Source: Candidatus Puniceispirillum sp. (GTDB taxonomy: Bacteria; Electryoneota; RPQS01; DYHQ01). From it: DNA of 64,000 nucleotides. The notes beneath the pieces are model-generated. The model worked only from the letters and a program-made list of their open reading frames with translations. It did no database searches and had not been told where the DNA came from. The translations under genes and the position numbers were made by a program. Location of the stretch: the NCBI GenBank assembly GCA_020724065.1, contig DYHQ01000001.1:26782-90781 (forward strand). The letters are read 5' to 3'. How positions within the stretch are numbered: the first letter of the stretch is position 1; each line of letters opens with the position of its first letter. Below are positions 1 to 64,000 of this stretch, piece by piece.

Positions 1-1002
1 ACCGAGCTATTTGCCCAGCGAGACATCCGCGCGCTTTCACCCGGAGATTCTGCAAGTGACAGCGTATTCGTGCTCGTTGCTGAGGAAGGTCCGCGTCTTT
101 TCTTGGCTGAACTTGAACTGGACGATGACGATTCAACGAACGATCGTCGTGTCCTTTGGCAGAACATCTCACCTGAGCAAGTTGCTTTGGTCATCAATGA
201 GATACAGTATCGCCCATTTGAAGGGCAAAGTGAATGGGTAGAGTTCTTCTATGCTGGCATGTATCCGCTCGATATTGGCGGCTGGCAATTCTCTGAGGCG
301 ACGGGTCTTGCGAATTCCGATAAGCGCTGGACTTGTCCAGACCTTTGGCTCTCGCCGGGCGACTTTCTCATTTTGGCGGCCGACTCGACCATATTTTTGG
401 AGTCCCTGCCCGAAACCGTCACGGTTTTTGTATGGGGCAGCGGAGCTCCTCGCTTGAATGACACCGGAGATTCGCTTGTGATTTGGGACACGAGCGGTCA
501 GCGGACTGATCAAGTGAATTATGATCCCGACTGGGGTCGGAACGAGGACGGAATCTCCTTGGAACGTATCTCGCCAACAAGCGCAGGCAATGTGTCGCTC
601 AACTGGGCCTCGAGTGCAGATCCCTCAGGCAGTACGCCGGGGCGACCCAACAGTCAACTCTATGTTCCGTCATCTGTTGGAGCCAACATCCTCTCAATCG
701 AACCCAATCCCTTTTCTCCGGATGGAGATGGATTTGAGGACATCGCTTTTCTTCAGTATCATTTGAAATATCCGAACTCGCGTCTCGATTTGAAAGTCTA
801 TGATGTTCGTGGTCGGAAAGTGTGTTCTCTTGCGAACAACGAGCTCGTGGCACAAGAGGGCAAGAAGCTTTGGGACGGAAAAGATGAGCTGGGCAGGGAG
901 CTCCCTGTCGGAATTTATGTTGTGTATCTTGAGGCTCTTGCCCAGGGAGACACGCGCATCGAGAAGGCGAAGCGTGCCATTGTGATTGCACGAAGAAAAT
1001 GA
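1..1002 (+). CDS. Secreted surface protein with a lamin-tail domain (LTD) and a T9SS-type C-terminal sorting domain. The 5' end is partial: the frame is open back to nt 1.
   Basis: Frame 1 has no stop upstream of the 70..1002 ORF. The LTD-like core is INEIQYRP..EWVEFFY..GGWQFSEATG. The C-terminus has the FlgD-Ig/T9SS CTD pattern (NPFSPDGDGFEDIAFLQY...GIYVVYLEA). The stop overlaps the next start (ATGA). Confidence 0.6.
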   Translation, partial: TELFAQRDIRALSPGDSASDSVFVLVAEEGPRLFLAELELDDDDSTNDRRVLWQNISPEQVALVINEIQYRPFEGQSEWVEFFYAGMYPLDIGGWQFSEATGLANSDKRWTCPDLWLSPGDFLILAADSTIFLESLPETVTVFVWGSGAPRLNDTGDSLVIWDTSGQRTDQVNYDPDWGRNEDGISLERISPTSAGNVSLNWASSADPSGSTPGRPNSQLYVPSSVGANILSIEPNPFSPDGDGFEDIAFLQYHLKYPNSRLDLKVYDVRGRKVCSLANNELVAQEGKKLWDGKDELGRELPVGIYVVYLEALAQGDTRIEKAKRAIVIARRK

Positions 1003-2957
1003 GTCTCGTTCGACTCGAAAACATAGCCATTCACTTCGCCGAGAGAACTCTCCTTGAGGGACTGTCGTGGCAAATCCTTCCGCGGGAGCGCTATGGTTTA
1101 GTCGGACCCAACGGAGCGGGCAAGACAACGATTTTGCGCCTGATTGCGGGTGAAATCGAGCCCAGTCATGGCACGGTTTGGCGTCTGAAACATCTCGAAT
1201 GCGGTTACTTACCGCAAGAGACGACCGCCGAAGAATATCGCCCGCTCTTTGAAGCAGTCTATGGAGCGCTGCCGGACATTCCTGCTCTGGCTGCGGAATT
1301 GGAGGAGCTGCGGCATGCAATGGTTGCTGAGGATTCGCGTGATGAACTACTCGAAAGGTATGGAGTTCTTGAATCGCGATGGATGGCGATGGAGGGTTAT
1401 TCAGCGGAATCTCGCGTAGGACGCGTGCTTCACGGCCTGGGATTTCGTCAAGATGATTATGAGAGAGCTGTTTCGACTTTTTCCGGCGGATGGCGCATGC
1501 GCGTTCATCTTGCCAAGCTCCTGCTGCAATCTCCCGATGTTCTTCTGCTCGACGAGCCGACGAATCACTTAGATTTGCCGACTCTTGCATGGTTGGAGGA
1601 ATACCTCGAGGAATTTCGAGGAGCACTGATCATTGTATCGCACGACCGCGCTTTTCTTGACCGAATGGTGACTTCCATAGCCGAGATTGACCGCGGCCAC
1701 TTCCGGAAGTATGCGGGGAATTATTCCGAATTTGAGCGCGAACGCGAGCGTCGCCAGGAGAAACTTGAGGCGCATGCGGCGCGTCTGGCGACCGAGCGGC
1801 AGCGTATCGAACGCTTTGTCGAACGATTTCGCTACAAGGCAAGCAAGGCTCGTCAAGTCCAAAGCCGTGTGCGGTTCCTGTCGAAACTTGAGAAAGTCGA
1901 ACAGGAGACGCAAGCTCGCCATATCCGTTTTCATTTCCCCGACGCGCCCCATAGCGGACGGATCGTCCTGAAGGTGAAGCGGTTGTCGAAACAATATGGC
2001 GACAAGACGGTTCTGAGAGATATTGATATTGTCCTGGAGCGAGGGCAAAAAGTAGCTCTGGTCGGTGTGAATGGGGCGGGAAAGTCCACTCTCTGCCGTT
2101 TGATTACCGGACTCGAGCCACCCACTTCCGGAGAGCTTCGGCTGGGTCACGAAGTTCGTTTGGACTATTTCGCTCAGGAGGCCGATTTTCACCTGAAAGG
2201 AGGTCGCACTGTTCTGGAGGAATTATCCGCCGAGGCATCCATTTCGGAGTTGCCGAATTTGCGTCGAATGCTCGGTGTTTTCCTCTTTCGGGGAGACGAT
2301 GTCTTCAAGCCTGTGGATGTGCTTTCAGGCGGCGAGAAGTCTCGATTGGCGATTGCCAAGATTCTCCTGCGTCCCTCTAATTTCCTGATTCTTGACGAGC
2401 CGACCAATCATCTGGACATTCCATCGAAAGAAGTGTTCCTTTCCGCGCTCAAAGAATACCAAGGCACTCTGCTCATGGTCTCTCATGACCGATATTTTCT
2501 GGAAAGATTGGTTGACCGAGTGCTTGAACTCGAAGACGGAAAACTGAAAGAATGGCCGGGGAATTTCGGCGAATATCTGGAGCAAAAAGCGCTCTTTCAG
2601 AGATCTGAGAAAGAGGCAGTACCGCGGAATCCAGTGAGAGATTCGAGCGAGGTGGTCGGCCACAAGACGAAAGACCAGCGTCGAAGCGAGGCCGAGAGAC
2701 GGAGTCAATTTTTCCAACGCCGTCAATTCCTGCAGCGCCGATTGGATGAGCTCTCTCAAAGCATTGAACGATTGGAGGCCCGGAAATCCGAACTGGAAGA
2801 ACTTCTGAGCTCGGAAGAAACTTATCGCCATGGGGAGGCTGTGCGCGAAATCGTTGCCGCCTATGAACAGATACGACGCGAATTGCCCCAACTTTATGAG
2901 GAGTGGGAGCATTTGGAGGGCCAACGGGAGATACTTGAAAATGAGATGGCGCGATAA
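999..2957 (+). CDS. ABC-F family ATPase (Uup/YheS/EttA-like, no transmembrane domain) with tandem ABC domains and a C-terminal coiled coil
   Basis: There are two Walker A motifs (GPNGAGKTT and GVNGAGKST), two ABC signatures (LSGGWRMR and LSGGEKSR) and two Walker B motifs (LLLDEPTNHLD and LILDEPTNHLD). The C-terminal tail is charged and coiled-coil. The start overlaps the upstream stop (ATGA). Confidence 0.85.
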   Translation: MSLVRLENIAIHFAERTLLEGLSWQILPRERYGLVGPNGAGKTTILRLIAGEIEPSHGTVWRLKHLECGYLPQETTAEEYRPLFEAVYGALPDIPALAAELEELRHAMVAEDSRDELLERYGVLESRWMAMEGYSAESRVGRVLHGLGFRQDDYERAVSTFSGGWRMRVHLAKLLLQSPDVLLLDEPTNHLDLPTLAWLEEYLEEFRGALIIVSHDRAFLDRMVTSIAEIDRGHFRKYAGNYSEFERERERRQEKLEAHAARLATERQRIERFVERFRYKASKARQVQSRVRFLSKLEKVEQETQARHIRFHFPDAPHSGRIVLKVKRLSKQYGDKTVLRDIDIVLERGQKVALVGVNGAGKSTLCRLITGLEPPTSGELRLGHEVRLDYFAQEADFHLKGGRTVLEELSAEASISELPNLRRMLGVFLFRGDDVFKPVDVLSGGEKSRLAIAKILLRPSNFLILDEPTNHLDIPSKEVFLSALKEYQGTLLMVSHDRYFLERLVDRVLELEDGKLKEWPGNFGEYLEQKALFQRSEKEAVPRNPVRDSSEVVGHKTKDQRRSEAERRSQFFQRRQFLQRRLDELSQSIERLEARKSELEELLSSEETYRHGEAVREIVAAYEQIRRELPQLYEEWEHLEGQREILENEMAR

Positions 2958-3047
2958 AACAGATGGCAAATGGGGGTTGATTTTTCAAAAAATATTGGCT
3001 ATTTTTGAGCAGGTAAACTCCCGTTGAAATGAAACCGCCTTACCCTG

Positions 3048-3080
3048 AAGGGGGCGGCCCGTTCGCCCCTTTCTATTTTG
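3048..3080 (+). terminator. Putative rho-independent terminator after the ABC-F gene
   Basis: A GC stem (GGGGGCG, loop gcccgtt, CGCCCC) is followed by the T-rich run tttctatttt. Coordinates are approximate. Confidence 0.5.
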
Positions 3081-3126
3081 CTTTCGCGACAATTTATCAA
3101 TCATCCAATTAGTTGAATACCTGATT

Positions 3127-4485
3127 ATGACAGTAATTCGCACCATTATTCAAGGCGCTGCGGGGCGCGATTTCCACAACTTCAATCTTCTCTTCCGCAA
3201 TAATCCCGGCTATGAGGTGGTGGCGTTCACGGCGACCCAAATTCCCAATATCGCAGGGAGAAAGTATCCGCCGGAACTTGCGGGAAAGCTCTATCCGCGC
3301 GGCATTCCCATTTTTCTTGAGAGTGACTTGCTGCGGCTCATTCACGACTTGAAAGTGGACGAAGTCATTTTTTCCTATAGCGATGTGTCGCACGAGCATG
3401 TCATGCATTGGGCCTCGCGCATCATCGCTGCGGGAGCTTCGTTCCGACTCTTGGGAAGTCGCCCGACCATGCTGACAAGCAAGAAACCTGTCGTGGCGGT
3501 TTGTGCTGTTCGCACCGGTGCGGGCAAATCGCAAACGACGCGCAAAGTTGCGACTCTTCTGCGTGATGCAGGCAAACGCGTCGTGGTGGTTCGCCATCCC
3601 ATGGCCTATGGGGATTTGGCGAAGCAAGCCGTGCAGCGTTTTGCAACACTCAGAGACCTCAAGGCCCATGATTGCACTATTGAAGAAATGGAAGAGTACG
3701 AGCCACATATTAAGCAGGGCATGGTTGTTTTCGCCGGTGTAGATTACGAAGTGATTCTGCGTCAAGCCGAGAAAGAGGCCGACATCATTCTTTGGGATGG
3801 CGGCAACAACGACTTGCCATTTTACAAACCCGACATCTTCATCGTCGTGGCCGATCCACATCGTGCCGGTGACGAACTTCGCTATTATCCTGGCGAAACG
3901 AACCTGCTGCTCGCGGATGCCGTCGTGATAAATAAGATAGACACCGCTTTTCCTGAAGATGTGGATGATGTGCGCGAGTCTGTGCGGTCGGTCAATCCGG
4001 CAGCGGTGATTATCGAGGCTGCTTCGCCAATTCATGTCGAAGATTGCGAGAAGATTCGGGGAAAGCGTGCACTGGTTATCGAGGATGGCCCGACCTTAAC
4101 TCACGGCGAAATGGAGTACGGGGCGGGAGTCGTTGCGGCAACGAAGTTCGGCGCCTCGGAACTCATAGATCCGCGTCCCTATGTCGTTGGTACACTGAGG
4201 AAGACTTTCGAGGCCTATCCAGCGATTGGCCAGCTCCTTCCCGCGATGGGTTATGGCTCAGAGCAGATTAAGGACCTTGAGGCGACCATCGCCCGTGCCA
4301 AGCCGGAGGTTGTTGTGATGGGAACGCCAGTGGATCTGCGACGCATCATTGACATCAAGGCACCGACAGTCCATGTTACTTACAGTCTTCAAGAGATCGG
4401 AAAGCCTGATCTTGCCGATGTTCTTGCTCCTTTTCTGACAAAGAGCAACCGCGCGAAGCCTCGCAGGCGGAAATCGATCCGATGA
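3127..4485 (+). CDS. P-loop NTPase resembling the cyclic 2,3-diphosphoglycerate synthetase (cPGS) family. The family assignment is from memory.
   Basis: The N-terminus is IIQGAAGRDFHNFN...YEVVAFTATQIP, a Rossmann-like segment. A central Walker A motif is CAVRTGAGKSQTT. Length is 452 aa. The stop overlaps the arcC start. Confidence 0.5.
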   Translation: MTVIRTIIQGAAGRDFHNFNLLFRNNPGYEVVAFTATQIPNIAGRKYPPELAGKLYPRGIPIFLESDLLRLIHDLKVDEVIFSYSDVSHEHVMHWASRIIAAGASFRLLGSRPTMLTSKKPVVAVCAVRTGAGKSQTTRKVATLLRDAGKRVVVVRHPMAYGDLAKQAVQRFATLRDLKAHDCTIEEMEEYEPHIKQGMVVFAGVDYEVILRQAEKEADIILWDGGNNDLPFYKPDIFIVVADPHRAGDELRYYPGETNLLLADAVVINKIDTAFPEDVDDVRESVRSVNPAAVIIEAASPIHVEDCEKIRGKRALVIEDGPTLTHGEMEYGAGVVAATKFGASELIDPRPYVVGTLRKTFEAYPAIGQLLPAMGYGSEQIKDLEATIARAKPEVVVMGTPVDLRRIIDIKAPTVHVTYSLQEIGKPDLADVLAPFLTKSNRAKPRRRKSIR

Positions 4486-5429
4486 AAAACCAGCGGACGG
4501 CGGTCGTTGCCCTGGGGGGCAATGCCATTTCAAAACCGGGTGTTCCTGACACGATTGCCAATCAGTTCAGTCACACGCGCGAAGCGCTACGCGGGGTGAT
4601 GGAACTTGTGCGACGCGACTATCGGCTCGTCATCACGCATGGGAACGGCCCTCAGGTTGGCAACGCGCTCTTGCGCGTCGAATTGGCGCGAGGCAAGGCG
4701 CCTATTCTGCCTTTGGGGATTATCGTTGCGGACACCGAAGGCGGCATGGGCTATATGATTGAACAATGTCTGCAAAATGTTCTGCTCAGGGCGAACCTCA
4801 AACGCGATGTCGTTTCCATTGTCACTCAAGTTGTCGTGGATGAACATGATCCGAACCTGACCAATCCCACGAAATTCGTCGGGCAGTTTTATTCTGAAAC
4901 GGAAGCGGAACGGCTGGCGGAGGAATCGGGTTGGCAGTTGAAAAAGGACGGAGACCGAGGGTGGCGTCGCGTTGTTGGCTCGCCGATTCCTCTCGAAATC
5001 ATCAACCGCGCGGCCATCAAGCAGCTCATTTCTTCGGGAACGATTGTCATTGCCGCAGGCGGCGGAGGAGTGCCCGTCTATCGCGAAGCGGACGGATGGT
5101 ATGAAGGTGTGGATGCCGTCGTTGACAAAGACCGCGCCTCGGCTGTGTTGGCGAGAGACATCGGTGCGGAAGAGCTCTATATTTTGACTGATACCGACAA
5201 AGTGGCACTGAATTTTGGCAAGCCGAGTCAGCGCAATTTGGATGAAATCACGGTCGCTTACGCGAAAGCGTTTGCTGCTGAGGGACATTTTCCTGATGGA
5301 AGCATGGGACCGAAGATTGAGGCTGCCATTACTTTCTTGGAGAGCGGCGGTGAGCGCGTTGTAATTTGTGCTCTGGAGAATCTGCCGCTGGCACTCGATG
5401 GAAAAGCGGGGACACTGATTGTTCCGTGA
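4482..5429 (+). CDS. arcC: Carbamate kinase
   Basis: Carries ALGGNAI and ITHGNGPQVG, the hallmark motifs of the amino-acid kinase fold (carbamate kinase). Also has AAGGGGVPV. Length is 315 aa. Confidence 0.85.
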   Translation: MKNQRTAVVALGGNAISKPGVPDTIANQFSHTREALRGVMELVRRDYRLVITHGNGPQVGNALLRVELARGKAPILPLGIIVADTEGGMGYMIEQCLQNVLLRANLKRDVVSIVTQVVVDEHDPNLTNPTKFVGQFYSETEAERLAEESGWQLKKDGDRGWRRVVGSPIPLEIINRAAIKQLISSGTIVIAAGGGGVPVYREADGWYEGVDAVVDKDRASAVLARDIGAEELYILTDTDKVALNFGKPSQRNLDEITVAYAKAFAAEGHFPDGSMGPKIEAAITFLESGGERVVICALENLPLALDGKAGTLIVP

Positions 5430-5469
5430 AAGACAATTTTGACTCTCATAAATTCATAAGCACACAGCA

Positions 5470-6639
5470 ATGAAAATTCATGAACATCAGGGGAAGGAAG
5501 TCCTGCGCCGATTCGATGTCGCCGTGCCGCGCGGAGGAGTCGCTTTCTCCGTGGATGAAGCAGTAAAAGTCGCGCTTTCGCTAGGTACCTGGCCGGTTGT
5601 GGTGAAAGCACAAATCCACGCCGGTGGCCGGGGGAAGGGGGGAGGTATTAAGCTCGCCAATTCCGAGGCTGAGGTGCGCGAACTTGCAGGCAAAATGCTC
5701 GGGATGAATCTCGTCACGCATCAAACCGGACCGCAAGGGAAGATGGTTCAACGATTGCTTGTCGAAGAAAGAATGGCGATAGCCCGCGAGCTCTATGCGG
5801 GCATTGTCCTCGACCGCGCCACTTTTCGCAATACCTTCATGGTTTCCACAGAGGGCGGCGTTGAGATTGAAAAGGTGGCCGCTGAAACACCTGAGAAGAT
5901 TGTCAAAGCCGCAATTGACCCTGTCGCAGGATTTCAGCCGTTTCAGGCGCGAAAACTTGCGTTTGCTCTTGGGCTGAGTGGAGATGCGTTCAAAGCCGGC
6001 GTGAAATTCTTGACAGGGCTCTATCGTGCGTACGAAGCGGTGGATGCAAGTCTCGCGGAAATCAATCCGCTGGTTGTGACGAAAGACGGCAAGGTTGTGG
6101 CTCTCGACGCGAAAATCAATTTCGATGATAACGCGCTCTTTCGCCACCCTGATTTGGGCGAGATGCGCGACCTTTCGGAAGAAGAGCCAGCCGAAGTCGA
6201 AGCCTCGAAATACGACTTGAACTATGTCAAGCTGAACGGGAATGTGGGCTGCATGGTCAATGGCGCCGGCCTCGCGATGGCGACGATGGACATCATCAAA
6301 CTGCATGGGGGCGAGCCGGCGAATTTCCTCGATGTCGGCGGCGGCGCATCCGCTGAAACCGTCGAGAATGGTTTCCGTATTGTCCTTCAGGACCCAAATG
6401 TCAGAGCGATTCTCATCAACATCTTCGGTGGCATTGTCCGCTGCGACCGCGTTGCCAGCGGCGTGATTGAAGCGATTTCCAAAGTGAAATCGAACTTGCC
6501 GGTCGTTGTTCGCCTTGAAGGAACAAATGCGGATGTCGCCGCGAAGATGCTGGAAGAATCGCCCTTGAAATTTATCGTCGCTCACGACCTCGCTGATGCA
6601 GCGAAAAAGGCGGTGGCGGCAGTTGGCGCGAGGAAATAG
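5470..6639 (+). CDS. sucC: Succinyl-CoA synthetase (ADP-forming) beta subunit
   Basis: The N-terminus is [15 protein letters not shown] with an ATP-grasp domain. The C-terminal CoA-ligase domain has [18 protein letters not shown]. Length is 389 aa. Confidence 0.9.
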
Positions 6640-6757
6640 ACTGAGAATTCCGGCCGGATTAGGAATCCGGCGCGGCGTCCTTACGGGTGTGCCACCCACT
6701 CGGTCGAAGAGACTCTGATTGTTTCAAGTTGGGAAATAGCCACGGATAATCCATCTC

Positions 6758-7639
6758 ATGTCCATCTTAGTCAACTCAGAAACTCGCCTTCTCGTGCAGG
6801 GAATCACGGGTGGGGAAGGCACTTTTCACACGGAGCAGATGATTGAATATGGTACGAAAGTCGTGGCGGGCGTCACCCCGGGAAAAGGGGGGACGAAATG
6901 GCAAGACAAAGTGCCTGTATTCAACACCGTCGAACAAGCCGTCCGCGAGACGGGTGCCAACACAACGGTCATCTTCGTGCCGCCTGCTTTTGCCGCGGAT
7001 GCCATTTTGGAGGCGATTGACGCTGGGATAGCCGTCATTGTGACCGTCACCGAGGGAATTCCTGTCAAGGATACGATTGTCGTCAAGGAAGCGCTCAATC
7101 GCTCCGGGTCGCGCATGGTCGGAGGGAATTGCCCCGGCGTGATTACCCCCGGCCAGGCGAAGGTCGGGATCATGCCGGGATTCATTCACCAGCCCGGGCG
7201 ATGCGGCGTCATTTCGCGCTCAGGGACGCTGACCTATGAGGCCGTGAAACAGCTTTCCGACCGCGGCATCGGCCAATCCACCTGCATCGGTATTGGCGGC
7301 GATGCCATCAATGGTTCCACTTTCGTTGACATACTCAAGCTGTTCAACGCGGATCCCGATACCGATTCCGTGGTTCTCATCGGCGAAATCGGCGGGACAG
7401 CAGAGGAGGCCTCCGCAGACTACATCAAGGCGAATTTCGCGAAGCCTGTTGTAGCCTTCATAGCAGGCCGTACAGCCCCTCCAGGCCGACGGATGGGCCA
7501 TGCCGGAGCGATCATAGCTGGTGGCAAAGGAACGGCTGCCGAAAAAATTGCTGCATTGAAAACTGCCGGAATTCATGTCGCCGATTCACCGGCAGATATA
7601 GGTGCGACTTTAGAGCAGGTACTTAAGAAAGGAAAATAG
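6758..7639 (+). CDS. sucD: Succinyl-CoA synthetase alpha subunit
   Basis: Has [22 protein letters not shown] and the catalytic-His region [14 protein letters not shown]. Length is 293 aa. It lies directly downstream of sucC. Confidence 0.9.
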
Positions 7640-7960
7640 CTCCTTTCCGAATCGGACCGGGCTATGACCTCGTTCAAAGGGTGAAGGTACCGCTGATCTG
7701 TGCTTTCCCGTTGGAAGTAGTGGAAAATAGATGAAATAGCGACTTTCAGTCATTTAAACCACATATTGAATCAATATATCCCATTTTGCAACTCCCGCTC
7801 AAGACCTATTCTATAACTTTGAATCTCTCCGTGCGATCACGCTAAGAGACAGTCTTGGTTTCTTTTCACTATGTCAGTGGAAGAGAAGGGGAGGCTGTCA
7901 TGTGACAATGGCGAAAGGAGGAAATCGGTAGCGAGCCGTGCTCCGGGAGGATTTTGGTGC

Positions 7961-7989
7961 TTGATTTTGTGGAGAAAAAAGGCTATAAT
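7961..7989 (+). promoter_or_regulatory. Sigma70-like promoter upstream of the 2-oxoacid:ferredoxin oxidoreductase operon
   Basis: TTGATT, 17-nt spacer, TATAAT. It lies about 25 nt upstream of a GGAGA ribosome-binding site and the ATG at 8017. Coordinates are approximate (plus or minus 2). Confidence 0.5.
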
Positions 7990-8016
7990 ATAAGAATTTT
8001 ACGATGGAGAAAATAG

Positions 8017-8301
8017 ATGTCAGTGACTCCCGCAGACTCGGTCGTTCTTGTCAAGAGCGAAAAGACCGGTCACGCGATTGCCATAGACGAGATTCTCTGT
8101 AAGGGATGCACAATCTGCGTCGAAATCTGCCCGAAGGATGTTCTCGAAATGGTGGGCGCGATTGACCGATGGGAAGGAGCGACAGCGCGCGTGAAGGATA
8201 TTGATGCTTGCATTGCTTGCTTCATCTGCGAGCACGAATGTCCGGACTTTGCGCTTTTGGTGTACGCTGCTCCCAAGGCGAAGAAAGCGATGGAGGTTTA
8301 G
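8017..8301 (+). CDS. korD: 2-oxoacid:ferredoxin oxidoreductase delta subunit (2x[4Fe-4S] ferredoxin)
   Basis: 94 aa with two CxxCxxCxxxCP clusters (CKGCTICVEICP and CIACFICEHECP). It sits immediately before the alpha subunit. Confidence 0.75.
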   Translation: MSVTPADSVVLVKSEKTGHAIAIDEILCKGCTICVEICPKDVLEMVGAIDRWEGATARVKDIDACIACFICEHECPDFALLVYAAPKAKKAMEV

Positions 8302-9435
8302 ATGGCGAAAGCGGTCTTTTGGACAGGGAATGAAGTTTGTGCGGAAGCCGCGATTGCCGCAGGCTGCCGTTTCTTCGCAGGCTACCCGATCACTCCGTCG
8401 TCGGAAATCGCCGCGGTCATGGCACAGCGCCTTCCGGAAGAGAGCGGAACTTTCATTCAGATGGAAGATGAAATTGCGGCGATGGGCGCGATTATCGGTG
8501 CATCATTAGCGGGTGTGAAGTCCATGACGGCGACTTCAGGGCCGGGATTCAGTCTGAAGCAGGAGAACATCGGCTTCGCGTGTATGGTTGAAGCACCCTG
8601 TGTCGTGGTGAATGTCCAGCGCGGCGGGCCTTCGACCGGATTGCCGACCCATCCCGGGCAGTCGGACCTGATGCAAACTCGCTGGGGCACGCATGGAGAC
8701 CATACGACGATTGCGCTCGCACCGGCCTATTTGCGCGAGCTCTATCTTGAAATGATTCGCGCCTTCAATCTCTCTGAGAAATTCCGTGTCCCGGTGATTG
8801 TTCTCATAGACGAAATTCTGGGTCATATGTCCGAGTGCTTCGAAGCGCCAACGCCAAACGAATACACGGTCATCAATCGAGTGAAGCCCACCTGCCCACC
8901 GGAAAAATACAATCCCTACGAAGTGCAGGATGGAGAACTTGTGCCGACGATGGCCAGCTATTTTGAAGGCTATCGTTTTCACGCGACGGGTTTGAATCAC
9001 GACAAGACCGGTTTCCCGACGACGCATCCTATCGTGTGCCATCAGGATGAAGTTCGTCAGCTTGCGAAGGTCTCGCACAATCGAGCCGAGATTGATTCGT
9101 GGGAAGAAGTCATGGTGGAGGATGCGGAGATTCTTGTCGTCAGTTTCGGTTCGACGGCGCGCGGAGCTCATTCGGCGGTACTGGAGATGCGAAAGCAGGG
9201 AGTTCGCGCAGGCCTGTTCCGGCCGATTACGGTTTGGCCTTTTCCCGATGAAGAAGTACGGCGTTTGGCTCGGAAAACAAAGGCCATCGTCGTGGCGGAA
9301 ATGAATTTGGGACAAATGATTCTCGAGGTTGAACGCGCGGCGCACAGCGATATCAAGATCGTCGGCTGTCAAAAAGTCGGCGGCGTTCCTGTGGAACCGT
9401 ATGAAATCGTTGCGAAGATTCGCGAGGTAGCTTAG
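8302..9435 (+). CDS. korA: 2-oxoacid:ferredoxin oxidoreductase alpha subunit (probably 2-oxoglutarate-specific)
   Basis: Has the POR/KOR N-domain (GNEVCAEAAIAAGCRFFAGYPITPSSEI). Length is 377 aa. Delta-alpha-beta-gamma order and adjacency to sucCD favour 2-oxoglutarate. Confidence 0.8.
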   Translation: MAKAVFWTGNEVCAEAAIAAGCRFFAGYPITPSSEIAAVMAQRLPEESGTFIQMEDEIAAMGAIIGASLAGVKSMTATSGPGFSLKQENIGFACMVEAPCVVVNVQRGGPSTGLPTHPGQSDLMQTRWGTHGDHTTIALAPAYLRELYLEMIRAFNLSEKFRVPVIVLIDEILGHMSECFEAPTPNEYTVINRVKPTCPPEKYNPYEVQDGELVPTMASYFEGYRFHATGLNHDKTGFPTTHPIVCHQDEVRQLAKVSHNRAEIDSWEEVMVEDAEILVVSFGSTARGAHSAVLEMRKQGVRAGLFRPITVWPFPDEEVRRLARKTKAIVVAEMNLGQMILEVERAAHSDIKIVGCQKVGGVPVEPYEIVAKIREVA

Positions 9436-9437
9436 CC

Positions 9438-10286
9438 ATGGCTTTTGATTATGCGCCCTATATGCGAATGTCCAAATTGCCTCACCTTTGGTGTCCGGGC
9501 TGCGGCATTGGCATTGTTGTGAAGAGTTTGATTCGCGCGATTGACCGCCTTGGCTGGTCGAAAGACGACATCGCCGTCGTCTCCGGTATCGGTTGCACAT
9601 CGCGGGCGCCCGGTTATTTGGATATGAATACGCTGCACACGACGCATGGGCGGGCCATTTCGTTTGCCACGGGCATTAAGCTCGTGCGGCCGGACAAGCA
9701 TGTCATCGTGATTGCGGGCGACGGAGATATGGTCGCCATCGGGGGCAATCATTTCATTCACGCGTGCCGCCGGAATATTGACATCACCTGCATTATCAAC
9801 AACAACAATATCTATGGCATGACCGGCGGGCAATACTCGCCCACTACGCCTCATGGAGCGAAAGCGGCCACGGCGCCCTGGGGGAATATGGAGCCATGCT
9901 TTGATTTGACGAAATTGGCTATGGGAGCTGGAGCAACCTATGTGGCTCGTGGTCAGGTGGGCAATGGGGTGCAATTGGAGCGCCTTATTCGCGACGGGCT
10001 TGATCATCATGGCTTTGCGGTCATCGAGGCTCTGTCGAATTGCCACACGCAGTTCGGGCGCCGAAACAAGTTGCCTGATCCTATGCAGCTTATCAAGCAC
10101 ATTCAGGATAAGACTGTGCCGAAGTCGAAGGCAGAGAAAATGGATTCGGCGGAACTGGCAGGCAAATTCGTGGTTGGGGAACTTTTCCGAGATACCGACC
10201 GCCCTGAATTCTGCGATGAATATGCGAAGTTGCAGCAGCGAGCGCAAGCGGCCAGCAAGAAGAAAACGGCAGTGCCTGTGGCGTGA
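9438..10286 (+). CDS. korB: 2-oxoacid:ferredoxin oxidoreductase beta subunit (TPP-binding)
   Basis: Has WCPGCGIG and the TPP-binding GDGDMVAIGGNHFIHA. Length is 282 aa. Confidence 0.85.
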   Translation: MAFDYAPYMRMSKLPHLWCPGCGIGIVVKSLIRAIDRLGWSKDDIAVVSGIGCTSRAPGYLDMNTLHTTHGRAISFATGIKLVRPDKHVIVIAGDGDMVAIGGNHFIHACRRNIDITCIINNNNIYGMTGGQYSPTTPHGAKAATAPWGNMEPCFDLTKLAMGAGATYVARGQVGNGVQLERLIRDGLDHHGFAVIEALSNCHTQFGRRNKLPDPMQLIKHIQDKTVPKSKAEKMDSAELAGKFVVGELFRDTDRPEFCDEYAKLQQRAQAASKKKTAVPVA

Positions 10287-10329
10287 GGCCACTCAGGTCT
10301 TTGCCCAAGAAGGGAAGGCAACATAGCGA

Positions 10330-10884
10330 ATGTCGAATCGGTTTGAAGTGAGGCTTTCGGCGGTTGGAGGCCAAGGCGTCATCTTGGCGGGAGACCTGTT
10401 GGCACACGCGGCCTATGAGGAGGGGAAGTTTTCTGTTCAGAGTCCGACCTACACCGCTCAAGTGCGTGGAGGACCGACCAAGATTGATGTGATCATAGAC
10501 ACGGAGAAAATCCTCTATCCACGAACGACGGCCATTGATTTCTTCCTGAGCTTGGCGCAGCGCTCCTTTGATGCTTTTGCGGTCGGCTTGAAACCGGACT
10601 GCACGATTCTCGTGGACCCGAATCTCGTGCATGACTGCAAAGGCCGTGCGAATGTCTTCAGGATTCCGATTATTGAGCTGACGCGCACGAAATTGGGACG
10701 AATGGTCTATACTTCCGTCGTGGCTTTGGGAGCGATGGTCGAGTTGACGGGGGTGGTGAAGCATGAGACCATTCGAAAAGTCGTTGAGGAGCATGCTCCC
10801 CCCGGTACAGAAACGCAGAATCTAAAGGCGCTGGATGTCGGATTCGCTGCGGCGGCGGCAGTGAAGGCCGAGGTCAGCCGCTGA
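10330..10884 (+). CDS. 2-oxoacid:ferredoxin oxidoreductase gamma subunit
   Basis: 184 aa with the POR/KOR gamma-domain pattern (VRLSAVGGQGVILAGDLLAHAA). Confidence 0.75.
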   Translation: MSNRFEVRLSAVGGQGVILAGDLLAHAAYEEGKFSVQSPTYTAQVRGGPTKIDVIIDTEKILYPRTTAIDFFLSLAQRSFDAFAVGLKPDCTILVDPNLVHDCKGRANVFRIPIIELTRTKLGRMVYTSVVALGAMVELTGVVKHETIRKVVEEHAPPGTETQNLKALDVGFAAAAAVKAEVSR

Positions 10885-10920
10885 AGAAGTAGTTCGCACT
10901 TTTGGGGTGAAGAAGCGGAA

Positions 10921-11322
10921 ATGGAAAAAACCTTGATGATCATCAAGCCCGATGCCGTCAAAGCGCGGCATATTGGGCATATTATCTCGCGGGTGGAGGC
11001 GGAGCATCTTGAAATCACCGGCTTGTGCTGCTTGCATCTGACTCGCGAGCAAGCGGAAGAGTTCTATGCGATTCATCGGGAGCGCCCTTTCTTTGAAGGT
11101 TTGATACGCTACATCACTTCCGGTCCGGTCGTCGTGGGACGGCTGGAATGCGAGGGAGCGGTCGAGCATTGGCGGAAGGTGATTGGCGCGACGGATCCGA
11201 AGAAGTCGGCGCCCGGAACGCTTCGGGCTCTGTACGGAATAGATATTGAGCGAAACGCGGTCCATGGATCCGACTCCGTGGAAAATGGAATTGTGGAGTC
11301 GCGGTTTTTTTTCCCTGAGTGA
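10921..11322 (+). CDS. ndk: Nucleoside diphosphate kinase
   Basis: The whole protein matches the family (KTLMIIKPDAV...YAIHRERPFF...NAVHGSD). Length is 133 aa. Confidence 0.9.
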   Translation: MEKTLMIIKPDAVKARHIGHIISRVEAEHLEITGLCCLHLTREQAEEFYAIHRERPFFEGLIRYITSGPVVVGRLECEGAVEHWRKVIGATDPKKSAPGTLRALYGIDIERNAVHGSDSVENGIVESRFFFPE

Positions 11323-12284
11323 CGGGAAGAGAGGCTATGCCTGAAGTAAGAGAAAAATCGCTGAAAGACGAAATCGAGATGGACCTCGCATCCGCGAGGT
11401 CATCGTCTGATATGGCCATTGCGCGCATCGCCATTGTTGGCGGCGGTGTCATGGGTCGCGGGATTGCTCAAGTCGCTGCCCAAAAAGGGATTGATGTCGT
11501 CTTGGTCGAGCGAGACGAACAAGGATTGCAGGCGAGCCTGGCCGCACTGGGCGAGACTTTGGACCAAGAAATCGCTCGTTGGGGGATTACCCGCAGCGAC
11601 AAGCGAGCCATTCTCTCTCGAATCACCGGCAAGGTGAACCTGGAGGATGTGGGGGATGTGCAGCTTGTCGTGGAGGCGGTCCCGGATGACCTCGGATTGA
11701 AGATGGCACTGTTTGTTCATTTCGATGAGCTTTGGGATGACCCCGTTGTTTTCATTTCGAATACTTCCGCGCTGTCGGTGACAGAAATTGCGCAAGCGAC
11801 GCGGCATCCTGAGCGGGTTATCGGTATGCACTTCCTGAATCCCGTTTCGCGGACGCCTCTGGTCGAAGTCGTGCGTGCGCTGAAGACTTCCGACGCCACC
11901 TACGCTCGCGTAAAGCGTTTCGCCGAAATGCTGGACAAAACCGTCGTGGAAGTTTTCGAATCTCCGGGCTACATCTCGACGCGCATTATTGTCCCGACGC
12001 TCAACGAAGCGATGTACGCTCTCATGGAAGGAGTGGCCAGCGCCGATGGCATTGATACGGCGATGAGGCTCGGTTACGGTTTTGACAAGGGACCTTTGGC
12101 CTTGGCCGATATGATTGGTTTGGATACTTGCATGGGTTGGATGGAAGCTCTCTTCCGCGAATTAGGTGATGTGAAATATCGCCCGTGTCCACTGCTGCGT
12201 AAGCTCGTCCGAGCTGGCCGGCTTGGAACCAAAACCGGAGAGGGCTTTTTCAAGTATGACCACGAAGGCAGGCGTATTGGATGA
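11319..12284 (+). CDS. 3-hydroxyacyl-CoA / 3-hydroxybutyryl-CoA dehydrogenase (NAD-binding)
   Basis: Has the Rossmann motif IAIVGGGVMGRGIA and a C-terminal 3HCDH dimerisation domain. The start overlaps the ndk stop (ATGA). An alternative start is the ATG at 11412. Confidence 0.8.
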   Translation: MTGREAMPEVREKSLKDEIEMDLASARSSSDMAIARIAIVGGGVMGRGIAQVAAQKGIDVVLVERDEQGLQASLAALGETLDQEIARWGITRSDKRAILSRITGKVNLEDVGDVQLVVEAVPDDLGLKMALFVHFDELWDDPVVFISNTSALSVTEIAQATRHPERVIGMHFLNPVSRTPLVEVVRALKTSDATYARVKRFAEMLDKTVVEVFESPGYISTRIIVPTLNEAMYALMEGVASADGIDTAMRLGYGFDKGPLALADMIGLDTCMGWMEALFRELGDVKYRPCPLLRKLVRAGRLGTKTGEGFFKYDHEGRRIG

Positions 12285-13531
12285 TCGTTCTCGTCCTTAA
12301 TTGCGGCAGTTCCTCCGTCAAGTATCAACTGATTGAGTTTCGTGATGGCGCGTCGCAGGTGCGCGCCAAAGGCTCTGTGGAGCGCATTGGGATGCGCGGC
12401 GCTATTCTGAACCACTTCCGCGAGGACGGTGACCGCGTGAAGCTGGCCGGTGAAATCCTGGACCATCAAGTTGCGATTGAATATATCTTAGCGATTCTCC
12501 TCTCCAAGAATCATGGGGTCATTCGAGCTCATAGCGACATTGCGGCCGTAGGGCATCGAGTCGTGCACGGAGGTGAAGCTCTCACCGAATCGGTTCTCAT
12601 TGACGCGGCGGTCATGGAAAAGCTACGCGAATGTATTGAGCTGGCTCCGTTGCACAATCCGCATAACATCAAGGGTATCGAGGCTTGCCGTCGTCTTCTG
12701 CCTGGCGTGCCGCAGGTGGCAGTCTTCGACACGGCTTTTCATCATACGATTCCCGATTACGCTTTTCTCTACGCCTTGCCTCACGTTCTGTATCGGCGTT
12801 ACGGGCTGCGGCGCTACGGATTTCACGGTACTTCGCACGCCTATGTTTCGCGCCGTGCGGCACGGTTCGTCGGACAACCCATCGAGAGCCTGAAAATCAT
12901 CACTTGCCACTTGGGGAATGGTTGCTCCATTACCGCGGTGCAGAACGGGCTCTCCGTGGATACATCCATGGGATTCACGCCGGTGGAAGGGCTCGTCATG
13001 GGCACGCGCACGGGTGATTTGGACCCGTCGGCGATTCTCCATATTATGGGCCGCGAGGAACTCACTTCAGCGGAGGCCAATGCTCTTCTGAACAAGCATA
13101 GCGGCTTGGCCGGAATCTCCGGAATCTCATCGGATATGCGCGAGATATGGGAACAAACGGAAAGGGGGAATGAGCGCGCTCGGCTGGCTCTAAATGTCTT
13201 CTGCTATCGGCTGAAGAAGTACATTGCGGCTTACGCCGGAGTGTTGGGCGGATTGGACATTCTTGTCTTTACCGGCGGCATTGGTGAGAACGCGTATTAT
13301 GTGAGAGAAATGTGTCTGGACACTTTGGGCTTCTTGGGTATCGAGATAGACCTTGCCAAGAATCGGCAGCCTCTGCAGGGAGACACGGCGATTAGCACGG
13401 CTCAGTCGGCCGTGAAAGTCTTGGTCATTCCAACGAATGAAGAGCTGGTCATTGCGGATGACACGCGCCGTATTGTTGAGGAGAAAGAGACTCAGTCTAC
13501 GCTGGGACCCGTGGCGGCGAAGACTTCTTGA
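12281..13531 (+). CDS. ackA: Acetate kinase
   Basis: N-terminus is MIVLVLNCGSSSVKYQL. Has HLGNGCSI and the ASKHG fold. Length is 416 aa. Confidence 0.85.
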   Translation: MIVLVLNCGSSSVKYQLIEFRDGASQVRAKGSVERIGMRGAILNHFREDGDRVKLAGEILDHQVAIEYILAILLSKNHGVIRAHSDIAAVGHRVVHGGEALTESVLIDAAVMEKLRECIELAPLHNPHNIKGIEACRRLLPGVPQVAVFDTAFHHTIPDYAFLYALPHVLYRRYGLRRYGFHGTSHAYVSRRAARFVGQPIESLKIITCHLGNGCSITAVQNGLSVDTSMGFTPVEGLVMGTRTGDLDPSAILHIMGREELTSAEANALLNKHSGLAGISGISSDMREIWEQTERGNERARLALNVFCYRLKKYIAAYAGVLGGLDILVFTGGIGENAYYVREMCLDTLGFLGIEIDLAKNRQPLQGDTAISTAQSAVKVLVIPTNEELVIADDTRRIVEEKETQSTLGPVAAKTS

Positions 13532-13537
13532 GCCGGA

Positions 13538-14431
13538 ATGGCCGGTACAGAAGAACAGGTTTGGAATAGAAACGAACTCATGCACCGAATTGTCTCTCAC
13601 AAACTCCTGGCTCCGGCTGCCCATGATATGATGGTGGACGCGCCGCTGATTGCGCGGAAGCGCAAGGCCGGCCAATTTGTTATTGTCCGCATGCGAGAGC
13701 TTTCCGAGCGTATTCCTCTTACCATTGCTGGGGGTGACCCTATCGCTGGCACGATTCGGCTGATTTACCAGGAGGCGGGGAAATCCACGATGGAAATGGG
13801 GCTGATGAAAGAGGGTGAGTTTTTGTCCGATGTCGTCGGACCTCTGGGCAAGCCCACTCACATTGAGAAATTTGGCACGGTCGTATGTATGGGAGGGGGC
13901 ATTGGAACCGGCGAAATTCTGCCGGTGGCGCAAGCCTGCGCTTTGGCGGGCAATCGCGTTATCTCAATCGTCGGCGCTCGGACGAAGGAACTCCTCATCG
14001 TCCTCGACGATGTGCGCGAGACTTCGGCTGAACTTCTTATTTCAACCGATGACGGTTCTTTTGGATTTCATGGTTTCGTGACGAATCTCCTACAGCAACT
14101 TGTTGATCGGGGCGAGAAACTGGACAAGGTTTTCGCTGTGGGTCCCGTGCCGATGATGCGCGCTGCGTGCAACATGACAAGAAAATATTCCATACCCACC
14201 GAAGTGTCGCTCAATCCGATTATGGTGGACGGCACCGGCATGTGTGGGGCGTGTCGAGTCACCGTCGGAGGTCGGACGCAATTCGTTTGCGTTGATGGCC
14301 CGGATTTTGATGGTCATCAGGTGGATTTCGATGAATTGACCAAGAGACTGCAGGCCTATCGGACTCTCGAGAAGGAAGCGATCGAATACTGGGAGAAGCA
14401 CCGATGTCTCTTGGAGGAGAGTCACTCATGA
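13538..14431 (+). CDS. nfnA: Ferredoxin-NADP+ oxidoreductase small subunit (NfnA / SudB / PyrK-like FAD and [2Fe-2S] protein)
   Basis: Has a PyrK-like FAD/NAD-binding fold and the C-terminal cluster CGACRV..CVDGPDF. It is paired with a GltD-like subunit downstream. Confidence 0.7.
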   Translation: MAGTEEQVWNRNELMHRIVSHKLLAPAAHDMMVDAPLIARKRKAGQFVIVRMRELSERIPLTIAGGDPIAGTIRLIYQEAGKSTMEMGLMKEGEFLSDVVGPLGKPTHIEKFGTVVCMGGGIGTGEILPVAQACALAGNRVISIVGARTKELLIVLDDVRETSAELLISTDDGSFGFHGFVTNLLQQLVDRGEKLDKVFAVGPVPMMRAACNMTRKYSIPTEVSLNPIMVDGTGMCGACRVTVGGRTQFVCVDGPDFDGHQVDFDELTKRLQAYRTLEKEAIEYWEKHRCLLEESHS

Positions 14432-15879
14432 GCGCGACTCCCTCTCTGAAGCCAGATCTCCCTGCAAAGACGCCGAAGGTTCCGCGGCAGCCCATGCCGG
14501 AGCAATCGCCCGATGAGCGCAGGCACAATTTCCGGGAAGTGCCCTATGGCTACCCGCCGGAAATTGCGGTTGTCGAGGCGATGCGATGCATTCAGTGCAA
14601 GAAGCCTCGATGCGTTGCGGGCTGCCCTGTTGAGATTGACATTCCCGGATTCATCAAGTTGATTGCTGAGGGAGACTTTGCGGCTTCCGCTCGCAAGCTC
14701 AAAGAGGCGAATGCTCTGCCAGCAATCTGCGGTCGAGTCTGTCCCCAAGAAGACCAATGCGAGAAGGTCTGCGTGATAGGCATCAAAGGCGAACCCGTGG
14801 CTATCGGGCGCTTAGAAAGATTTGCGGCAGACTGGGAACGCGAACATGGACTGGTAGAGGTTCCGGAGCTGGCCCCTGCAACGGGCAAGAAGATTGCGAT
14901 TGTCGGGTCGGGGCCTGCGGGGCTGACGGTGGCGGGAGATTTGGCGAAATGGGGACACTCGGTCACAATCTTCGAGGCACTGCACAAAACGGGAGGCGTT
15001 CTTGTCTATGGAATTCCTGAATTCCGCTTGCCCAAGGCGATTGTGCAGGCCGAAGTGGATTATATTGCCAGCCTGGGTGTAAAGGTTGTGCCGAGTGTCG
15101 TTATCGGGCGCACCATGACCATAGACGACCTCTTTGAGGAGGGCTTTGACGCCGTTTTCATTGGAACGGGCGCTGGCCTGCCCTACTTTCTCGGAGTTCC
15201 GGGCGAGAATCTCAACGGGGTGTTTTCCGCGAACGAATACCTCACACGCTCGAATCTGATGCGTGCCTTTGAGTTTCCTCGAGCGGACACACCCATTGCA
15301 CGGTCGCGACGCGTGTGCGTCTTGGGCGGCGGCAATGTGGCGATGGATGCGGCTCGCACTGCCCTTCGTTTGGGAGCGGAGAAAGTCGCCGTCGTTTACA
15401 GGCGGTCGCGCACTGAAATGCCGGCGCGTATCGAAGAGATTCATCATGCCGAGGAGGAGGGAATTGAACTCCAATTCCTGACCAATCCCACGAAGATCCT
15501 CGGCAATGACGACGGGTGGGTGAGAGCGATGGAGTGTTTGCGCTACGAGCTTGGGGAACCGGATGCCTCGGGGAGGCGGAAGCCTGTGCCAATTCCGGGC
15601 ACGGAATTTGAAATTGAGTGCGACACGGTGATCGTCGCCATCGGCAACGGCGCAAATCCCCTGTTGCCGGCAGCGACGCCGGGTCTGAAAACCAATCGGT
15701 GGGGAAATATCACCGCAGATGCGGAAACGGGAAAAACTTCCCATCGCGGCGTATGGGCGGGCGGCGATATTGTGATCGGGGCCGCCACAGTCATTCTTGC
15801 GATGGGGGCGGGCAGACAAGCCGCGCGTTCCATTCACAATTATGTCCTGGGCATAGATACCTCATGGCCTTCCGAATGA
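14428..15879 (+). CDS. nfnB: NADPH-dependent glutamate synthase small-chain-like subunit (NfnB / SudA)
   Basis: Has an N-terminal 2x[4Fe-4S] region (CIQCKKPRCVAGCP and CGRVCPQEDQCEKVC), an FAD motif (IAIVGSGPAGL) and an NAD motif (VLGGGNVAMD). The start was moved to the ATG at 14428, which has a GGAGGAG ribosome-binding site and overlaps the nfnA stop. Confidence 0.75.
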   Translation: MSATPSLKPDLPAKTPKVPRQPMPEQSPDERRHNFREVPYGYPPEIAVVEAMRCIQCKKPRCVAGCPVEIDIPGFIKLIAEGDFAASARKLKEANALPAICGRVCPQEDQCEKVCVIGIKGEPVAIGRLERFAADWEREHGLVEVPELAPATGKKIAIVGSGPAGLTVAGDLAKWGHSVTIFEALHKTGGVLVYGIPEFRLPKAIVQAEVDYIASLGVKVVPSVVIGRTMTIDDLFEEGFDAVFIGTGAGLPYFLGVPGENLNGVFSANEYLTRSNLMRAFEFPRADTPIARSRRVCVLGGGNVAMDAARTALRLGAEKVAVVYRRSRTEMPARIEEIHHAEEEGIELQFLTNPTKILGNDDGWVRAMECLRYELGEPDASGRRKPVPIPGTEFEIECDTVIVAIGNGANPLLPAATPGLKTNRWGNITADAETGKTSHRGVWAGGDIVIGAATVILAMGAGRQAARSIHNYVLGIDTSWPSE

Positions 15880-15905
15880 CCTGTTGAACATGTCGCAATG
15901 GAATA

Positions 15906-15937
15906 GAAAAAGAGGCTCCTAACGGAACCTCTTTTTT
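15906..15937. terminator. Bidirectional rho-independent terminator between convergent genes
   Basis: AAAAAGAGGCTCC-taac-GGAACCTCTTTTTT is a near-perfect hairpin flanked by an A-run and a T-run. It sits between nfnB (+) and the lipoprotein gene (-). Confidence 0.45.
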
Positions 15938-15963
15938 CATGCTGTTAAAAGGATATATGTTGC

Positions 15964-17802
15964 CTAATGGGCCAGCATTTCCGTAAGAAGGTGATCCATG
16001 AACGACTGTGCTTGCTCCTGATAAGCAAAGTAGAAAGGAAAGCCAAAGACAGCGACGCTGTAAACAGGCCCCAGGTAGACATGGGCACAGTTGCCTCCTT
16101 CAAGCCGCGGGTCATCGGTGGCGGCGTCGAACTTGCCGAGAGTGATTGTCTCGCCCCGGTTGTTGAAAATCCAGCACCTGTCCAGTGCACCCGCCCAGCT
16201 TGCGGGAACCTTTGCAGGATCAATCGCGACATCCGGATAGCCTGTCACACCCGTAATCCCCTTGCACTCGCGTGGGCTCGTGCCGGCACTTTGTATCGCA
16301 TAGAAGAGCCGCATGTAGGTGTAAACGAAGCGATACGGATTGTCTGATGCGCCGACCGGCCCATAGGAAGCCGAGTCCGGTGGGTAGTTGATGCCAAAAG
16401 GCTCGAACAGATCCCACCCGCTAAAGATTGCCTTCCCTCCTCGATCCAAATATTCCGCAAGTACGACTCGATTACTGAGAATGTTCAAGTTTGCCTTGTC
16501 ATCGGCGTGATAGATCACTAAGGCGTAGTGGTAGAGGTCCAAGGGGGAAAGGTAGCTCACTCCGCCCACTTGGTGGGTGGCATAGTCCAATTGAAGGTGA
16601 GGATGGGTGCCGACCATTGCTTCGTAGAAGTTGTCCACCTGTACGTCATTGGGGCTGCCCGCGCCGCCCGTGCCGTCACGCGTCTCGTCTATGATCAGGA
16701 TGGTGTCTGACTCCATCAATTCGAGGATGAATATTCTGTATGATATCGTGTCACTGACTTCTCCGGCAATATCACGGGCCCTGATGCGGAATGAATACTG
16801 ACTGGCCGGAGCGTCCGAGAGCACAATTTCGGGAGTTTCTTGCCATAGCGTTGGATCGAAGGGTTCGTCGCCGATTGCATAGCTGTAGGTGCTTATTCTT
16901 CCAAAGTAAGCTGCGGCACTCGCACTGAAAGTCAGCTTTGTTTCGCGGTTGGCCTTGTAAAAGACCGAGCCATCCGGATAGAAATCGTCCGCGCCATAGG
17001 TTCCAACGACAACCGTGTCCATCGTAGGTCGAAAGCCTTCAGCGACAGTCAAGCGGAGCGAAATCATGGCCCGCCCGGGGGCCTCGCCGGCATCCTTCAC
17101 GCGGGCATAGATCGTATGTTCGCCAACCGTCAACAGATCCTTGTGCATCAGAGTGGTTTTCGGTGGTGGAACGGTTCTAAGAATCCCGTCAACGACTTTA
17201 CGGAAAAGGATGGTATCGCAGAAGAGGAAAATTGGATTACGGGACCAGGAAGACCATTCCTCGACACTATCATCAATGGCAATCGAGTAGAACAGGGAGG
17301 ACGGATTGGGATCTTCGCCTTCGAGCTCAATTGCGAATCCCCTCCCAACCGTCGCGCTATCGGGGACGCTCGTTGCAGCGAAAGCCACGCTTGGACGCGT
17401 GTTGGAAGCATAGAAAGAGCGACTGGGCGGTGAGGTATCCTGCATCCCCTCATTGTCCACGGCGATTACTTGAATTCGATGGGCCACGATGGTGTCGCCG
17501 GGGGCATAGAAGGCGATAGTATCGTCGTAGGCCGAAGTGAACATGAGCGTATCTATGATCGTGGTGTCCGGCGAGATGATCCTATCTATAATCCAGAAGC
17601 CGGCGATGTCTCCATTCGGGTCGGTGGCCGACCATCTCACATGGACGAAGTGATTGAAAGTATCTTGCTCGGCGGGTAGCAGGATGAGCTGGGTCTTGGG
17701 CGGCTGATTCGGGATGGCGCTTCCCGGATCGCTGACTTCACACCCTGCAATGGCGATCACCAGCAAGCCAAAGAGAGTCAATCGCAAAATATCTTTCCGC
17801 AT
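15964..17802 (-). CDS. Large secreted lipoprotein, function unknown. It is the last gene of the minus-strand T9SS/TonB operon.
   Basis: Has a lipobox signal peptide (MRKDILRLTLFGLLVIAIAGC). No CTD or known catalytic motif was recognised. The start was moved to the Met immediately before the signal peptide. Confidence 0.55.
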   Translation of the reverse strand: MRKDILRLTLFGLLVIAIAGCEVSDPGSAIPNQPPKTQLILLPAEQDTFNHFVHVRWSATDPNGDIAGFWIIDRIISPDTTIIDTLMFTSAYDDTIAFYAPGDTIVAHRIQVIAVDNEGMQDTSPPSRSFYASNTRPSVAFAATSVPDSATVGRGFAIELEGEDPNPSSLFYSIAIDDSVEEWSSWSRNPIFLFCDTILFRKVVDGILRTVPPPKTTLMHKDLLTVGEHTIYARVKDAGEAPGRAMISLRLTVAEGFRPTMDTVVVGTYGADDFYPDGSVFYKANRETKLTFSASAAAYFGRISTYSYAIGDEPFDPTLWQETPEIVLSDAPASQYSFRIRARDIAGEVSDTISYRIFILELMESDTILIIDETRDGTGGAGSPNDVQVDNFYEAMVGTHPHLQLDYATHQVGGVSYLSPLDLYHYALVIYHADDKANLNILSNRVVLAEYLDRGGKAIFSGWDLFEPFGINYPPDSASYGPVGASDNPYRFVYTYMRLFYAIQSAGTSPRECKGITGVTGYPDVAIDPAKVPASWAGALDRCWIFNNRGETITLGKFDAATDDPRLEGGNCAHVYLGPVYSVAVFGFPFYFAYQEQAQSFMDHLLTEMLAH

Positions 17803-17837
17803 TTGAGTAACTCCTTCCGGGAAAAGTGAGCGCCCTT

Positions 17838-18905
17838 CTACCATGCAAATCCAAGCGAAAATCGGTGTGGCTGCATACTGAATTCCTCCACAGCCGCGGT
17901 GATATCGCCAAAATAGGAGTAGGCATAGTCGAAGGTGAGGCGGTAGTCCCTACCCATTGGAATCTTAAGTCCTAAGCCAGCGGAGAAACTTTCGGTATCA
18001 TAGGCGAATTTGCCTCCAAGCCGAAGGGCAAGCACCTTATTCCAAATGTACTCCCCTCCGATATTCAGGCGCTCTCGATTGTCATTGGGGTGATTCATCT
18101 CGACCGAGACAATCGCGTCATGCTTATCTCCGGGGTGTGCTTTCACCATCTCAAAGAGATTGGCTGACACACCCAACCGGAACATCGTGGGCAGCGCTGC
18201 ATCCTCATAGCCACGCTCGAAGAGGCCACCGCTTTTCGTCTGATTCCGATAGTCGAAATAGCTGCCCGAATAGGTGACATTGGGACCCAGGTTCTGTATG
18301 GCCATCCCAATCATCAGAGAGCGCAGACCCGTCTGATAGAGCGTCCCCAAGTCGAGCGACAACCCATTGTAGGTCGAATTCTCGAGTCCCGAGCGGAGGT
18401 AGCGCAAATTCGCTCCAAGGGAAAATCGGTCCGTGAGCAGCCGGGCGTAACTCCCTCCAATGATGAAATCATAGGCATTGAAATTCTCGCCCGTGCCCTC
18501 AGGTCTGTAGTAGGTTCGGACTTTCATGTCGCCCGTGTAGAGATTGATGATATGGAGCGAAGCCGCTTGCACGCCGAATTTGCGGGCAATCACGAAAGTA
18601 TTCAGCTGGATGTCCGCCGGCATGTTGATCTGTCCAAGAACGGCCTCGTAGTGCTCTCCCTTGGCACGCTCCAAATAGACGAGCCCTGCGGGATTCCAGA
18701 AGACGGACGAGGCGTCTCGGCACGCTGCGACTTGAGCATTTCCCATCCCCACGCCTCGCACACCCACGGGAATCTTCAAGACTTGAATGGATGTGGTTCC
18801 TACTTTCTCCAAGGCGGATGCGGGGCAAGTTAGCATCCCAAGCAGGAGCAAGAGCAATACCGGAAAAGCGATCAGGCCTTTCCAATGCGCATTTTGATGG
18901 CTCAT
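17838..18905 (-). CDS. PorV/LptO-family outer-membrane beta-barrel (T9SS cargo shuttle), paralog 1
   Basis: Has a signal peptide and the PorV N-terminal signature (GVRGVGMGNAQVAACRDASSVFWNPAGL). The C-terminal residue is aromatic. It is paralogous to 50129..51175. Confidence 0.65.
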   Translation of the reverse strand: MSHQNAHWKGLIAFPVLLLLLLGMLTCPASALEKVGTTSIQVLKIPVGVRGVGMGNAQVAACRDASSVFWNPAGLVYLERAKGEHYEAVLGQINMPADIQLNTFVIARKFGVQAASLHIINLYTGDMKVRTYYRPEGTGENFNAYDFIIGGSYARLLTDRFSLGANLRYLRSGLENSTYNGLSLDLGTLYQTGLRSLMIGMAIQNLGPNVTYSGSYFDYRNQTKSGGLFERGYEDAALPTMFRLGVSANLFEMVKAHPGDKHDAIVSVEMNHPNDNRERLNIGGEYIWNKVLALRLGGKFAYDTESFSAGLGLKIPMGRDYRLTFDYAYSYFGDITAAVEEFSMQPHRFSLGFAW

Positions 18906-18908
18906 ATC

Positions 18909-19682
18909 TTACTCTCCATAGACAAGCACAATTGTTCCCGTGATTTTCGATCCCTCTTGCGTTACTCTCGCCCGAAGGGCATGTTCGCCCGGCGTCAGTC
19001 GCGCCAGCCAGTTCAGTTCGATGTAGCGTCCCTCATTCGCTGGATCCGCGGCGTTCCACTGCCTCATTCGGAGCTGAAAGGACCGACCTTTCATTCCCGA
19101 TGCCGAATCTGTCGGGCTGGCATAGAAGTGCTGACCGGACAAGGTCGTATCGTTGAGATAGACGGCTTCGGGGTATTTGGCCAGAGAGTCATAGGCCAAG
19201 TCATCGAGCCATAGGGAAAGAACGAACCGGTTGTCCGCGACGATGATGAGCGAGTCACGACTGTTACCCATGGCCGTCGTCTCGGCAATCGCTTGACTTA
19301 GACTGTCTCGAGTGGGGATGCCGATGAGGCTGTCTTCATGAGTCCAAGTGGAATCGGCACCCAGCATATCCAGCACCACCAGGTAGCTGGTGATTCTGTC
19401 GGCCGTCGCAGGGAGCCAGATGTTCATAATGGCTTCCATCGAGTCAATAGTACTGTCCGGGTGAATGAAGCCGGCGATCGTCATGCTGGCAGATTCCAAC
19501 AGGTCACCTACTTGAAAGGTGGCACTGAGCGCCTGCACTCCCGAGAGGGCGTCTTCCCAGAGTATGATGGTCTCCGTATTCGCTTGTTCTGAGGAGGCGG
19601 GCGGTGGTGTCCGCGGATCCGCACAGCCGGCCACGAGCAAGGCCACAAGGCACATGAAGAGAAGAAGCTCTAATACTTTCAT
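18909..19682 (-). CDS. Secreted lipoprotein, function unknown
   Basis: Has a lipobox signal peptide (MKVLELLLFMCLVALLVAGC). There is a 3-nt gap to the PorV paralog. Confidence 0.55.
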   Translation of the reverse strand: MKVLELLLFMCLVALLVAGCADPRTPPPASSEQANTETIILWEDALSGVQALSATFQVGDLLESASMTIAGFIHPDSTIDSMEAIMNIWLPATADRITSYLVVLDMLGADSTWTHEDSLIGIPTRDSLSQAIAETTAMGNSRDSLIIVADNRFVLSLWLDDLAYDSLAKYPEAVYLNDTTLSGQHFYASPTDSASGMKGRSFQLRMRQWNAADPANEGRYIELNWLARLTPGEHALRARVTQEGSKITGTIVLVYGE

Positions 19683-19732
19683 AGAGGTCTTTCCTTTCAA
19701 TCGGAATTCGCTTCGTTGCACCAGCCCTTCTT

Positions 19733-21970
19733 TCATTTGATGACAACGAACTTGCCAATATAGCGATCCCAAGGTGTGAACTCGTCCGCTTTGTGTTCGA
19801 CGACATACAGGTAGATGCCGCTCACGATTTCTTGCCTATTTTTGGTGATGAGGTTCCAAGTCTCCTGTTCGGTCCCATTGCAGTGATCGAGAGTGGCCAA
19901 ATGATCTCCCGCCAGGGAGAAAATCTTGATCTTGCATCGCCCCGGCACGCCATTGGCGGGCAAATGCATGAAGTAGAGTTTGCGCGGATATTCAATGAGT
20001 CCCTTCGAGGGATTCACCTCACCGCCAGCTTCGCCAGGGTGAGAGCCCTTGTAGGGATTGGGATAGACATAGATATCGCTCAGGATCGGCGACGCGCCGG
20101 TTGCTTCGGTTCGCACGGTCTTAATCTCTCTGTAATTGCCCGTTCTGGAGGACATCAAGATTCCTGCGCCTTCGACTCCCTTGTCAAAAGCTCTCACCAC
20201 ATAGTAGTAAGTATGACCGGGAATGAGGTCGGTATCATCGAAGTAGTACTGCCCGAGGGAATCAATGTTCGTGGGCATTCCGAGGTTGTAGTTTTGCCAC
20301 TCGAATTCTCCCTCGAGTGTGTCAATGCGATCATAGTAGGCAAGCGCATGCCAATCCTGCTGGTTGAAGGAGCGTTCGATCAGATACCCTTCAAAGTCCA
20401 TGTCCTGCGTGATCGGATCAATGGATTCCTCAGCATTCGGCAACCACGAAATGCGAACCGTATCTGGAGGATGATACCCTACGGTAAAAATCGGCGCATT
20501 TGGTGCCGCAGGGCCTTGAAAATCATTATTGTATAGGCGCAGCGCCCAGTCGGCGTTTTTTGAGCCCTCTGTCGTGTCTCCTCCGGCAATAAAGGCGACT
20601 GTAATCGGGAGCTCCTCGCCCGGCCGAATGATCCATTCTCCTTCACTTGGTCCGAAGCCCAAAAGCATGCGCCAATCCCCCTTTTGCGGCGTGGCCGGAG
20701 CAATAGTACCTGCCGAAATCATGTTGTATTTATCTGCATTCGTTTCGGGGTCGCCGCCAGCCACGCGCTCGAAGTTCGCAAAGGTCACTTCGAGGCTTTC
20801 CAGCGGAACGGGAGTCTGCACCACACGAATGGCGAAGATGCCTGGGGCGGGCCCGTCGTCGTCATTCGGATCATCGTACTGAATCATCATGAGCCGGCCT
20901 GGGTCATAGTAGTTGTAGTCATCAAGGGAGGCCGCATCCCCGCCTTCTCCCCGCGCTCCAATATCGGGATCGGAAAACATGGCCATATAGACATCGCGCA
21001 GGGAAAGCTGCCCGATATTGCGAACTCTGAAATCCAGAAGGATAAACTCGGCTGCATAGTCCTCGGGGTACGCGTAGGTGCGCTGCGAAACCTGGATCTT
21101 GAGAGGGGTATGGCCATCCGCATCGGGGCTGCCTACATAGGTGGCCTCAATGTCGTCTTGATAGACGCAGAAATACTCCTGGACTCCTCGAGCCACACCG
21201 TCTTCGTCAATCTCCCCATCGCCATCGTCGTCCAAAGCCCCGGGGACTTTGTCTCCGTCCAAATCGGGATCTTCAATGTCTACGAGGCCATCGAAGTCAT
21301 TGTCAATGTAGTCGGACGCCATGTCCCCGACGGGATCTTCGTCCATGTGGGTTTCGGGATCGTAGCGCAGATTGCCATCTCCATTGGCGTCCAGACTGTC
21401 TCCGTCCCAATCGGCTGAGGGTTTGCCGTCATTGTCAAGGTCGTCGGCAAGACTCCAATCTCCGTCGTCATCCACACCTTTAGCGCCCTTCACATAGAAT
21501 CGAGGAGGTTCACCCAGTCTCTCGAGCGTCGTTGAAGTGACCACCCAATCGCCAAAATCCGCGGATGAATTCGCCTGAGGATAGGTTCCGATATGGACGG
21601 GATACATTTCGTTCGTTCCATTATCGCCATCGGTGGCCGTCGTAACGAGTCGGCGCTCGTTTGAGATGGCCCCGATCCAGACACCCGAAGAAAACAGGAA
21701 ATCGTTGCCTGAGTTAATGGGGAACTCGAAACCCTTGTACCCGACCGCACCATCGGGATTTCCCTGTTCTCCCCAATTCGCCATGGCCATTCGCACATTC
21801 CCGATATCGTGCATAATCAAAGATTTACGCGCATTGAGATCTGCACTCTGGATAGTCGGAGGCTCGCCGCGGCGCTGCTCAATCACGGTTCGTGCCGAGA
21901 CCAGGACGACGGCGAGGGTTAGAGTGGCCAAGACTCCGGCAACAAAGGGTCTTCCGGAAAGGTTATGCAT
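19733..21970 (-). CDS. T9SS cargo protein with thrombospondin-type-3-like Ca-binding Asp repeats, a fibronectin-III-like region and a C-terminal sorting domain
   Basis: Has a signal peptide. Has DxDxDG runs (DNDGKPSADWDGDSLDANGDGNL, DNDFDGLVDIEDPDLDGD, DDDGDGEIDEDG). The C-terminus is a T9SS CTD (IYVYPNPYKG...GIYLYVVE...KFVVIK). Confidence 0.7.
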   Translation of the reverse strand: MHNLSGRPFVAGVLATLTLAVVLVSARTVIEQRRGEPPTIQSADLNARKSLIMHDIGNVRMAMANWGEQGNPDGAVGYKGFEFPINSGNDFLFSSGVWIGAISNERRLVTTATDGDNGTNEMYPVHIGTYPQANSSADFGDWVVTSTTLERLGEPPRFYVKGAKGVDDDGDWSLADDLDNDGKPSADWDGDSLDANGDGNLRYDPETHMDEDPVGDMASDYIDNDFDGLVDIEDPDLDGDKVPGALDDDGDGEIDEDGVARGVQEYFCVYQDDIEATYVGSPDADGHTPLKIQVSQRTYAYPEDYAAEFILLDFRVRNIGQLSLRDVYMAMFSDPDIGARGEGGDAASLDDYNYYDPGRLMMIQYDDPNDDDGPAPGIFAIRVVQTPVPLESLEVTFANFERVAGGDPETNADKYNMISAGTIAPATPQKGDWRMLLGFGPSEGEWIIRPGEELPITVAFIAGGDTTEGSKNADWALRLYNNDFQGPAAPNAPIFTVGYHPPDTVRISWLPNAEESIDPITQDMDFEGYLIERSFNQQDWHALAYYDRIDTLEGEFEWQNYNLGMPTNIDSLGQYYFDDTDLIPGHTYYYVVRAFDKGVEGAGILMSSRTGNYREIKTVRTEATGASPILSDIYVYPNPYKGSHPGEAGGEVNPSKGLIEYPRKLYFMHLPANGVPGRCKIKIFSLAGDHLATLDHCNGTEQETWNLITKNRQEIVSGIYLYVVEHKADEFTPWDRYIGKFVVIK
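21190..21490 (-). repeat. Asp-rich calcium-binding (TSP3-like) repeat tract inside the cargo gene
   Basis: This stretch encodes DDDGDWS...DNDGKPSADWDGDSLDANGDGN...DNDFDGLVDIEDPDLDGDKVP..DDDGDGEIDEDG. Coordinates are approximate. Confidence 0.5.
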
Positions 21971-21990
21971 GAGCTTCTTTACTCCTCTCC

Positions 21991-24900
21991 TTAGAATTCA
22001 ACTCCGAGGCCCACACGGACAAGTCGTCGGGCATCCCAGGCATCGGGATTCGGTCCCGCTTTGGGATTCAGGCCATAGTTTGGAGAAATATTGTCGTTGA
22101 CATAGCCGGCTCGCCCGTCAAATTCGGAATAGGTATCAATGGTGAAGCGGTTCAGATCCCAGCCAAGAATATTGCGGGCGTTAAAGATATTGCGTATCTC
22201 CAGAAGTAGACGCCAACTCAATTTGCCTATTTTGAATTGCCGCGATGCATCCACATCGGTCGTATAGGACCAAGGCGAGCGTTCCGAGAATTCCAGCCCC
22301 TCGATATCGGTGCCGTTGGCATTCGTCGGCGTGTAGGGCAGACCTGAAAGAGCCTGCGAGAGGATGTTCACACTCCATCCCGTCCTCAACCAAGCGGCCG
22401 AAAACGGCTTGCCCCTTAGCAGGCTGTGTGCGCCGATGTTTGCGACGATGGTGTGCCGGCGATCCCAGGCCAGAGGCGTCTCGCGCTTCGGATCCACATA
22501 GTTGGCTCGCGTGACATCCGACCCAATATCATACGAATTCTTGCCGTTGGCCCATGAAATCGTATAGCTCAAACGCCCCGCAAGGTTCGCTCCATATTGC
22601 TTGGAGACACTGAATTCAAATCCGCGAATCGAGGCATAGTCTGCGTTGTAGTATATTGCTGCGTTTGTGCCAACAATACGCCGACCATAAAGGTCGAAGT
22701 AAAGCTGGTTTTGAGAAGCCGTCTGGATCCAGTTCTTGATGTCTTTGTAATAGGTCGAAACATCCAACAAGAAATCTTTGGCAAACTGGTGACGGACTCC
22801 CAACTCATAGGCAATCGTTTTCATCGGGTCCAGGTTGGGATTTCCAATGATGGGAGTGCCGCCGGTCTGGAGCTGGTTCACCGCCGTAAAATAATAGTCG
22901 AGCCGTGAACGCTGGTAGAAATAGCCGTAGTTGAAATGGAAGACATCCTTCTCGGTCACGCTATAGGAAACGCCAAACCGGGGAGAGAGGTAGACTTTTC
23001 CTTCCTTGGGAGGCGGCTCGTAGTCAATGTAATTCTCCGCTCCTGTCTGAGCAATCGGCTTTTCGATGGTTGAGCCGGCATTCCAGTAGTCCATCCGCAG
23101 TCCCATGTTGACGATGATGTCCCGATATTCCATCTTATCCTGGAGATAAATGGCACCTTGGGACGGGAAGGCATGGTAGACATCCGTGTAGATGCCTTGT
23201 CCTGCATTGTCAATCGTCGGGTAAGGTCGGTCTTCCGCCTTCACATCATAGTAGTTGTATTCGAGCCCGGCTTTGACAAGGTGTCGCGGCGTGACTTGGC
23301 TGGCAAGGTCAAACTTCGCGGTCCAAGTGCCGGACTCGAAGTGTGCCCAGTCGGGAACCAATTGCTGGTAGTTTCCGGCCAGCCCATCGCCAATAATGTG
23401 GAATCCGTTTACATGGTCATAGCTGTTCGAGGGATTGCCGGCGTCATAGAGCCCGTCGCCGTCCTGATCCGAGAAAGGTTCTCCAATGTCGTACCGCTGG
23501 TTGTATTTTCCCAGGGCATTGGGAAGATCCGTGAAGGGTTCACCTGCCGTTCCATATTCGCTTGCAGACTTGTCGGCTCCCGCTAAAGTGCGGCTGGCGC
23601 TGAAAGCGCTGAGTCTGACCGTGTAGAAAGTCTTCTGGTTGACGGTGTGGCTCCAGCCAAGGGATACCTGTTGATCCCGTACGCGGTCGGTTCGTGTGTG
23701 GTCGTTGGCGTTATAGCTGTACGATTGCAGATCCTCGTCAATCAGGCCGTCCAGGTCGTCATCGGCCCAGTTAAGGGCTTCTTCGTCGGTGCGACCATCG
23801 CCGTCATCGTCCTCGCCGAATCGGTTGGCATAGGACGGTGCATCTGAGGCATAGCTTTGGGTGGAGGCCAAGGCCAGCATTCCCAAGGAATCCTCTTCTT
23901 GCGAAAAATCATCCGGGAAAATCCGAGATAGCCGGTACCAATACGGATTCTCCCATTGTTGAGATTGATTCCATCCGAGAGTCACTTTATATGCCTGAGC
24001 GGGGGCGTAGGTCAGTTTCACATTCGACGCGGTGTACGCCTGATTCTTGCGTATGTCCGCTCCGAACAGGTCGGTGACCTGGTGGCGATACCAACGGCTG
24101 GAGTTGATCCAAATGCCGTGCTCATTGGTGTTTCGCGACCGAACATTGCCCGAGGCGAACAGGCTCATGGTTCCGGGAAGGCGTGTGCCAAGACGGGGAA
24201 GAATGTGAGTCGTGATTGGTTCCGGACCCGAGATGGACGCCTCGGAATAGTCATAATCTTGATAATAGCTGTCCCCCGTGTCAAAATCCTTCGCATCGAG
24301 ATCCATCACATGCTGCACTTGTCCGTGGTAAGCTGGTTCGCCTTCGCGGACAACCAGATTCACCACGGCAGACTGCGCTTCACCATATTCGGCATTGTAC
24401 CCTGCCGTAAGGACAATCATCTCGGCGATGGAACCCGACCCAACATCCAGCGAGCGTTGCTGAAATTGCGGGTCCTTGACCTGAAGGCCATCCACCAGAT
24501 AGAGGATTTCGTCTCGACGGCCGCCGCGAATATGGATATTCGTTCCCGTTCCCACAGCACCGGCTGTTGCGGCAAGTGCCTGCTGATAAGTTGTTACAGG
24601 AAGGGCTTCAATTTCTTCCCGAGTAACAATGTGAGTGGACGAGGTGATATCCTTGCGTACGACATCGCGTTCGGCCACAACGGTGACTTCCTCTCCCAGA
24701 AGCACCGTCTGCTCCATCGAAAAGGATTGCTCCGTTGTGAGGTCTTGGACAACCACCACCCCTGTCATGATGATGGTTTTGTATCCGATCGCTGTGGCGC
24801 GCAGGTCACAGGTTCCCGGCAGAACATTGAGAATAAAATATTCGCCGTCAATGTTGGTCGAAGCCCCCTGAGTGGTTCCGACAATAAGGATATTCACTCC

Positions 24901-25029
24901 CGGCAACGGCTCACCGGTCGCCTTGTCTTTGATGACGCCGGCGATCTTTCCGGTGACCGCTCCCATCACCGGCGCACCAAGGACAAAAATGAGCAAGGGT
25001 AAAATCAGAAATAGGATTCGCCTGTTCAC
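21991..25029 (-). CDS. SusC-like TonB-dependent receptor (CarboxypepD_reg domain, plug, beta-barrel)
   Basis: The start was re-chosen as a GTG preceded by AGGAGGT, giving the signal peptide MNRRILFLILPLLIFVLG. Has a CarbopepD_reg domain (GKIAGVIKDKATGEPLPGVNILIVGTTQGASTNIDGEYFI), a plug (THIVTREEIEALPVTT) and the C-terminal ...RVGLGVEF. Acidic DDDGDGRTDEE..DDDLDGLIDED inserts are also present. Confidence 0.8.
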   Translation of the reverse strand: MNRRILFLILPLLIFVLGAPVMGAVTGKIAGVIKDKATGEPLPGVNILIVGTTQGASTNIDGEYFILNVLPGTCDLRATAIGYKTIIMTGVVVVQDLTTEQSFSMEQTVLLGEEVTVVAERDVVRKDITSSTHIVTREEIEALPVTTYQQALAATAGAVGTGTNIHIRGGRRDEILYLVDGLQVKDPQFQQRSLDVGSGSIAEMIVLTAGYNAEYGEAQSAVVNLVVREGEPAYHGQVQHVMDLDAKDFDTGDSYYQDYDYSEASISGPEPITTHILPRLGTRLPGTMSLFASGNVRSRNTNEHGIWINSSRWYRHQVTDLFGADIRKNQAYTASNVKLTYAPAQAYKVTLGWNQSQQWENPYWYRLSRIFPDDFSQEEDSLGMLALASTQSYASDAPSYANRFGEDDDGDGRTDEEALNWADDDLDGLIDEDLQSYSYNANDHTRTDRVRDQQVSLGWSHTVNQKTFYTVRLSAFSASRTLAGADKSASEYGTAGEPFTDLPNALGKYNQRYDIGEPFSDQDGDGLYDAGNPSNSYDHVNGFHIIGDGLAGNYQQLVPDWAHFESGTWTAKFDLASQVTPRHLVKAGLEYNYYDVKAEDRPYPTIDNAGQGIYTDVYHAFPSQGAIYLQDKMEYRDIIVNMGLRMDYWNAGSTIEKPIAQTGAENYIDYEPPPKEGKVYLSPRFGVSYSVTEKDVFHFNYGYFYQRSRLDYYFTAVNQLQTGGTPIIGNPNLDPMKTIAYELGVRHQFAKDFLLDVSTYYKDIKNWIQTASQNQLYFDLYGRRIVGTNAAIYYNADYASIRGFEFSVSKQYGANLAGRLSYTISWANGKNSYDIGSDVTRANYVDPKRETPLAWDRRHTIVANIGAHSLLRGKPFSAAWLRTGWSVNILSQALSGLPYTPTNANGTDIEGLEFSERSPWSYTTDVDASRQFKIGKLSWRLLLEIRNIFNARNILGWDLNRFTIDTYSEFDGRAGYVNDNISPNYGLNPKAGPNPDAWDARRLVRVGLGVEF

Positions 25030-25204
25030 CTCAACACCTCCTGCACTATGGGTTGCTCCGGTCAGTGCATGATTGAATCGCAAGGCTCTTTCGTTCGTCG
25101 CAGTTTGGAATGGATGGAACAAAGAAATTCCGGTCTGGGGCAAGGCAGTCTACCTTGCCCCAGATTCGAGTCACCACAAAAATGAGAGAGTCTTGTCTCT
25201 CGTG

Positions 25205-27214
25205 TTACTTCAGCACAACCATCTTTCGGCTCTCGCTGAAACCGTTGGCCGAAAGCCTGTAGATATAGATGCCGCTGGTTAGATTGGAGGCATCGAACGG
25301 AATCGAATAGGAGCCGGCGTGCAACCGCTCATCGAGCAGCGTCGCCACTTCCTGGCCCAGCGTGTTGTAGACCTTCAGCTCCACCTGAGTCGGCAAGGCC
25401 ACATCGAATTTGATGGTCGTCGTCGGGTTGAACGGATTCGGGAAATTGCCGTAGAGGGTGTAGACGGTCGGCTGTGCCGGATGCGGATAGCGCTTGACAT
25501 CCAACCACACATGGCCGGCAACGACCGCGTGTTCTGCATGTGCCGAGTAGTTCATCACGACATCATAGGCGTCACAATAGAACCAGATGGTGTCGCCGTC
25601 AGCGACCTGAGCACCGTCAAAATGCGTATCCGGAACGGTGAAGTAGTAGGTCCCTGAGAAAGTCTCGGGATCGGTCCATGAATAGCTATCAGGGTTGGCG
25701 TAATTCCATTCGGCTCCGTGAGTATTGCTCATCCAGTTCACCAAGATATTGCCTCCGTCATAGTCAACTCCCGTCGCATCCGAAAAGTCTGCGCTGACGA
25801 CATAGGGGCCGAGGGAAGTGGGAGGTGTGACCAATGTCTGATTGGCAATCACGGGACCCTCGAGGTCCGACTGTCCATATTGAGCGCAGAAAGTGATATA
25901 GGCCACGCCCATTTGGCCGCCATCCAATTGGCACTGCTCAATGAAACCGCCGACCAAGCCATCTTCGAAAATGTCCCAGAGCTTCCAGCCGCCGGCCCAA
26001 GTGGCTCCGCCGTCGGTCGAGTAGTTCACCCAGAGCCCTTCCGGAGTAAACTGACCCCAGACATTGCACATCGCGATTGCATTACTGCCACTGAAATAGC
26101 CTTGGTGCACATAGAGAAGGTCGCGGGTTCCGTCATACAGGAGGGAATCAAGGAAGGTTCTTCCCGTCCAAGAGCCTCCGTTGTAGCCGAGTTCGTCGAA
26201 GGCATACCAATTCTTGTGGTAGGCGCCGGTCGCAGGAACGCCGGCGTTGGAGAATATCCACGGCATTTGACCTGTGGGGTCAGCCGCCGAGGATGGATAG
26301 CGCTGCGCACCGGCAATCGTGGAGCCGCCGAAAGTCGAGCCTTGATCCATTGACAAATAGACGGCTGTTGCCGATACATCCGAGTTTCGGAAGCAGCCGA
26401 AGAGGGCGTTGTTGTCCACATCATAGGCCATGGGCATACAGGCTCCAATGTAGTAGCTGTATTCGGTTCCGGAGTAGTCATTTGGGTCGTAGATGGTCGC
26501 CGTGCCCGCCATGGATGTTGGGAAGCGAGCGAAGTATTGGTTGCGATCCCCGTCCGCATCCTGGAAAATGAAGAAGAAGTTGTTGGCGCTCGCCTTCTCC
26601 GCCAAGTGCGGATACTGGGCTGTTGCATGAATGGTTGGCTCGGTCGCCACTACGACCAACGCACTCCAGTTTGCGCCATGATCCGTGGACTTGGAGGCCC
26701 AGAAGGTCGTATTCTCACGGGCATCTGTTCCCCATATGAGGCAGTACAGATTGCCGGAGGGGTCAATGGCCGCACTCGCCCAGGAGAAGGTGTTGGTTCC
26801 CTGAGCGGCGATGAGTGTCTCCACCCAGTCTGTTCCGCCATTCGTCGTGTGGACATCGTAGACTCCGTCGTCTGCGGCGCTTGCATGGGTGTTGATTACC
26901 CCGAAGTAATGGAGATTGTTCTGATCATCGCACAGGCTGCCGAAGTCATACATCTCGGAGTTCCAACCTGTCAGATCGGACAAGTCCCCCGCCTGCCGGA
27001 TATCGGACCAGGTGTGACCATAGTCGGTGGTTTTCACATACCGATACTGAATTTCATTCTGATCAAGGTGTCCGTTCCCTTGGCAGGGTAGCCGGACAGC
27101 CTTTTCATGGTTCCCAGGAAGGGCCTTCGGATTGGGGAGAGCCCAAGCAGAAACGACAAGCATCAAACCGATTCCCAGAGCCAGCGCGAGGAAGATGGTT
27201 CCTTTTTTGGTCAT
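25205..27214 (-). CDS. BNR/Asp-box (sialidase-like) repeat protein with a T9SS C-terminal sorting domain. It is the first gene of the minus-strand operon.
   Basis: Has a signal peptide. Has multiple SxDxGxTW Asp-boxes (TTDYGHTWS, STDHGANWS, SMDQGSTFG, STDGGATWA). The CTD is FPNPFNPTTTIKFDV...KVYNTLGQEVATLLDE...GIYIYRLSA...MVVLK. Confidence 0.75.
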   Translation of the reverse strand: MTKKGTIFLALALGIGLMLVVSAWALPNPKALPGNHEKAVRLPCQGNGHLDQNEIQYRYVKTTDYGHTWSDIRQAGDLSDLTGWNSEMYDFGSLCDDQNNLHYFGVINTHASAADDGVYDVHTTNGGTDWVETLIAAQGTNTFSWASAAIDPSGNLYCLIWGTDARENTTFWASKSTDHGANWSALVVVATEPTIHATAQYPHLAEKASANNFFFIFQDADGDRNQYFARFPTSMAGTATIYDPNDYSGTEYSYYIGACMPMAYDVDNNALFGCFRNSDVSATAVYLSMDQGSTFGGSTIAGAQRYPSSAADPTGQMPWIFSNAGVPATGAYHKNWYAFDELGYNGGSWTGRTFLDSLLYDGTRDLLYVHQGYFSGSNAIAMCNVWGQFTPEGLWVNYSTDGGATWAGGWKLWDIFEDGLVGGFIEQCQLDGGQMGVAYITFCAQYGQSDLEGPVIANQTLVTPPTSLGPYVVSADFSDATGVDYDGGNILVNWMSNTHGAEWNYANPDSYSWTDPETFSGTYYFTVPDTHFDGAQVADGDTIWFYCDAYDVVMNYSAHAEHAVVAGHVWLDVKRYPHPAQPTVYTLYGNFPNPFNPTTTIKFDVALPTQVELKVYNTLGQEVATLLDERLHAGSYSIPFDASNLTSGIYIYRLSANGFSESRKMVVLK

Positions 27215-27573
27215 GGTATTACCTCTCTATTCTTGGTGGTTAGTGAATGCTGTTTGCCTCACGGCTCTGTGTCAGGGAGCAGGGCATGGAGGCCTGAATG
27301 ATTGTGTAATATCTGAATTGTCAAATACTTAGAATCTATACCGACTCTGACTTCGTGTTCGGGTGTTCCTCTCGCATACTGAGCCGCATAGCAATCACTA
27401 TAAATAAAGCAATGGAAAGTAGAAAGTCAAGCAAAAAACTCTAAAATTTTATGGCAATTTGCATCCCCAGGGTCTTTGAACAACAGGCTTAGGCGACCGA
27501 GGGGTGTTGCCGTGCATGGGTTTGGCGGACCACTCTCAGGCGGTGGTGGAAGGATGAGTGGAACGAGAATAAC

Positions 27574-27602
27574 TTGACTATCAAAGATTTTATCTGTATA
27601 AT
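27574..27602 (+). promoter_or_regulatory. Sigma70-like promoter for ecfT and the downstream housekeeping genes
   Basis: TTGACT, 17-nt spacer, TATAAT. It lies about 40 nt upstream of the TTG start at 27641. Coordinates are approximate. Confidence 0.5.
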
Positions 27603-27640
27603 TTGTTGTCAAAATTCTTGTTTGATTTCCTGGAGACGCC

Positions 27641-28396
27641 TTGAGTCAGCCGCTTGTTTTTGCACTTGATGCCCGCACGAAACTCGGAGTGGCTGCTGTC
27701 CTTATCATGGGGCTACTCCTGGTTGACGACGCAATTGCGTTGGCTATTTTCGCTGCACTTCTCATCGTGACGGGGGCCTTTGCGCGGGTTCCCTTTCGTC
27801 TCGTTGTCCTCGCATGGCTTGCTCTTTGGCCGGTTCTCCTTCTGACGGTCTTGATTCATGGATTGATAGGTCCTTCGTCAGGGCAGATACTTGCGCACTT
27901 GGGCGGCCTCACGATAACTACAGGGGGATTATCCCGCGGGGTGCTCTTTGCCTTTCGTTTCATGCTTTTCGTGTTCATTTCGCGTCTCGCGCTGCACATC
28001 GGCCGCGGCGAAGAGTATGGGCGCGCTGTTGCCAAGTTGCTTGCACCACTTCGGCGCTTTCGGTTACCCGTCGGCGAAATCGAGCTTGTTCTTAGCGTCG
28101 CCTTTCGCTTGATTCCGATTCTGGAGCATGAGGCTGGCCGATTGATTCTGGCTAATCGAGCACGCGGCATCGTTACGGGCTGGGTAGGCAAGATTCGACA
28201 GCTACCGGCTCTTCTTGTCCCTCTCTTCGTCGGAGCCTTCCGGCGTGCCGATGCGTTGGCCATTGCCATGGAAGCCCGGGGTTTCGCAGTCGGTGCTCCC
28301 CGTTCATCCTATATACGAGCACATTTTGGGTTGCTCGACCTCTTGGCACTGGCCTTTGCGGTCGGTGGGACCGCGTTGGCAATCGTCCTCTCATAA
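27641..28396 (+). CDS. ecfT: ECF transporter transmembrane (T) component
   Basis: Has the CbiQ/EcfT topology and the conserved ARG..ME.RG region (ANRARGIV...AIAMEARGF). Starts with TTG. Confidence 0.75.
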   Translation: MSQPLVFALDARTKLGVAAVLIMGLLLVDDAIALAIFAALLIVTGAFARVPFRLVVLAWLALWPVLLLTVLIHGLIGPSSGQILAHLGGLTITTGGLSRGVLFAFRFMLFVFISRLALHIGRGEEYGRAVAKLLAPLRRFRLPVGEIELVLSVAFRLIPILEHEAGRLILANRARGIVTGWVGKIRQLPALLVPLFVGAFRRADALAIAMEARGFAVGAPRSSYIRAHFGLLDLLALAFAVGGTALAIVLS

Positions 28397-28418
28397 GCCA
28401 TAGCTTCAGGGCTCCGTG

Positions 28419-29222
28419 ATGGCAGAGCAAATGTCATACCGTTTGGAAGTCGAGTATGAGGGATCCGATTTCCAGGGTTGGCAAGTCCAGAGAACAGGGC
28501 GAACGGTTCAGGGAGAGCTGGAGAAGGCCTTGGCGAGGCTGTTTGGGGAGCCAACCGTGGCTGTTGCCGCCGGCCGAACCGATGCGGGTGTGCATGCCAC
28601 GGGGCAGGTCGTCCATTTTCACGCGGCGCGCAAGAGGCCGCCGGAGACGGTAGAGCGGGCGCTGAATGCACTGCTTCCCGAGGACATCTTAATAAGGAAA
28701 GCGTCGCTCGTATCCTCGGACTTTCACGCGCGCTTCCAGGCGTGCTGGCGACGATACAAATACATCCTGACGACTCAGCCATCCGCGCTCTGGCGCCGAT
28801 TTGTCTGGCATCCGCGATTTGAATATGACTTCGACCTCGTCAGAGAGGCCGCCAGCGATTTTTTGGGCCGGCATGACTTCTCTTCGTTTGTCCTCTCGGG
28901 AGCGGACAGCGAGAGTACCCTCTGCCAAGTGTTTCGAGTTCTCTGGGAGGAGAAGGAAACGCTTAGAATCTTTGACATCGTCGCCGATAGATTTCTGAGA
29001 GGGATGGTCAGACTGATTGTGGGCACCTTGCTTGAGATTGGTCGAGGCAGATTTGAACCGCGGTCAATACCGCTCATTCTCGCGGCACGCAATGTCGGGC
29101 GAGCGGGTCCTGTGGCGCCGCCTCAAGGTTTGACACTGGTTGAGATCGGCTACGCCCCTTGGGAGGTGGCCTCCGAAGAAGTCAAAACTGAAAGGAATGC
29201 GTTATTCTGTGAGGGCGCATGA
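28419..29222 (+). CDS. truA: tRNA pseudouridine(38-40) synthase
   Basis: Has YRLEVEYEGSDFQGWQVQ and the catalytic AAGRTDAGVHATGQVVHF. Confidence 0.85.
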   Translation: MAEQMSYRLEVEYEGSDFQGWQVQRTGRTVQGELEKALARLFGEPTVAVAAGRTDAGVHATGQVVHFHAARKRPPETVERALNALLPEDILIRKASLVSSDFHARFQACWRRYKYILTTQPSALWRRFVWHPRFEYDFDLVREAASDFLGRHDFSSFVLSGADSESTLCQVFRVLWEEKETLRIFDIVADRFLRGMVRLIVGTLLEIGRGRFEPRSIPLILAARNVGRAGPVAPPQGLTLVEIGYAPWEVASEEVKTERNALFCEGA

Positions 29223-29875
29223 AGATTTTTCTTGATACAGCCGACCTATCTGAAATAGGACAGGCGGTCTCATGGGGGATTTTGGATGGAGTAACGACGA
29301 ATCCCTCACTCATGGCCAAGGCCGGTGCGTCGGATTTCAAGGTTCACCTACGAAAGATCTGCGATGTAGTCCAGGGCCCTGTGTCGGGTGAAGTCGTCAG
29401 CGTGGAGCCGGACGGGATGCTCAAGCAAGCTCACGAGCTTGCGGCGATTAGTCCACACATGGTGATCAAAGTCCCCATGACCGTGGCGGGCTTGCAGGTC
29501 TGCAAGAAACTGAACACCGAGAACATTCCGGTCAACATGACTCTCGTTTTCAGTCCGGCGCAGGCACTGTTGGCCGCGAAGGCGGGTGCGACCTATGTCA
29601 GCCCGTTCATCGGGCGGTTAGACGACATCAGCCATTTCGGCATGGATGTTGTTCGAGATATTGTGGCTATCTTTGATCGATACGGCTTCGAAACAAACTG
29701 TCTGGCAGCGAGTCTGCGGCATCCGCTTCATGTGGTTGAAGCGGCATTGGCGGGAGCGCATGTGGCAACTCTTCCCTGGAATGTTTTGGAGAAACTCGTC
29801 CATCACCCCTTGACAGATGTTGGCATTGACCGCTTCCTCCAAGATTGGAAGAAGATTCGACCGGAAGGATGGTAA
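29219..29875 (+). CDS. tal: Transaldolase (short Tal/FSA subfamily)
   Basis: Has MKIFLDTADL...GVTTNPSL. Length is 218 aa. The Schiff-base Lys lies in the region VIKVP. Confidence 0.8.
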   Translation: MKIFLDTADLSEIGQAVSWGILDGVTTNPSLMAKAGASDFKVHLRKICDVVQGPVSGEVVSVEPDGMLKQAHELAAISPHMVIKVPMTVAGLQVCKKLNTENIPVNMTLVFSPAQALLAAKAGATYVSPFIGRLDDISHFGMDVVRDIVAIFDRYGFETNCLAASLRHPLHVVEAALAGAHVATLPWNVLEKLVHHPLTDVGIDRFLQDWKKIRPEGW

Positions 29876-29933
29876 AGACTCCTGAGCGGGTTTCTGTCAC
29901 CTTGCGGTTCATCAAAGTTGGTTGCGCGCGGAG

Positions 29934-31181
29934 ATGATGCGACTCATTTCCTATTTTATTATCGGCCTTCTCGTCGGGACGGCGGCGGTGTTTCTCTACC
30001 ACCGGGACCGGACGCTCAGTCACGAAGTCGAAGCGCTTCGGCTTCAGAGTTCGGCTTTTCAATCGCTGTCCACTGCACAGGTCAGCTTGGAGAGCGACAA
30101 GCCTCCCTCCTTCGGTTCAACTTCAACCGTCGTCCAGTCGGAGATAGAAACCTCCCGTCATAACGCCATCACGCGAGCCATAGCGCGAACGGCAGATGCC
30201 GTCGTGGGAATCAATGTCATTCAAGTTCGCCAGGTCGTGTCCCGCAGCCCTTTTTTCAATGACCCGTTCTTTCGTGAGTTCTCTTTTGGATTGCCGCCTC
30301 GGGTCTTTCGGCAGAAAGTCGAGAACCTCGGCTCGGGTTTTATCATCTCTTCGGATGGCTATATTGTTACCAACGAGCATGTGGTTCAAGGTGCGATTGA
30401 AATCGTCGTCACAACGACTTCGGGGAAGCGATACAATGCGCGAGTCGTCGGCACGGATCATCTTCTCGATGTGGCTCTGCTGAAAGTTGATGAGCAGAAC
30501 TTGCCCTGTGTGGAATGGGGAGATTCCGATGACTGCATCACCGGTGAGTGGGTCATCGCTATCGGCAATCCTTACGGGCTTTTTGCGGTCAACGATCAGC
30601 CGTCGGTGACTGTGGGAGTCATTTCGGCGCTGCATCGTGACTTCGACCGGAACGACGAGGGCCGAGTCTACAGTGACATGATCCAAACCGATGCTTCCAT
30701 CAATCGAGGCAATTCGGGCGGCCCGCTCGTCAATGCGCTGGGGCAAGGCATTGGCATGAACACGATGATCTTCACCGAGACTGGCGGGTCGCTCGGCATT
30801 GGCTTTGCGATCCCGTCGGCGCGCATTCGCTCGATGATTGATGAACTCATGAAGGGCGGCGTGAATCGGAACTACTGGATTGGCGTCGTGGCCAATGATT
30901 TGAACCGCATGATGGCGATTTCCTTGGGGCTGAACTCAACTGACGGCGTTATCGTTTCCCAGGTCGAGCCTCGCAGTCCGGCGGGGAAAGCGGGAATTGA
31001 GCCGGCGGATGTGATCTTGGAAATCAATAGCCGCAAAATCCGTAGTACTCAAGAAGCGCGCGGTGTTATTGATAATGCTGACCTGAAAGTGGGAGACAAT
31101 CTGACTTTCAAGATCTATCGAGAGGGCAAGATCCGCGAAGTCGTTGTCAAACTCGAGGAGCTTCCTGAACCTCGCGGCTAA
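29934..31181 (+). CDS. HtrA/DegP-family periplasmic serine protease with a PDZ domain
   Basis: Has an N-terminal transmembrane segment. The trypsin-like catalytic triad lies in VTNEHVV, DVALLKV and GNSGGPL. A C-terminal PDZ domain is present. Confidence 0.8.
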   Translation: MMRLISYFIIGLLVGTAAVFLYHRDRTLSHEVEALRLQSSAFQSLSTAQVSLESDKPPSFGSTSTVVQSEIETSRHNAITRAIARTADAVVGINVIQVRQVVSRSPFFNDPFFREFSFGLPPRVFRQKVENLGSGFIISSDGYIVTNEHVVQGAIEIVVTTTSGKRYNARVVGTDHLLDVALLKVDEQNLPCVEWGDSDDCITGEWVIAIGNPYGLFAVNDQPSVTVGVISALHRDFDRNDEGRVYSDMIQTDASINRGNSGGPLVNALGQGIGMNTMIFTETGGSLGIGFAIPSARIRSMIDELMKGGVNRNYWIGVVANDLNRMMAISLGLNSTDGVIVSQVEPRSPAGKAGIEPADVILEINSRKIRSTQEARGVIDNADLKVGDNLTFKIYREGKIREVVVKLEELPEPRG

Positions 31182-31205
31182 TCTTTCTGAGGAGCACTTC
31201 TTCGC

Positions 31206-32513
31206 GTGATTTCTCGGTACAGACGGCCTGAAATGGCGGCGATTTGGTCGGAGCGGGCGCGTTTCGAAGCTTGGTGGCGAGTGGAGCTTGCCATTCTTGA
31301 GGCACAGGCTGCTCGCGGAGAAATCCCCGCCGCCGATTTGGAGGAGATTCGGACTCGCGCGAAGTATTCGCCCGAGGAGATTGCGAGAGTTGAAGAGGTT
31401 GTCCAGCATGATGTCGTCGCTTTTCTGACGGTCATTTCAGAGCATGTTGGCCCGGCCTCGCGACATATTCACCGAGGCTTAACCTCTTCGGATGTCTTGG
31501 ACACCGCTCTTGCTCTTCAGCTTTGTCAGGCCGTAGCTCTTTTGCAGGCGGACTTGGGAGCGCTGCGCCGCGCACTGCGCGGTCGTGCTTTGGAATTCCG
31601 GGACACGCCCTGCATCGCGCGCACCCATGGCGTTCACGCGGAAGTGACGACCTTTGGGATGCGCTGGCTGGTGTGGTACGAAGAAATTGGCCGACATGAG
31701 GAGCGACTGGCTGCCGCGCGCGAGCGCCTTGCCGTGGGAAAATGCTCCGGTGCGGTCGGCGTCTTCGCTCATACGGATCTCGCACTTGAAGAAGCCATGT
31801 GTGCGCGTTTGGGACTAACGCCAGCGAAGGTAACGACACAGGTTATTCAACGGGATCGTCATGCGGAGCTCCTTCTCGTCTTGGCGCTCATCGGTGCCAG
31901 TGTCGAGAAAGTCGCGACGGAAATTCGCCATCTGCAGCGCACGGAAGTGGCCGAAGCCTTCGAGCCTTTCGGGAAAGGCCAGAAAGGTTCCTCCGCAATG
32001 CCGCATAAGCGCAATCCGATTCTCTGCGAGCGACTTTGCGGAATGGCGCGGCTCTTGCGGGGCTATGCGGTGGTGGGTCTGGAGAATGTGGCGCTTTGGC
32101 ACGAGCGAGATATTTCTCATTCGTCTGCTGAGCGAGTCATTCTACCGGACGCAACACTGGCTTTGGACTACATGCTCCATCTCCTGACTCGAATCTTATC
32201 GGGTTTGGAGGTTGACACGACGCGAATGCAGCAGAATCTTGAGATAACAGAAGGTTTGATCGCATCCGAAGCCTTGCTTCTGGCTTTGACGGACGCTGGG
32301 TGGACGCGCGAGCGAGCCTATGAGCATGTTCAGAAGGCGGCCTGGTGTGTTCGGCAGGGACAAGGTGATTTCAAGAAGGCGGCTTTGAAAGATGCGGAGA
32401 TCGTTGATAGTCTCGGAGAAGAGCGAGTAGCTGCCCTGCTGGATGTGCGACCACCCTTGAAGCGAATACATCGAATTTATGAGCGTGCGGGTTTGACAGA
32501 CGAGATATCGTAG
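31206..32513 (+). CDS. purB: Adenylosuccinate lyase
   Basis: The N-terminus is (M)ISRYRRPEMAAIW, which matches the Bacillus-type PurB MIERYSREEMSNIW. Has the fumarate-lyase signature GSSAMPHKRNP. The start codon is GTG. Confidence 0.9.
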   Translation: MISRYRRPEMAAIWSERARFEAWWRVELAILEAQAARGEIPAADLEEIRTRAKYSPEEIARVEEVVQHDVVAFLTVISEHVGPASRHIHRGLTSSDVLDTALALQLCQAVALLQADLGALRRALRGRALEFRDTPCIARTHGVHAEVTTFGMRWLVWYEEIGRHEERLAAARERLAVGKCSGAVGVFAHTDLALEEAMCARLGLTPAKVTTQVIQRDRHAELLLVLALIGASVEKVATEIRHLQRTEVAEAFEPFGKGQKGSSAMPHKRNPILCERLCGMARLLRGYAVVGLENVALWHERDISHSSAERVILPDATLALDYMLHLLTRILSGLEVDTTRMQQNLEITEGLIASEALLLALTDAGWTRERAYEHVQKAAWCVRQGQGDFKKAALKDAEIVDSLGEERVAALLDVRPPLKRIHRIYERAGLTDEIS

Positions 32514-32548
32514 GTTGAGAACATTCTTCGAGCATCGGGGTCGAGCCA

Positions 32549-33259
32549 TTGGAAAAAAGAAAGCTACTTTTTGAAGGGAAGGCAAAATGCCTTTATGCCA
32601 CGGACCGGGAGGGCTGCCTCATCCAGAGATTCAAGGATGAAGTCGTGAACGAGGGCGAAGGGCAAAGGATGAGTATCGCGGGCAAGGGAGAAACGAACAA
32701 CGGCATCGCTTGCTTTCTATTCCAATATTTGGAGAGTCATCATGTCCCGACTCATTTCATCGAGCGGCATGGTCCCGCGGAAATGGTCGTGCGCAAGCTC
32801 GCGATGATCCCGGTCCAGGTTGTGATGCACAATATCGCCATGGCAAAATTGGCCAAAACATTCGACCTTGCCGAGGGAAGTCCTCTAAGCTATCCTATAC
32901 AAGAATATTTTTTGAAGAGCGACAAGTTGGGCAATCCCATGGTCAACGAGCATCATGCGCTGGCCCTGGGTTACGCTCAACCTGAAGAGATGCGGACCAT
33001 TGGGCGGCTGTCATCGAAAATCAACGCCATCTTGAAATCATTTTTCGAGCGGCGGGGACTTCTGTTGATGGGTTTTCGGGTGGAATTCGGAAAGCAGGGC
33101 GAGCAAATTTATGTGGGCGATGAAATCTCGCTGGATACCTGCCATTTCTGGGACAAGAAATCAAACTGCCGCTTGGATGTCGCTCATGCGGATCAGGATC
33201 CATTGGAAATCGAGAAGGCCTATCGAGAACTCTATGGCCGAATGACGAACTCCTCTTAG
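32549..33259 (+). CDS. purC: Phosphoribosylaminoimidazole-succinocarboxamide (SAICAR) synthase
   Basis: Has KLLFEGKAKCLYATD. Length is 236 aa. The start codon is TTG. Confidence 0.85.
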   Translation: MEKRKLLFEGKAKCLYATDREGCLIQRFKDEVVNEGEGQRMSIAGKGETNNGIACFLFQYLESHHVPTHFIERHGPAEMVVRKLAMIPVQVVMHNIAMAKLAKTFDLAEGSPLSYPIQEYFLKSDKLGNPMVNEHHALALGYAQPEEMRTIGRLSSKINAILKSFFERRGLLLMGFRVEFGKQGEQIYVGDEISLDTCHFWDKKSNCRLDVAHADQDPLEIEKAYRELYGRMTNSS

Positions 33260-33270
33260 GAGATTGGCCG

Positions 33271-33906
33271 ATGAGAATTGCATCGGAGGGAGGGCGGCTG
33301 CTTCTGCCGCTGCTGGGCGTTTTCCTGCTCGTCGTTGTGGTGGACTTGCTTGTTAGACTGCCGGCTCTGCATGGTTTGGCCGCTGGAATTCTTCTTCTGA
33401 TTCTTTTGCTCTTTTTCTTCTTTCGAGATCCTGAAAGAAAAACCCCTGCAGGGAGGAATCTTGTCCTGGCGCCCTGTGACGGAAGAGTGATCTTGGTCAA
33501 CGATGCATCCAGCGGTGCGGAGCAGGGGCGTGTGGCGATCTTCATGTCGGTCCTGGATGTGCATGTGAACCGAAATCCGGTGAGCGGTGTCGTTCAGGAA
33601 ATTCAGAGGCACCGAGGAAGCTTCCGCCATGCGGCAACTCCCCAGGCGGTTCACATGAATACTTCGGTTACCGTCAGGGCTTCGACGGATTTTGGTGAGG
33701 TAACCTGGATTCAAGTCGCCGGTGCTTTGGCACGGAAAATCTCATGTCGTCTGAAGGAAGGGCAATTCGTGGAAGCGGGAGAGCGATTCGGTTTGGTTTA
33801 CTTGGGTTCCCGAATGGAAGTGTTGACGCCGGCTGCCGTGCGAATTCGAGTTGCGCTTGGGCAACGAGTGCGTGCGGGTCTAACGATTATCGGCGAGGTT
33901 TCATGA
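33271..33906 (+). CDS. psd: Phosphatidylserine decarboxylase proenzyme (short form)
   Basis: Has LAPCDGRV and the maturation site in the region FMSVLDVHVNR..SG. An AGGAG ribosome-binding site precedes the start. Confidence 0.8.
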   Translation: MRIASEGGRLLLPLLGVFLLVVVVDLLVRLPALHGLAAGILLLILLLFFFFRDPERKTPAGRNLVLAPCDGRVILVNDASSGAEQGRVAIFMSVLDVHVNRNPVSGVVQEIQRHRGSFRHAATPQAVHMNTSVTVRASTDFGEVTWIQVAGALARKISCRLKEGQFVEAGERFGLVYLGSRMEVLTPAAVRIRVALGQRVRAGLTIIGEVS

Positions 33907-34667
33907 TAGTGCGGCAATGCATGGCCCATGCCATCACCGGTGGCAACCTTTTCTGTGGCTTTCTTTCCATTTTGATGGCTCTCAATGGATTGAGTGGCCT
34001 CGCTGCATGGTTGATTATCAGCGCGGCGCTCCTGGATGCGTTTGACGGAAAAGTCGCGCGGTTCATGAGGAGTGATAGCTCCTTTGGATTGCAGTTCGAT
34101 TCGCTTGCGGACTTGGTTTCTTTCGGCGTCGCCCCCGGAGTTCTTATCTACTGGCTCGCATTGCAAGAACACGGCGTATTAGGAGTCTTGGTCAGTTTTG
34201 TCCCGCTGCTATTTGCGGCTGTCCGACTGGCGAAATTCAATATCGGCGAGGCAAGCGAAACCCATGATTTCACCGGGCTCTCATCACCCTTGCAGGCATG
34301 TCTCGTGGCATCTTTTCTCATTTTGAATCTGTCCATTTGGGGAGAAGTTCGCTTGCACGCGCCGCTGGCGGTTTTGGTTATTTCGGCCGGGCTGCTTATG
34401 GTCAGTCGTTTTCCTTTGCCAAGCCTGCCTCGACTCACGCTGCGGGAACCTGGGTATAATCTGTCGAAGCTGCTGGTTCTCATTGGGTGCGTCTGCCTTA
34501 TCGCGCTTAACCCTCCCCGACATGCTTTTCCGGTATTGGGTTCCTTGGTTGTGGCATCGTTTATCGTTGGCGCCCTGCGCGCGGCTCATTCTGCGGATAT
34601 GGATTTGGATGACGACGATGCCGAGCCGGCCGAGAGCAAAATTACTATATCTCGAGGCCACCGATGA
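33903..34667 (+). CDS. pssA: CDP-diacylglycerol--serine O-phosphatidyltransferase (CDP-alcohol phosphatidyltransferase family)
   Basis: Has DAFDGKVAR..G..FDSLADLVSFGVAP and multiple transmembrane segments. The start was re-chosen as the ATG that overlaps the psd stop. Confidence 0.75.
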   Translation: MIVRQCMAHAITGGNLFCGFLSILMALNGLSGLAAWLIISAALLDAFDGKVARFMRSDSSFGLQFDSLADLVSFGVAPGVLIYWLALQEHGVLGVLVSFVPLLFAAVRLAKFNIGEASETHDFTGLSSPLQACLVASFLILNLSIWGEVRLHAPLAVLVISAGLLMVSRFPLPSLPRLTLREPGYNLSKLLVLIGCVCLIALNPPRHAFPVLGSLVVASFIVGALRAAHSADMDLDDDDAEPAESKITISRGHR

Positions 34668-34903
34668 TGGTCAAAGTGATTGTTACCCACAAGCCAGGCG
34701 TTTTGGACCCTCAAGGGCAGACCGTTCTGCAAAGTCTCCGGCAACTCGGGCACCGCGACATACGGGATGTCCGCATCGGAAAATACATCGAGATTGAACT
34801 GGACGCCACCAGTCGCGAGGACGCGGAGAGACAAGCAGCTCAGATTTCTGACAAGATGCTCGCCAATCCTGTGATCGAGACTTTTCGAGTCGAGCTGGAA
34901 TGA
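34664..34903 (+). CDS. purS: Phosphoribosylformylglycinamidine synthase subunit PurS
   Basis: 79 aa, MMVKVIVTHKPGVLDPQGQ. Confidence 0.85.
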   Translation: MMVKVIVTHKPGVLDPQGQTVLQSLRQLGHRDIRDVRIGKYIEIELDATSREDAERQAAQISDKMLANPVIETFRVELE

Positions 34904-35613
34904 CCTTCGCTGTCATTACATTTCCGGGCTCCAATTGTGATCGAGATTGTATCTGGGCGCTTGAGGGGGTGCTCGGCTACACAGTCCGGAACATCTTTCA
35001 TCGTGTGAAATCACTGGGCTCGGTGGACGCTGTCGTCTTGCCCGGGGGATTTTCGTACGGAGACTATCTTCGGGCAGGCGCCCTGGCTCATTTTTCTCCC
35101 ATTATGGAGGCTGTCAGGACTTTTGCGCAGGCAGGCGGAGTTGTTCTGGGCATTTGCAACGGATTTCAAATTCTATGTGAAGCGGGGCTTCTGCCTGGTG
35201 CCCTGGTGCGAAACCGTTCGCTGAAATTCGTTTGTCATGAGGTCTCTCTGCGCGTGGAGAACTGTGCCACGATTTTTACTTCCCAGTATCAGTTAGGCCA
35301 AGAGATCATCCTGCCGATTGCCCATAGCGACGGCAACTACCTGACGGAGCCGGCGACGCTCGCTACTCTCGAGCAGGAAAGGCGCGTTGTCTTTCGGTAC
35401 ACAGGGCCAAAGCGGTTTGATGCACTGGATGGAAATCCCAATGGCTCCATGAACGCCATCGCGGGGATAGTCAATTCAGAGGGCAATGTGCTGGGGATGA
35501 TGCCGCACCCCGAGAGGGCCTGCGACCCGAGCATCGGGCGCACGGATGGTTTGGGTATTTTTCTCTCGGTCGCTCAATCGGTGGCCAAGCAGAGTGCTGT
35601 ATTGGCGGAGTAG
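34900..35613 (+). CDS. purQ: Phosphoribosylformylglycinamidine synthase glutaminase subunit PurQ
   Basis: Has AVITFPGSNCDRD and the catalytic GICNGFQ...HPE. Confidence 0.9.
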   Translation: MTFAVITFPGSNCDRDCIWALEGVLGYTVRNIFHRVKSLGSVDAVVLPGGFSYGDYLRAGALAHFSPIMEAVRTFAQAGGVVLGICNGFQILCEAGLLPGALVRNRSLKFVCHEVSLRVENCATIFTSQYQLGQEIILPIAHSDGNYLTEPATLATLEQERRVVFRYTGPKRFDALDGNPNGSMNAIAGIVNSEGNVLGMMPHPERACDPSIGRTDGLGIFLSVAQSVAKQSAVLAE

Positions 35614-35683
35614 TGTCCAGCATTTCACGCGGGCGTACGGGGGCGTTCATCCCCCGTTATCAACAAAAACCACGGTTTCTTCT

Positions 35684-35974
35684 ATGAATCTCGGTGCTTC
35701 TGAGATTGTTCTGATTGTCATTGTGCTTCTTCTTCTGTTCGGAGGTAAGAAGTTACCTGAATTGGCGCGAGGGATCGGACGCGGCATGGTCGAATTCCGG
35801 CGGGCGACTCAGGATATTCAGAGAGAGATTCAGTCGTCCATCGAGGTTCCACCCACCTCGCCCAAGACCACTCCAAAGACCGCGCCATCTGAACCGACAC
35901 CCTCCCAAACGGCTTCCAAGAGCGTGAATGACTCTGAAAATCCCCCCTCACCAACATCTGAAAAACCATCCTGA
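35684..35974 (+). CDS. tatA: Twin-arginine translocase TatA/E-family protein
   Basis: Has a transmembrane helix plus amphipathic helix (IVLIVIVLLLLFGGKKLPELARGIGRGMVEFRRA) and a Pro/Ser/Thr-rich tail. The start was set at the internal ATG. Its 3' end overlaps gatA by 47 nt. Confidence 0.7.
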   Translation: MNLGASEIVLIVIVLLLLFGGKKLPELARGIGRGMVEFRRATQDIQREIQSSIEVPPTSPKTTPKTAPSEPTPSQTASKSVNDSENPPSPTSEKPS

Positions 35975-37352
35975 GGAATTGCCCTCGGCGGTCGAGACCT
36001 GCCTGCAAGCGATTGAACAGGCGAAGCCGCTGAATGCGTTCGTTCATCTCTTAGCAGACCGCGCTCGCCACAAAGCCGTGGAAGTTGCGCAAGCCACTGG
36101 GCAGGGTGAGGAGTTGCCGCTTCGAGGGATGATTCTCGCGGTGAAGGACAATATCGCCATTGAAGGCACATCCCTGAGCTGCGCGTCGAGGATTCTGAAG
36201 GATTTCAAGAGTCTGTTCACGGCGACGGCGGTCGCTCGATTGGAAAAAGCCGGGGCTATTATCATCGGGAAGACCAATCTTGATGAATTTGCGATGGGGT
36301 CTTCCTGCGAAAATACGATCTTCGGCCCAACCCATCATCCGCTCGATTGGGAACGCGTTCCGGGAGGTTCGTCAGGAGGTTCGGCAGTCGCCGTTGCCGC
36401 GGGATTAGTCCACGCAGCGCTTGGCAGTGACACGGGAGGCTCTGTGCGCCAGCCGGCAGCGTTCTGTGGCGTTGTTGGGCTGAAGCCGACCTATGGGCGA
36501 GTCTCCCGCTATGGCCTGGTTGCGTTTGGTTCATCGCTTGACCAAATCGCACCGTTCGCAACGAATTGCCAAGATGCTTTTGCTGTTCTTTGCATTATGG
36601 GAGGGAAGGACGAGCACGATTCGACTTCTGCGGCATATCCCATGTCATATCCAACCGAAGGTCTGAAACCTCTTGGTGAGAAACTGCGCATCGGGTTACC
36701 GAAAGAATATCTTGAAGAAGGTCTGCAGGCCGAAATTGCAGAGGTTGTCCTTCAGGTGGCGCGTGGGCTCGAGAAGGCTGGTCACGATCTTGTAGAGATA
36801 TCGCTTCCGTATTCAAAATTGGCAGTAGGCGTATATTATATTCTCGCGACGGCCGAAGCGAGCTCCAACCTGGCGCGGTATGATGGAGCTCGGTATGGAT
36901 TCCGTGAGCATTCCGCCGAGAGTCTGCAGGATATCTACACGCACAGTCGGGCCGGAGGCTTTGGAAGAGAAGTGCGCCGTCGGATCATGTTGGGCACCTA
37001 TGTGCTCTCTGCCGGTTACTATGATGCCTACTACAAGAAAGCCCAGCGCGTTCGTCGCCTTGTTTTGGGTGATTTTCTGGATGCATTTGGGAAGGTGGAT
37101 GTCATTCTTGCGCCGACAACGCCCACGACGGCATTTAAGATTGGCGAGAAAATAGACGACCCATTGGCCATGTATCTTTCCGATGTCTATACGACGCCGG
37201 CGAATTTGGCGGGCATTCCAGCGGTTTCCGTTCCGGCGGGGAAAGATACCAAGAGATTGCCGATCGGCGTGCAAATCATGGGTCCCCATTTCTCGGACGA
37301 ACTCATTTTGCAGGTAGGGTGCGACATCGAGAGGCTTCATGGGCGAATATGA
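35928..37352 (+). CDS. gatA: Glutamyl-tRNA(Gln) amidotransferase subunit A
   Basis: Has the amidase signature GGSSGGSAVAVAAG..GSDTGGSVRQPA. The N-terminus aligns with Bacillus GatA from the ATG at 35928. Confidence 0.9.
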   Translation: MTLKIPPHQHLKNHPEELPSAVETCLQAIEQAKPLNAFVHLLADRARHKAVEVAQATGQGEELPLRGMILAVKDNIAIEGTSLSCASRILKDFKSLFTATAVARLEKAGAIIIGKTNLDEFAMGSSCENTIFGPTHHPLDWERVPGGSSGGSAVAVAAGLVHAALGSDTGGSVRQPAAFCGVVGLKPTYGRVSRYGLVAFGSSLDQIAPFATNCQDAFAVLCIMGGKDEHDSTSAAYPMSYPTEGLKPLGEKLRIGLPKEYLEEGLQAEIAEVVLQVARGLEKAGHDLVEISLPYSKLAVGVYYILATAEASSNLARYDGARYGFREHSAESLQDIYTHSRAGGFGREVRRRIMLGTYVLSAGYYDAYYKKAQRVRRLVLGDFLDAFGKVDVILAPTTPTTAFKIGEKIDDPLAMYLSDVYTTPANLAGIPAVSVPAGKDTKRLPIGVQIMGPHFSDELILQVGCDIERLHGRI

Positions 37353-38766
37353 AGCCGTTATTGGGCTTGAAGTGCACGCCCAGCTTATGACCGAGACCAA
37401 AGCGTTTTGCACTTGCCCCAACCGCTATGGAGCTCCGCCCAATACCCTCGTCTGCCCCGTTTGTTTGGGCATGCCTGGCATCCTTCCCGTCCTGAATCGA
37501 GCCATGCTGGAACAGGCGATGAAGCTCGCTCTGGCTGTGGGCGCGACGGTTCATCCGCGGTCGAAATTCGACCGAAAGAACTACTTCTATCCCGACTTGC
37601 CGAAGGGGTATCAAATCTCGCAGTATGATGAGCCATTCAGCACGGGCGGCTCGATTGAGCTGAAAGTGGACGGTCATCGGAAATCCATTCGGATTCGCCG
37701 AATCCATCTTGAAGAGGACGCAGGCAAATCCATGCATCAGGCGGACGGTTCGACGATTGTGGACATGAATCGCTGCGGGGTGCCATTGGTGGAAATTGTC
37801 TCGGAGCCCGACATGAGCACTCCGGCCGAAGCTCGTGCGTATCTGAATGAAATTCGCCGACTCGTGCGTTGGCTGGATGTGTGCGACGGAAACATGGAAG
37901 AGGGGTCGCTGCGGTGCGATGCGAATGTATCCGTGCATCGCAAGGGAAGCGAAGCATTCGGAATCGCGACTGAAGTGAAGAACATGAACTCCATCCGTGG
38001 CGTTGAACGAGCACTGGCGTATGAAATCGAGAGGCAAATTGGAGTTGTTGAAGGTGGTGGGACGATCACGCGGCAAACGCTTCTATGGGATGAGACCGAG
38101 GAGATTGCGCGTCCCATGCGCCGAAAAGAGAGCTCGGATGATTATCGCTATTTCCCGGAGCCTGACTTGGTGGAAGTTGTCGTTCCGTCGGAATGGGCCG
38201 AGCGAATCTCGCGCGATCTGGTAGAGCTTCCTCGTGCCCGCTGCATGCGTTTCTGTCAAGAGTATGGTCTTGCCGAAGCAACGGCAGAGGTTTTGGCAGG
38301 CGAGCGCGGTGTCGCTGACTATTTCGAGGCGTTGGCCAAGGAGTCCGGCGATCCGAGGAGGGCTGCCAACTGGGTTCAGGGAGACGTGCTGCGAATCCTA
38401 AAAGAGAGAAATTGCGACATAGCCTCCTTTCCCGTGAGCGTCTCCGACTTGGCTGGCCTCATGAACGAGGTGGAGACTGCGCGTCTTTCTCTGAGCGGCG
38501 CGAAGAAAGTGCTCGATAGAATGATCGAGACAGGCCGGAGTCCTGAATCAATCATTGAGCAAGAAGGCTTCGCACAAACCTCCGATGCGAGGGAGATTGA
38601 AGAAGTCGCGCGTGAAATATTGGCAAAATTCCCAAGCGAAGTTATCAAGTACAAATCAGGCAAGAAGAATCTCTTTGGCTTTTTCGTTGGCGAGACGATG
38701 AAAGCGACCAAAGGGCAGGCGAATCCAAAGGTCGCCAGCGAAATTCTGCAAAGACTTCTTTCATAG
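37339..38766 (+). CDS. gatB: Aspartyl/glutamyl-tRNA(Asn/Gln) amidotransferase subunit B
   Basis: Has YEAVIGLEVHAQL and a C-terminal GatB/YqeY domain. Overlaps the end of gatA. Confidence 0.9.
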   Translation: MGEYEAVIGLEVHAQLMTETKAFCTCPNRYGAPPNTLVCPVCLGMPGILPVLNRAMLEQAMKLALAVGATVHPRSKFDRKNYFYPDLPKGYQISQYDEPFSTGGSIELKVDGHRKSIRIRRIHLEEDAGKSMHQADGSTIVDMNRCGVPLVEIVSEPDMSTPAEARAYLNEIRRLVRWLDVCDGNMEEGSLRCDANVSVHRKGSEAFGIATEVKNMNSIRGVERALAYEIERQIGVVEGGGTITRQTLLWDETEEIARPMRRKESSDDYRYFPEPDLVEVVVPSEWAERISRDLVELPRARCMRFCQEYGLAEATAEVLAGERGVADYFEALAKESGDPRRAANWVQGDVLRILKERNCDIASFPVSVSDLAGLMNEVETARLSLSGAKKVLDRMIETGRSPESIIEQEGFAQTSDAREIEEVAREILAKFPSEVIKYKSGKKNLFGFFVGETMKATKGQANPKVASEILQRLLS

Positions 38767-38772
38767 TAAGAT

Positions 38773-41700
38773 ATGCAACTTCTTTCGATAGAATTGTCCG
38801 GATTCAAGTCGTTTCCCAAGCCGACGAAGATTGCGTTTGCACCCGGCGTTACTTCGATTGTTGGACCCAACGGATGCGGGAAAACGAATATTGTGGACGC
38901 GGTGCGTTGGGCTTTGGGTGAACAGAAAACTTCCGTCTTGCGCTCCGAGCGGATGGACAATGTCGTTTTCAATGGAACGGCGACACGCAAACCTCTGGGG
39001 ATGGCGGAGGTGAGCATAAACATCAACAATAGCGACGGCGGGTTGCCAACGCCTTATGCTGAAGTGGAAATCAAGCGTCGAATTTACCGCGATGGAGGAG
39101 GCGAGTATTTTCTAAATGGCGAGTTGTGTCGCCTGAAGGATATTGTCGAGCTGCTTCAGGATACCGGCATGGGGCCGGACAGCTACAGCATTCTTGAGCT
39201 TCGCATGGTCGAAGAGATTCTGCGCGAGGGAGGAGACGGGCGGCGCCATCTTTTTGAAGAGGTGGCTGGAGTTGCCAAATATAAATCGCGCCGCCAGCAG
39301 GCACAAAATAAGCTCAGCCAGACAGACGAAGATCTGAAACGCTTGGCCGACATTCTGACGGAAGTTGACCGCCGGGTCTCGTCGTTGAAACGTCAGGTGG
39401 CGCGCGCCCGGCGGTATCAGAAACTTGAGGCTGAAATGGCATCGGCTGAGCTCAGCATCCTGTGGCGCAGCTACGAGAGATTTCAAACGGAGCTTGCCCC
39501 TCTGGAACAGGAGATGAAACGCAGCGCCGATTCGTCTCTTACTGTGCGCAGTCTCTTGCGAGTCGAAGAAGCCCAACTGGAACAGCTCCGGACTGACGCT
39601 CTCGCCGCGGAGAAAGCGCTGGCGCAGATTCGCGCTGCTCTGGAAATCTGCGTCTCTGAAATAGCCGCCTTGGAAACCGAGAATGCGACGCTGGACACGC
39701 GAGCCAACGCCGCGCGCGACACGATTAGCCATTCGGAACGAACACGAATCCTGTTAGAAGAGAAACAAGGGGTTCTCGCGCGGAAGAAGGAGTCTCAAGA
39801 GAGCGAAAGACAGAGATTGACCAAGGCTCTGCAGGCCGCCGAAAGTGAACTTGCCACAGCTCAAAAGGAGTATGAAGAGCAAGAGAAAACGCTCGAGGAG
39901 ATTCTCTACCGTGCTCGCCATCACGATAAACATTCGGCAAGTCTCCGCGCCGATGTGACAGCAAAAGGACGGCAGCTTTCAGAGAAAGAAACGGCATGGG
40001 CAAGCTTGACGGGCCGGCGGGAGACCCATCAACAAGAACTCGCGCAAATGGCGGAGCAGACGAAAGCTTTGGAGGCTCAGGCCGGGCAGGCGACAAAGCG
40101 AGAGACCGAGCTTCAAGAGACATTCGTGAAACTCCAACAGGACGAGGCGGCGCTTCAGCAGCGACACAGAACCCAAACTGAGAGTATTCAAAGTAAAGAG
40201 GAGAGTCTTCGAGCATTGCAGCAGGCGATTGACTTGGCGGCCAATCAAATCGAAATGCTGAAGACACTCTATGAGAGGGGCCCGCGCTCGAATCCCGCTC
40301 TGAAGTTTCTCCGTCAGCAGCGGGTCGCCGGACTCGTGGAGCTCCTGGGTGATGCTCTGGATGTGCCTGAGACTTATTCGCGTGCTTTCGAGGCTATCTT
40401 GGGTCCGGCGGCCTATTACTACCTTGTCGAATCCAGCGAGACCGCTTTTGAAGCGATTGAAGCGTTGCGGCAGTCGGGAGCAGGGCAAGCCGTTTTCGTA
40501 CCCATTCGCGATCTTCAGCAGTCGGAGATACCTCAGCCGACACTGCCCGAGGGAACCTTGGGACGCGCCATAGATTTCTTGAATGGACGCCTTGATGACC
40601 CCATCGCGTGCCACTTTCTCGGGAAGGTGGTTATTGTCAAGGATTGGGCGACGGTCTGCGCGCTTCAGGTCTGGGGCAAAGAAAATGATTTGACGCTCGT
40701 CAGTCTGGATGGCGAATGGATCACGCCTGAGGGCGTCATGTGCGGTGGCGCGGCCGCGATGAAAGTGCCGGCCGACTTCGGATTGAAGAGGCAGATTTCG
40801 CTTCTGAGGCAGAGACTTGATGAATCGCGTGCGAACTTGGCGAAGGCCAGTAGTGCTCACGCTGAACTTCTCACGCAGCGTACCTCGATTGACCAAGAAC
40901 TAATGAAAATCCGAGAGCGAATCGCTTCCTTTGGGAATGAACTTACCCATTTGCGTGAAAGCCGGCTTCAGAGATGCGCTCTTCAGGAGCACCTGCAGAA
41001 TCGCCAAGCGACGATTGAGACCGAATTAGCGACATTGATTGCAGCTATTGAATCGGCAAGCGGCGGGATTCAAACGGATTCGCGCGCTCTGGCGGAGGCG
41101 CAGGAGCGATTGGACAAGGCCGTTTCATCGGGTAGCGATTTGGAGAAAGAAATGGCTGCGGCGCGTCGGCAGTCTGCTCTTGTGAAAGAGAAATTTCATC
41201 GCGCCGAGCGACAGCACGATGATGCGAAGCATCGGCTGCAGATCGCCGAGCTCGAGCTGCAAGGCATTGTCAATTCCTCAGGAGAGATTCTCGCCGAGCT
41301 TCAAGCAAGTGAGCAGCGAGCGACACAAGCCGCGAAGGAAGAAGGCGAAATCGCGCACCGCAAGAGCGAAGTCGAAGCACAGCTTCTGGAGAAATTCCGC
41401 AAGAGAGACGCAGTTTCTTCTGCGCTGGATCGGCAAAATACACATCTGGACGAGGCGCGAGGAAAGGTGCGAGAGCAGGAAGACAAGCTGCGGACCCTCC
41501 GCGCGGGACGAGAAGAAGGCTTGGAGGGAGAGCGCAAGCTCGAGCGAGAAATCACACGCCTGCAAGCCGAACGCGACGCCCTGGTGACTGGTGCCCGCAG
41601 CAAGTACGTCTTGGACCTGTCCTCTCCCGATTTTGCGGCGACGCATCCCGAGATTGTTTCAGCCGAGGTGGCTGAGCAAACGGTTGCTGACTTGGCCGTG

Positions 41701-42306
41701 AAAATACAACAGTTGGAACCCGTCAATCTTCTGGCGATTGAGGAGTTCGAGCAGGAGAATGCGCGGCTGCAAACTATGGTCGCCAACCGCGACGACCTCC
41801 TGAAAGCCAAGGCAACTCTCGAAGAGACGATCTCAAGGATCAACGAAACGGCGCAATCAAGATTCCTGGAAACCTTCGGAAAGGTTCGGGCCAACTTCCA
41901 GAAACTGTTCAGGGAGTTTTTTGGAACGGGTGAGGCAGATCTTATTCTTAGCGGGACGGATCTCTTGGAGGCGGATGTCACGCTTTGGGCGAATCCCTCA
42001 GGAAAACGGTTGAAGTCGCTTTCTCTGATGTCGGGAGGAGAGAAGGCGATGACGGCCATCGCGCTGCTCTTTGCTCTGTATCAAGTAAAACCATCGCCTT
42101 TTTGCATTTTGGACGAGGTGGATGCACCTCTGGACGATGCGAATATTGTCCGTTTCAATGAGATGATTCGGCGTCATTCTGAGGAAACACAGTTTATTCT
42201 TGTCACCCACAACAAGCGGACGATGGAGGCCGCGGATACCCTGTGGGGTGTGACCATGGAGGAAGACGGGGTCTCGAAAGTTGTGTCCGTTCGTTTGCTT
42301 GCTTAG
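38773..42306 (+). CDS. smc: Chromosome segregation protein SMC
   Basis: Has an N-terminal Walker A (GPNGCGKTNIVDAVRWALGEQ), long coiled coils, a hinge, and the C-terminal LSGGEK..DEVDAPLD. Length is 1177 aa. Confidence 0.9.
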   Translation: MQLLSIELSGFKSFPKPTKIAFAPGVTSIVGPNGCGKTNIVDAVRWALGEQKTSVLRSERMDNVVFNGTATRKPLGMAEVSININNSDGGLPTPYAEVEIKRRIYRDGGGEYFLNGELCRLKDIVELLQDTGMGPDSYSILELRMVEEILREGGDGRRHLFEEVAGVAKYKSRRQQAQNKLSQTDEDLKRLADILTEVDRRVSSLKRQVARARRYQKLEAEMASAELSILWRSYERFQTELAPLEQEMKRSADSSLTVRSLLRVEEAQLEQLRTDALAAEKALAQIRAALEICVSEIAALETENATLDTRANAARDTISHSERTRILLEEKQGVLARKKESQESERQRLTKALQAAESELATAQKEYEEQEKTLEEILYRARHHDKHSASLRADVTAKGRQLSEKETAWASLTGRRETHQQELAQMAEQTKALEAQAGQATKRETELQETFVKLQQDEAALQQRHRTQTESIQSKEESLRALQQAIDLAANQIEMLKTLYERGPRSNPALKFLRQQRVAGLVELLGDALDVPETYSRAFEAILGPAAYYYLVESSETAFEAIEALRQSGAGQAVFVPIRDLQQSEIPQPTLPEGTLGRAIDFLNGRLDDPIACHFLGKVVIVKDWATVCALQVWGKENDLTLVSLDGEWITPEGVMCGGAAAMKVPADFGLKRQISLLRQRLDESRANLAKASSAHAELLTQRTSIDQELMKIRERIASFGNELTHLRESRLQRCALQEHLQNRQATIETELATLIAAIESASGGIQTDSRALAEAQERLDKAVSSGSDLEKEMAAARRQSALVKEKFHRAERQHDDAKHRLQIAELELQGIVNSSGEILAELQASEQRATQAAKEEGEIAHRKSEVEAQLLEKFRKRDAVSSALDRQNTHLDEARGKVREQEDKLRTLRAGREEGLEGERKLEREITRLQAERDALVTGARSKYVLDLSSPDFAATHPEIVSAEVAEQTVADLAVKIQQLEPVNLLAIEEFEQENARLQTMVANRDDLLKAKATLEETISRINETAQSRFLETFGKVRANFQKLFREFFGTGEADLILSGTDLLEADVTLWANPSGKRLKSLSLMSGGEKAMTAIALLFALYQVKPSPFCILDEVDAPLDDANIVRFNEMIRRHSEETQFILVTHNKRTMEAADTLWGVTMEEDGVSKVVSVRLLA

Positions 42307-42315
42307 AGGTTGGTC

Positions 42316-43761
42316 ATGATGAAACCAATAAGGACTATCGGGGGTACCGCCATGTGGTTCATAGGATTGCTTCTCTTGCTTTCCCTTATGGGGCAAGCAC
42401 GCCCAGCGGAAGCGGGCTTGGCCATTGACCTGGATTACGCGTGCTTCCGCGGGCGCGATTCACTTGTTTATGTCGAGGTGTTCGCCTCGGTGCAGCGTTC
42501 ACAGCTTGTGTATGCTCAAACCGATTCGGGACTCGCCGCTCGGTTTCGGCTTGCCATGAGCATGGTGCGGAGTGGCGAGGTCATAGCTTCGGACACGCTT
42601 CAAGGCTTTGACATGGTTACCGATTCCAGTGAACTCAGGGCCGGTCAATTCTTCCCGTATGTGTTCGCCTTCTATTTGAAACCTGGGCACTATGAGGCTC
42701 AAGCCGATCTGGAAGATGAGACGAGTGGAGTCAGCGAACGCAAGACCGTTTCGACAGTCATCGAACAGGCCTCCACGGATTCGTTGGCGATGTCCGATAT
42801 CGAACTGGCCTGCCTTGTCGAAAAAACGGACGAAGTCTCACGGTTCTGGAAAAACGGCTTTCGCGTTCTTCCTAATCCGGTACGATTCTATGGAACGCAA
42901 CTGCCGCTTTTTTATTATTATTGTGAGTTGTACAACTTCAGATTCTTTCCTGATTCTCCTGACAGCTTCATGATTCACCGGCAGATTCGAGCGGCCGAAA
43001 CGGGGACGGTGGTCCGCTCGTTGCCAGCTCGCGTCAAGAAGAAGGCCGGAGCAACCGCGGTCGAGGCTGACGGATTTCCCATTACGACCTTAAGTACGGG
43101 CACCTACAGCTTTGAAATCCGTATCACCGACCTCTACGACAATTGCGTGGCTGAAGAAGTCAAGAAGTTCTGGGTGTATCGCCCGGAGGATTTTGAAGCG
43201 GGTCGCAGAACAGCGACGGATTCGCTTTTTGTTGGACGGCTTGCTGAGTTCGCACAGCCTGCGGCAGACATCGAGAATGCGGAAGTTGCGCTGGAGCAGA
43301 TGCGCCATATCCTGACGGCGGATGAGATTGCTCGTGTCCGGAGGCTGACTCCCGAGGGGAAAGTCCAGTTCTTGCGAGAGTATTGGGAGCGCGTGGCTCA
43401 GCCGGAAGGGATAACCCCCGAGCTTGCGCGATGGAAATACTTCAGCCGTATTGAAGAGGCCAATCGGCGATTTTCATACCTGAAAAAGGAAGGTTGGAAG
43501 ACAGACCGCGGTCGCGTCTACGCCCAACTGGGGCCCCCGGATTTGGTGGATTATCGCACGGCGCAGGAAGACACACCGGACCATGAAATCTGGTACTATG
43601 ACAAAATCGAAGGAGGCGTGCAATTCGTCTTCGCCGATAAGTCCGGCTTTGGGGACCTGGAGCTTGTGCACTCGACGAAGCGTGGCGAGATTTCCGATCT
43701 CAACTGGCTCAAGACACTGAGTGGGCGGCCGTTGGACGAACGAACGAGACTCTCACAATGA
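42316..43761 (+). CDS. Secreted GWxTD-domain protein
   Basis: Has a signal peptide. The C-terminus has GWKTDRGRVYAQLGPPD (a GWxTD motif). The start was set at the ATG preceded by GAGG. Confidence 0.6.
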   Translation: MMKPIRTIGGTAMWFIGLLLLLSLMGQARPAEAGLAIDLDYACFRGRDSLVYVEVFASVQRSQLVYAQTDSGLAARFRLAMSMVRSGEVIASDTLQGFDMVTDSSELRAGQFFPYVFAFYLKPGHYEAQADLEDETSGVSERKTVSTVIEQASTDSLAMSDIELACLVEKTDEVSRFWKNGFRVLPNPVRFYGTQLPLFYYYCELYNFRFFPDSPDSFMIHRQIRAAETGTVVRSLPARVKKKAGATAVEADGFPITTLSTGTYSFEIRITDLYDNCVAEEVKKFWVYRPEDFEAGRRTATDSLFVGRLAEFAQPAADIENAEVALEQMRHILTADEIARVRRLTPEGKVQFLREYWERVAQPEGITPELARWKYFSRIEEANRRFSYLKKEGWKTDRGRVYAQLGPPDLVDYRTAQEDTPDHEIWYYDKIEGGVQFVFADKSGFGDLELVHSTKRGEISDLNWLKTLSGRPLDERTRLSQ

Positions 43762-44510
43762 ACTCCACCGCGCAAATTGTCACTGAAGGACTCTCGAAGA
43801 CTTACTATGACAGTCGCCGTGGGGCTATTCATGCGGCGGTTGACATTGGCATTGCGTGCAGCGCCGGCGAGGTTTTTGGGCTTTTGGGAACCAATGGTGC
43901 TGGCAAGACGACGACCCTGCGCATGCTGTCAACGGTTCTGCAACCAACCAGCGGGAGGGCATGGGTGGCCGGTTTTGAGGTTAGCGAGAATCCTCAAGCA
44001 ATTCGGGAGCGTATCGGATTTCTCTCGAGCGATACGGGCATCTATGGCCGTCTGACGGCGCGGGAGATGATGCGTTATTTCGGGCAACTTTGTGGGATGC
44101 CTTCCGAGATGATTGAGAGGCGTGTTGAAGAGATTAGCGCTCGTTTTGATATGAAGGAATTTCTCGACAGCCGTTGTGAAAAACTTTCCAGCGGTCAAAG
44201 GCAGAGAGTCTCGATTGGGCGCACGATTATTCATGACCCACCGGTGCTGATCTTAGACGAACCCACCGCAGGGCTGGATGTCCTGGCGGCAGCGGAAATC
44301 GTTCGTTTTATCCATCAAGCGCGTTCTGAAGGCCGATGTGTTCTTCTGTCCACGCATATCATGCGCGAAGCGGAGAAACTGTGTGACCGGATTGCCATTC
44401 TCCACGAGGGGCGCATTCAAGCCTGTGGACCTCTGGACCAGCTCTATCAAAGCATGCAAACGACTGATCTTGAAGAGGTCTTCATGCACGTTGTCGGGAT
44501 GGCCGTGTAG
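43758..44510 (+). CDS. ABC transporter ATP-binding protein (single gene, no permease adjacent)
   Basis: Walker A is [10 protein letters not shown], signature is LSSGQRQR, Walker B is [11 protein letters not shown]. The start overlaps the GWxTD gene stop (ATGA). Confidence 0.8.
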
Positions 44511-44616
44511 TCTATTGGCAACCCTGTTGGCACTTATTTTGCTCGTTAAGTCGGTGGAATAGAAATGTCTATCCAAGCAACGCCGGTAAGCTCAATGATG
44601 AAGAGGAGAGCAAAGG

Positions 44617-45828
44617 ATGTCTCCAACGCAATCTGAACACTACAAGCTCTTGGTCATAGACGATGATAAGGCAATTCTTGCCTTCCTGCAGGAGAGTTTT
44701 TCACGCGACGGGTATCAAGTGTATCTTGCCGCGACGCTCGCCGAGGCTCGCGCTCTCCTGGCTCGGCATGAAGTCCATGTGGTTCTGTCCGACCAGAATC
44801 TTCCGGACGGGAACGGAGTTGATTTCTTGGCGGAATTACACGGGACGGGTATCGAAGCGATTCCGATTTTGATGACCGGTTATGCTGACCTGAACATCGC
44901 TCTGGATGCGATTAATCGCGGCAAGGTTTACAAATTTGTAAGAAAGCCGGTGGACCATATCCTCCTGAAGCAGATTGTCCAAAGGGCGGCGGAGCATTAT
45001 GCGTTGCTTGAGGAGAAGAAGCGTTTGGCTAGTGAGGTACTTCGTTACAACGAGCTTCTTCGTCGAGATTCGGAGCTCCAATCCCGTGACCTCAAGTCGG
45101 CTCACTCAAAGATTCAGAAACACAGTCAAACGCTGCGCAAGCAGAAAGAGCAAATTGAAACGCTTTACACTGAAATTCAATCGGCCTATCTTCACACGGT
45201 GACTTCCTTGTGCGTGGCGATCGAGGCAAAGGATTTATACACGCGGGGTCATAGCGACCGCATCTATTACTATTGCACGCTTACTAGCCGACGCCTCGGA
45301 TTGGACAATGCGAGTTTTGAGGAACTGAAGCTGGCTGGCGTTCTTCATGATATTGGGAAGATCGGCATTCCGGATAGCATCCTGCGAAAGACCTCGGCAC
45401 TCACCGAATCCGAACATGCCATGATTCGCACGCACCTTGATTTTGCGGACAAAATCCTCATGCCGCTTCCCTTTCTGGAAAAAACACGGCGCATTGTGAG
45501 ACAACACCATGAGCGGTATGATGGAACAGGCTATCCGGATGGTCTGAAAGGGGAAGAGATTTCGATCGAAGGCCGCATTTTGGCCGTCGCCGATGCCTAC
45601 GATGCGATGCGTTCTAATCGCTCGTATCGAAATGCCCTCACGATGCGGGCGGCTTTTGATCAATTGGAAGCGGAGTCCGGCAAGCAATTCTGCCCATTGT
45701 GCGTTGCGGCTCTGCGCACGGGTATTAGCGAAGAGGGAGAGTATCCTCAGGCTGCGCAAGCGTCCGCTCCCTCCTTGCCGCCGCCCCAAGCAAAACCCTC
45801 CCGCCTGCGCTCAAGAGTCTCACATTGA
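44617..45828 (+). CDS. Response regulator with a REC receiver domain and an HD-GYP phosphodiesterase domain (orphan: no histidine kinase adjacent)
   Basis: The receiver is LLVIDDDKAIL..VVLSDQNLPDGNG. The HD-GYP domain has HSDRI, LHDIGKIGIPD and HHERYDGTGYPDGL. An AGGAGAG ribosome-binding site precedes the start. Confidence 0.8.
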   Translation: MSPTQSEHYKLLVIDDDKAILAFLQESFSRDGYQVYLAATLAEARALLARHEVHVVLSDQNLPDGNGVDFLAELHGTGIEAIPILMTGYADLNIALDAINRGKVYKFVRKPVDHILLKQIVQRAAEHYALLEEKKRLASEVLRYNELLRRDSELQSRDLKSAHSKIQKHSQTLRKQKEQIETLYTEIQSAYLHTVTSLCVAIEAKDLYTRGHSDRIYYYCTLTSRRLGLDNASFEELKLAGVLHDIGKIGIPDSILRKTSALTESEHAMIRTHLDFADKILMPLPFLEKTRRIVRQHHERYDGTGYPDGLKGEEISIEGRILAVADAYDAMRSNRSYRNALTMRAAFDQLEAESGKQFCPLCVAALRTGISEEGEYPQAAQASAPSLPPPQAKPSRLRSRVSH

Positions 45829-45928
45829 GCACCTAACACCCTGATTATCAGGAAATTGGGGGACGGGGATTCACCGGTTGCGCCGGAACGCTGGGTGGCA
45901 GTTGGACCGGCGGCTTGCACGAATGGGC

Positions 45929-45957
45929 TTGACTTTCTGAGTTTATTTTTGTAGAAT
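45929..45957 (+). promoter_or_regulatory. Sigma70-like promoter upstream of the porU-like gene
   Basis: TTGACT, 17-nt spacer, TAGAAT. Coordinates are approximate. Confidence 0.5.
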
Positions 45958-46160
45958 TTAAAACATCAGACGGCTTGCCAGGAGATAAATGCCCCTTCCT
46001 TAAGAGGATTTTTGAGTCGGGAATTCGATTTCAAAGACTACATCCTCCGTCGTTACCTCTTCCGGCAGGGCGCTATCTCCTTTCAAGTTTCTTGCGACCG
46101 AATGATTCAGGTAACGAATGTTCGGTTTTTTTGTTGTCAACCGTCGGGAACTACTCATTT

Positions 46161-49100
46161 ATGCGATACGGATGGATTGTCGCTCTTCTCGGTCTTCCGC
46201 TGATTCTCTTCGCCAGTGCGCTGGAAATCGAGGTGTCAAACTCGACGATGTGCCGATTCGCCTATGCGCCGGGACCGGCCACGGTGCATGCGGATACGGT
46301 GAGAGCTGGAGCATTAGTGCGCGAATGGATGGACACGGATGAAACCGTTGCGGGTGGACTCCGACAGCCAGTCCGGCATGTGTATGTTGTGTTACCGCCC
46401 AAGGCAGTGCCCGTTCTGGAAACTGGCGATTTGCAGACCCATTGGGAATCCGGAGGGCTTGCCGCTCCTGACCCGACTTGGCCTGAAATGACTGGGCGGG
46501 CGACGCCCGAGAGTTTCGCGAAGCTTGTCGAGGAATTCCGCTGGCGGGATTTTCGGCTCGCTCATATAGAAATCTATCCCGTCCGAGAGTGGGGTGGAGG
46601 CGCCAACCTGCTGGAGAGAGTGCGTTGCACCATTCAGTTCGTGGGCGGGCAAATATCCGGGCAACCACCGCGGGATTTGCAGATTCTGTCGAGATTGGCT
46701 GTCAATGGAGGTATCGGGGCGACTTGGTGGGAAGCGCCCGTGCGCCGGCCCGAAAGAACGAGTTCGACCTGGCCCGAAGGAGACCTCTACAAAATATCTG
46801 TTCGTGAAACAGGCCTGTACCGGGTATCAGGTGAATGGCTTCAATCGCACGGAGTCAATTTCATCGGACAAGCAACGCGCAAGCTTCACCTCTTGGGAAA
46901 CGGAGGTCATCTGTTGCCGCGAGACTTCAACCGCGCGCGGGATACGCTTTTCGTTGAAGACGCTATTTGGGTCGAGGATGGTGGCGATGGAAACTTCGAT
47001 CCAGAGGACTACTTCATTTTTTACGGGCAAGGACTGAAGGGTTTCGATTATATTGACGGAGATTCGTACCATCTGTACGAATTGGCCCATCACAGTCCCT
47101 ACTCGCAGGACAATGCCTATTTTGTGCAGTATGATGCCAATGGGCCGGATGGGTTGAGGATGCCTTCACTTCCTGCCGGTTCGGTGGGAGGGCAACCGGT
47201 CACCGGAACGCGGGGTCGAGTGGTGCGCGACGATGACCTTTTCATTTTCAACACGGATGCTTTCAGTGAGTCGGGTCTTGTCTGGTTTATGGCGACTGTT
47301 GCTCCGGGAGATGTGCGCTCGTTCGTGACCACACTGCCCGGAGTCACCGATGGTTCGGGGCGCATGAAATTGGATTTCAAGGTTCGCGGCAGTGGCAGTC
47401 CCAAGCTCACCATTTCTGTGAACGACTCGATTCTCTTGGAGAACTACTATAGTGAGTTTGCCTTTGAGATTGCCTTTTCTTCCGGTGTGCTTGTTCCAGG
47501 GTCAAACAACCTCACGATTGAGAACACGGGGAATCAATCTACCTTGCTGAACTTCATCGAGTACGATTATGCGAGGGATTTGTCGTCCAGCGGTGGGGAG
47601 CTTTTCTTCGAAGCTCCCACGAGCACAACGGGACTATATCGCTATGAACTGCCGGATCTGACTGCTCCCCACGTCATTGATATTACAGATCCACTTCATC
47701 CTCGAATGGGTCGCTCCAATATTTTCGTAGATAGTTCATGGGTGGATATGCCTCGGCAGTACTACGCTTGTTCCCCTGAGCGCCTGCGCACAGCGCAGTG
47801 GGTGGGGAAGGATATTCATGAAACGGAAGACTACGACATCCTGCGCCGTGCCGGCCGACAAACCGATATGATTATCATCATACCGGATGAATGGTTCGAT
47901 ATGCTCGCGCCCTTGAAAACCTTTCACGAGAGCCATGCGGAAGAGCCTCTCACCGTCATCCGGGTGAGACTGAGCGACATCTACGATGAGTTTGCATGGG
48001 GAAATAGCGATCCCGTGGCTATTCGAGACTTCCTCCATTACGCGTTCGCAAATTGGCGTGGCTCTGACGGAGCCCAAGAAGCGCCTCGCTATCTAGTGCT
48101 CGTGGGCGATGGGAATTACGACTACCGAAATATTCTGCTGACCTCGGATCATAACTGGATGCCACCGTGGGAGAAAGACGGAGATTGTTTCGACGACTTC
48201 TACTCGGAATTCGGGGGTCCACTACCGAATCTGTACACAGGCCGTCTGCCGGTTCAGTCGTCCACCGAACTGCAAGTGACCCTCGACAAAATCACTCAAT
48301 ACGGAGGAAATCCCCTATATGGTCCTTGGAAGAACACTGCAACTTTTGTCGCGGACGACGAGTATAAAAACGGTTGCAAGTCTGGTGAACATGTTCATAC
48401 CGAGGACTCGGAGGAGATTCTGAAGGCCGTTTTGCCCTCGTATTTCACTTTCAAGAAAATCTACGAAATCTTTTATCCATTTCGGTCGAGTCCTACCGGT
48501 GGATTCAAACCCGACGCGACGCGCGATCTGCTCGAATGTATAAACCGTGGGACGCTCATCGTCAACTACATGGGACATGGGAATCCCGAGGTATGGTCCG
48601 ACGAGCAGGTCTTTGTTTCGGGCAGAGACAGTCCGCTTATCGAAAACGGGCGCATGTTGGGCTTCTTTGTTGCCGCGACCTGTAGCTGGGGTCAATTCGA
48701 TACACCCCTTCTGCGCTGCCACCCCGAAGTGCTCATGGCCAAGTTCGGCGCAGGTGCGATCGGTGCTCTGGCCGCCACTCGTTTCACCACGCCGATCAGC
48801 AATAATGCTCTGCTCATTTGGTTCTATGATTCGCTGTTCGAGCAGCGATGGCCTCGGACTTCTCTGGGAGAGGCGCTCTTTCTTTCCAAGGGAGTCTCGC
48901 AGTCGAACTCCGAGCGGTATCATCTCTTCGGTGATCCCGCTTTGCGCCTCGCGACTCCTGAGGGGAGCGCGCGCGTCACCCAGCTTTCATCGGATTCCCT
49001 TCAAGCGCTTTCACTCTTTACAATTGAGGGAGAGGTTTTGCGGGACACCGTACAGCTTTGGGAGGATTTCGCCGGGATCGTGGAAGCGAGAGTCTATGAC

Positions 49101-64000: not shown

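Follow-up and report, generated by a model that had tools for sequence, protein, structure and literature searches.

An undescribed outer-membrane gene module built around a TonB-dependent transporter and a PorV-family barrel, kept nearly unchanged in several Bacteroidota-related candidate phyla

The window, a stretch of 64,000 nucleotides, contains a block of six genes, g1 to g6 (Table 1). A first-pass annotation of the same DNA had placed six genes here, all on the minus strand, and every one of its open reading frames was recovered at the coordinates claimed. It had also given spacings of 3 to 61 nt, which is correct for four of the gaps (20 nt between g2 and g3, 50 nt between g3 and g4, 3 nt between g4 and g5, and 35 nt between g5 and g6) but not for that between g1 and g2, which measures 175 nt and not 61, because the likely start of g2 is a GTG codon at 25029 behind a GGAGG. 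A GC-rich hairpin lies in this gap: the minus-strand fold of 25110-25205 has an energy of -39.6 kcal/mol and a z-score of -5.33, with 0 of 200 shuffles equally stable. The hairpin is possibly a terminator, an attenuator or an mRNA-stabilising element.

Table 1. Features of the gene block and its context in the window
Feature	Coordinates	Strand	Description
g1	25205..27214	-	Secreted Asp-box repeat protein, probable beta-propeller, with type A T9SS CTD; lineage-specific accessory
Hairpin	25134..25164	-	14 bp, GC-rich, between g1 and g2
g2	21991..25029	-	TonB-dependent transporter (TBDT): CarboxypepD_reg extension, TonB box, plug, barrel, D-rich Ca-type loop inserts
g3	19733..21970	-	Secreted protein: beta-supersandwich interrupted by D-rich Ca-binding-type insert, FN3, variant type A T9SS CTD
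g4	18909..19682	-	Orphan lipoprotein with conserved GCxDPRTxP N-terminus; nearer clade only
g5	17838..18905	-	PorV/PorQ-family (FadL-like) outer-membrane barrel, distinct subfamily
g6	15964..17802	-	Lipoprotein: short acidic tether, three FN3/Ig-like domains, C-terminal GATase1/ThuA-like (GIFT-like) alpha/beta domain
Canonical PorU (T9SS sortase), then canonical PorV	45975..51175	+	Context, outside the module

The CarboxypepD_reg (PF13715, PF13620), Plug (PF07715) and TonB_dep_Rec barrel (PF00593) domains of g2 all score over cutoff (58.4 bits for PF13715, 40.0 for PF07715 and 90.7 for PF00593), and its profile matches Cir and PhuR in the PDB, together with a SusC homolog at the N-terminus. 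The TonB box GEEVTVVA, the motif HIRGGR..YLVDG and a terminal Phe are kept in 17 or 18 g2 orthologues. All the generic features of a TBDT (TonB box, plug, and beta-barrel with an aromatic end) are present, and judged by the conserved TonB box, plug motif and terminal Phe and by the Cir and PhuR matches, g2 looks functional as a TBDT. It had been called a SusC-like receptor, but it falls outside the SusC family: the SusC/RagA model TIGR04056 gives 69.2 bits against a cutoff of 368.25, and covers residues 66-225 only, that is, the N-terminal extension and plug. This N-terminal architecture is all that g2 shares with SusC, and Oar has the same architecture (PMC6434023). The Oar-type model PF25183 (OMP_b-brl_4) also matches g2 at 47.6 bits (cutoff 30), partially, over profile positions 519-722 of 838.

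The 355-aa barrel encoded by g5 had been proposed as a PorV paralog, and it passes the family thresholds (NF033709, PorV/PorQ family, 183.6 bits, cutoff 90; PF19572, 45.0 bits, cutoff 27), stays under cutoff on Toluene_X and has no match to TIGR03519 (PorP/SprF). Its closest solved structure is F. johnsoniae PorV (6h3i_F, E 5.5e-14). At the same time it lies below the equivalog cutoffs for PorV (NF033710, 78.4 against 250 bits), PorQ (NF033711, 71.0 against 220) and PorV2 (NF052325, 48.1 against 325). It is a paralog because the window has a canonical PorU-PorV pair at another site (45975-51175), with PorU reaching 646 bits on NF033707 and the adjoining 348-aa barrel (50129-51175) 278 bits on the PorV family model and 207 bits on the PorV equivalog model. 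Identity of g5 to this canonical PorV is 26%, as against 34-43% to the module barrels of other phyla, and g5 belongs to a distinct PorV/PorQ subfamily, which is met essentially only in the TBDT module. Its description as a dedicated PorV 'shuttle' was conjecture; the data are accounted for at least as well by a barrel that serves as a fixed anchor or subunit.

Two module members, g1 and g3, carry T9SS C-terminal domains (CTDs), as first proposed, that of g3 being a variant form recognised by homology. The g1 CTD is of type A (TIGR04183, 44.5 bits, cutoff 23; PF18962, 39.8 bits, cutoff 27), and the g1 profile, built from 20 orthologues, also matches the CTD 8glj_D in the PDB. Asp-box motifs are visible in the g1 sequence, and the protein had been labelled BNR/sialidase-like; it is not demonstrably a sialidase, since none of the BNR, BNR_2 and sialidase Pfam models reaches E 0.1 and, where its profile aligns with sialidases of the PDB, the match is confined to individual Asp-box stretches, 25-50 residues long. 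A FRIP motif cannot be seen in the g1 sequence either.

As a single member, g3 matches no family over threshold (CHU_C, E 0.023). The C-terminus of its family aligns with the g1 CTD (hhalign 99.4%, E 5.4e-21) and has a conserved 20-aa insert, and PF18962 reaches E 0.01 or better in 5 of 33 g3 relatives; by profile comparison, this region shares its origin with a genuine type A CTD, and its use as a secretion signal is predicted. Cognate PorV-like barrels have been proposed to retain uncleaved CTDs (PMC10202324, PMC5562754). The supersandwich of g3 is galactose-mutarotase-like, a fold typical of the N-domains of glycoside hydrolases and phosphorylases. The same fold is seen in non-sugar-binding proteins such as the P1 domain of YidC. 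Ca-type D-x-D-x-DG motifs are shared by g2 and g3 in 39 of 39 loci and missing from both in 3 of 3, and the TBDTs of the 23 g3-less modules all lack them (0-1 copies), a co-occurrence that is confounded by phylogeny.

Both lipoproteins had been described as having no recognisable domains. This is true of g4, whose profile has no match in Pfam or the PDB, but not of g6, the predicted model of which contains three FN3/Ig domains and a GATase1/ThuA-like domain. The real start of g4 is M31 (19682), its lipobox is LVAGC, and its orthologues, 30-34% identical, are missing where the g3-g5 gap is below 250 nt. The open reading frame call for g6 (lipobox IAGC) begins 14 codons too early: a database protein of 100% identity (P0001) is 612 aa long, which puts the true start at 17802. 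The lipidated Cys opens the stretch C-E-V-S-D, and among 77 distinct g6-like N-termini the lipobox is conserved and a short acidic or Gly-rich tether follows in nearly all, the acidic export rule being one of Bacteroidota that may not hold outside them.

In 50 genome loci a g3 orthologue lies directly after the TBDT, 20-335 nt downstream. A further 50 metagenome loci were retrieved via the barrel alone; there the barrel is always preceded by the TBDT (43) or g3 (7), and in 48 it is followed by a g6-like lipoprotein. The MAG labels on module loci are Calditrichota, KSB1, Fermentibacteria, Eisenbacteria, Stahlbacteria and Zixibacteria, and the flanking genes vary from locus to locus. Because it is conserved in about 100 independent loci with differing flanks, the arrangement is not a product of chance, and the idea that the genes form one conserved functional unit is borne out by the order and content kept in these loci. 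Conservation is highest in the membrane core, with orthologue identities of 45-65% for g2, 49-60% for g3 and 48-60% for g5, and falls to 30-40% in the likely exposed parts. Whatever the locus, the TBDT is followed by g3 or g5: Eisenbacteria and Stahlbacteria have g3 homologues between TBDT and barrel (hhalign 1.3e-74 and 7.5e-51), Zixibacteria-type modules are without g3, and two loci (L114 and L048) carry the g3-g5 pair as a duplicated cassette. The least conserved part is g1, with orthologues that are 33-39% identical and that precede the TBDT in only about 22 loci, and it is absent from most module-bearing lineages. The conserved synteny is not the BNR-TBDT-PorV order suggested earlier; the invariant core consists of the TBDT, the PorV-like barrel and g6, plus g3 in many lineages, while g1 and g4 are confined to particular lineages. 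The genes make up a real outer-membrane module, undescribed so far, that has been kept with very little change in several Bacteroidota-related candidate phyla.

Neither the window block nor any related locus showed a SusD-like gene, and the annotated loci contained no SusD Pfam family; the receptor does stand without a SusD. Nor did any annotated locus contain a catalytic CAZyme domain, a regulator or a sugar transporter, and the hallmarks of a PUL (a SusC/SusD pair with CAZymes and a regulator) are lacking from the window block and its annotated relatives. A conserved, signal-less cargo candidate was likewise not found in the module. The block had been read as a self-contained secrete, anchor and import module, but it encodes no translocon or motor and must therefore rely on the main T9SS for secretion.

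Among known systems, SusCD/RagAB of Bacteroidota resembles the module in having a CarboxypepD_reg extension before the TonB box, a surface partner encoded by the downstream gene and extra surface proteins alongside. Unlike SusCD/RagAB, the module is without SusD, enzymes and regulators, its transporter fails TIGR04056, its partners are placed at the surface via a T9SS CTD (g3, g1) or as lipoproteins of unrelated folds, and a PorV-family barrel is obligate. BtuB-BtuG and XusA-XusB are SusD-less TBDTs with a propeller-type surface lipoprotein that captures the ligand, and g1 could be comparable, although BtuG and XusB have a lipid anchor where g1 has a T9SS CTD, and g1 lies outside the conserved core. 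In the PorQ-PorZ and PorV-PorU pairs of P. gingivalis, a PorV/PorQ-family barrel is encoded with a conserved type A-like CTD protein, potentially a retained anchor, and PorU and PorV of the window are adjacent, like g3-(g4)-g5. The differences are that g5 scores under the PorV and PorQ equivalogs, that g3 is a supersandwich/FN3 protein, neither sortase nor double propeller, and that the g3-g5 pair, with its putative binding, is joined to a TBDT operon.

PorP/SprF-like barrels with type B CTD cargo (SprF-SprB; PMC9143113) likewise pair a dedicated barrel with its own adjacent T9SS cargo, anchor it non-covalently and duplicate as cassettes, whereas the CTDs of the module are type A-like and its barrel belongs to the PorV/PorQ family. 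The TbpA-TbpB-Slam system (type XI secretion, Proteobacteria) combines a TBDT, a 14-strand-type barrel and a surface lipoprotein co-receptor, much as TBDT-g5-g6 do, but g5 is FadL/PorV-like and not DUF560, and the likeness is one of analogy only, not homology. In BamG-BamH of the Bacteroidota BAM complex, a FadL-family barrel packs on a larger one and grips a surface lipoprotein by its N-terminal region (PMC12611786, PMC12578637); there the larger barrel is BamA and not a TBDT, and g5 is classed as PorV/PorQ and not as Toluene_X/FadL. Oar of Myxococcus xanthus and PorF of P. gingivalis (PG0534) are TBDT-like proteins with the N-terminal architecture of g2 that are tied to protein secretion, not nutrient import; neither is known to cluster with a PorV-family barrel, and PorF is compared with g2 through its published descriptions (PMC5445135, PMC12704123).

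Several explanations of the module can be weighed against these data. A fortuitous adjacency of unrelated outer-membrane genes is refuted by the synteny survey, with about 100 loci, MAG labels from at least six candidate phyla and different flanks, and may safely be dismissed. The PUL-like harvesting of glycans or sialoglycans proposed at first, with the BNR protein as a sialidase-type enzyme and a SusC-like TBDT, would agree with the Asp-box repeats of g1, the SusC-type N-terminal architecture of g2 and the supersandwich fold of g3. We regard it as improbable: the proposal leaned on g1, which most module-bearing lineages are without and which has no sialidase-type profile match and no visible FRIP, g2 reaches 69 of the 368 bits set for SusC, and CAZyme domains, regulators and sugar transporters are missing from the annotated loci. 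There is a similarly slim chance that the TBDT works outwards, as in Myxococcus Oar, driving protein or polymer export by TonB with the barrel and lipoprotein as accessories. Its CarboxypepD_reg-plug-barrel architecture and PF25183 match are consistent with this, and importers and exporters are currently indistinguishable by sequence features (PMC6434023); against it, the PF25183 match is limited to a portion of the barrel, the secreted proteins of the module have export routes of their own in their T9SS CTDs or lipoboxes, and a conserved signal-less cargo candidate is lacking.

A T9SS accessory or attachment-type complex, a non-Bacteroidota FCB counterpart of PorF (TBDT-like), PorQ (a barrel of the PorV family) and PorZ (a propeller protein whose CTD is retained) with a job in cargo surface attachment or glycolipid handling, is unlikely but deserves more weight. 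PorF, a predicted TonB-dependent receptor, is needed for normal T9SS output, and its mutant groups with porQ and porZ (PMC5445135, PMC12704123). The membership of g5 in the PorV/PorQ family, the CTDs on g3 and g1 and the presence of a T9SS in the same window point the same way. So does the module's housekeeping-like character: it has no enzymes or regulators, seems to occur once per genome and is rigidly conserved from phylum to phylum. Opposed to this are the g5 score of 71 against the PorQ equivalog cutoff of 220, the absence from g1 and g3 of PorZ homology beyond the CTD, and the tandem g3-g5 cassettes, which look more like a ligand-binding part diversifying. Moreover, porF, porQ and porZ of P. 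gingivalis are not known to be clustered.

The explanation that we favour, at somewhat less than an even chance, is an uptake complex powered by TonB, in which a dedicated barrel of the PorV family holds the surface partners. It builds on what is directly observed, namely the identities of the parts, the integrity of TonB box, plug and barrel, the CTD homology and the phylum-spanning co-inheritance. Several points speak against uptake. The module is without an inner-membrane transporter, a degradative enzyme or a regulator, unlike nutrient loci such as PULs, and its apparently near single-copy occurrence and its rigid conservation resemble a housekeeping machine more than a nutrient-specific system. 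Oar shows that a TBDT with a g2-like N-terminal architecture can serve in protein export (PMC6434023), and the TBDT-like PorF is itself a T9SS component (PMC5445135, PMC12704123).

For the uptake complex, we infer physical association, binding partners, direction of transport and substrate as follows. At its centre would stand the TBDT g2, with the T9SS-exported g3 and the lipoprotein g6 as surface partners replacing SusD, and with the Asp-box T9SS cargo g1 and the lipoprotein g4 as add-ons in the source lineage. As a dedicated, stoichiometric anchor or assembly subunit, g5 would keep the uncleaved variant CTD of g3 membrane-bound beside the transporter, and possibly the N-terminal tether of g6 too. 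A barrel holds its partner in this manner in PorQ-PorZ, PorV-PorU and BamG-BamH, the last being a precedent for a FadL-type barrel that binds a lipoprotein N-terminus (PMC12611786, PMC12578637). Anchoring a module-encoded CTD is not the universal job of the barrel, because Zixibacteria-type modules are without g3. A large or scarce ligand, which in view of the supersandwich fold of g3 may be a glycan, would be caught by the surface proteins and passed to the TonB-energised barrel.

All six co-directional open reading frames of the module were confirmed on the minus strand at window positions 15964-27214 (table). The start of g6 is that of a 100% identical database protein of 612 aa (P0001, the sole record, on a 3.3-kb Logan contig), and an exact look-up of the g5 protein returned no record. 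The likely start of g2 is a GTG with GGAGG in front, which places g1 and g2 175 nt apart; the gaps of 3-61 nt reported in the first-pass annotation thus hold for the remaining junctions (20, 50, 3, and 35 nt) and fail for this one. The spacer contains a hairpin with a weakly T-rich tract after it, in a 96-nt stretch that folds at -39.6 kcal/mol (z -5.3). The hairpin may act on the g1 transcript, ending or stabilising it, and, given the tight spacing of g2-g6, may set this transcript apart from the rest. Promoter and terminator consensus scans remained at background level. Rfam gave no match in the whole window at gathering thresholds, nor, at E 1, in the g1-g2 spacer or the intergenic sequence upstream, and hence no riboswitch pointing to a ligand.

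Genes of the module, its spacer hairpin, and other features of the window
Feature	Window position	Strand	Description
g6	start 17802	-	lipoprotein; lipobox IAGC
g5	17838-18905	-	355 aa; PorV/PorQ-family barrel
g4	start 19682 if M31 is used	-	lipoprotein; lipobox LVAGC
g3	19733-21970	-	745 aa; no above-threshold family match
g2	start 25029	-	TonB-dependent transporter (TBDT); CarboxypepD_reg, Plug, and TonB_dep_Rec barrel, each above cutoff
Hairpin	25134-25164	-	14 bp, GC-rich; g1-g2 spacer
g1	25205-27214	-	669 aa; signal peptide, five visible Asp-box motifs, type A T9SS C-terminal domain (CTD)
Gene run flanking the module	27641-31181	+	EcfT/CbiQ-like, TruA, TAL_FSA-like, and Lyase_1-like genes
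GWxTD domain protein	42310-43761	+	TIGR04514, 86 bits; between SMC and response regulator
T9SS cluster	45975-57328	+	PorU, PorV, T9SS-dependent M6-like inactivated metalloprotease with CTD, TolB-like/HExxH protein
PorU sortase, canonical	45975-50027	+	NF033707, 646 bits
PorV, canonical	50129-51175	+	directly after PorU; PorV_fam 278 bits, PorV equivalog 207 bits

The barrel g5 scored 183.6 bits against the PorV/PorQ family model NF033709 (cutoff 90) and 45 bits against PF19572 (cutoff 27), and its nearest solved structure by sequence is PorV of Flavobacterium johnsoniae (E 5.5e-14). Assignment to FadL/Toluene_X was rejected, the Toluene_X score being under cutoff. Because a canonical PorV is encoded elsewhere in the window, g5 shares 26% identity with it, and the scores of g5 fall under the equivalog cutoffs of PorV, PorQ, and PorV2, g5 is a true paralog within the PorV/PorQ family in a T9SS-bearing organism, as had been proposed from the sequence. 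The T9SS cluster is closed by a 1068-aa protein encoded with ~105 nt of overlap with the preceding ORF, and the GWxTD gene sits a few kb upstream of PorU.

The transporter had initially been described as SusC-like, a view that did not survive profile comparison: g2 reached 69 bits against 368 for TIGR04056, with a match confined to the N-terminus, and membership of the SusC family was rejected. Haem, siderophore, and Xanthomonas-Caulobacter receptor models were not reached either. In searches of the PDB, the single sequence matched in its N-terminal domain only, and a profile of 18 orthologues was required for the remainder, matching Cir over the plug (6e-18), PhuR over the barrel, and a SusC homolog over the N-terminus. 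Since all orthologues conserve a TonB-box-like strand (GEEVTVVA or DEVIITA), the plug motif HIRGGR...YLVDG, and an aromatic C-terminus (usually Phe), g2 is, judged from these motifs, a credible TonB-energised transporter.

The CTD of g1 scored 44.5 bits against TIGR04183 (cutoff 23) and 39.8 against PF18962 (cutoff 27). A g1 profile matched the T9SS CTD and, across single Asp boxes only, sialidases; with no sialidase-domain match and no FRIP motif, the sialidase-like enzyme initially seen in this BNR protein was rejected. In g3, a beta-supersandwich protein, the sandwich is split by a low-confidence D-rich insert with thrombospondin-type Ca-binding motifs and followed by FN3 and a C-terminal beta-sandwich. 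The C-terminal sandwich and the bona fide CTD of g1 are homologous (99.4%, E 5.4e-21), the former carrying a conserved 20-residue insert after a PNPY motif; among 33 relatives, CHU_C was matched in 13 and Por_Secre_tail in five. In our scans, neither g3, g4, nor g6 gave a significant match to Pfam/NCBIfam models, and a g4 profile found none in Pfam or the PDB.

Homologues of g6 with 32-40% identity occur on four long contigs (one a KSB1 MAG), all of which carry the six genes in unchanged order between entirely different flanks, and on which no member of the SusD family was found. A genome-collection scan seeded with the g3 alignment returned 59 loci. Counting the four contigs found through g6, a g3 orthologue lies 20-335 nt downstream of a TBDT in 50 loci; g5 comes after g3 in every locus of sufficient length, and g6 after g5 in 38 of 42. 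Seven loci have no transporter, and their g3 match is to a truncated or fused paralogue, to one paralogue of 27% identity, or to a short repeat. Upstream, g1 is present in ~22 loci, and g4 is confined to the nearer clade. Among the MAG labels are Calditrichota (one of them Caldithrix abyssi), KSB1, Fermentibacteria, and the Candidatus taxa Hatepunaea and Coneutiohabitans. Several binned assemblies are labelled “Alphaproteobacteria” or “Cytophagia”, names that evidently cannot be relied on.

On contig_91450 (L005/L024) the TBDT and g1 are split into several frames, probably through long-read frameshift errors and not as pseudogenes. The distant clade that lacks g1 and g4 (L039-L045, L048, L055) has two paralogous ~600-aa proteins downstream of g6, +3 to +5.5 kb from g5, with Por_Secre_tail and a faint BNR_2 match; they were rejected as g1 homologues, having the CTD alone in common with g1. 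Elsewhere (L046, L047, L049, L050, L036; P0016, P0039, P0148-P0180), the g3-type N-terminal supersandwich occurs in fusion with different C-terminal regions plus a standard Por_Secre_tail. These fused paralogues, some labelled “plastocyanin”, often adjoin g6-like proteins with a CTD in place of the lipobox, and their loci hold no TBDT and no barrel.

The module extends to at least six little-studied candidate phyla. A search with the Fermentibacteria barrel found 2,547 relatives, named “PorV/PorQ family protein” by NCBI, from Zixibacteria, Eisenbacteria, Stahlbacteria, and Fermentibacteria. The gene order is TBDT, barrel, and a 700-aa lipoprotein in Zixibacteria; TBDT, a 701-aa protein, and barrel in Eisenbacteria; and TBDT, a 626-aa protein, a 65-aa ORF, barrel, a BNR_2/LamG/CTD protein, and a CTD protein in Stahlbacteria. 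By hhalign, the Stahlbacteria 626-aa (7.5e-51) and Eisenbacteria 701-aa (1.3e-74) proteins are clear homologues of g3, whose large and so far unannotated family counts 909 representatives of 50%-identity clusters at E <=1e-30 and 4,724 at 1e-10. The Zixibacteria 700-aa protein was rejected as a g3 homologue and instead agrees with g6 in its lipobox, its tether, and its first Ig domain (E 1.2e-8). As the all-phyla alignment of g5-like barrels was too diverse, search patterns were drawn from a Zixibacteria-type alignment, and a metagenome scan seeded by these barrels alone gave 80 loci out of 416 confirmed stretches. Directly upstream of the barrel stood a TBDT in 43 and g3 in seven of the 50 loci with at least 1 kb of upstream sequence; a g6-like lipoprotein lay downstream in 48 of the 50 with at least 1.5 kb on that side. 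The identity of g5 to module barrels from other phyla (34-43%) exceeds that to its own genome's PorV, which makes the g5-type subfamily a marker for the module. The invariant core of the module is TBDT, barrel, and g6-type lipoprotein, with g3 added in many lineages and g1 and g4 as local additions.

Several features bear on contacts between the subunits. The membrane parts are the best conserved, with identities among orthologues of 45-65% for g2, 49-60% for g3, and 48-60% for g5, as against 30-40% for g1, g4, and g6. The g3-g5 pair has been duplicated as a cassette, giving the order TBDT-g3-g5-g3-g5-g6 in L114 (343-11891) and an extra pair in L048 (167-2205); such cassettes, in tandem or beside a full module, are also seen in L125 and L138. 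D-x-D-x-DG motifs lie at residues ~405-440 and 515-535 of g2 and ~160-260 of g3; across loci, they are carried by both TBDT and g3 in 39 and by neither in three, and 23 TBDTs of g3-less modules have none or one. This phylogenetically confounded pattern is suggestive of a surface shared by g2 and g3, perhaps Ca-bridged; the presence or absence of the motifs alone is informative, D-richness of the two proteins showing no rank correlation in motif-bearing loci (rho 0.10). Nearly all of 77 distinct g6-type N-termini consist of a lipobox, an acidic/Gly-rich tether of 8-14 residues, and a first domain starting N-x-x-P. In other systems, the uncleaved CTD of PorU is held by PorV and that of PorZ by PorQ (PMC5562754, PMC10202324), adjacent type B cargo is held by PorP/SprF-like barrels (PMC9143113), and the lipoprotein BamH is held beside BamA by the FadL-type BamG (PMC12611786, PMC12578637).

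Our leading, though tentative, reading is that the module encodes a TonB-dependent uptake complex, in which the PorV-family barrel would sit next to the transporter as a fixed anchor or as a subunit for assembly. The barrel would retain the variant CTD of g3, the tether of g6, or both, and the surface proteins g3 and g6, joined in this lineage by g1 and g4, would capture ligand for g2; a glycan ligand is softly suggested by the supersandwich, the FN3 domains, and the Asp boxes. Against such a complex stand the lack of enzymes, regulators, and inner-membrane transporters in the module, and a rigid, apparently single-copy, cross-phylum conservation that resembles a housekeeping machine. The same conservation speaks for a T9SS accessory complex analogous to PorF with PorQ and PorZ, the main though unlikely alternative, in which the resemblance to PorF is one of description; PorF is a T9SS component that resembles a TBDT, and its mutant phenotype is like that of porQ and porZ mutants (PMC12704123, PMC5445135). 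The CarboxypepD_reg architecture of g2 is common to ~28% of TBDTs, including SusC and the secretion-linked Oar (PMC6434023), and outward transport as in Oar is very improbable. So, given the results for g1 and g2, is the sialoglycan PUL originally proposed. Chance adjacency is excluded by the synteny survey and can be considered virtually impossible.

Returning to the uptake complex, it is possible, if rather doubtful, that the barrel is a permanent TBDT subunit and clamps two partners over the mouth of the transporter: a protein delivered by T9SS, gripped by an uncleaved CTD with its insert, and a surface lipoprotein. Such a clamp would be an ancient, phylum-spanning alternative to SusCD in non-Bacteroidota FCB lineages. 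It would tie type IX secretion straight to transport powered by TonB, and might account for the role of PorF-like TBDTs in T9SS organisms.

TBDTs and their surface partners (SusCD, RagAB, TbpAB, BtuBG) play a central part in Gram-negative feeding, and the candidate phyla carrying the module are abundant in sediments; to our knowledge, almost nothing is known of TBDT partners beyond Bacteroidota and Proteobacteria. On the uptake reading, the module would work most like known TBDTs with surface partners, in the manner of SusCD or of TbpA-TbpB, with g5 comparable to the dedicated Slam barrel, and its way of anchoring, a barrel that holds a CTD, would follow that of the T9SS attachment complex. 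At the same time, the module and its members fall outside SusC/SusD, PUL, sialidase, and PorV, PorQ, and PorV2 proper. Literature searches on Calditrichota, on KSB1, and in general yielded no description of a module of TBDT and PorV-family barrel, and the Caldithrix abyssi genome paper mentions BtuB-type and thiamine-type receptors alone. The combination is conserved and had gone unremarked; it does not amount to a demonstrated new principle. The module offers a defined candidate complex of four to six proteins, a testable link of type IX secretion with TonB-dependent transport, and a novel role for PorV-family barrels, and may throw light on the unexplained T9SS component PorF. The strict phylum-spanning coupling is likely to surprise specialists in outer-membrane transport and T9SS, its function being what we infer. 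The least that the module provides is a rule for annotation, namely that a “PorV/PorQ family protein” of this subfamily indicates a TBDT module and not the core T9SS shuttle.

In the Zixibacteria-type neighbourhood (L066 and ~20 loci among L079-L147), an LplA-like gene lies directly upstream of the TBDT, and downstream follow an opposite-strand PMT_2/TPR (ArnT-like) glycosyltransferase and an S8 peptidase with a T9SS CTD. The gene run from EcfT/CbiQ-like to Lyase_1-like that flanks the module in the window likewise follows the Zixibacteria module (L066, 18653-20966), and this shared flank may be ancestral chromosomal synteny across phyla.

Follow-up and report, generated by a model that had tools for sequence, protein, structure and literature searches.

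A 64,000-nucleotide stretch of DNA (hereafter the window) encodes two PorV-family outer-membrane barrels, A and B, which on balance we take to be functionally separate: B would act as the general PorV, and A would anchor the C-terminal domain (CTD) of a secreted protein, u745, in a surface capture cassette. Work on the T9SS has assigned PorV-family barrels either to the secretion apparatus itself (PorV, PorQ) or to the export of gliding adhesins (SprF), and work on glycan uptake has taken the SusC/SusD pair to define the nutrient loci of the FCB group. A cassette of receptor, CTD protein and PorV-like barrel that is conserved this strictly would join the two fields, would explain how binding proteins are placed on receptors without SusD in Calditrichota, KSB1, Rhodothermota and Ignavibacteriota, and would serve as a marker for such loci in metagenomes. 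The idea is testable, given that related cassettes have apparent cultured carriers: Rhodothermus marinus, Roseithermus sacchariphilus and, if the title of the MAG is right, Caldithrix abyssi. The principle of a barrel holding a CTD is already known; its setting here, barrel plus CTD protein in a receptor cassette, is uncharacterised so far, and literature searches found no paper analysing this cassette.

Two PorV-family barrels in different contexts

The original prediction placed two PorV-family paralogs in two T9SS-related contexts, and both were recovered at exactly the predicted coordinates: A (17838..18905, -; 355 aa), a 14-strand barrel of the PorV/PorQ family, lies in a minus-strand run that contains a TonB-dependent receptor (TBDR) and a CTD cargo protein, and B (50129..51175, +; 348 aa) follows the PorU sortase gene. 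Both pass the NCBIfam PorV/PorQ family model NF033709 (A 183.6 bits, B 278.2 bits; cut-off 90) and the Pfam PorV model PF19572 (45 and 95.6 bits; cut-off 27), and when all ORFs of 100 aa or more in the window were scanned with a local HMM of 75 barrels, these two alone were detected. The pairwise alignment that had been proposed as a check gives 26% identity over ~316 residues (E 4e-17). With this identity, unlike equivalog scores and separate clades, A and B are distant PorV-family paralogs. The claim of two PorV paralogs thus stands for family membership and falls for A as a PorV ortholog, given that A reaches 78.4 bits against the PorV equivalog NF033710, over its N-terminal half only (cut-off 250), and lies in its own clade.

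B is the housekeeping, general T9SS PorV. It scores 207.1 bits over its full length against NF033710, below the cut-off of 250, with lower scores for PorQ (99.1 bits; cut-off 220), PorV2 (39.5 bits; cut-off 325), the PorP/SprF model TIGR03519 (26 bits; cut-off 90.55) and Toluene_X (21.9 bits; cut-off 29.7). Its PDB match is PorV 6h3i_F (E 2.9e-26) and it groups weakly with Flavobacterium johnsoniae PorV in an NJ tree, in which the PorU-linked barrels form class 3 (62% bootstrap). Its start at 50129 directly adjoins the end, at 50027, of the gene for PorU (45975..50027, +), a C25 peptidase with a retained CTD (NF033707 646 bits, cut-off 420; PF01364 Peptidase_C25 241 bits). Downstream lies an M6-like, inactivated, T9SS-dependent metalloprotease with a CTD (51225..54227, +; NF052323 428 bits, sub-threshold at a cut-off of 600; PF18962 31.9 bits), which by synteny is a conserved downstream neighbour of PorV: about 20 loci of other phyla, among them Zixibacteria, Gemmatimonadota, Eisenbacteria and Latescibacterota, have the same order of PorU, B and M6-like protein. 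In this setting B would take CTD cargo from the translocon and partner the PorU sortase. No PorU was found within 10 kb of A in any class-1 locus, class 1 being the clade of A.

A fails the equivalog models for PorQ (NF033711, 71 bits; cut-off 220) and PorV2 (NF052325, 48.1 bits; cut-off 325) and has no match at E<=0.01 to PorP/SprF TIGR03519 (cut-off 90.55 bits); a Pfam/NCBIfam scan of the window found no PorU2-type gene beside it. In the PDB, PorV of F. johnsoniae (Fjoh_1555; 6H3I/8GL6) is nearest to A in both sequence and fold: the AF2 model of A (pLDDT 87.3), with 14 strands and a helical N-terminal segment or plug, has chain 8gl6_F as its top match (E 2.8e-16, TM 0.67). Both barrels thus share the family model and the best PDB match with this general T9SS cargo shuttle, whereas only B lies next to PorU and comes near the PorV threshold, and A falls in another clade. 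PDB searches with A or B returned no PorQ chain, and A is set apart from PorQ, PorP and SprF by NCBIfam model scores, not by tree placement. The tree is a simple NJ tree with a partial F. johnsoniae PorV sequence, taken from a printed alignment, as reference; in it class 1 is monophyletic (84% bootstrap), with a mean identity of 23% to that PorV, and a split with 56% bootstrap separates the TBDR-linked classes 1 and 2, together with L061 and L065, two barrels without confident class assignment, from all other barrels. On sequence grounds, A is therefore neither PorV proper, PorQ, PorP/SprF nor FadL and belongs to a separate TonB-receptor-linked clade, and the best explanation is that this clade is a separate, older one, hard-wired into TBDR cassettes. 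More than 100 orthologs of A are found at 42–94% identity, and a profile of the A family, run against 1.84 billion representatives, matches 1,154 clusters (E<=1e-30), counted regardless of receptor linkage.

The motif G.G.GMG.A.VA..DAS..WNPAGL, on which the two proteins had been called PorV, is in its literal form present in neither A nor B. They share the core GMG.A.VA(x3-5)[DE]A(x3-5)WNPAGL, of which N-P is the sole family-wide invariant, with WNPG in many A orthologs. The motif occupies the place of the FadL NPA motif in the N-terminal plug and is therefore a marker of the whole FadL/PorV superfamily and not a PorV signature. PDB entries for the FadL mutants N33A, P34A and delta-NPA are among the fold matches of A.

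Membership in that superfamily, with a conserved N-terminal plug and NP(A/G) motif, would also suit a FadL-type channel, in which A would pass a hydrophobic or amphipathic product by lateral diffusion beside the TBDR and its link to the CTD protein would be mere operon neighbourhood. A matches PF03349 Toluene_X (FadL/TodX) at 24.6 bits, below the cut-off of 29.7, and finds FadL, TbuX and TodX folds at E about 1e-10, but at TM about 0.53 these are further from A than PorV is. Grouping with FadL or PorQ had been named as the outcome that would speak against the original prediction; this outcome did not arise, the predicted structure of A being nearest PorV, with FadL and TodX further off. We regard the channel as quite improbable, also in view of the CTD and the polysaccharide loci described below.

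A receptor cassette of fixed order

The cassette around A has the order TBDR, u745, u287, A, u626. The TBDR (21991..25143, -; probable true start GTG at 25029, codon 39, preceded by AGGAGG) consists of CarboxypepD_reg, Plug and barrel (PF00593, PF07715, PF13715) and is not of the SusC type, reaching 69.2 bits against SusC/RagA TIGR04056 over its N-terminal part only (cut-off 368); no SusD family of Pfam or NCBIfam matched in the four genes downstream. The secreted 745-aa protein u745 (19733..21970, -) has a signal peptide, a beta-sandwich body, an FN3-like domain and a divergent T9SS CTD, which is PorZ/PorU-like (19736..20110, -; residues 621–745) and ends in ...SGIYLYVVE...GKFVVIK. The small lipoprotein u287 (18909..19772, -; lipobox LLVAGC, probable start ATG at 19682) has no family match in Pfam or NCBIfam, stands always between u745 and A in class 1, and retains a lipobox-like motif in 24 of 29 orthologs. 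The second lipoprotein, u626 (15964..17844, -; lipobox IAIAGC followed by EVSD, probable start ATG at 17802), has FN3-like N-terminal repeats in a PDB profile search that matched nothing else, and P0241 shares 100% identity with it over 612 aa.

Synteny is strict. The trio u745, u287 and A is present in 33/33 non-redundant related loci with upstream flank, and the TBDR and u626 occur in the same order and on the same strand in every related locus with enough sequence. The 33 loci come from Calditrichota, KSB1 and allied MAGs, one of them titled Caldithrix abyssi, with A at 43–82% identity and TBDR orthologs at 44–76% identity in the same position. The predicted dedication of the TonB-linked paralog to its locus is borne out, A keeping its cassette position in all 33 loci with enough flank. 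The same synteny fits equally any other role of A inside the same complex.

The presence of two lipoproteins as fixed members raises one such role, that of a BamG-like auxiliary barrel that would pack on the TBDR and organise or insert the receptor–lipoprotein complex without specific CTD binding. In the Bacteroidota BAM, loops of the FadL-like BamG bind BamA and a surface lipoprotein (PMC12578637), and the BamG chains 9n2d_B and 9hjm_F are among the fold matches of A. These matches are far weaker than that to PorV (E 4e-7 vs 3e-16), and a change of CTD type that coincides exactly with the presence of the barrel (see below) would be left unexplained, so that we give this role little credence.

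Upstream of the TBDR lies the obvious candidate for a cargo of A, a T9SS type A cargo protein of 669 aa (25205..27214, -) with BNR-like SxDxGxTW repeats and a canonical CTD (PF18962 39.8 bits, TIGR04183 44.5 bits). PDB sequence and profile searches with it gave no matches. A hairpin with a T-run lies 3' of its stop codon and is the only noteworthy element of a promoter/terminator scan whose counts were at chance. Of the related loci with upstream flank, about two thirds have this gene in the upstream position, which makes it frequent and not obligatory; we rejected it as the client of A because it is missing from roughly a third of these loci. The idea of a specific cargo for the TonB-linked barrel thus survives in another form, with u745, which is always present, as the dedicated cargo in place of the 669-aa protein. 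The flanks of the cassette in the window are housekeeping genes (acetate kinase, 3-hydroxyacyl-CoA dehydrogenase, CbiQ, TruA, transaldolase), and no degradative enzyme adjoins the class-1 cassette. The substrate and the label 'nutrient' are therefore guesses for this window.

The CTD of u745

As a whole protein u745 has no Pfam or NCBIfam match. Its AF2 model (pLDDT 87.8, pTM 0.84) has a large beta-sandwich body with D-rich, Ca-binding-like loops, the FN3-like domain at about residues 490–620 and a C-terminal sandwich with seven strands predicted at residues 634–743. Foldseek returned a GH94 N-terminal sandwich, FN3 domains, PorZ 5m11 (rank 2) and PorU 6za2, and a PDB sequence/profile search gave non-significant matches to the tails of PorU and PorZ (E 0.38 and 0.63). 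The tail of the window u745 scores below every curated CTD threshold (TIGR04183 15.5 bits, cut-off 23; PF18962 16 bits, cut-off 27), with weak and similar scores for the type A, PorZ, PorU and CHU_C models, and the last ~117–120 residues of four orthologs (window, L001, L003, L005) matched essentially only T9SS CTD models, all sub-threshold. Across 29 orthologs at E<=0.01, the tails matched TIGR04183 in 25 and the PorZ C-terminus in 18, and T9SS families alone were matched, with no unrelated family among them. An HMM of the class-1 CTD gave 25.4 bits (E 9e-8) for the C-terminus of the window PorU vs about 10.5 for the CTDs of the two ordinary cargo proteins, and more distant full-length u745 homologs carry PF18962. 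The tail is thus a T9SS CTD, divergent and of a PorZ/PorU-like subtype more than of the ordinary cleaved cargo type.

Relatives of u745 with an ordinary tail provide a comparison. Each of six u745 paralogs with a canonical PF18962 CTD lacks both a TBDR and a PorV-family barrel within 8–10 kb, and all 34 cassette-type u745 genes occur with A (34/34 vs 0/6; Fisher p about 3e-7, shared ancestry ignored). The divergent CTD and the presence of the barrel are linked. At three of the six canonical-CTD loci an adjacent u626 homolog also bears a canonical CTD, and these CTD-bearing homologs gave no detectable match to the lipobox-bearing N-terminus of u626. Homologous bodies that carry either an ordinary CTD without the barrel or the special CTD with it constitute a natural test of CTD retention vs cleavage. 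Neither a FadL-type channel nor a BamG-like scaffold explains this exact co-variation.

The best reading of these sequences is that A would be a dedicated PorQ-like anchor, or a private shuttle, for the CTD protein that the cassette itself encodes. As a private shuttle, which was the original idea, A would be a transient sorter that replaces PorV at SprA/Sov for cassette cargo only (u745 and/or the 669-aa protein) and carries it to PorU for CTD cleavage and attachment. The top structural match of A is indeed PorV in a substrate-bound translocon complex (8gl6_F), the canonical CTD cargo gene is a common upstream neighbour, and the notion of a PorV-like barrel with a specific cargo is accepted for PorP/SprF (PMC10202324). 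However, u745, the cargo constantly found with A, has a tail of the PorZ/PorU-like and not of the ordinary kind, paralogs with ordinary tails manage without a private barrel, the cassette can do without the 669-aa cargo, and a genome-wide PorV of the B type is already encoded in the window and, in relatives, on the same contigs as the cassette. We therefore consider the shuttle unlikely, if less so than the channel or the scaffold. The likeness of the u745 CTD to the retained CTDs of PorZ and PorU favours a stable anchor of the PorQ/PorZ type over a transient shuttle, although sequence alone is compatible with both.

Distant cassettes in polysaccharide loci

The core of the cassette, TBDR, CTD protein and barrel, is found again in Bacteroidota, Rhodothermales and Ignavibacteriota (class 2), with a barrel identity of 27–32%. 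Here the middle gene encodes a homolog of u745 (hhalign E 2e-45); the tail of this homolog matches the PorZ CTD in 14/16 cases (best E 1.6e-11) and TIGR04183 at a best E of 1.6e-7, and an HMM of the class-2 CTD matches residues 621–745 of u745 at 73.7 bits (E 8e-23). The class-2 barrel of locus L051 scores 83.7 bits against PorQ NF033711 (cut-off 220). Class 2 is without u287 and u626 and has a divergent second barrel of ~495 aa instead. Equivalence of this ~495-aa protein to u626 or u287 of class 1 was rejected (hhalign probability <1%).

In a Bacteroidota MAG, one class-2 cassette is part of a pectin locus and lies among GH28, pectate lyase and GH88 genes. The alginate locus of R. marinus lists a TBDR, a 2,181-nt gene for a T9SS-CTD protein, a 1,056-nt gene for a PorV/PorQ protein and a 1,398-nt hypothetical gene (PMC9530828, Fig. 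2); this hypA/hypB/hypC series, listed there without comment or analysis, matches the class-2 loci as compared by annotation and gene size alone. Both substrates are hydrophilic, which argues further against a FadL-type channel. Like the cassette, SusC/SusD PULs have a CarboxypepD_reg TBDR followed by genes for surface accessory proteins, and the class-2 cassette and the matching series lie among pectin and alginate enzymes, respectively. Unlike SusC/SusD PULs, the cassette has no SusD homolog, its receptor fails the SusC/RagA model (69 of 368 bits), and its accessory protein is T9SS-delivered and, we infer, barrel-held and not lipid-anchored.

Proposed role of A

Cognate PorV-like barrels are stated to hold uncleaved CTDs in PorQ/PorZ, PorV/PorU and SprF-type pairs (PMC10202324). 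The PorQ–PorZ and PorV–PorU pairs of the Porphyromonas gingivalis T9SS attachment complex resemble A and u745 in combining a 14-strand PorV/PorQ barrel with a protein that has a PorZ/PorU-type CTD, and the logic may be shared, with the barrel keeping an uncleaved CTD and thereby anchoring the protein on the surface. In contrast to PorQ and PorV, A fails both equivalog models (71/220 and 78/250 bits); in contrast to PorZ and PorU, u745 is a beta-sandwich/FN3 protein; and A and u745 are encoded in a TBDR operon with two lipoproteins, whereas the known pairs belong to the secretion machinery. No PorZ gene was found in the window. With SprF/PorP barrels, which serve type B CTD cargo (SprB and others), A shares the concept of a cargo-specific barrel encoded beside its cargo, but not a TIGR03519 match at E<=0.01. 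SprF systems are not known to involve a TonB receptor.

By analogy with PorQ–PorZ and PorV–PorU, A probably keeps a secreted surface protein in place as a fixed part of the cassette. After passage through Sec, u745 would be directed to export by the T9SS through its specialised CTD, which, being PorZ/PorU-like, would not be removed and would be captured, uncleaved, by the extracellular face of A. The beta-sandwich and FN3 body of u745 would then be fixed on the cell surface beside the TBDR, together with the two lipoproteins, which we infer to be surface-located. The substrate that the assembly captures and passes to the TBDR would be a macromolecule, most likely a glycan; where lineages and loci have no SusD, the assembly would thus do the work of SusD or of surface glycan-binding proteins. 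A and u745 would accordingly form a SusD-free surface capture complex, its binding and substrate both being presumptive. Taken more broadly, the cassette and its distant relatives in polysaccharide loci of Bacteroidota, Rhodothermota and Ignavibacteriota may be an undescribed and widespread build for surface nutrient capture, in which a T9SS-exported substrate-binding protein with a never-cleaved, PorZ-like CTD is docked permanently on a dedicated PorV-family barrel beside the TBDR, replacing the lipid-anchored SusD and surface glycan-binding proteins of classical PULs; we put this forward tentatively, as a proposal that falls somewhat short of even odds.

Conservation within A speaks for this reading, at 0.70 in the predicted extracellular loops, 0.69 in the strands and 0.57 in the periplasmic turns, the membrane side of the loops being assigned by the usual FadL topology rule on the predicted model. 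Two of the periplasmic turns are likewise well conserved.

Results

Two barrels of the PorV/PorQ family are encoded in the window, A (17838..18905, minus strand, 355 aa) and B (50129..51175, plus strand, 348 aa), which score 183.6 and 278.2 bits on the NCBIfam family model NF033709 (cut-off 90 bits) and also pass the Pfam PorV model; both ORFs lie at the originally predicted coordinates. No window ORF of at least 100 aa other than these two was matched by an HMM made from 75 related barrels. Their pairwise alignment (26% identity, E 4e-17) identifies them at the sequence level as distant paralogs. The literal signature originally predicted for both, G.G.GMG.A.VA..DAS..WNPAGL, matches neither; they share the core GMG.A.VA…[DE]A…WNPAGL, of which N-P is the sole part invariant across A orthologs. 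Because the motif is placed in the N-terminal plug, at the site of the NPA motif of FadL, it is a feature of the FadL/PorV superfamily and not a mark of PorV; FadL N33A, P34A and delta-NPA mutant entries are among the structure matches of A.

B is an ordinary PorV. It lies directly downstream of PorU (45975..50027, plus strand; NF033707, 646 bits; Peptidase_C25) and is followed by an M6-like inactivated metalloprotease bearing a T9SS C-terminal domain (CTD). On the PorV equivalog (cut-off 250) it reaches 207 bits along its whole length, compared with 99 bits on PorQ, and it matches Flavobacterium johnsoniae PorV in the PDB (E 2.9e-26). The pairing of one barrel with the sortase stands, and the order PorU – B homolog – M6-like protein recurs in approximately 20 loci of a scan with one genome per species (Zixibacteria, Gemmatimonadota, Eisenbacteria, Latescibacterota and others). 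The ORF containing the PorV homolog is 806-846 aa long in L080, L083, L085, L087 and L088 (Zixibacteria-like and unclassified MAGs), which reflects either a fusion at the N-terminus or artefactual choice of the first start codon. Just upstream of PorU (42310..45828, plus strand) are a GWxTD-domain protein, a GldA-like ABC ATPase (166 bits, short of the required 402) and a response regulator with an HD-GYP-type domain, which may form a regulatory or gliding-related neighbourhood of T9SS genes. Downstream of the M6-like protein, a 1068-aa ORF (54122..57328, plus strand) combines PD40/TolB-like propeller repeats with an Omp85-type domain; as the start listed for it falls within the M6-like gene, translation probably begins further downstream.

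A misses the equivalog cut-offs of PorV (78/250 bits), PorQ (71/220) and PorV2 (48/325), and we rejected all three identities; an NCBIfam profile search gave no PorP/SprF match. The AlphaFold2 model (114 homologs; pLDDT 87.3, pTM 0.80) has 14 strands and an N-terminal plug, and its closest PDB folds are the PorV chains 8gl6_F and 6h3i_F (E 2.8e-16, TM 0.67). FadL, TbuX and TodX come next (TM ~0.53). The FadL/Toluene_X score of A is under threshold. That A is a FadL-type channel could draw on the plug motif; with the fold nearer PorV, we consider this very unlikely. A BamG-like scaffold, whose fold match is weaker still, seems equally improbable.

More than 100 orthologs of A (42-94% identity) occur in Calditrichota, KSB1 and unclassified MAGs. 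A neighbour-joining tree of 75 barrels places them in one clade (84% bootstrap); these together with more distant receptor-linked barrels and the unassigned L061 and L065 split from all others (56%), and PorU-linked barrels including B form a separate clade (62%), to which F. johnsoniae PorV is sister with weak support. Identities average 54% within the A-type class, 31% between it and the distant receptor-linked class and 26% between it and the PorU-linked class. By profile score, neither barrel reaches the PorQ or FadL/Toluene_X cut-off. The original prediction of two PorV-family paralogs in different contexts thus holds for family and context, with B near PorV, whereas A has its own clade and is not PorV itself.

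A belongs to a gene run of short intergenic gaps, given probable starts: 669-aa CTD cargo – TonB-dependent receptor – u745 (745 aa) – u287 – A – u626. Lipoboxes are present in u287 (LLVAGC) and u626 (IAIAGC-EVSD), and signal peptides of ordinary type in u745 and A. The same cassette order was found in three distant genomes; across these and 79 loci from a genome scan, u745–u287–A occurs in 33/33 non-redundant A-ortholog loci with upstream sequence, and the receptor and u626 keep order and strand in every such locus with enough sequence. This synteny excludes chance adjacency and bears out the predicted embedding of A in a TonB operon, its place with the receptor holding in all 33 related loci with enough flank. 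Only about two in three related loci with upstream flank have the 669-aa cargo there; flanks vary among genomes, with housekeeping genes in the window. One cassette locus comes from a MAG titled Caldithrix abyssi. Others are in MAGs titled 'uncultured Alphaproteobacteria' (L011, L012, L015-L017, L021, L023, L033, L039), which carry the full cassette; these labels look wrong, and the proteins share 54-79% identity with those of Calditrichota/KSB1-type genomes.

A hairpin and T-run (25184..25201, minus strand) after the stop of the 669-aa gene mean that this gene may be transcribed apart from the receptor operon. The receptor, u287 and u626 probably begin downstream of their longest-ORF starts, with GTG 25029, ATG 19682 and ATG 17802 (minus strand), respectively, as better candidates that have Shine-Dalgarno-like sequences. 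u626 (15964..17844) and u287 (18909..19772) have ~95 columns in common (hhalign probability 82%, E 1e-5), probably an Ig/FN3-like domain, and M28-peptidase/FN3 proteins of WOR-3-type bacteria match ~39% of u626. D-rich DxDxDG repeats in u745 (19733..21970, minus strand; residues ~165-260) and the receptor ORF (21991..25143; residues ~440-480), such as DDDGDGEIDEDG and DDDGDGRTDEE…DDDLDGLIDEDL, look like calcium-binding loops in sequence, and many of their aspartates are invariant in 99 homologs. A further T9SS cargo is a small protein at 70..1002 (plus strand) with a Lamin-tail domain and a CHU_C-type C-terminal signal.

As a whole, u745 has no family match in Pfam or NCBIfam. Its last ~120 residues read YPNPY…KIKIFSLAGD…SGIYLYVVE…GKFVVIK, and tails of four orthologs match essentially T9SS CTD models alone, all under threshold. 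Among 29 ortholog tails, TIGR04183 matches 25 (best E 2.2e-5), the PorZ C-terminus 18 (best 3.3e-6) and the PorU C-terminus 4, with no unrelated families. More distant full-length homologs, named T9SS sorting-domain proteins, carry the canonical PF18962 CTD. In the AlphaFold2 model (pLDDT 87.8, pTM 0.84), a large beta-sandwich body with D-rich loops is joined by an FN3-like domain and, at the C-terminus, a sandwich of seven strands; Foldseek matches of the model include PorZ (rank 2) and PorU. Judged from these profiles and the predicted structure, the tail is a T9SS CTD of a special subtype. An HMM of cassette tails gives the CTD of the window PorU 25.4 bits (E 9e-8), and those of two ordinary cargo proteins only ~10.5 bits. 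PorZ and PorU are the only two T9SS proteins with uncleaved CTDs, and they remain bound to PorQ and PorV (PMC10202324).

None of six u745 paralogs with a canonical CTD has a receptor or PorV-family barrel within 8-10 kb. In three of them an adjoining u626 homolog carries a canonical CTD, with no detected match to the lipobox-bearing N-terminus; the cassette form combines a lipoprotein u626 and a special-tailed u745 with the receptor, u287 and A. Related bodies therefore appear to have two routes to the surface, one as free T9SS cargo and the other in cassette form. Special-tail genes occur with A in 34/34 cases compared with 0/6 for canonical-CTD paralogs (Fisher p ~3e-7, shared ancestry ignored).

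The best-supported reading of these sequences and models is that A would be the cognate outer-membrane partner of the retained-type CTD of u745, a protein without annotation that is its likely client. Additional support comes from conservation in A, at 0.70 in predicted extracellular loops, 0.69 in strands and 0.57 in periplasmic turns, with loop sides assigned by a topology rule on a predicted model. A and u745 would resemble PorQ and PorZ as a barrel with a retained-type CTD partner, forming an anchoring pair placed instead beside a TonB-dependent receptor; with the receptor and two probable surface lipoproteins, the pair may form a capture complex working like SusD or surface glycan-binding proteins. 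The original prediction of a locus-dedicated PorV shuttle is upheld by synteny as to dedication, but equivalog scores and the separate clade speak against PorV identity. A private shuttle handing cargo to PorU is rather unlikely, and an anchor role is the more likely of the two. The anchoring reading is testable in cultured Rhodothermus or Caldithrix.

Barrels at 27-32% identity to A extend the arrangement to Bacteroidota, Rhodothermales (Roseithermus sacchariphilus, complete genome) and Ignavibacteriota. There a receptor of ~980 aa is followed by a ~745-aa protein, the barrel and then a ~495-aa protein. The ~745-aa protein and u745 are homologs (hhalign E 2e-45, ~420 columns), and the former ends in …ASGVYFFVVED…GKFV(V/I)IH; 14/16 of these tails match the PorZ CTD (best E 1.6e-11), and their HMM picks out residues 621-745 of the window u745 (E 8e-23). 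One such cassette is flanked by GH28, a CTD-bearing pectate lyase and GH88. A literature search found no published analysis of the receptor–CTD protein–barrel arrangement; the R. marinus alginate locus, given without comment as tonB, hypA, hypB, hypC (PMC9530828), resembles this series as judged from its gene listing. The ~495-aa protein (L051:11002-12489, with equivalents in L045-L062) has no Pfam or NCBIfam match; its hatch-like N-terminus (…PLTIQGL…SAASRGAGGI…) and its match to the barrel profile (hhalign probability 97%, E 8e-11) make it look like a second, very divergent FadL/PorV-like barrel.

Follow-up and report, generated by a model that had tools for sequence, protein, structure and literature searches.

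A gene for an orphan response regulator with an HD-GYP output domain lies next to the porU gene of a type IX secretion system (T9SS) in a 64-kb window, by which we mean the whole stretch of 64,000 nucleotides analysed here, and its position raises the question of whether this regulator is a counterpart of PorX. What is understood of T9SS regulation comes almost entirely from Porphyromonas and Flavobacterium and involves PorX, PorY and SigP; we know of no work on it in the KSB1-, Calditrichota- and Zixibacteria-like lineages in which this locus occurs. A first-pass annotation had suggested that the regulator may be PorX-like. On the plus strand the genes run in the order secreted GWxTD protein, ABC ATPase, REC plus HD-GYP regulator, porU, porV, T9SS cargo and an Omp85-like gene, and the first three were found with the coordinates and features that this annotation had given them.

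The regulator (44617..45828, plus strand; 403 aa; Pfam Response_reg and HD_5/HD) begins with a REC domain at approximately 44647-44982 that carries the phospho-acceptor Asp59 at 44791-44793 and scores 62.9 bits against PF00072, in keeping with an RpfG-type receiver. A helical linker separates this domain from the HD-GYP domain (approximately 45220-45690; PF13487, 147.8 bits), in which the HD pair lies at 45346-45351 and GYP at 45529-45537, and which has the complete set of metal ligands together with the GYP motif. In an alignment of 35 orthologs, D16, D59, T87 and K110 of REC are invariant, as are H212, H244-D245, H273, H297-H298-E299, G303, G305, P307, D326 and D329 of HD-GYP, and Y306 of the GYP motif is conserved in at least 90% of the sequences. 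The HD and GYP motifs are thus intact, as first described, with every REC and HD-GYP catalytic residue present, and the protein is predicted to be a phospho-accepting HD-GYP phosphodiesterase whose nearest solved relatives in a profile search are V-cGAP3 (5Z7C, E 3e-63), PmGH (4MCW, 1e-48) and PA4781 (4R8Z, 5e-35). Against NF053512, the NosR-family response regulator c-di-GMP phosphodiesterases, it scored 276.2 bits, below the cutoff of 400. Its ortholog group comprises about 90 clusters, ranging from 92% down to 42% identity, and stands sharply apart from other HD-GYP architectures. Directly after the HD-GYP domain, at 45691-45702, lies the family-specific motif CPLC; the family has QFCPxC (CPxC) where the canonical motif is QFDPx[VLI]V (FDPxxV), and both cysteines were found in 0 of 72 paralogs. 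This motif could make the phosphodiesterase redox-sensitive.

A regulator specific for 3'3'-cGAMP, resembling V-cGAP rather than a c-di-GMP enzyme, would fit the lead of V-cGAP3 over PmGH and PA4781 in the profile search. We consider it distinctly unlikely, as overall similarity is no predictor of HD-GYP substrate specificity, JGI annotations and NCBIfam group the relatives with RpfG-type c-di-GMP phosphodiesterases, and no cGAMP synthase was seen within the window. The description of the regulator as an orphan proved sound at two scales: no HisKA or HATPase protein was found among the scanned ORFs of at least 180 aa judged likely genes in the 64-kb window, and no kinase lies within 10 kb of the regulator in clades A-D and F. 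As a family assignment, "PorX-like" does not hold. Pfam finds HD_5/HD and no PglZ in this REC plus HD-GYP protein, whereas PorX joins REC to a PglZ domain with a Zn-dependent alkaline-phosphatase fold, and P. gingivalis encodes no HD-GYP or EAL proteins at all (PMC9757075).

The arrangement of promoters bears on whether the regulator and porU can be treated as one unit. A sigma-54 (RpoN)-type promoter, TGGCAC-N5-TTGC, lies on the plus strand at 44528..44542, 18 nt past the ABC stop and 75 nt before the regulator ATG. It is a perfect consensus with correct -24 GG/-12 GC spacing, and the only such match within the window. Its core GG-N10-GC (TGGC-N6-TTTGC) recurs at the same intergenic position in all 15 loci of clades A, B, C and F, where it is the only conserved intergenic element and the flanking intergenic sequence varies. 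We infer that the regulator is sigma-54-dependent, in which case it would be made only with an enhancer-binding activator switched on and would itself be a regulated output. The porU operon has its own sigma-70-type promoter, TTGACT-17-TAGAAT, at 45929..45957 (plus strand; 10/12, the best match in 42000-51500), which begins 100 nt past the regulator stop, as had been reported. All 11 aligned loci share TTGAC and TA...T without change, and three of four clade D loci have a similar TTGACA-17-TATCTT. Together, the sigma-54 promoter and the porU promoter and leader split the region into three transcription units, with the regulator and porU in separate ones.

Downstream of this promoter, the porU gene (46161..50027, plus strand) encodes a 1288-aa protein from ATG 46161 with a signal-peptide-like N-terminus, and its identity as the T9SS sortase is supported by NF033707 (646.1 bits, cutoff 420) and Peptidase_C25 PF01364 (241.5 bits). 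Orthologs of porU were found in 15 contigs. That the regulator sits immediately upstream of porU is correct in that porU is the next gene, but its ATG lies 332 nt past the regulator stop and not directly after the promoter. The following plus-strand gene, at 50129..51175, encodes a porV-family outer-membrane protein (NF033709, 278 bits, cutoff 90; PF19572, 95.6 bits) that reached 207 bits against the cutoff of 250 for the PorV equivalog NF033710. It is followed on the same strand by a T9SS cargo (51225..54227), an M6-like (inactivated) metalloprotease with FG-GAP repeats and a C-terminal sorting domain (NF052323, 428 bits, below the cutoff of 600; Por_Secre_tail, 31.9 bits), and by an Omp85/TolB-propeller protein with PD40, Omp85 and TolB propeller matches (54122..57328, plus strand), whose start is uncertain, the ORF overlapping the preceding gene. 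The Omp85 gene closes the conserved part of the porU block, and every locus of clades A-D and F has it after the M6-like gene. A 1205-aa protein of L172 that was considered as a PorU shares with it only a C-terminal sorting-domain-like region and was rejected.

The leader that precedes porU is a previously undescribed RNA element with a terminator. It is about 170 nt long and conserved in 11 loci, and combines a Shine-Dalgarno sequence and 4-codon mini-ORF, a long hairpin and an intrinsic terminator. In its structured core (45979..46078, plus strand) a long hairpin, P0-P1-P2, closes a variable P3, and the 5' strand of the hairpin is the box GGAG-N4-ATG-CCCCTTCCTTAAGAGG. A covariance model, R1, searched over 410 kb, matched the 11 porU leaders and nothing else (E 3e-9 to 1e-4), a result that nhmmer reproduced over all loci. 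The architecture is the same in 11/11 individual MFE folds, and 82% of alignment cells are paired as opposed to 42-55% in slid registers. Covariation on this model-made alignment is weak, with one pair showing double-sided change and 72 of 500 shuffles reaching the score; in one leader (L085), three compensatory changes need a 1-nt bulge register, with a chance of about 0.001 for the perfect 7-mer complement. Given the weak covariation, we regard the secondary structure as plausible. The possible mini-ORF, ATG CCC CTT CCT TAA (MPLP*; 45989..46003, plus strand), starts 4 nt after the invariant GGAG, and its bases double as the 5' strand of P1/P2. All 11 loci retain the GGAG, the ATG and a stop in frame, in the forms MPLP*, MPVR*, MTVR*, MSIR* and MPV*.

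The terminator (46095..46135, plus strand) consists of a stem of about 12 bp and a run of seven T, and ends 25 nt before the porU ATG. Its hairpin and T-run are present in all 11 loci, and its distal stem varies by lineage with complementarity kept (TTC/GAA, GCC/GGC, GGC/GCC). No conserved promoter was found between the terminator and porU. As the leader ends in an intrinsic terminator, expression of porU and porV would depend on read-through, making the leader a candidate control point of T9SS biogenesis at which attenuation may occur. What such attenuation might respond to was sought among known elements and in the folds. None of 4227 Rfam families matched within the window at gathering thresholds, three leaders gave no relevant Rfam 15 match to c-di-GMP (GEMM-I/II) or other riboswitches at E up to 10, and leaders folded without the terminator 3' arm offered no consistent antiterminator partner for the 5' arm. 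The P1 5' strand of clade C (CGTTCGGT) is identical to the terminator 3' arm and might base-pair with the 5' arm in its place; such pairing fails in the window's clade and was not adopted.

These features of the leader bear on the proposal that the regulator is a functional PorX analogue, with a nucleotide signal (c-di-GMP, pGpG or GMP) controlling porU-porV through a riboswitch-like leader or a c-di-GMP-binding transcription or antitermination factor. We regard this proposal as unlikely. It is helped by the conserved structured leader and terminator that gate the porU operon, and by the fact that no terminator was found between the regulator and the leader; it is hindered by the lack of a riboswitch match or a consistent antiterminator alternative, and by clade D, where the regulator and porU are adjacent and the leader RNA is absent. 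The effects of c-di-GMP, moreover, are mostly global. At the protein level the regulator has no homology to the PglZ domain of PorX, although the output of PorX is likewise a nucleotide phosphodiesterase and PorX binds pGpG, into which c-di-GMP is linearised (PMC9757075). Our literature search on HD-GYP or c-di-GMP control of porU found nothing beyond that study. The most specific form of the proposal we offer as a long shot: 45979-46135 would represent a cis-regulatory RNA of a new class, acting as a riboswitch or as an attenuator dependent on the mini-ORF, and would gate the T9SS sortase operon in response to a c-di-GMP, pGpG or GMP signal set by the sigma-54-driven HD-GYP regulator. If true, it would amount to a PorX-independent second-messenger circuit over type IX secretion in uncultured FCB-group phyla.

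The PorX-analogue proposal also draws on gene order. A search of metagenomes with an alignment of the linker only yielded 15 true orthologous loci; a full-regulator alignment against genome contigs returned at least 80 loci, of which those listed were all paralogs from unrelated phyla with 29-49% identity and patterns that amount to generic HD-GYP motifs, and this search was set aside. Conservation of the adjacency of the regulator to porU, which the first-pass annotation had put forward as a check, is partial: porU-porV lies 3' of the regulator in 15 of 21 related contigs (15 distinct contigs, regulator identity 44-92%) and is absent there in the other six, all from one Zixibacteria-like clade (clade E). 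In clade D a Trm112-like gene has been inserted and the proximity is still kept. Persistence over this range of identity and through the insertion is compatible with selection for proximity. However, the region belongs to a long housekeeping synteny block, psd-pssA-purS-purQ-gatAB-smc-..., kept across all clades, and the smc stop lies 9 nt from the GWxTD start. As smc is evidently unrelated to GWxTD, the tight spacing of the array extends to an unrelated gene. The smc-GWxTD adjacency, presumably meaningless, is retained in 20/20 loci and thus conserved more deeply than that of the regulator and porU, so the latter does not rise above background and is weak evidence. In addition, the only rearrangement seen, that of clade E, has its breakpoint precisely at the junction of regulator and porU and leaves the regulator together with the genes for GWxTD, the ABC ATPase and an ABC-2 permease, although this loss of adjacency counts as a single evolutionary event.

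What the regulator keeps instead is its upstream neighbourhood, GWxTD and the ABC ATPase preceding it in 20/20 loci with enough DNA, rearranged ones included. The GWxTD ORF spans 42310-43761, with the likely ATG at 42316 (gene 42316..43761, plus strand), and P0121, which is 100% identical to the GWxTD protein, begins at that ATG. The product has a signal peptide, two beta-sandwich domains and a C-terminal GWxTD domain (AlphaFold pLDDT 88) that belongs to PF20094 (64 bits, cutoff 26.9) and TIGR04514 (86 bits, cutoff 28). Across 59 homologs, G395, D399, G401 and R402 are invariant and W396, T398 and R400 are at least 90% conserved. A literature search on GWxTD, PF20094 and TIGR04514 found nothing. 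The ABC-2-type (DrrA/NatA-like) ATPase (43758..44510, plus strand; PF00005, 108 bits) has DrrA (225 bits) and GldA (166 bits) as its best NCBIfam matches, both below cutoff, and with a TIGR03522 cutoff of 402.6 it was not assigned to the GldA gliding-motility ATPases. The ATG of the ATPase gene and the stop of GWxTD overlap as ATGA, and the two genes are probably co-transcribed, as first proposed. Calling the ATPase single is apt for the window lineage, where it has no adjacent permease and the ABC-2 permease and YihY genes are absent; in more distant relatives it has an ABC-2 permease partner, the ATPase and regulator genes being separated there by YihY/BrkB and an NF041647-like ABC-2 permease.

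One GWxTD ortholog, from a Bacteroidota MAG, adjoins a PorV/PorQ-family gene. The GWxTD family is tied to ABC export and found near PorV-family genes in two phyla, and the upstream cassette may itself be T9SS-related, a point that also favours the PorX-analogue proposal. A 626-aa protein encoded after a second PorV-like gene was considered as a GWxTD relative and rejected (hhalign probability 0.5%).

A third possibility is that the regulator's position is pure inherited synteny, in which case its regulon would be global or unrelated and neither neighbour would be functionally tied to it. We think this somewhat improbable. The housekeeping block common to all clades, the regulator's own sigma-54 promoter and its orphan status all fit, but its linkage to GWxTD-ABC in 20/20 loci, even after rearrangement, does not, and the gap of about 40 nt between permease and regulator in clade E suggests that the two are co-transcribed there.

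We therefore favour, at roughly an even chance, a regulator that is an ordinary RpfG-type enzyme in its own sigma-54 unit, whose likeliest partner is the envelope/export module or the global c-di-GMP pool and not porU specifically, the porU block being a separate operon. In this scheme an unlinked kinase or acetyl phosphate would phosphorylate Asp59, the phosphorylated REC would activate the C-terminal HD-GYP domain, probably via the helical linker and dimerisation, and hydrolysis of c-di-GMP, or possibly of 3'3'-cGAMP, would lower the cellular pool. The regulator, transcribed from 44528-44542, would be the terminal gene of a conserved cassette of GWxTD, ABC ATPase, (YihY/BrkB), (ABC-2 permease) and regulator, and porU-porV-cargo-Omp85 would be expressed separately from the sigma-70 promoter and leader. 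As the window lineage lacks the YihY and ABC-2 permease genes and the regulator has its own promoter, the link to the cassette is historical and not demonstrably functional here. Domain content, catalytic residues, the promoter and terminator motifs with their conservation and the synteny pattern are observed, enzymatic activity and any regulon are inferred, and a routine RpfG-type enzyme with an undemonstrated link to T9SS tempers the original claim.

Comparison with known systems places the leader and the regulator as follows. Like other terminator-containing 5' leaders (riboswitches and attenuators), the porU leader has a promoter, about 100 nt of conserved structured RNA and an intrinsic terminator directly before the first gene; unlike them, it has no Rfam match and no conserved antiterminator, and carries its Shine-Dalgarno sequence and 4-codon mini-ORF within the 5' strand. 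The regulator shares with RpfG of Xanthomonas and with PA4781 (4R8Z) the two-domain architecture, the receiver Asp/Thr/Lys, the H..HD..H..HHE..D set and the GYP motif, and its predicted mechanism, phospho-activated c-di-GMP hydrolysis, is that of RpfG. RpfG is encoded together with RpfC, whereas the regulator has no adjacent cognate kinase; it also differs from RpfG-type proteins in its QFCPxC motif, sigma-54 promoter and context, with GWxTD-ABC upstream and porU downstream. V-cGAP3, the 3'3'-cGAMP phosphodiesterase of V. cholerae, has the closest solved HD-GYP domain (E 3e-63), but only residues 184-369 of the query were aligned, the N-terminal region of V-cGAP3 differs and has no matched REC, and its substrate preference is not transferable.

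PorX of Porphyromonas gingivalis works via SigP, promoter binding and PorL. Like PorX, the regulator described here is an orphan receiver-domain protein with a nucleotide-phosphodiesterase output, predicted in our case, and it adjoins core T9SS genes, but the PglZ effector of PorX is unrelated to HD-GYP. Any parallel between the two would be one of function, with a regulator that is a nucleotide phosphodiesterase tuning T9SS, and is hypothetical.

The REC and HD-GYP response regulator (44617-45828, + strand; 403 aa; Response_reg and HD_5/HD) lies in a co-directional array on the + strand of the window, in which gatA, gatB and smc (38773-42306) are followed by the gene for a secreted GWxTD protein (ORF 42310-43761, likely ATG 42316; PF20094 and TIGR04514, with a signal peptide), an ABC ATPase gene (43758-44510), the regulator, porU (ATG 46161; NF033707, 646 bits), a porV-family gene (50129-51175), an M6-like T9SS cargo gene (51225-54227) and a gene for an Omp85/TolB-propeller protein ending at 57328. 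These matches confirm the presence of each element named in the first-pass annotation, as does the sequence for the ATGA shared between the GWxTD stop and the ABC start. No histidine kinase was found among the ORFs of at least 180 aa judged to be likely genes across the 64 kb, also as reported. The best-supported reading of the array is one of three transcription units: (gatAB-)smc-GWxTD-ABC; a sigma-54 promoter with the regulator; and a sigma-70 promoter, leader and terminator followed by porU, porV, the cargo gene and the Omp85 gene. As the gatB-smc gap is 6 nt and the smc stop lies 9 nt from the GWxTD start, the GWxTD-ABC pair is probably co-transcribed with smc, an odd pairing; the 9-nt gap also shows that genes with surely no relation to each other can be tightly spaced in this array.

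The loci that we compared comprised 11 contexts from an exact-protein look-up and 15 orthologous loci found by scanning metagenomes with a linker-only alignment of the regulator; annotation was by tblastn. The prediction that relatives would conserve the adjacency of the regulator to porU held in part: porU-porV lies downstream of the regulator in 15 distinct contigs, but is absent from this position in the six contigs of clade E (42-46% regulator identity, Zixibacteria-like), where spermine-synthase-like and GH57 genes, or glutamate synthase, are found instead. porU directly follows the regulator in 11 of the 15 (regulator identity 48-92%), and in the remaining four, which form clade D, a Trm112-like gene is inserted between the two. 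This insert encodes a 54-aa Trm112/YcaR-like zinc ribbon (11317-11481 in clade D locus L003, and also present in L096, L097 and L099). Upstream of the regulator, smc-GWxTD-ABC is retained in 20/20 loci with enough DNA, and the sole rearrangement observed is a break between the regulator and porU, with the regulator remaining beside the GWxTD-ABC-permease unit. Since conservation is higher at the smc|GWxTD junction than at that of the regulator with porU, and all loci share the housekeeping block psd-pssA-purS-purQ-(tatCA)-(gatAB)-smc, adjacency to porU is not above background synteny. It is with the GWxTD-ABC(-permease) cassette that the regulator has its deepest genomic tie. In each of the four long loci of clade E, a histidine kinase and a sigma-54 enhancer-binding response regulator are also encoded, 6-9 kb downstream of the HD-GYP gene (L004 19928-21230; L086 17016-19867; L087 19251-21233; L088 16857-19714), a pair that is a possible source of the kinase or activator input, unlinked in the window's lineage.

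The composition of the cassette varies between clades. A YihY/BrkB protein is added to GWxTD-ABC in clade D, while in clade E a 406-aa ABC-2 permease, with or without YihY, ends ~40 nt before the regulator; this permease scores 409-419 bits on NF041647, slightly below the cutoff, and is without the CPBP half of the model. Both YihY/BrkB and this NF041647-like permease, which has no CPBP protease half, have been lost from the window's lineage, leaving its ABC ATPase without an adjacent permease; in clades D and E the two lie between the ATPase and the regulator (for clade E, L004 7414-9959 and L086 8739-9959), and the corresponding stretch of the window is 44511-44616. The ATPase itself is DrrA/NatA-like and scores below the GldA cutoff.

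The structural model of the GWxTD protein (pLDDT 88) comprises a signal peptide, two beta-sandwich domains and an alpha/beta GWxTD domain. A fold search against the PDB returned generic tandem Fn3/Ig matches only, such as RbmA, a sequence profile gave no match in the PDB, and neither GWxTD, PF20094 nor TIGR04514 is mentioned in the literature searched. Relatives carry source labels that include Calditrichota, and full-length orthologs extend to Bacteroidota at ~27-30% identity. GWxTD comes directly after a PorV/PorQ-family gene in one Bacteroidota MAG, within a cluster that also encodes a CTD protein, a SusC-like protein and one unknown protein, and lipid A acyltransferase and heptosyltransferase (LPS-core) genes lie downstream. 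The comparable PorV/Q-family clusters of this MAG and of the window give one isolated hint of a possible tie between the GWxTD module and the outer membrane or the T9SS. The cluster in question is a second T9SS-like one on the - strand of the window (15964-27214), with a counterpart of the same kind in the MAG (locus L172, 217-11365); it encodes a CTD cargo (25205-27214), a SusC/TonB-like protein (21991-25143), a PorV/PorQ-family paralog (17838-18905), two unknown proteins and a 626-aa unknown protein, all on the - strand. The MAG cluster ends in the GWxTD ortholog, and the LPS-core genes come next. A Lamin-tail-domain protein with a CHU_C T9SS sorting signal (70-1002, + strand) is a further T9SS cargo of the window, and is followed by an ABC-F type ATPase with a double ABC domain (999-2957, + strand).

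When aligned across 12 loci, the spacer between the ABC ATPase and the regulator contains one conserved element alone, TGGC-N6-TTTGC. The window version, TGGCACTTATTTTGC (44528-44542, + strand), matches the sigma-54 promoter consensus TGGCAC-N5-TTGC perfectly and is the only such match on either strand of the window. In 15/15 loci of clades A, B, C and F the homologous position holds the relaxed core, against a chance expectation of ~0.85 matches per 64 kb; the element is absent from clades D and E. Conservation of this motif suggests that the regulator is probably transcribed on its own, under the control of an enhancer-binding activator.

On its other side the regulator adjoins porU, with one correction to the first description: the porU ATG lies 332 nt past the regulator stop, and the spacer is ~320-350 nt in related loci. 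It holds a promoter, leader and terminator (45929-46135, + strand). The promoter-like TTGACT-17-TAGAAT, previously placed about 100 nt from the regulator, starts exactly 100 nt past its stop, and TTGAC and TA...T of this sigma-70 element are invariant in 11 loci. Next come, in order, a conserved box, a variable hairpin, a 3' strand complementary to the box and an intrinsic terminator (46095-46135, + strand) that ends 25 nt before the porU ATG. The box, GGAG-N4-ATG-CCCGTTCGGTAGAGG (GGAGATAAATGCCCCTTCCTTAAGAGG in the window, from 45981), can be read as a Shine-Dalgarno sequence and a 4-codon mini-ORF with a conserved stop (MPLP*, MPVR*, MTVR*, MSIR*, MPV*), embedded in the long hairpin of the ~170-nt leader.

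Folded individually, 11/11 leaders (the window, L089, L001, L169, L002, L170, L171, L085, L091, L092 and L093) adopt a common P1-P2-P3 hairpin, with z-scores of -0.2 to -2.6. A covariance model of the leader core has exactly 11 matches in 410 kb, the 11 porU leaders, and nhmmer over all compared loci agrees on these sites. In the model-made alignment 82% of cells pair, versus 42-55% in slid registers, with double-sided change in one pair only; the L085 leader has three compensatory changes, provided that a 1-nt bulge is allowed. The distal stem of the terminator varies in sequence between lineages while its complementarity is kept. There was no match to Rfam at gathering thresholds, nor at E up to 10 for three leaders, and no consistent antiterminator was found in the porU leaders. 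Three of the four clade D loci have a similar promoter; the clade D leader differs and lacks a T-run terminator. As the stretch from the terminator to porU contains no conserved promoter, the porU operon is most simply read as dependent on read-through (attenuated). The leader is a candidate new cis-regulatory RNA for the T9SS sortase operon.

Database searches place the regulator in a sharply bounded ortholog group of ~90 clusters (92% down to 42% identity, ~400-430 aa; source labels include KSB1, Zixibacteria, 'Bacteroidetes bacterium' and 'bacterium SM23_57'), beyond which scores drop to other architectures. Going by these labels, and by the Calditrichota label among GWxTD relatives, the window probably derives from an uncultured FCB-group bacterium. 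The HD and GYP motifs are intact, as initially reported: in a 35-sequence alignment, H212, H244-D245, H273, H297-H298-E299, G303/G305/P307, D326 and D329 of the HD-GYP domain are invariant, as are D16, D59, T87 and K110 of REC; conservation of Y306 in the GYP motif reaches at least 90%. With 276 bits, the protein stays under the cutoff (400) of its top NCBIfam model, NF053512 (NosR-family response-regulator phosphodiesterase), and is therefore not counted in that family. These intact residues, together with the nearest solved proteins, V-cGAP3 (5Z7C), PmGH (4MCW) and PA4781 (4R8Z), mark the regulator as a predicted standard RpfG-type, phospho-activated cyclic-dinucleotide phosphodiesterase. 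Its family carries QFCPxC (45691-45702, + strand; residues 359-362) in place of the usual C-terminal QFDPx[V/L/I]V. Among 72 paralogs from other phyla, 64 have D at the third position and none has both cysteines; the CxxC pair is a possible redox switch.

The proposal that the regulator plays a PorX-like role, controlling the T9SS, is weakened by these data, and we consider it unlikely: its sole basis, adjacency to porU, recurs in 15 contigs but is no stronger than the surrounding synteny. The predicted attenuator before porU makes the idea concretely testable. Three observations are new and can themselves be tested: the sigma-54 promoter, the leader of porU and the CPxC motif. As a statement of homology the likeness fails: the regulator lacks a PglZ domain and is no homolog of PorX. 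The latter, a Zn-dependent protein of REC and PglZ domains, binds pGpG (PMC9757075); its effector is PglZ, whereas that of the regulator is HD-GYP.
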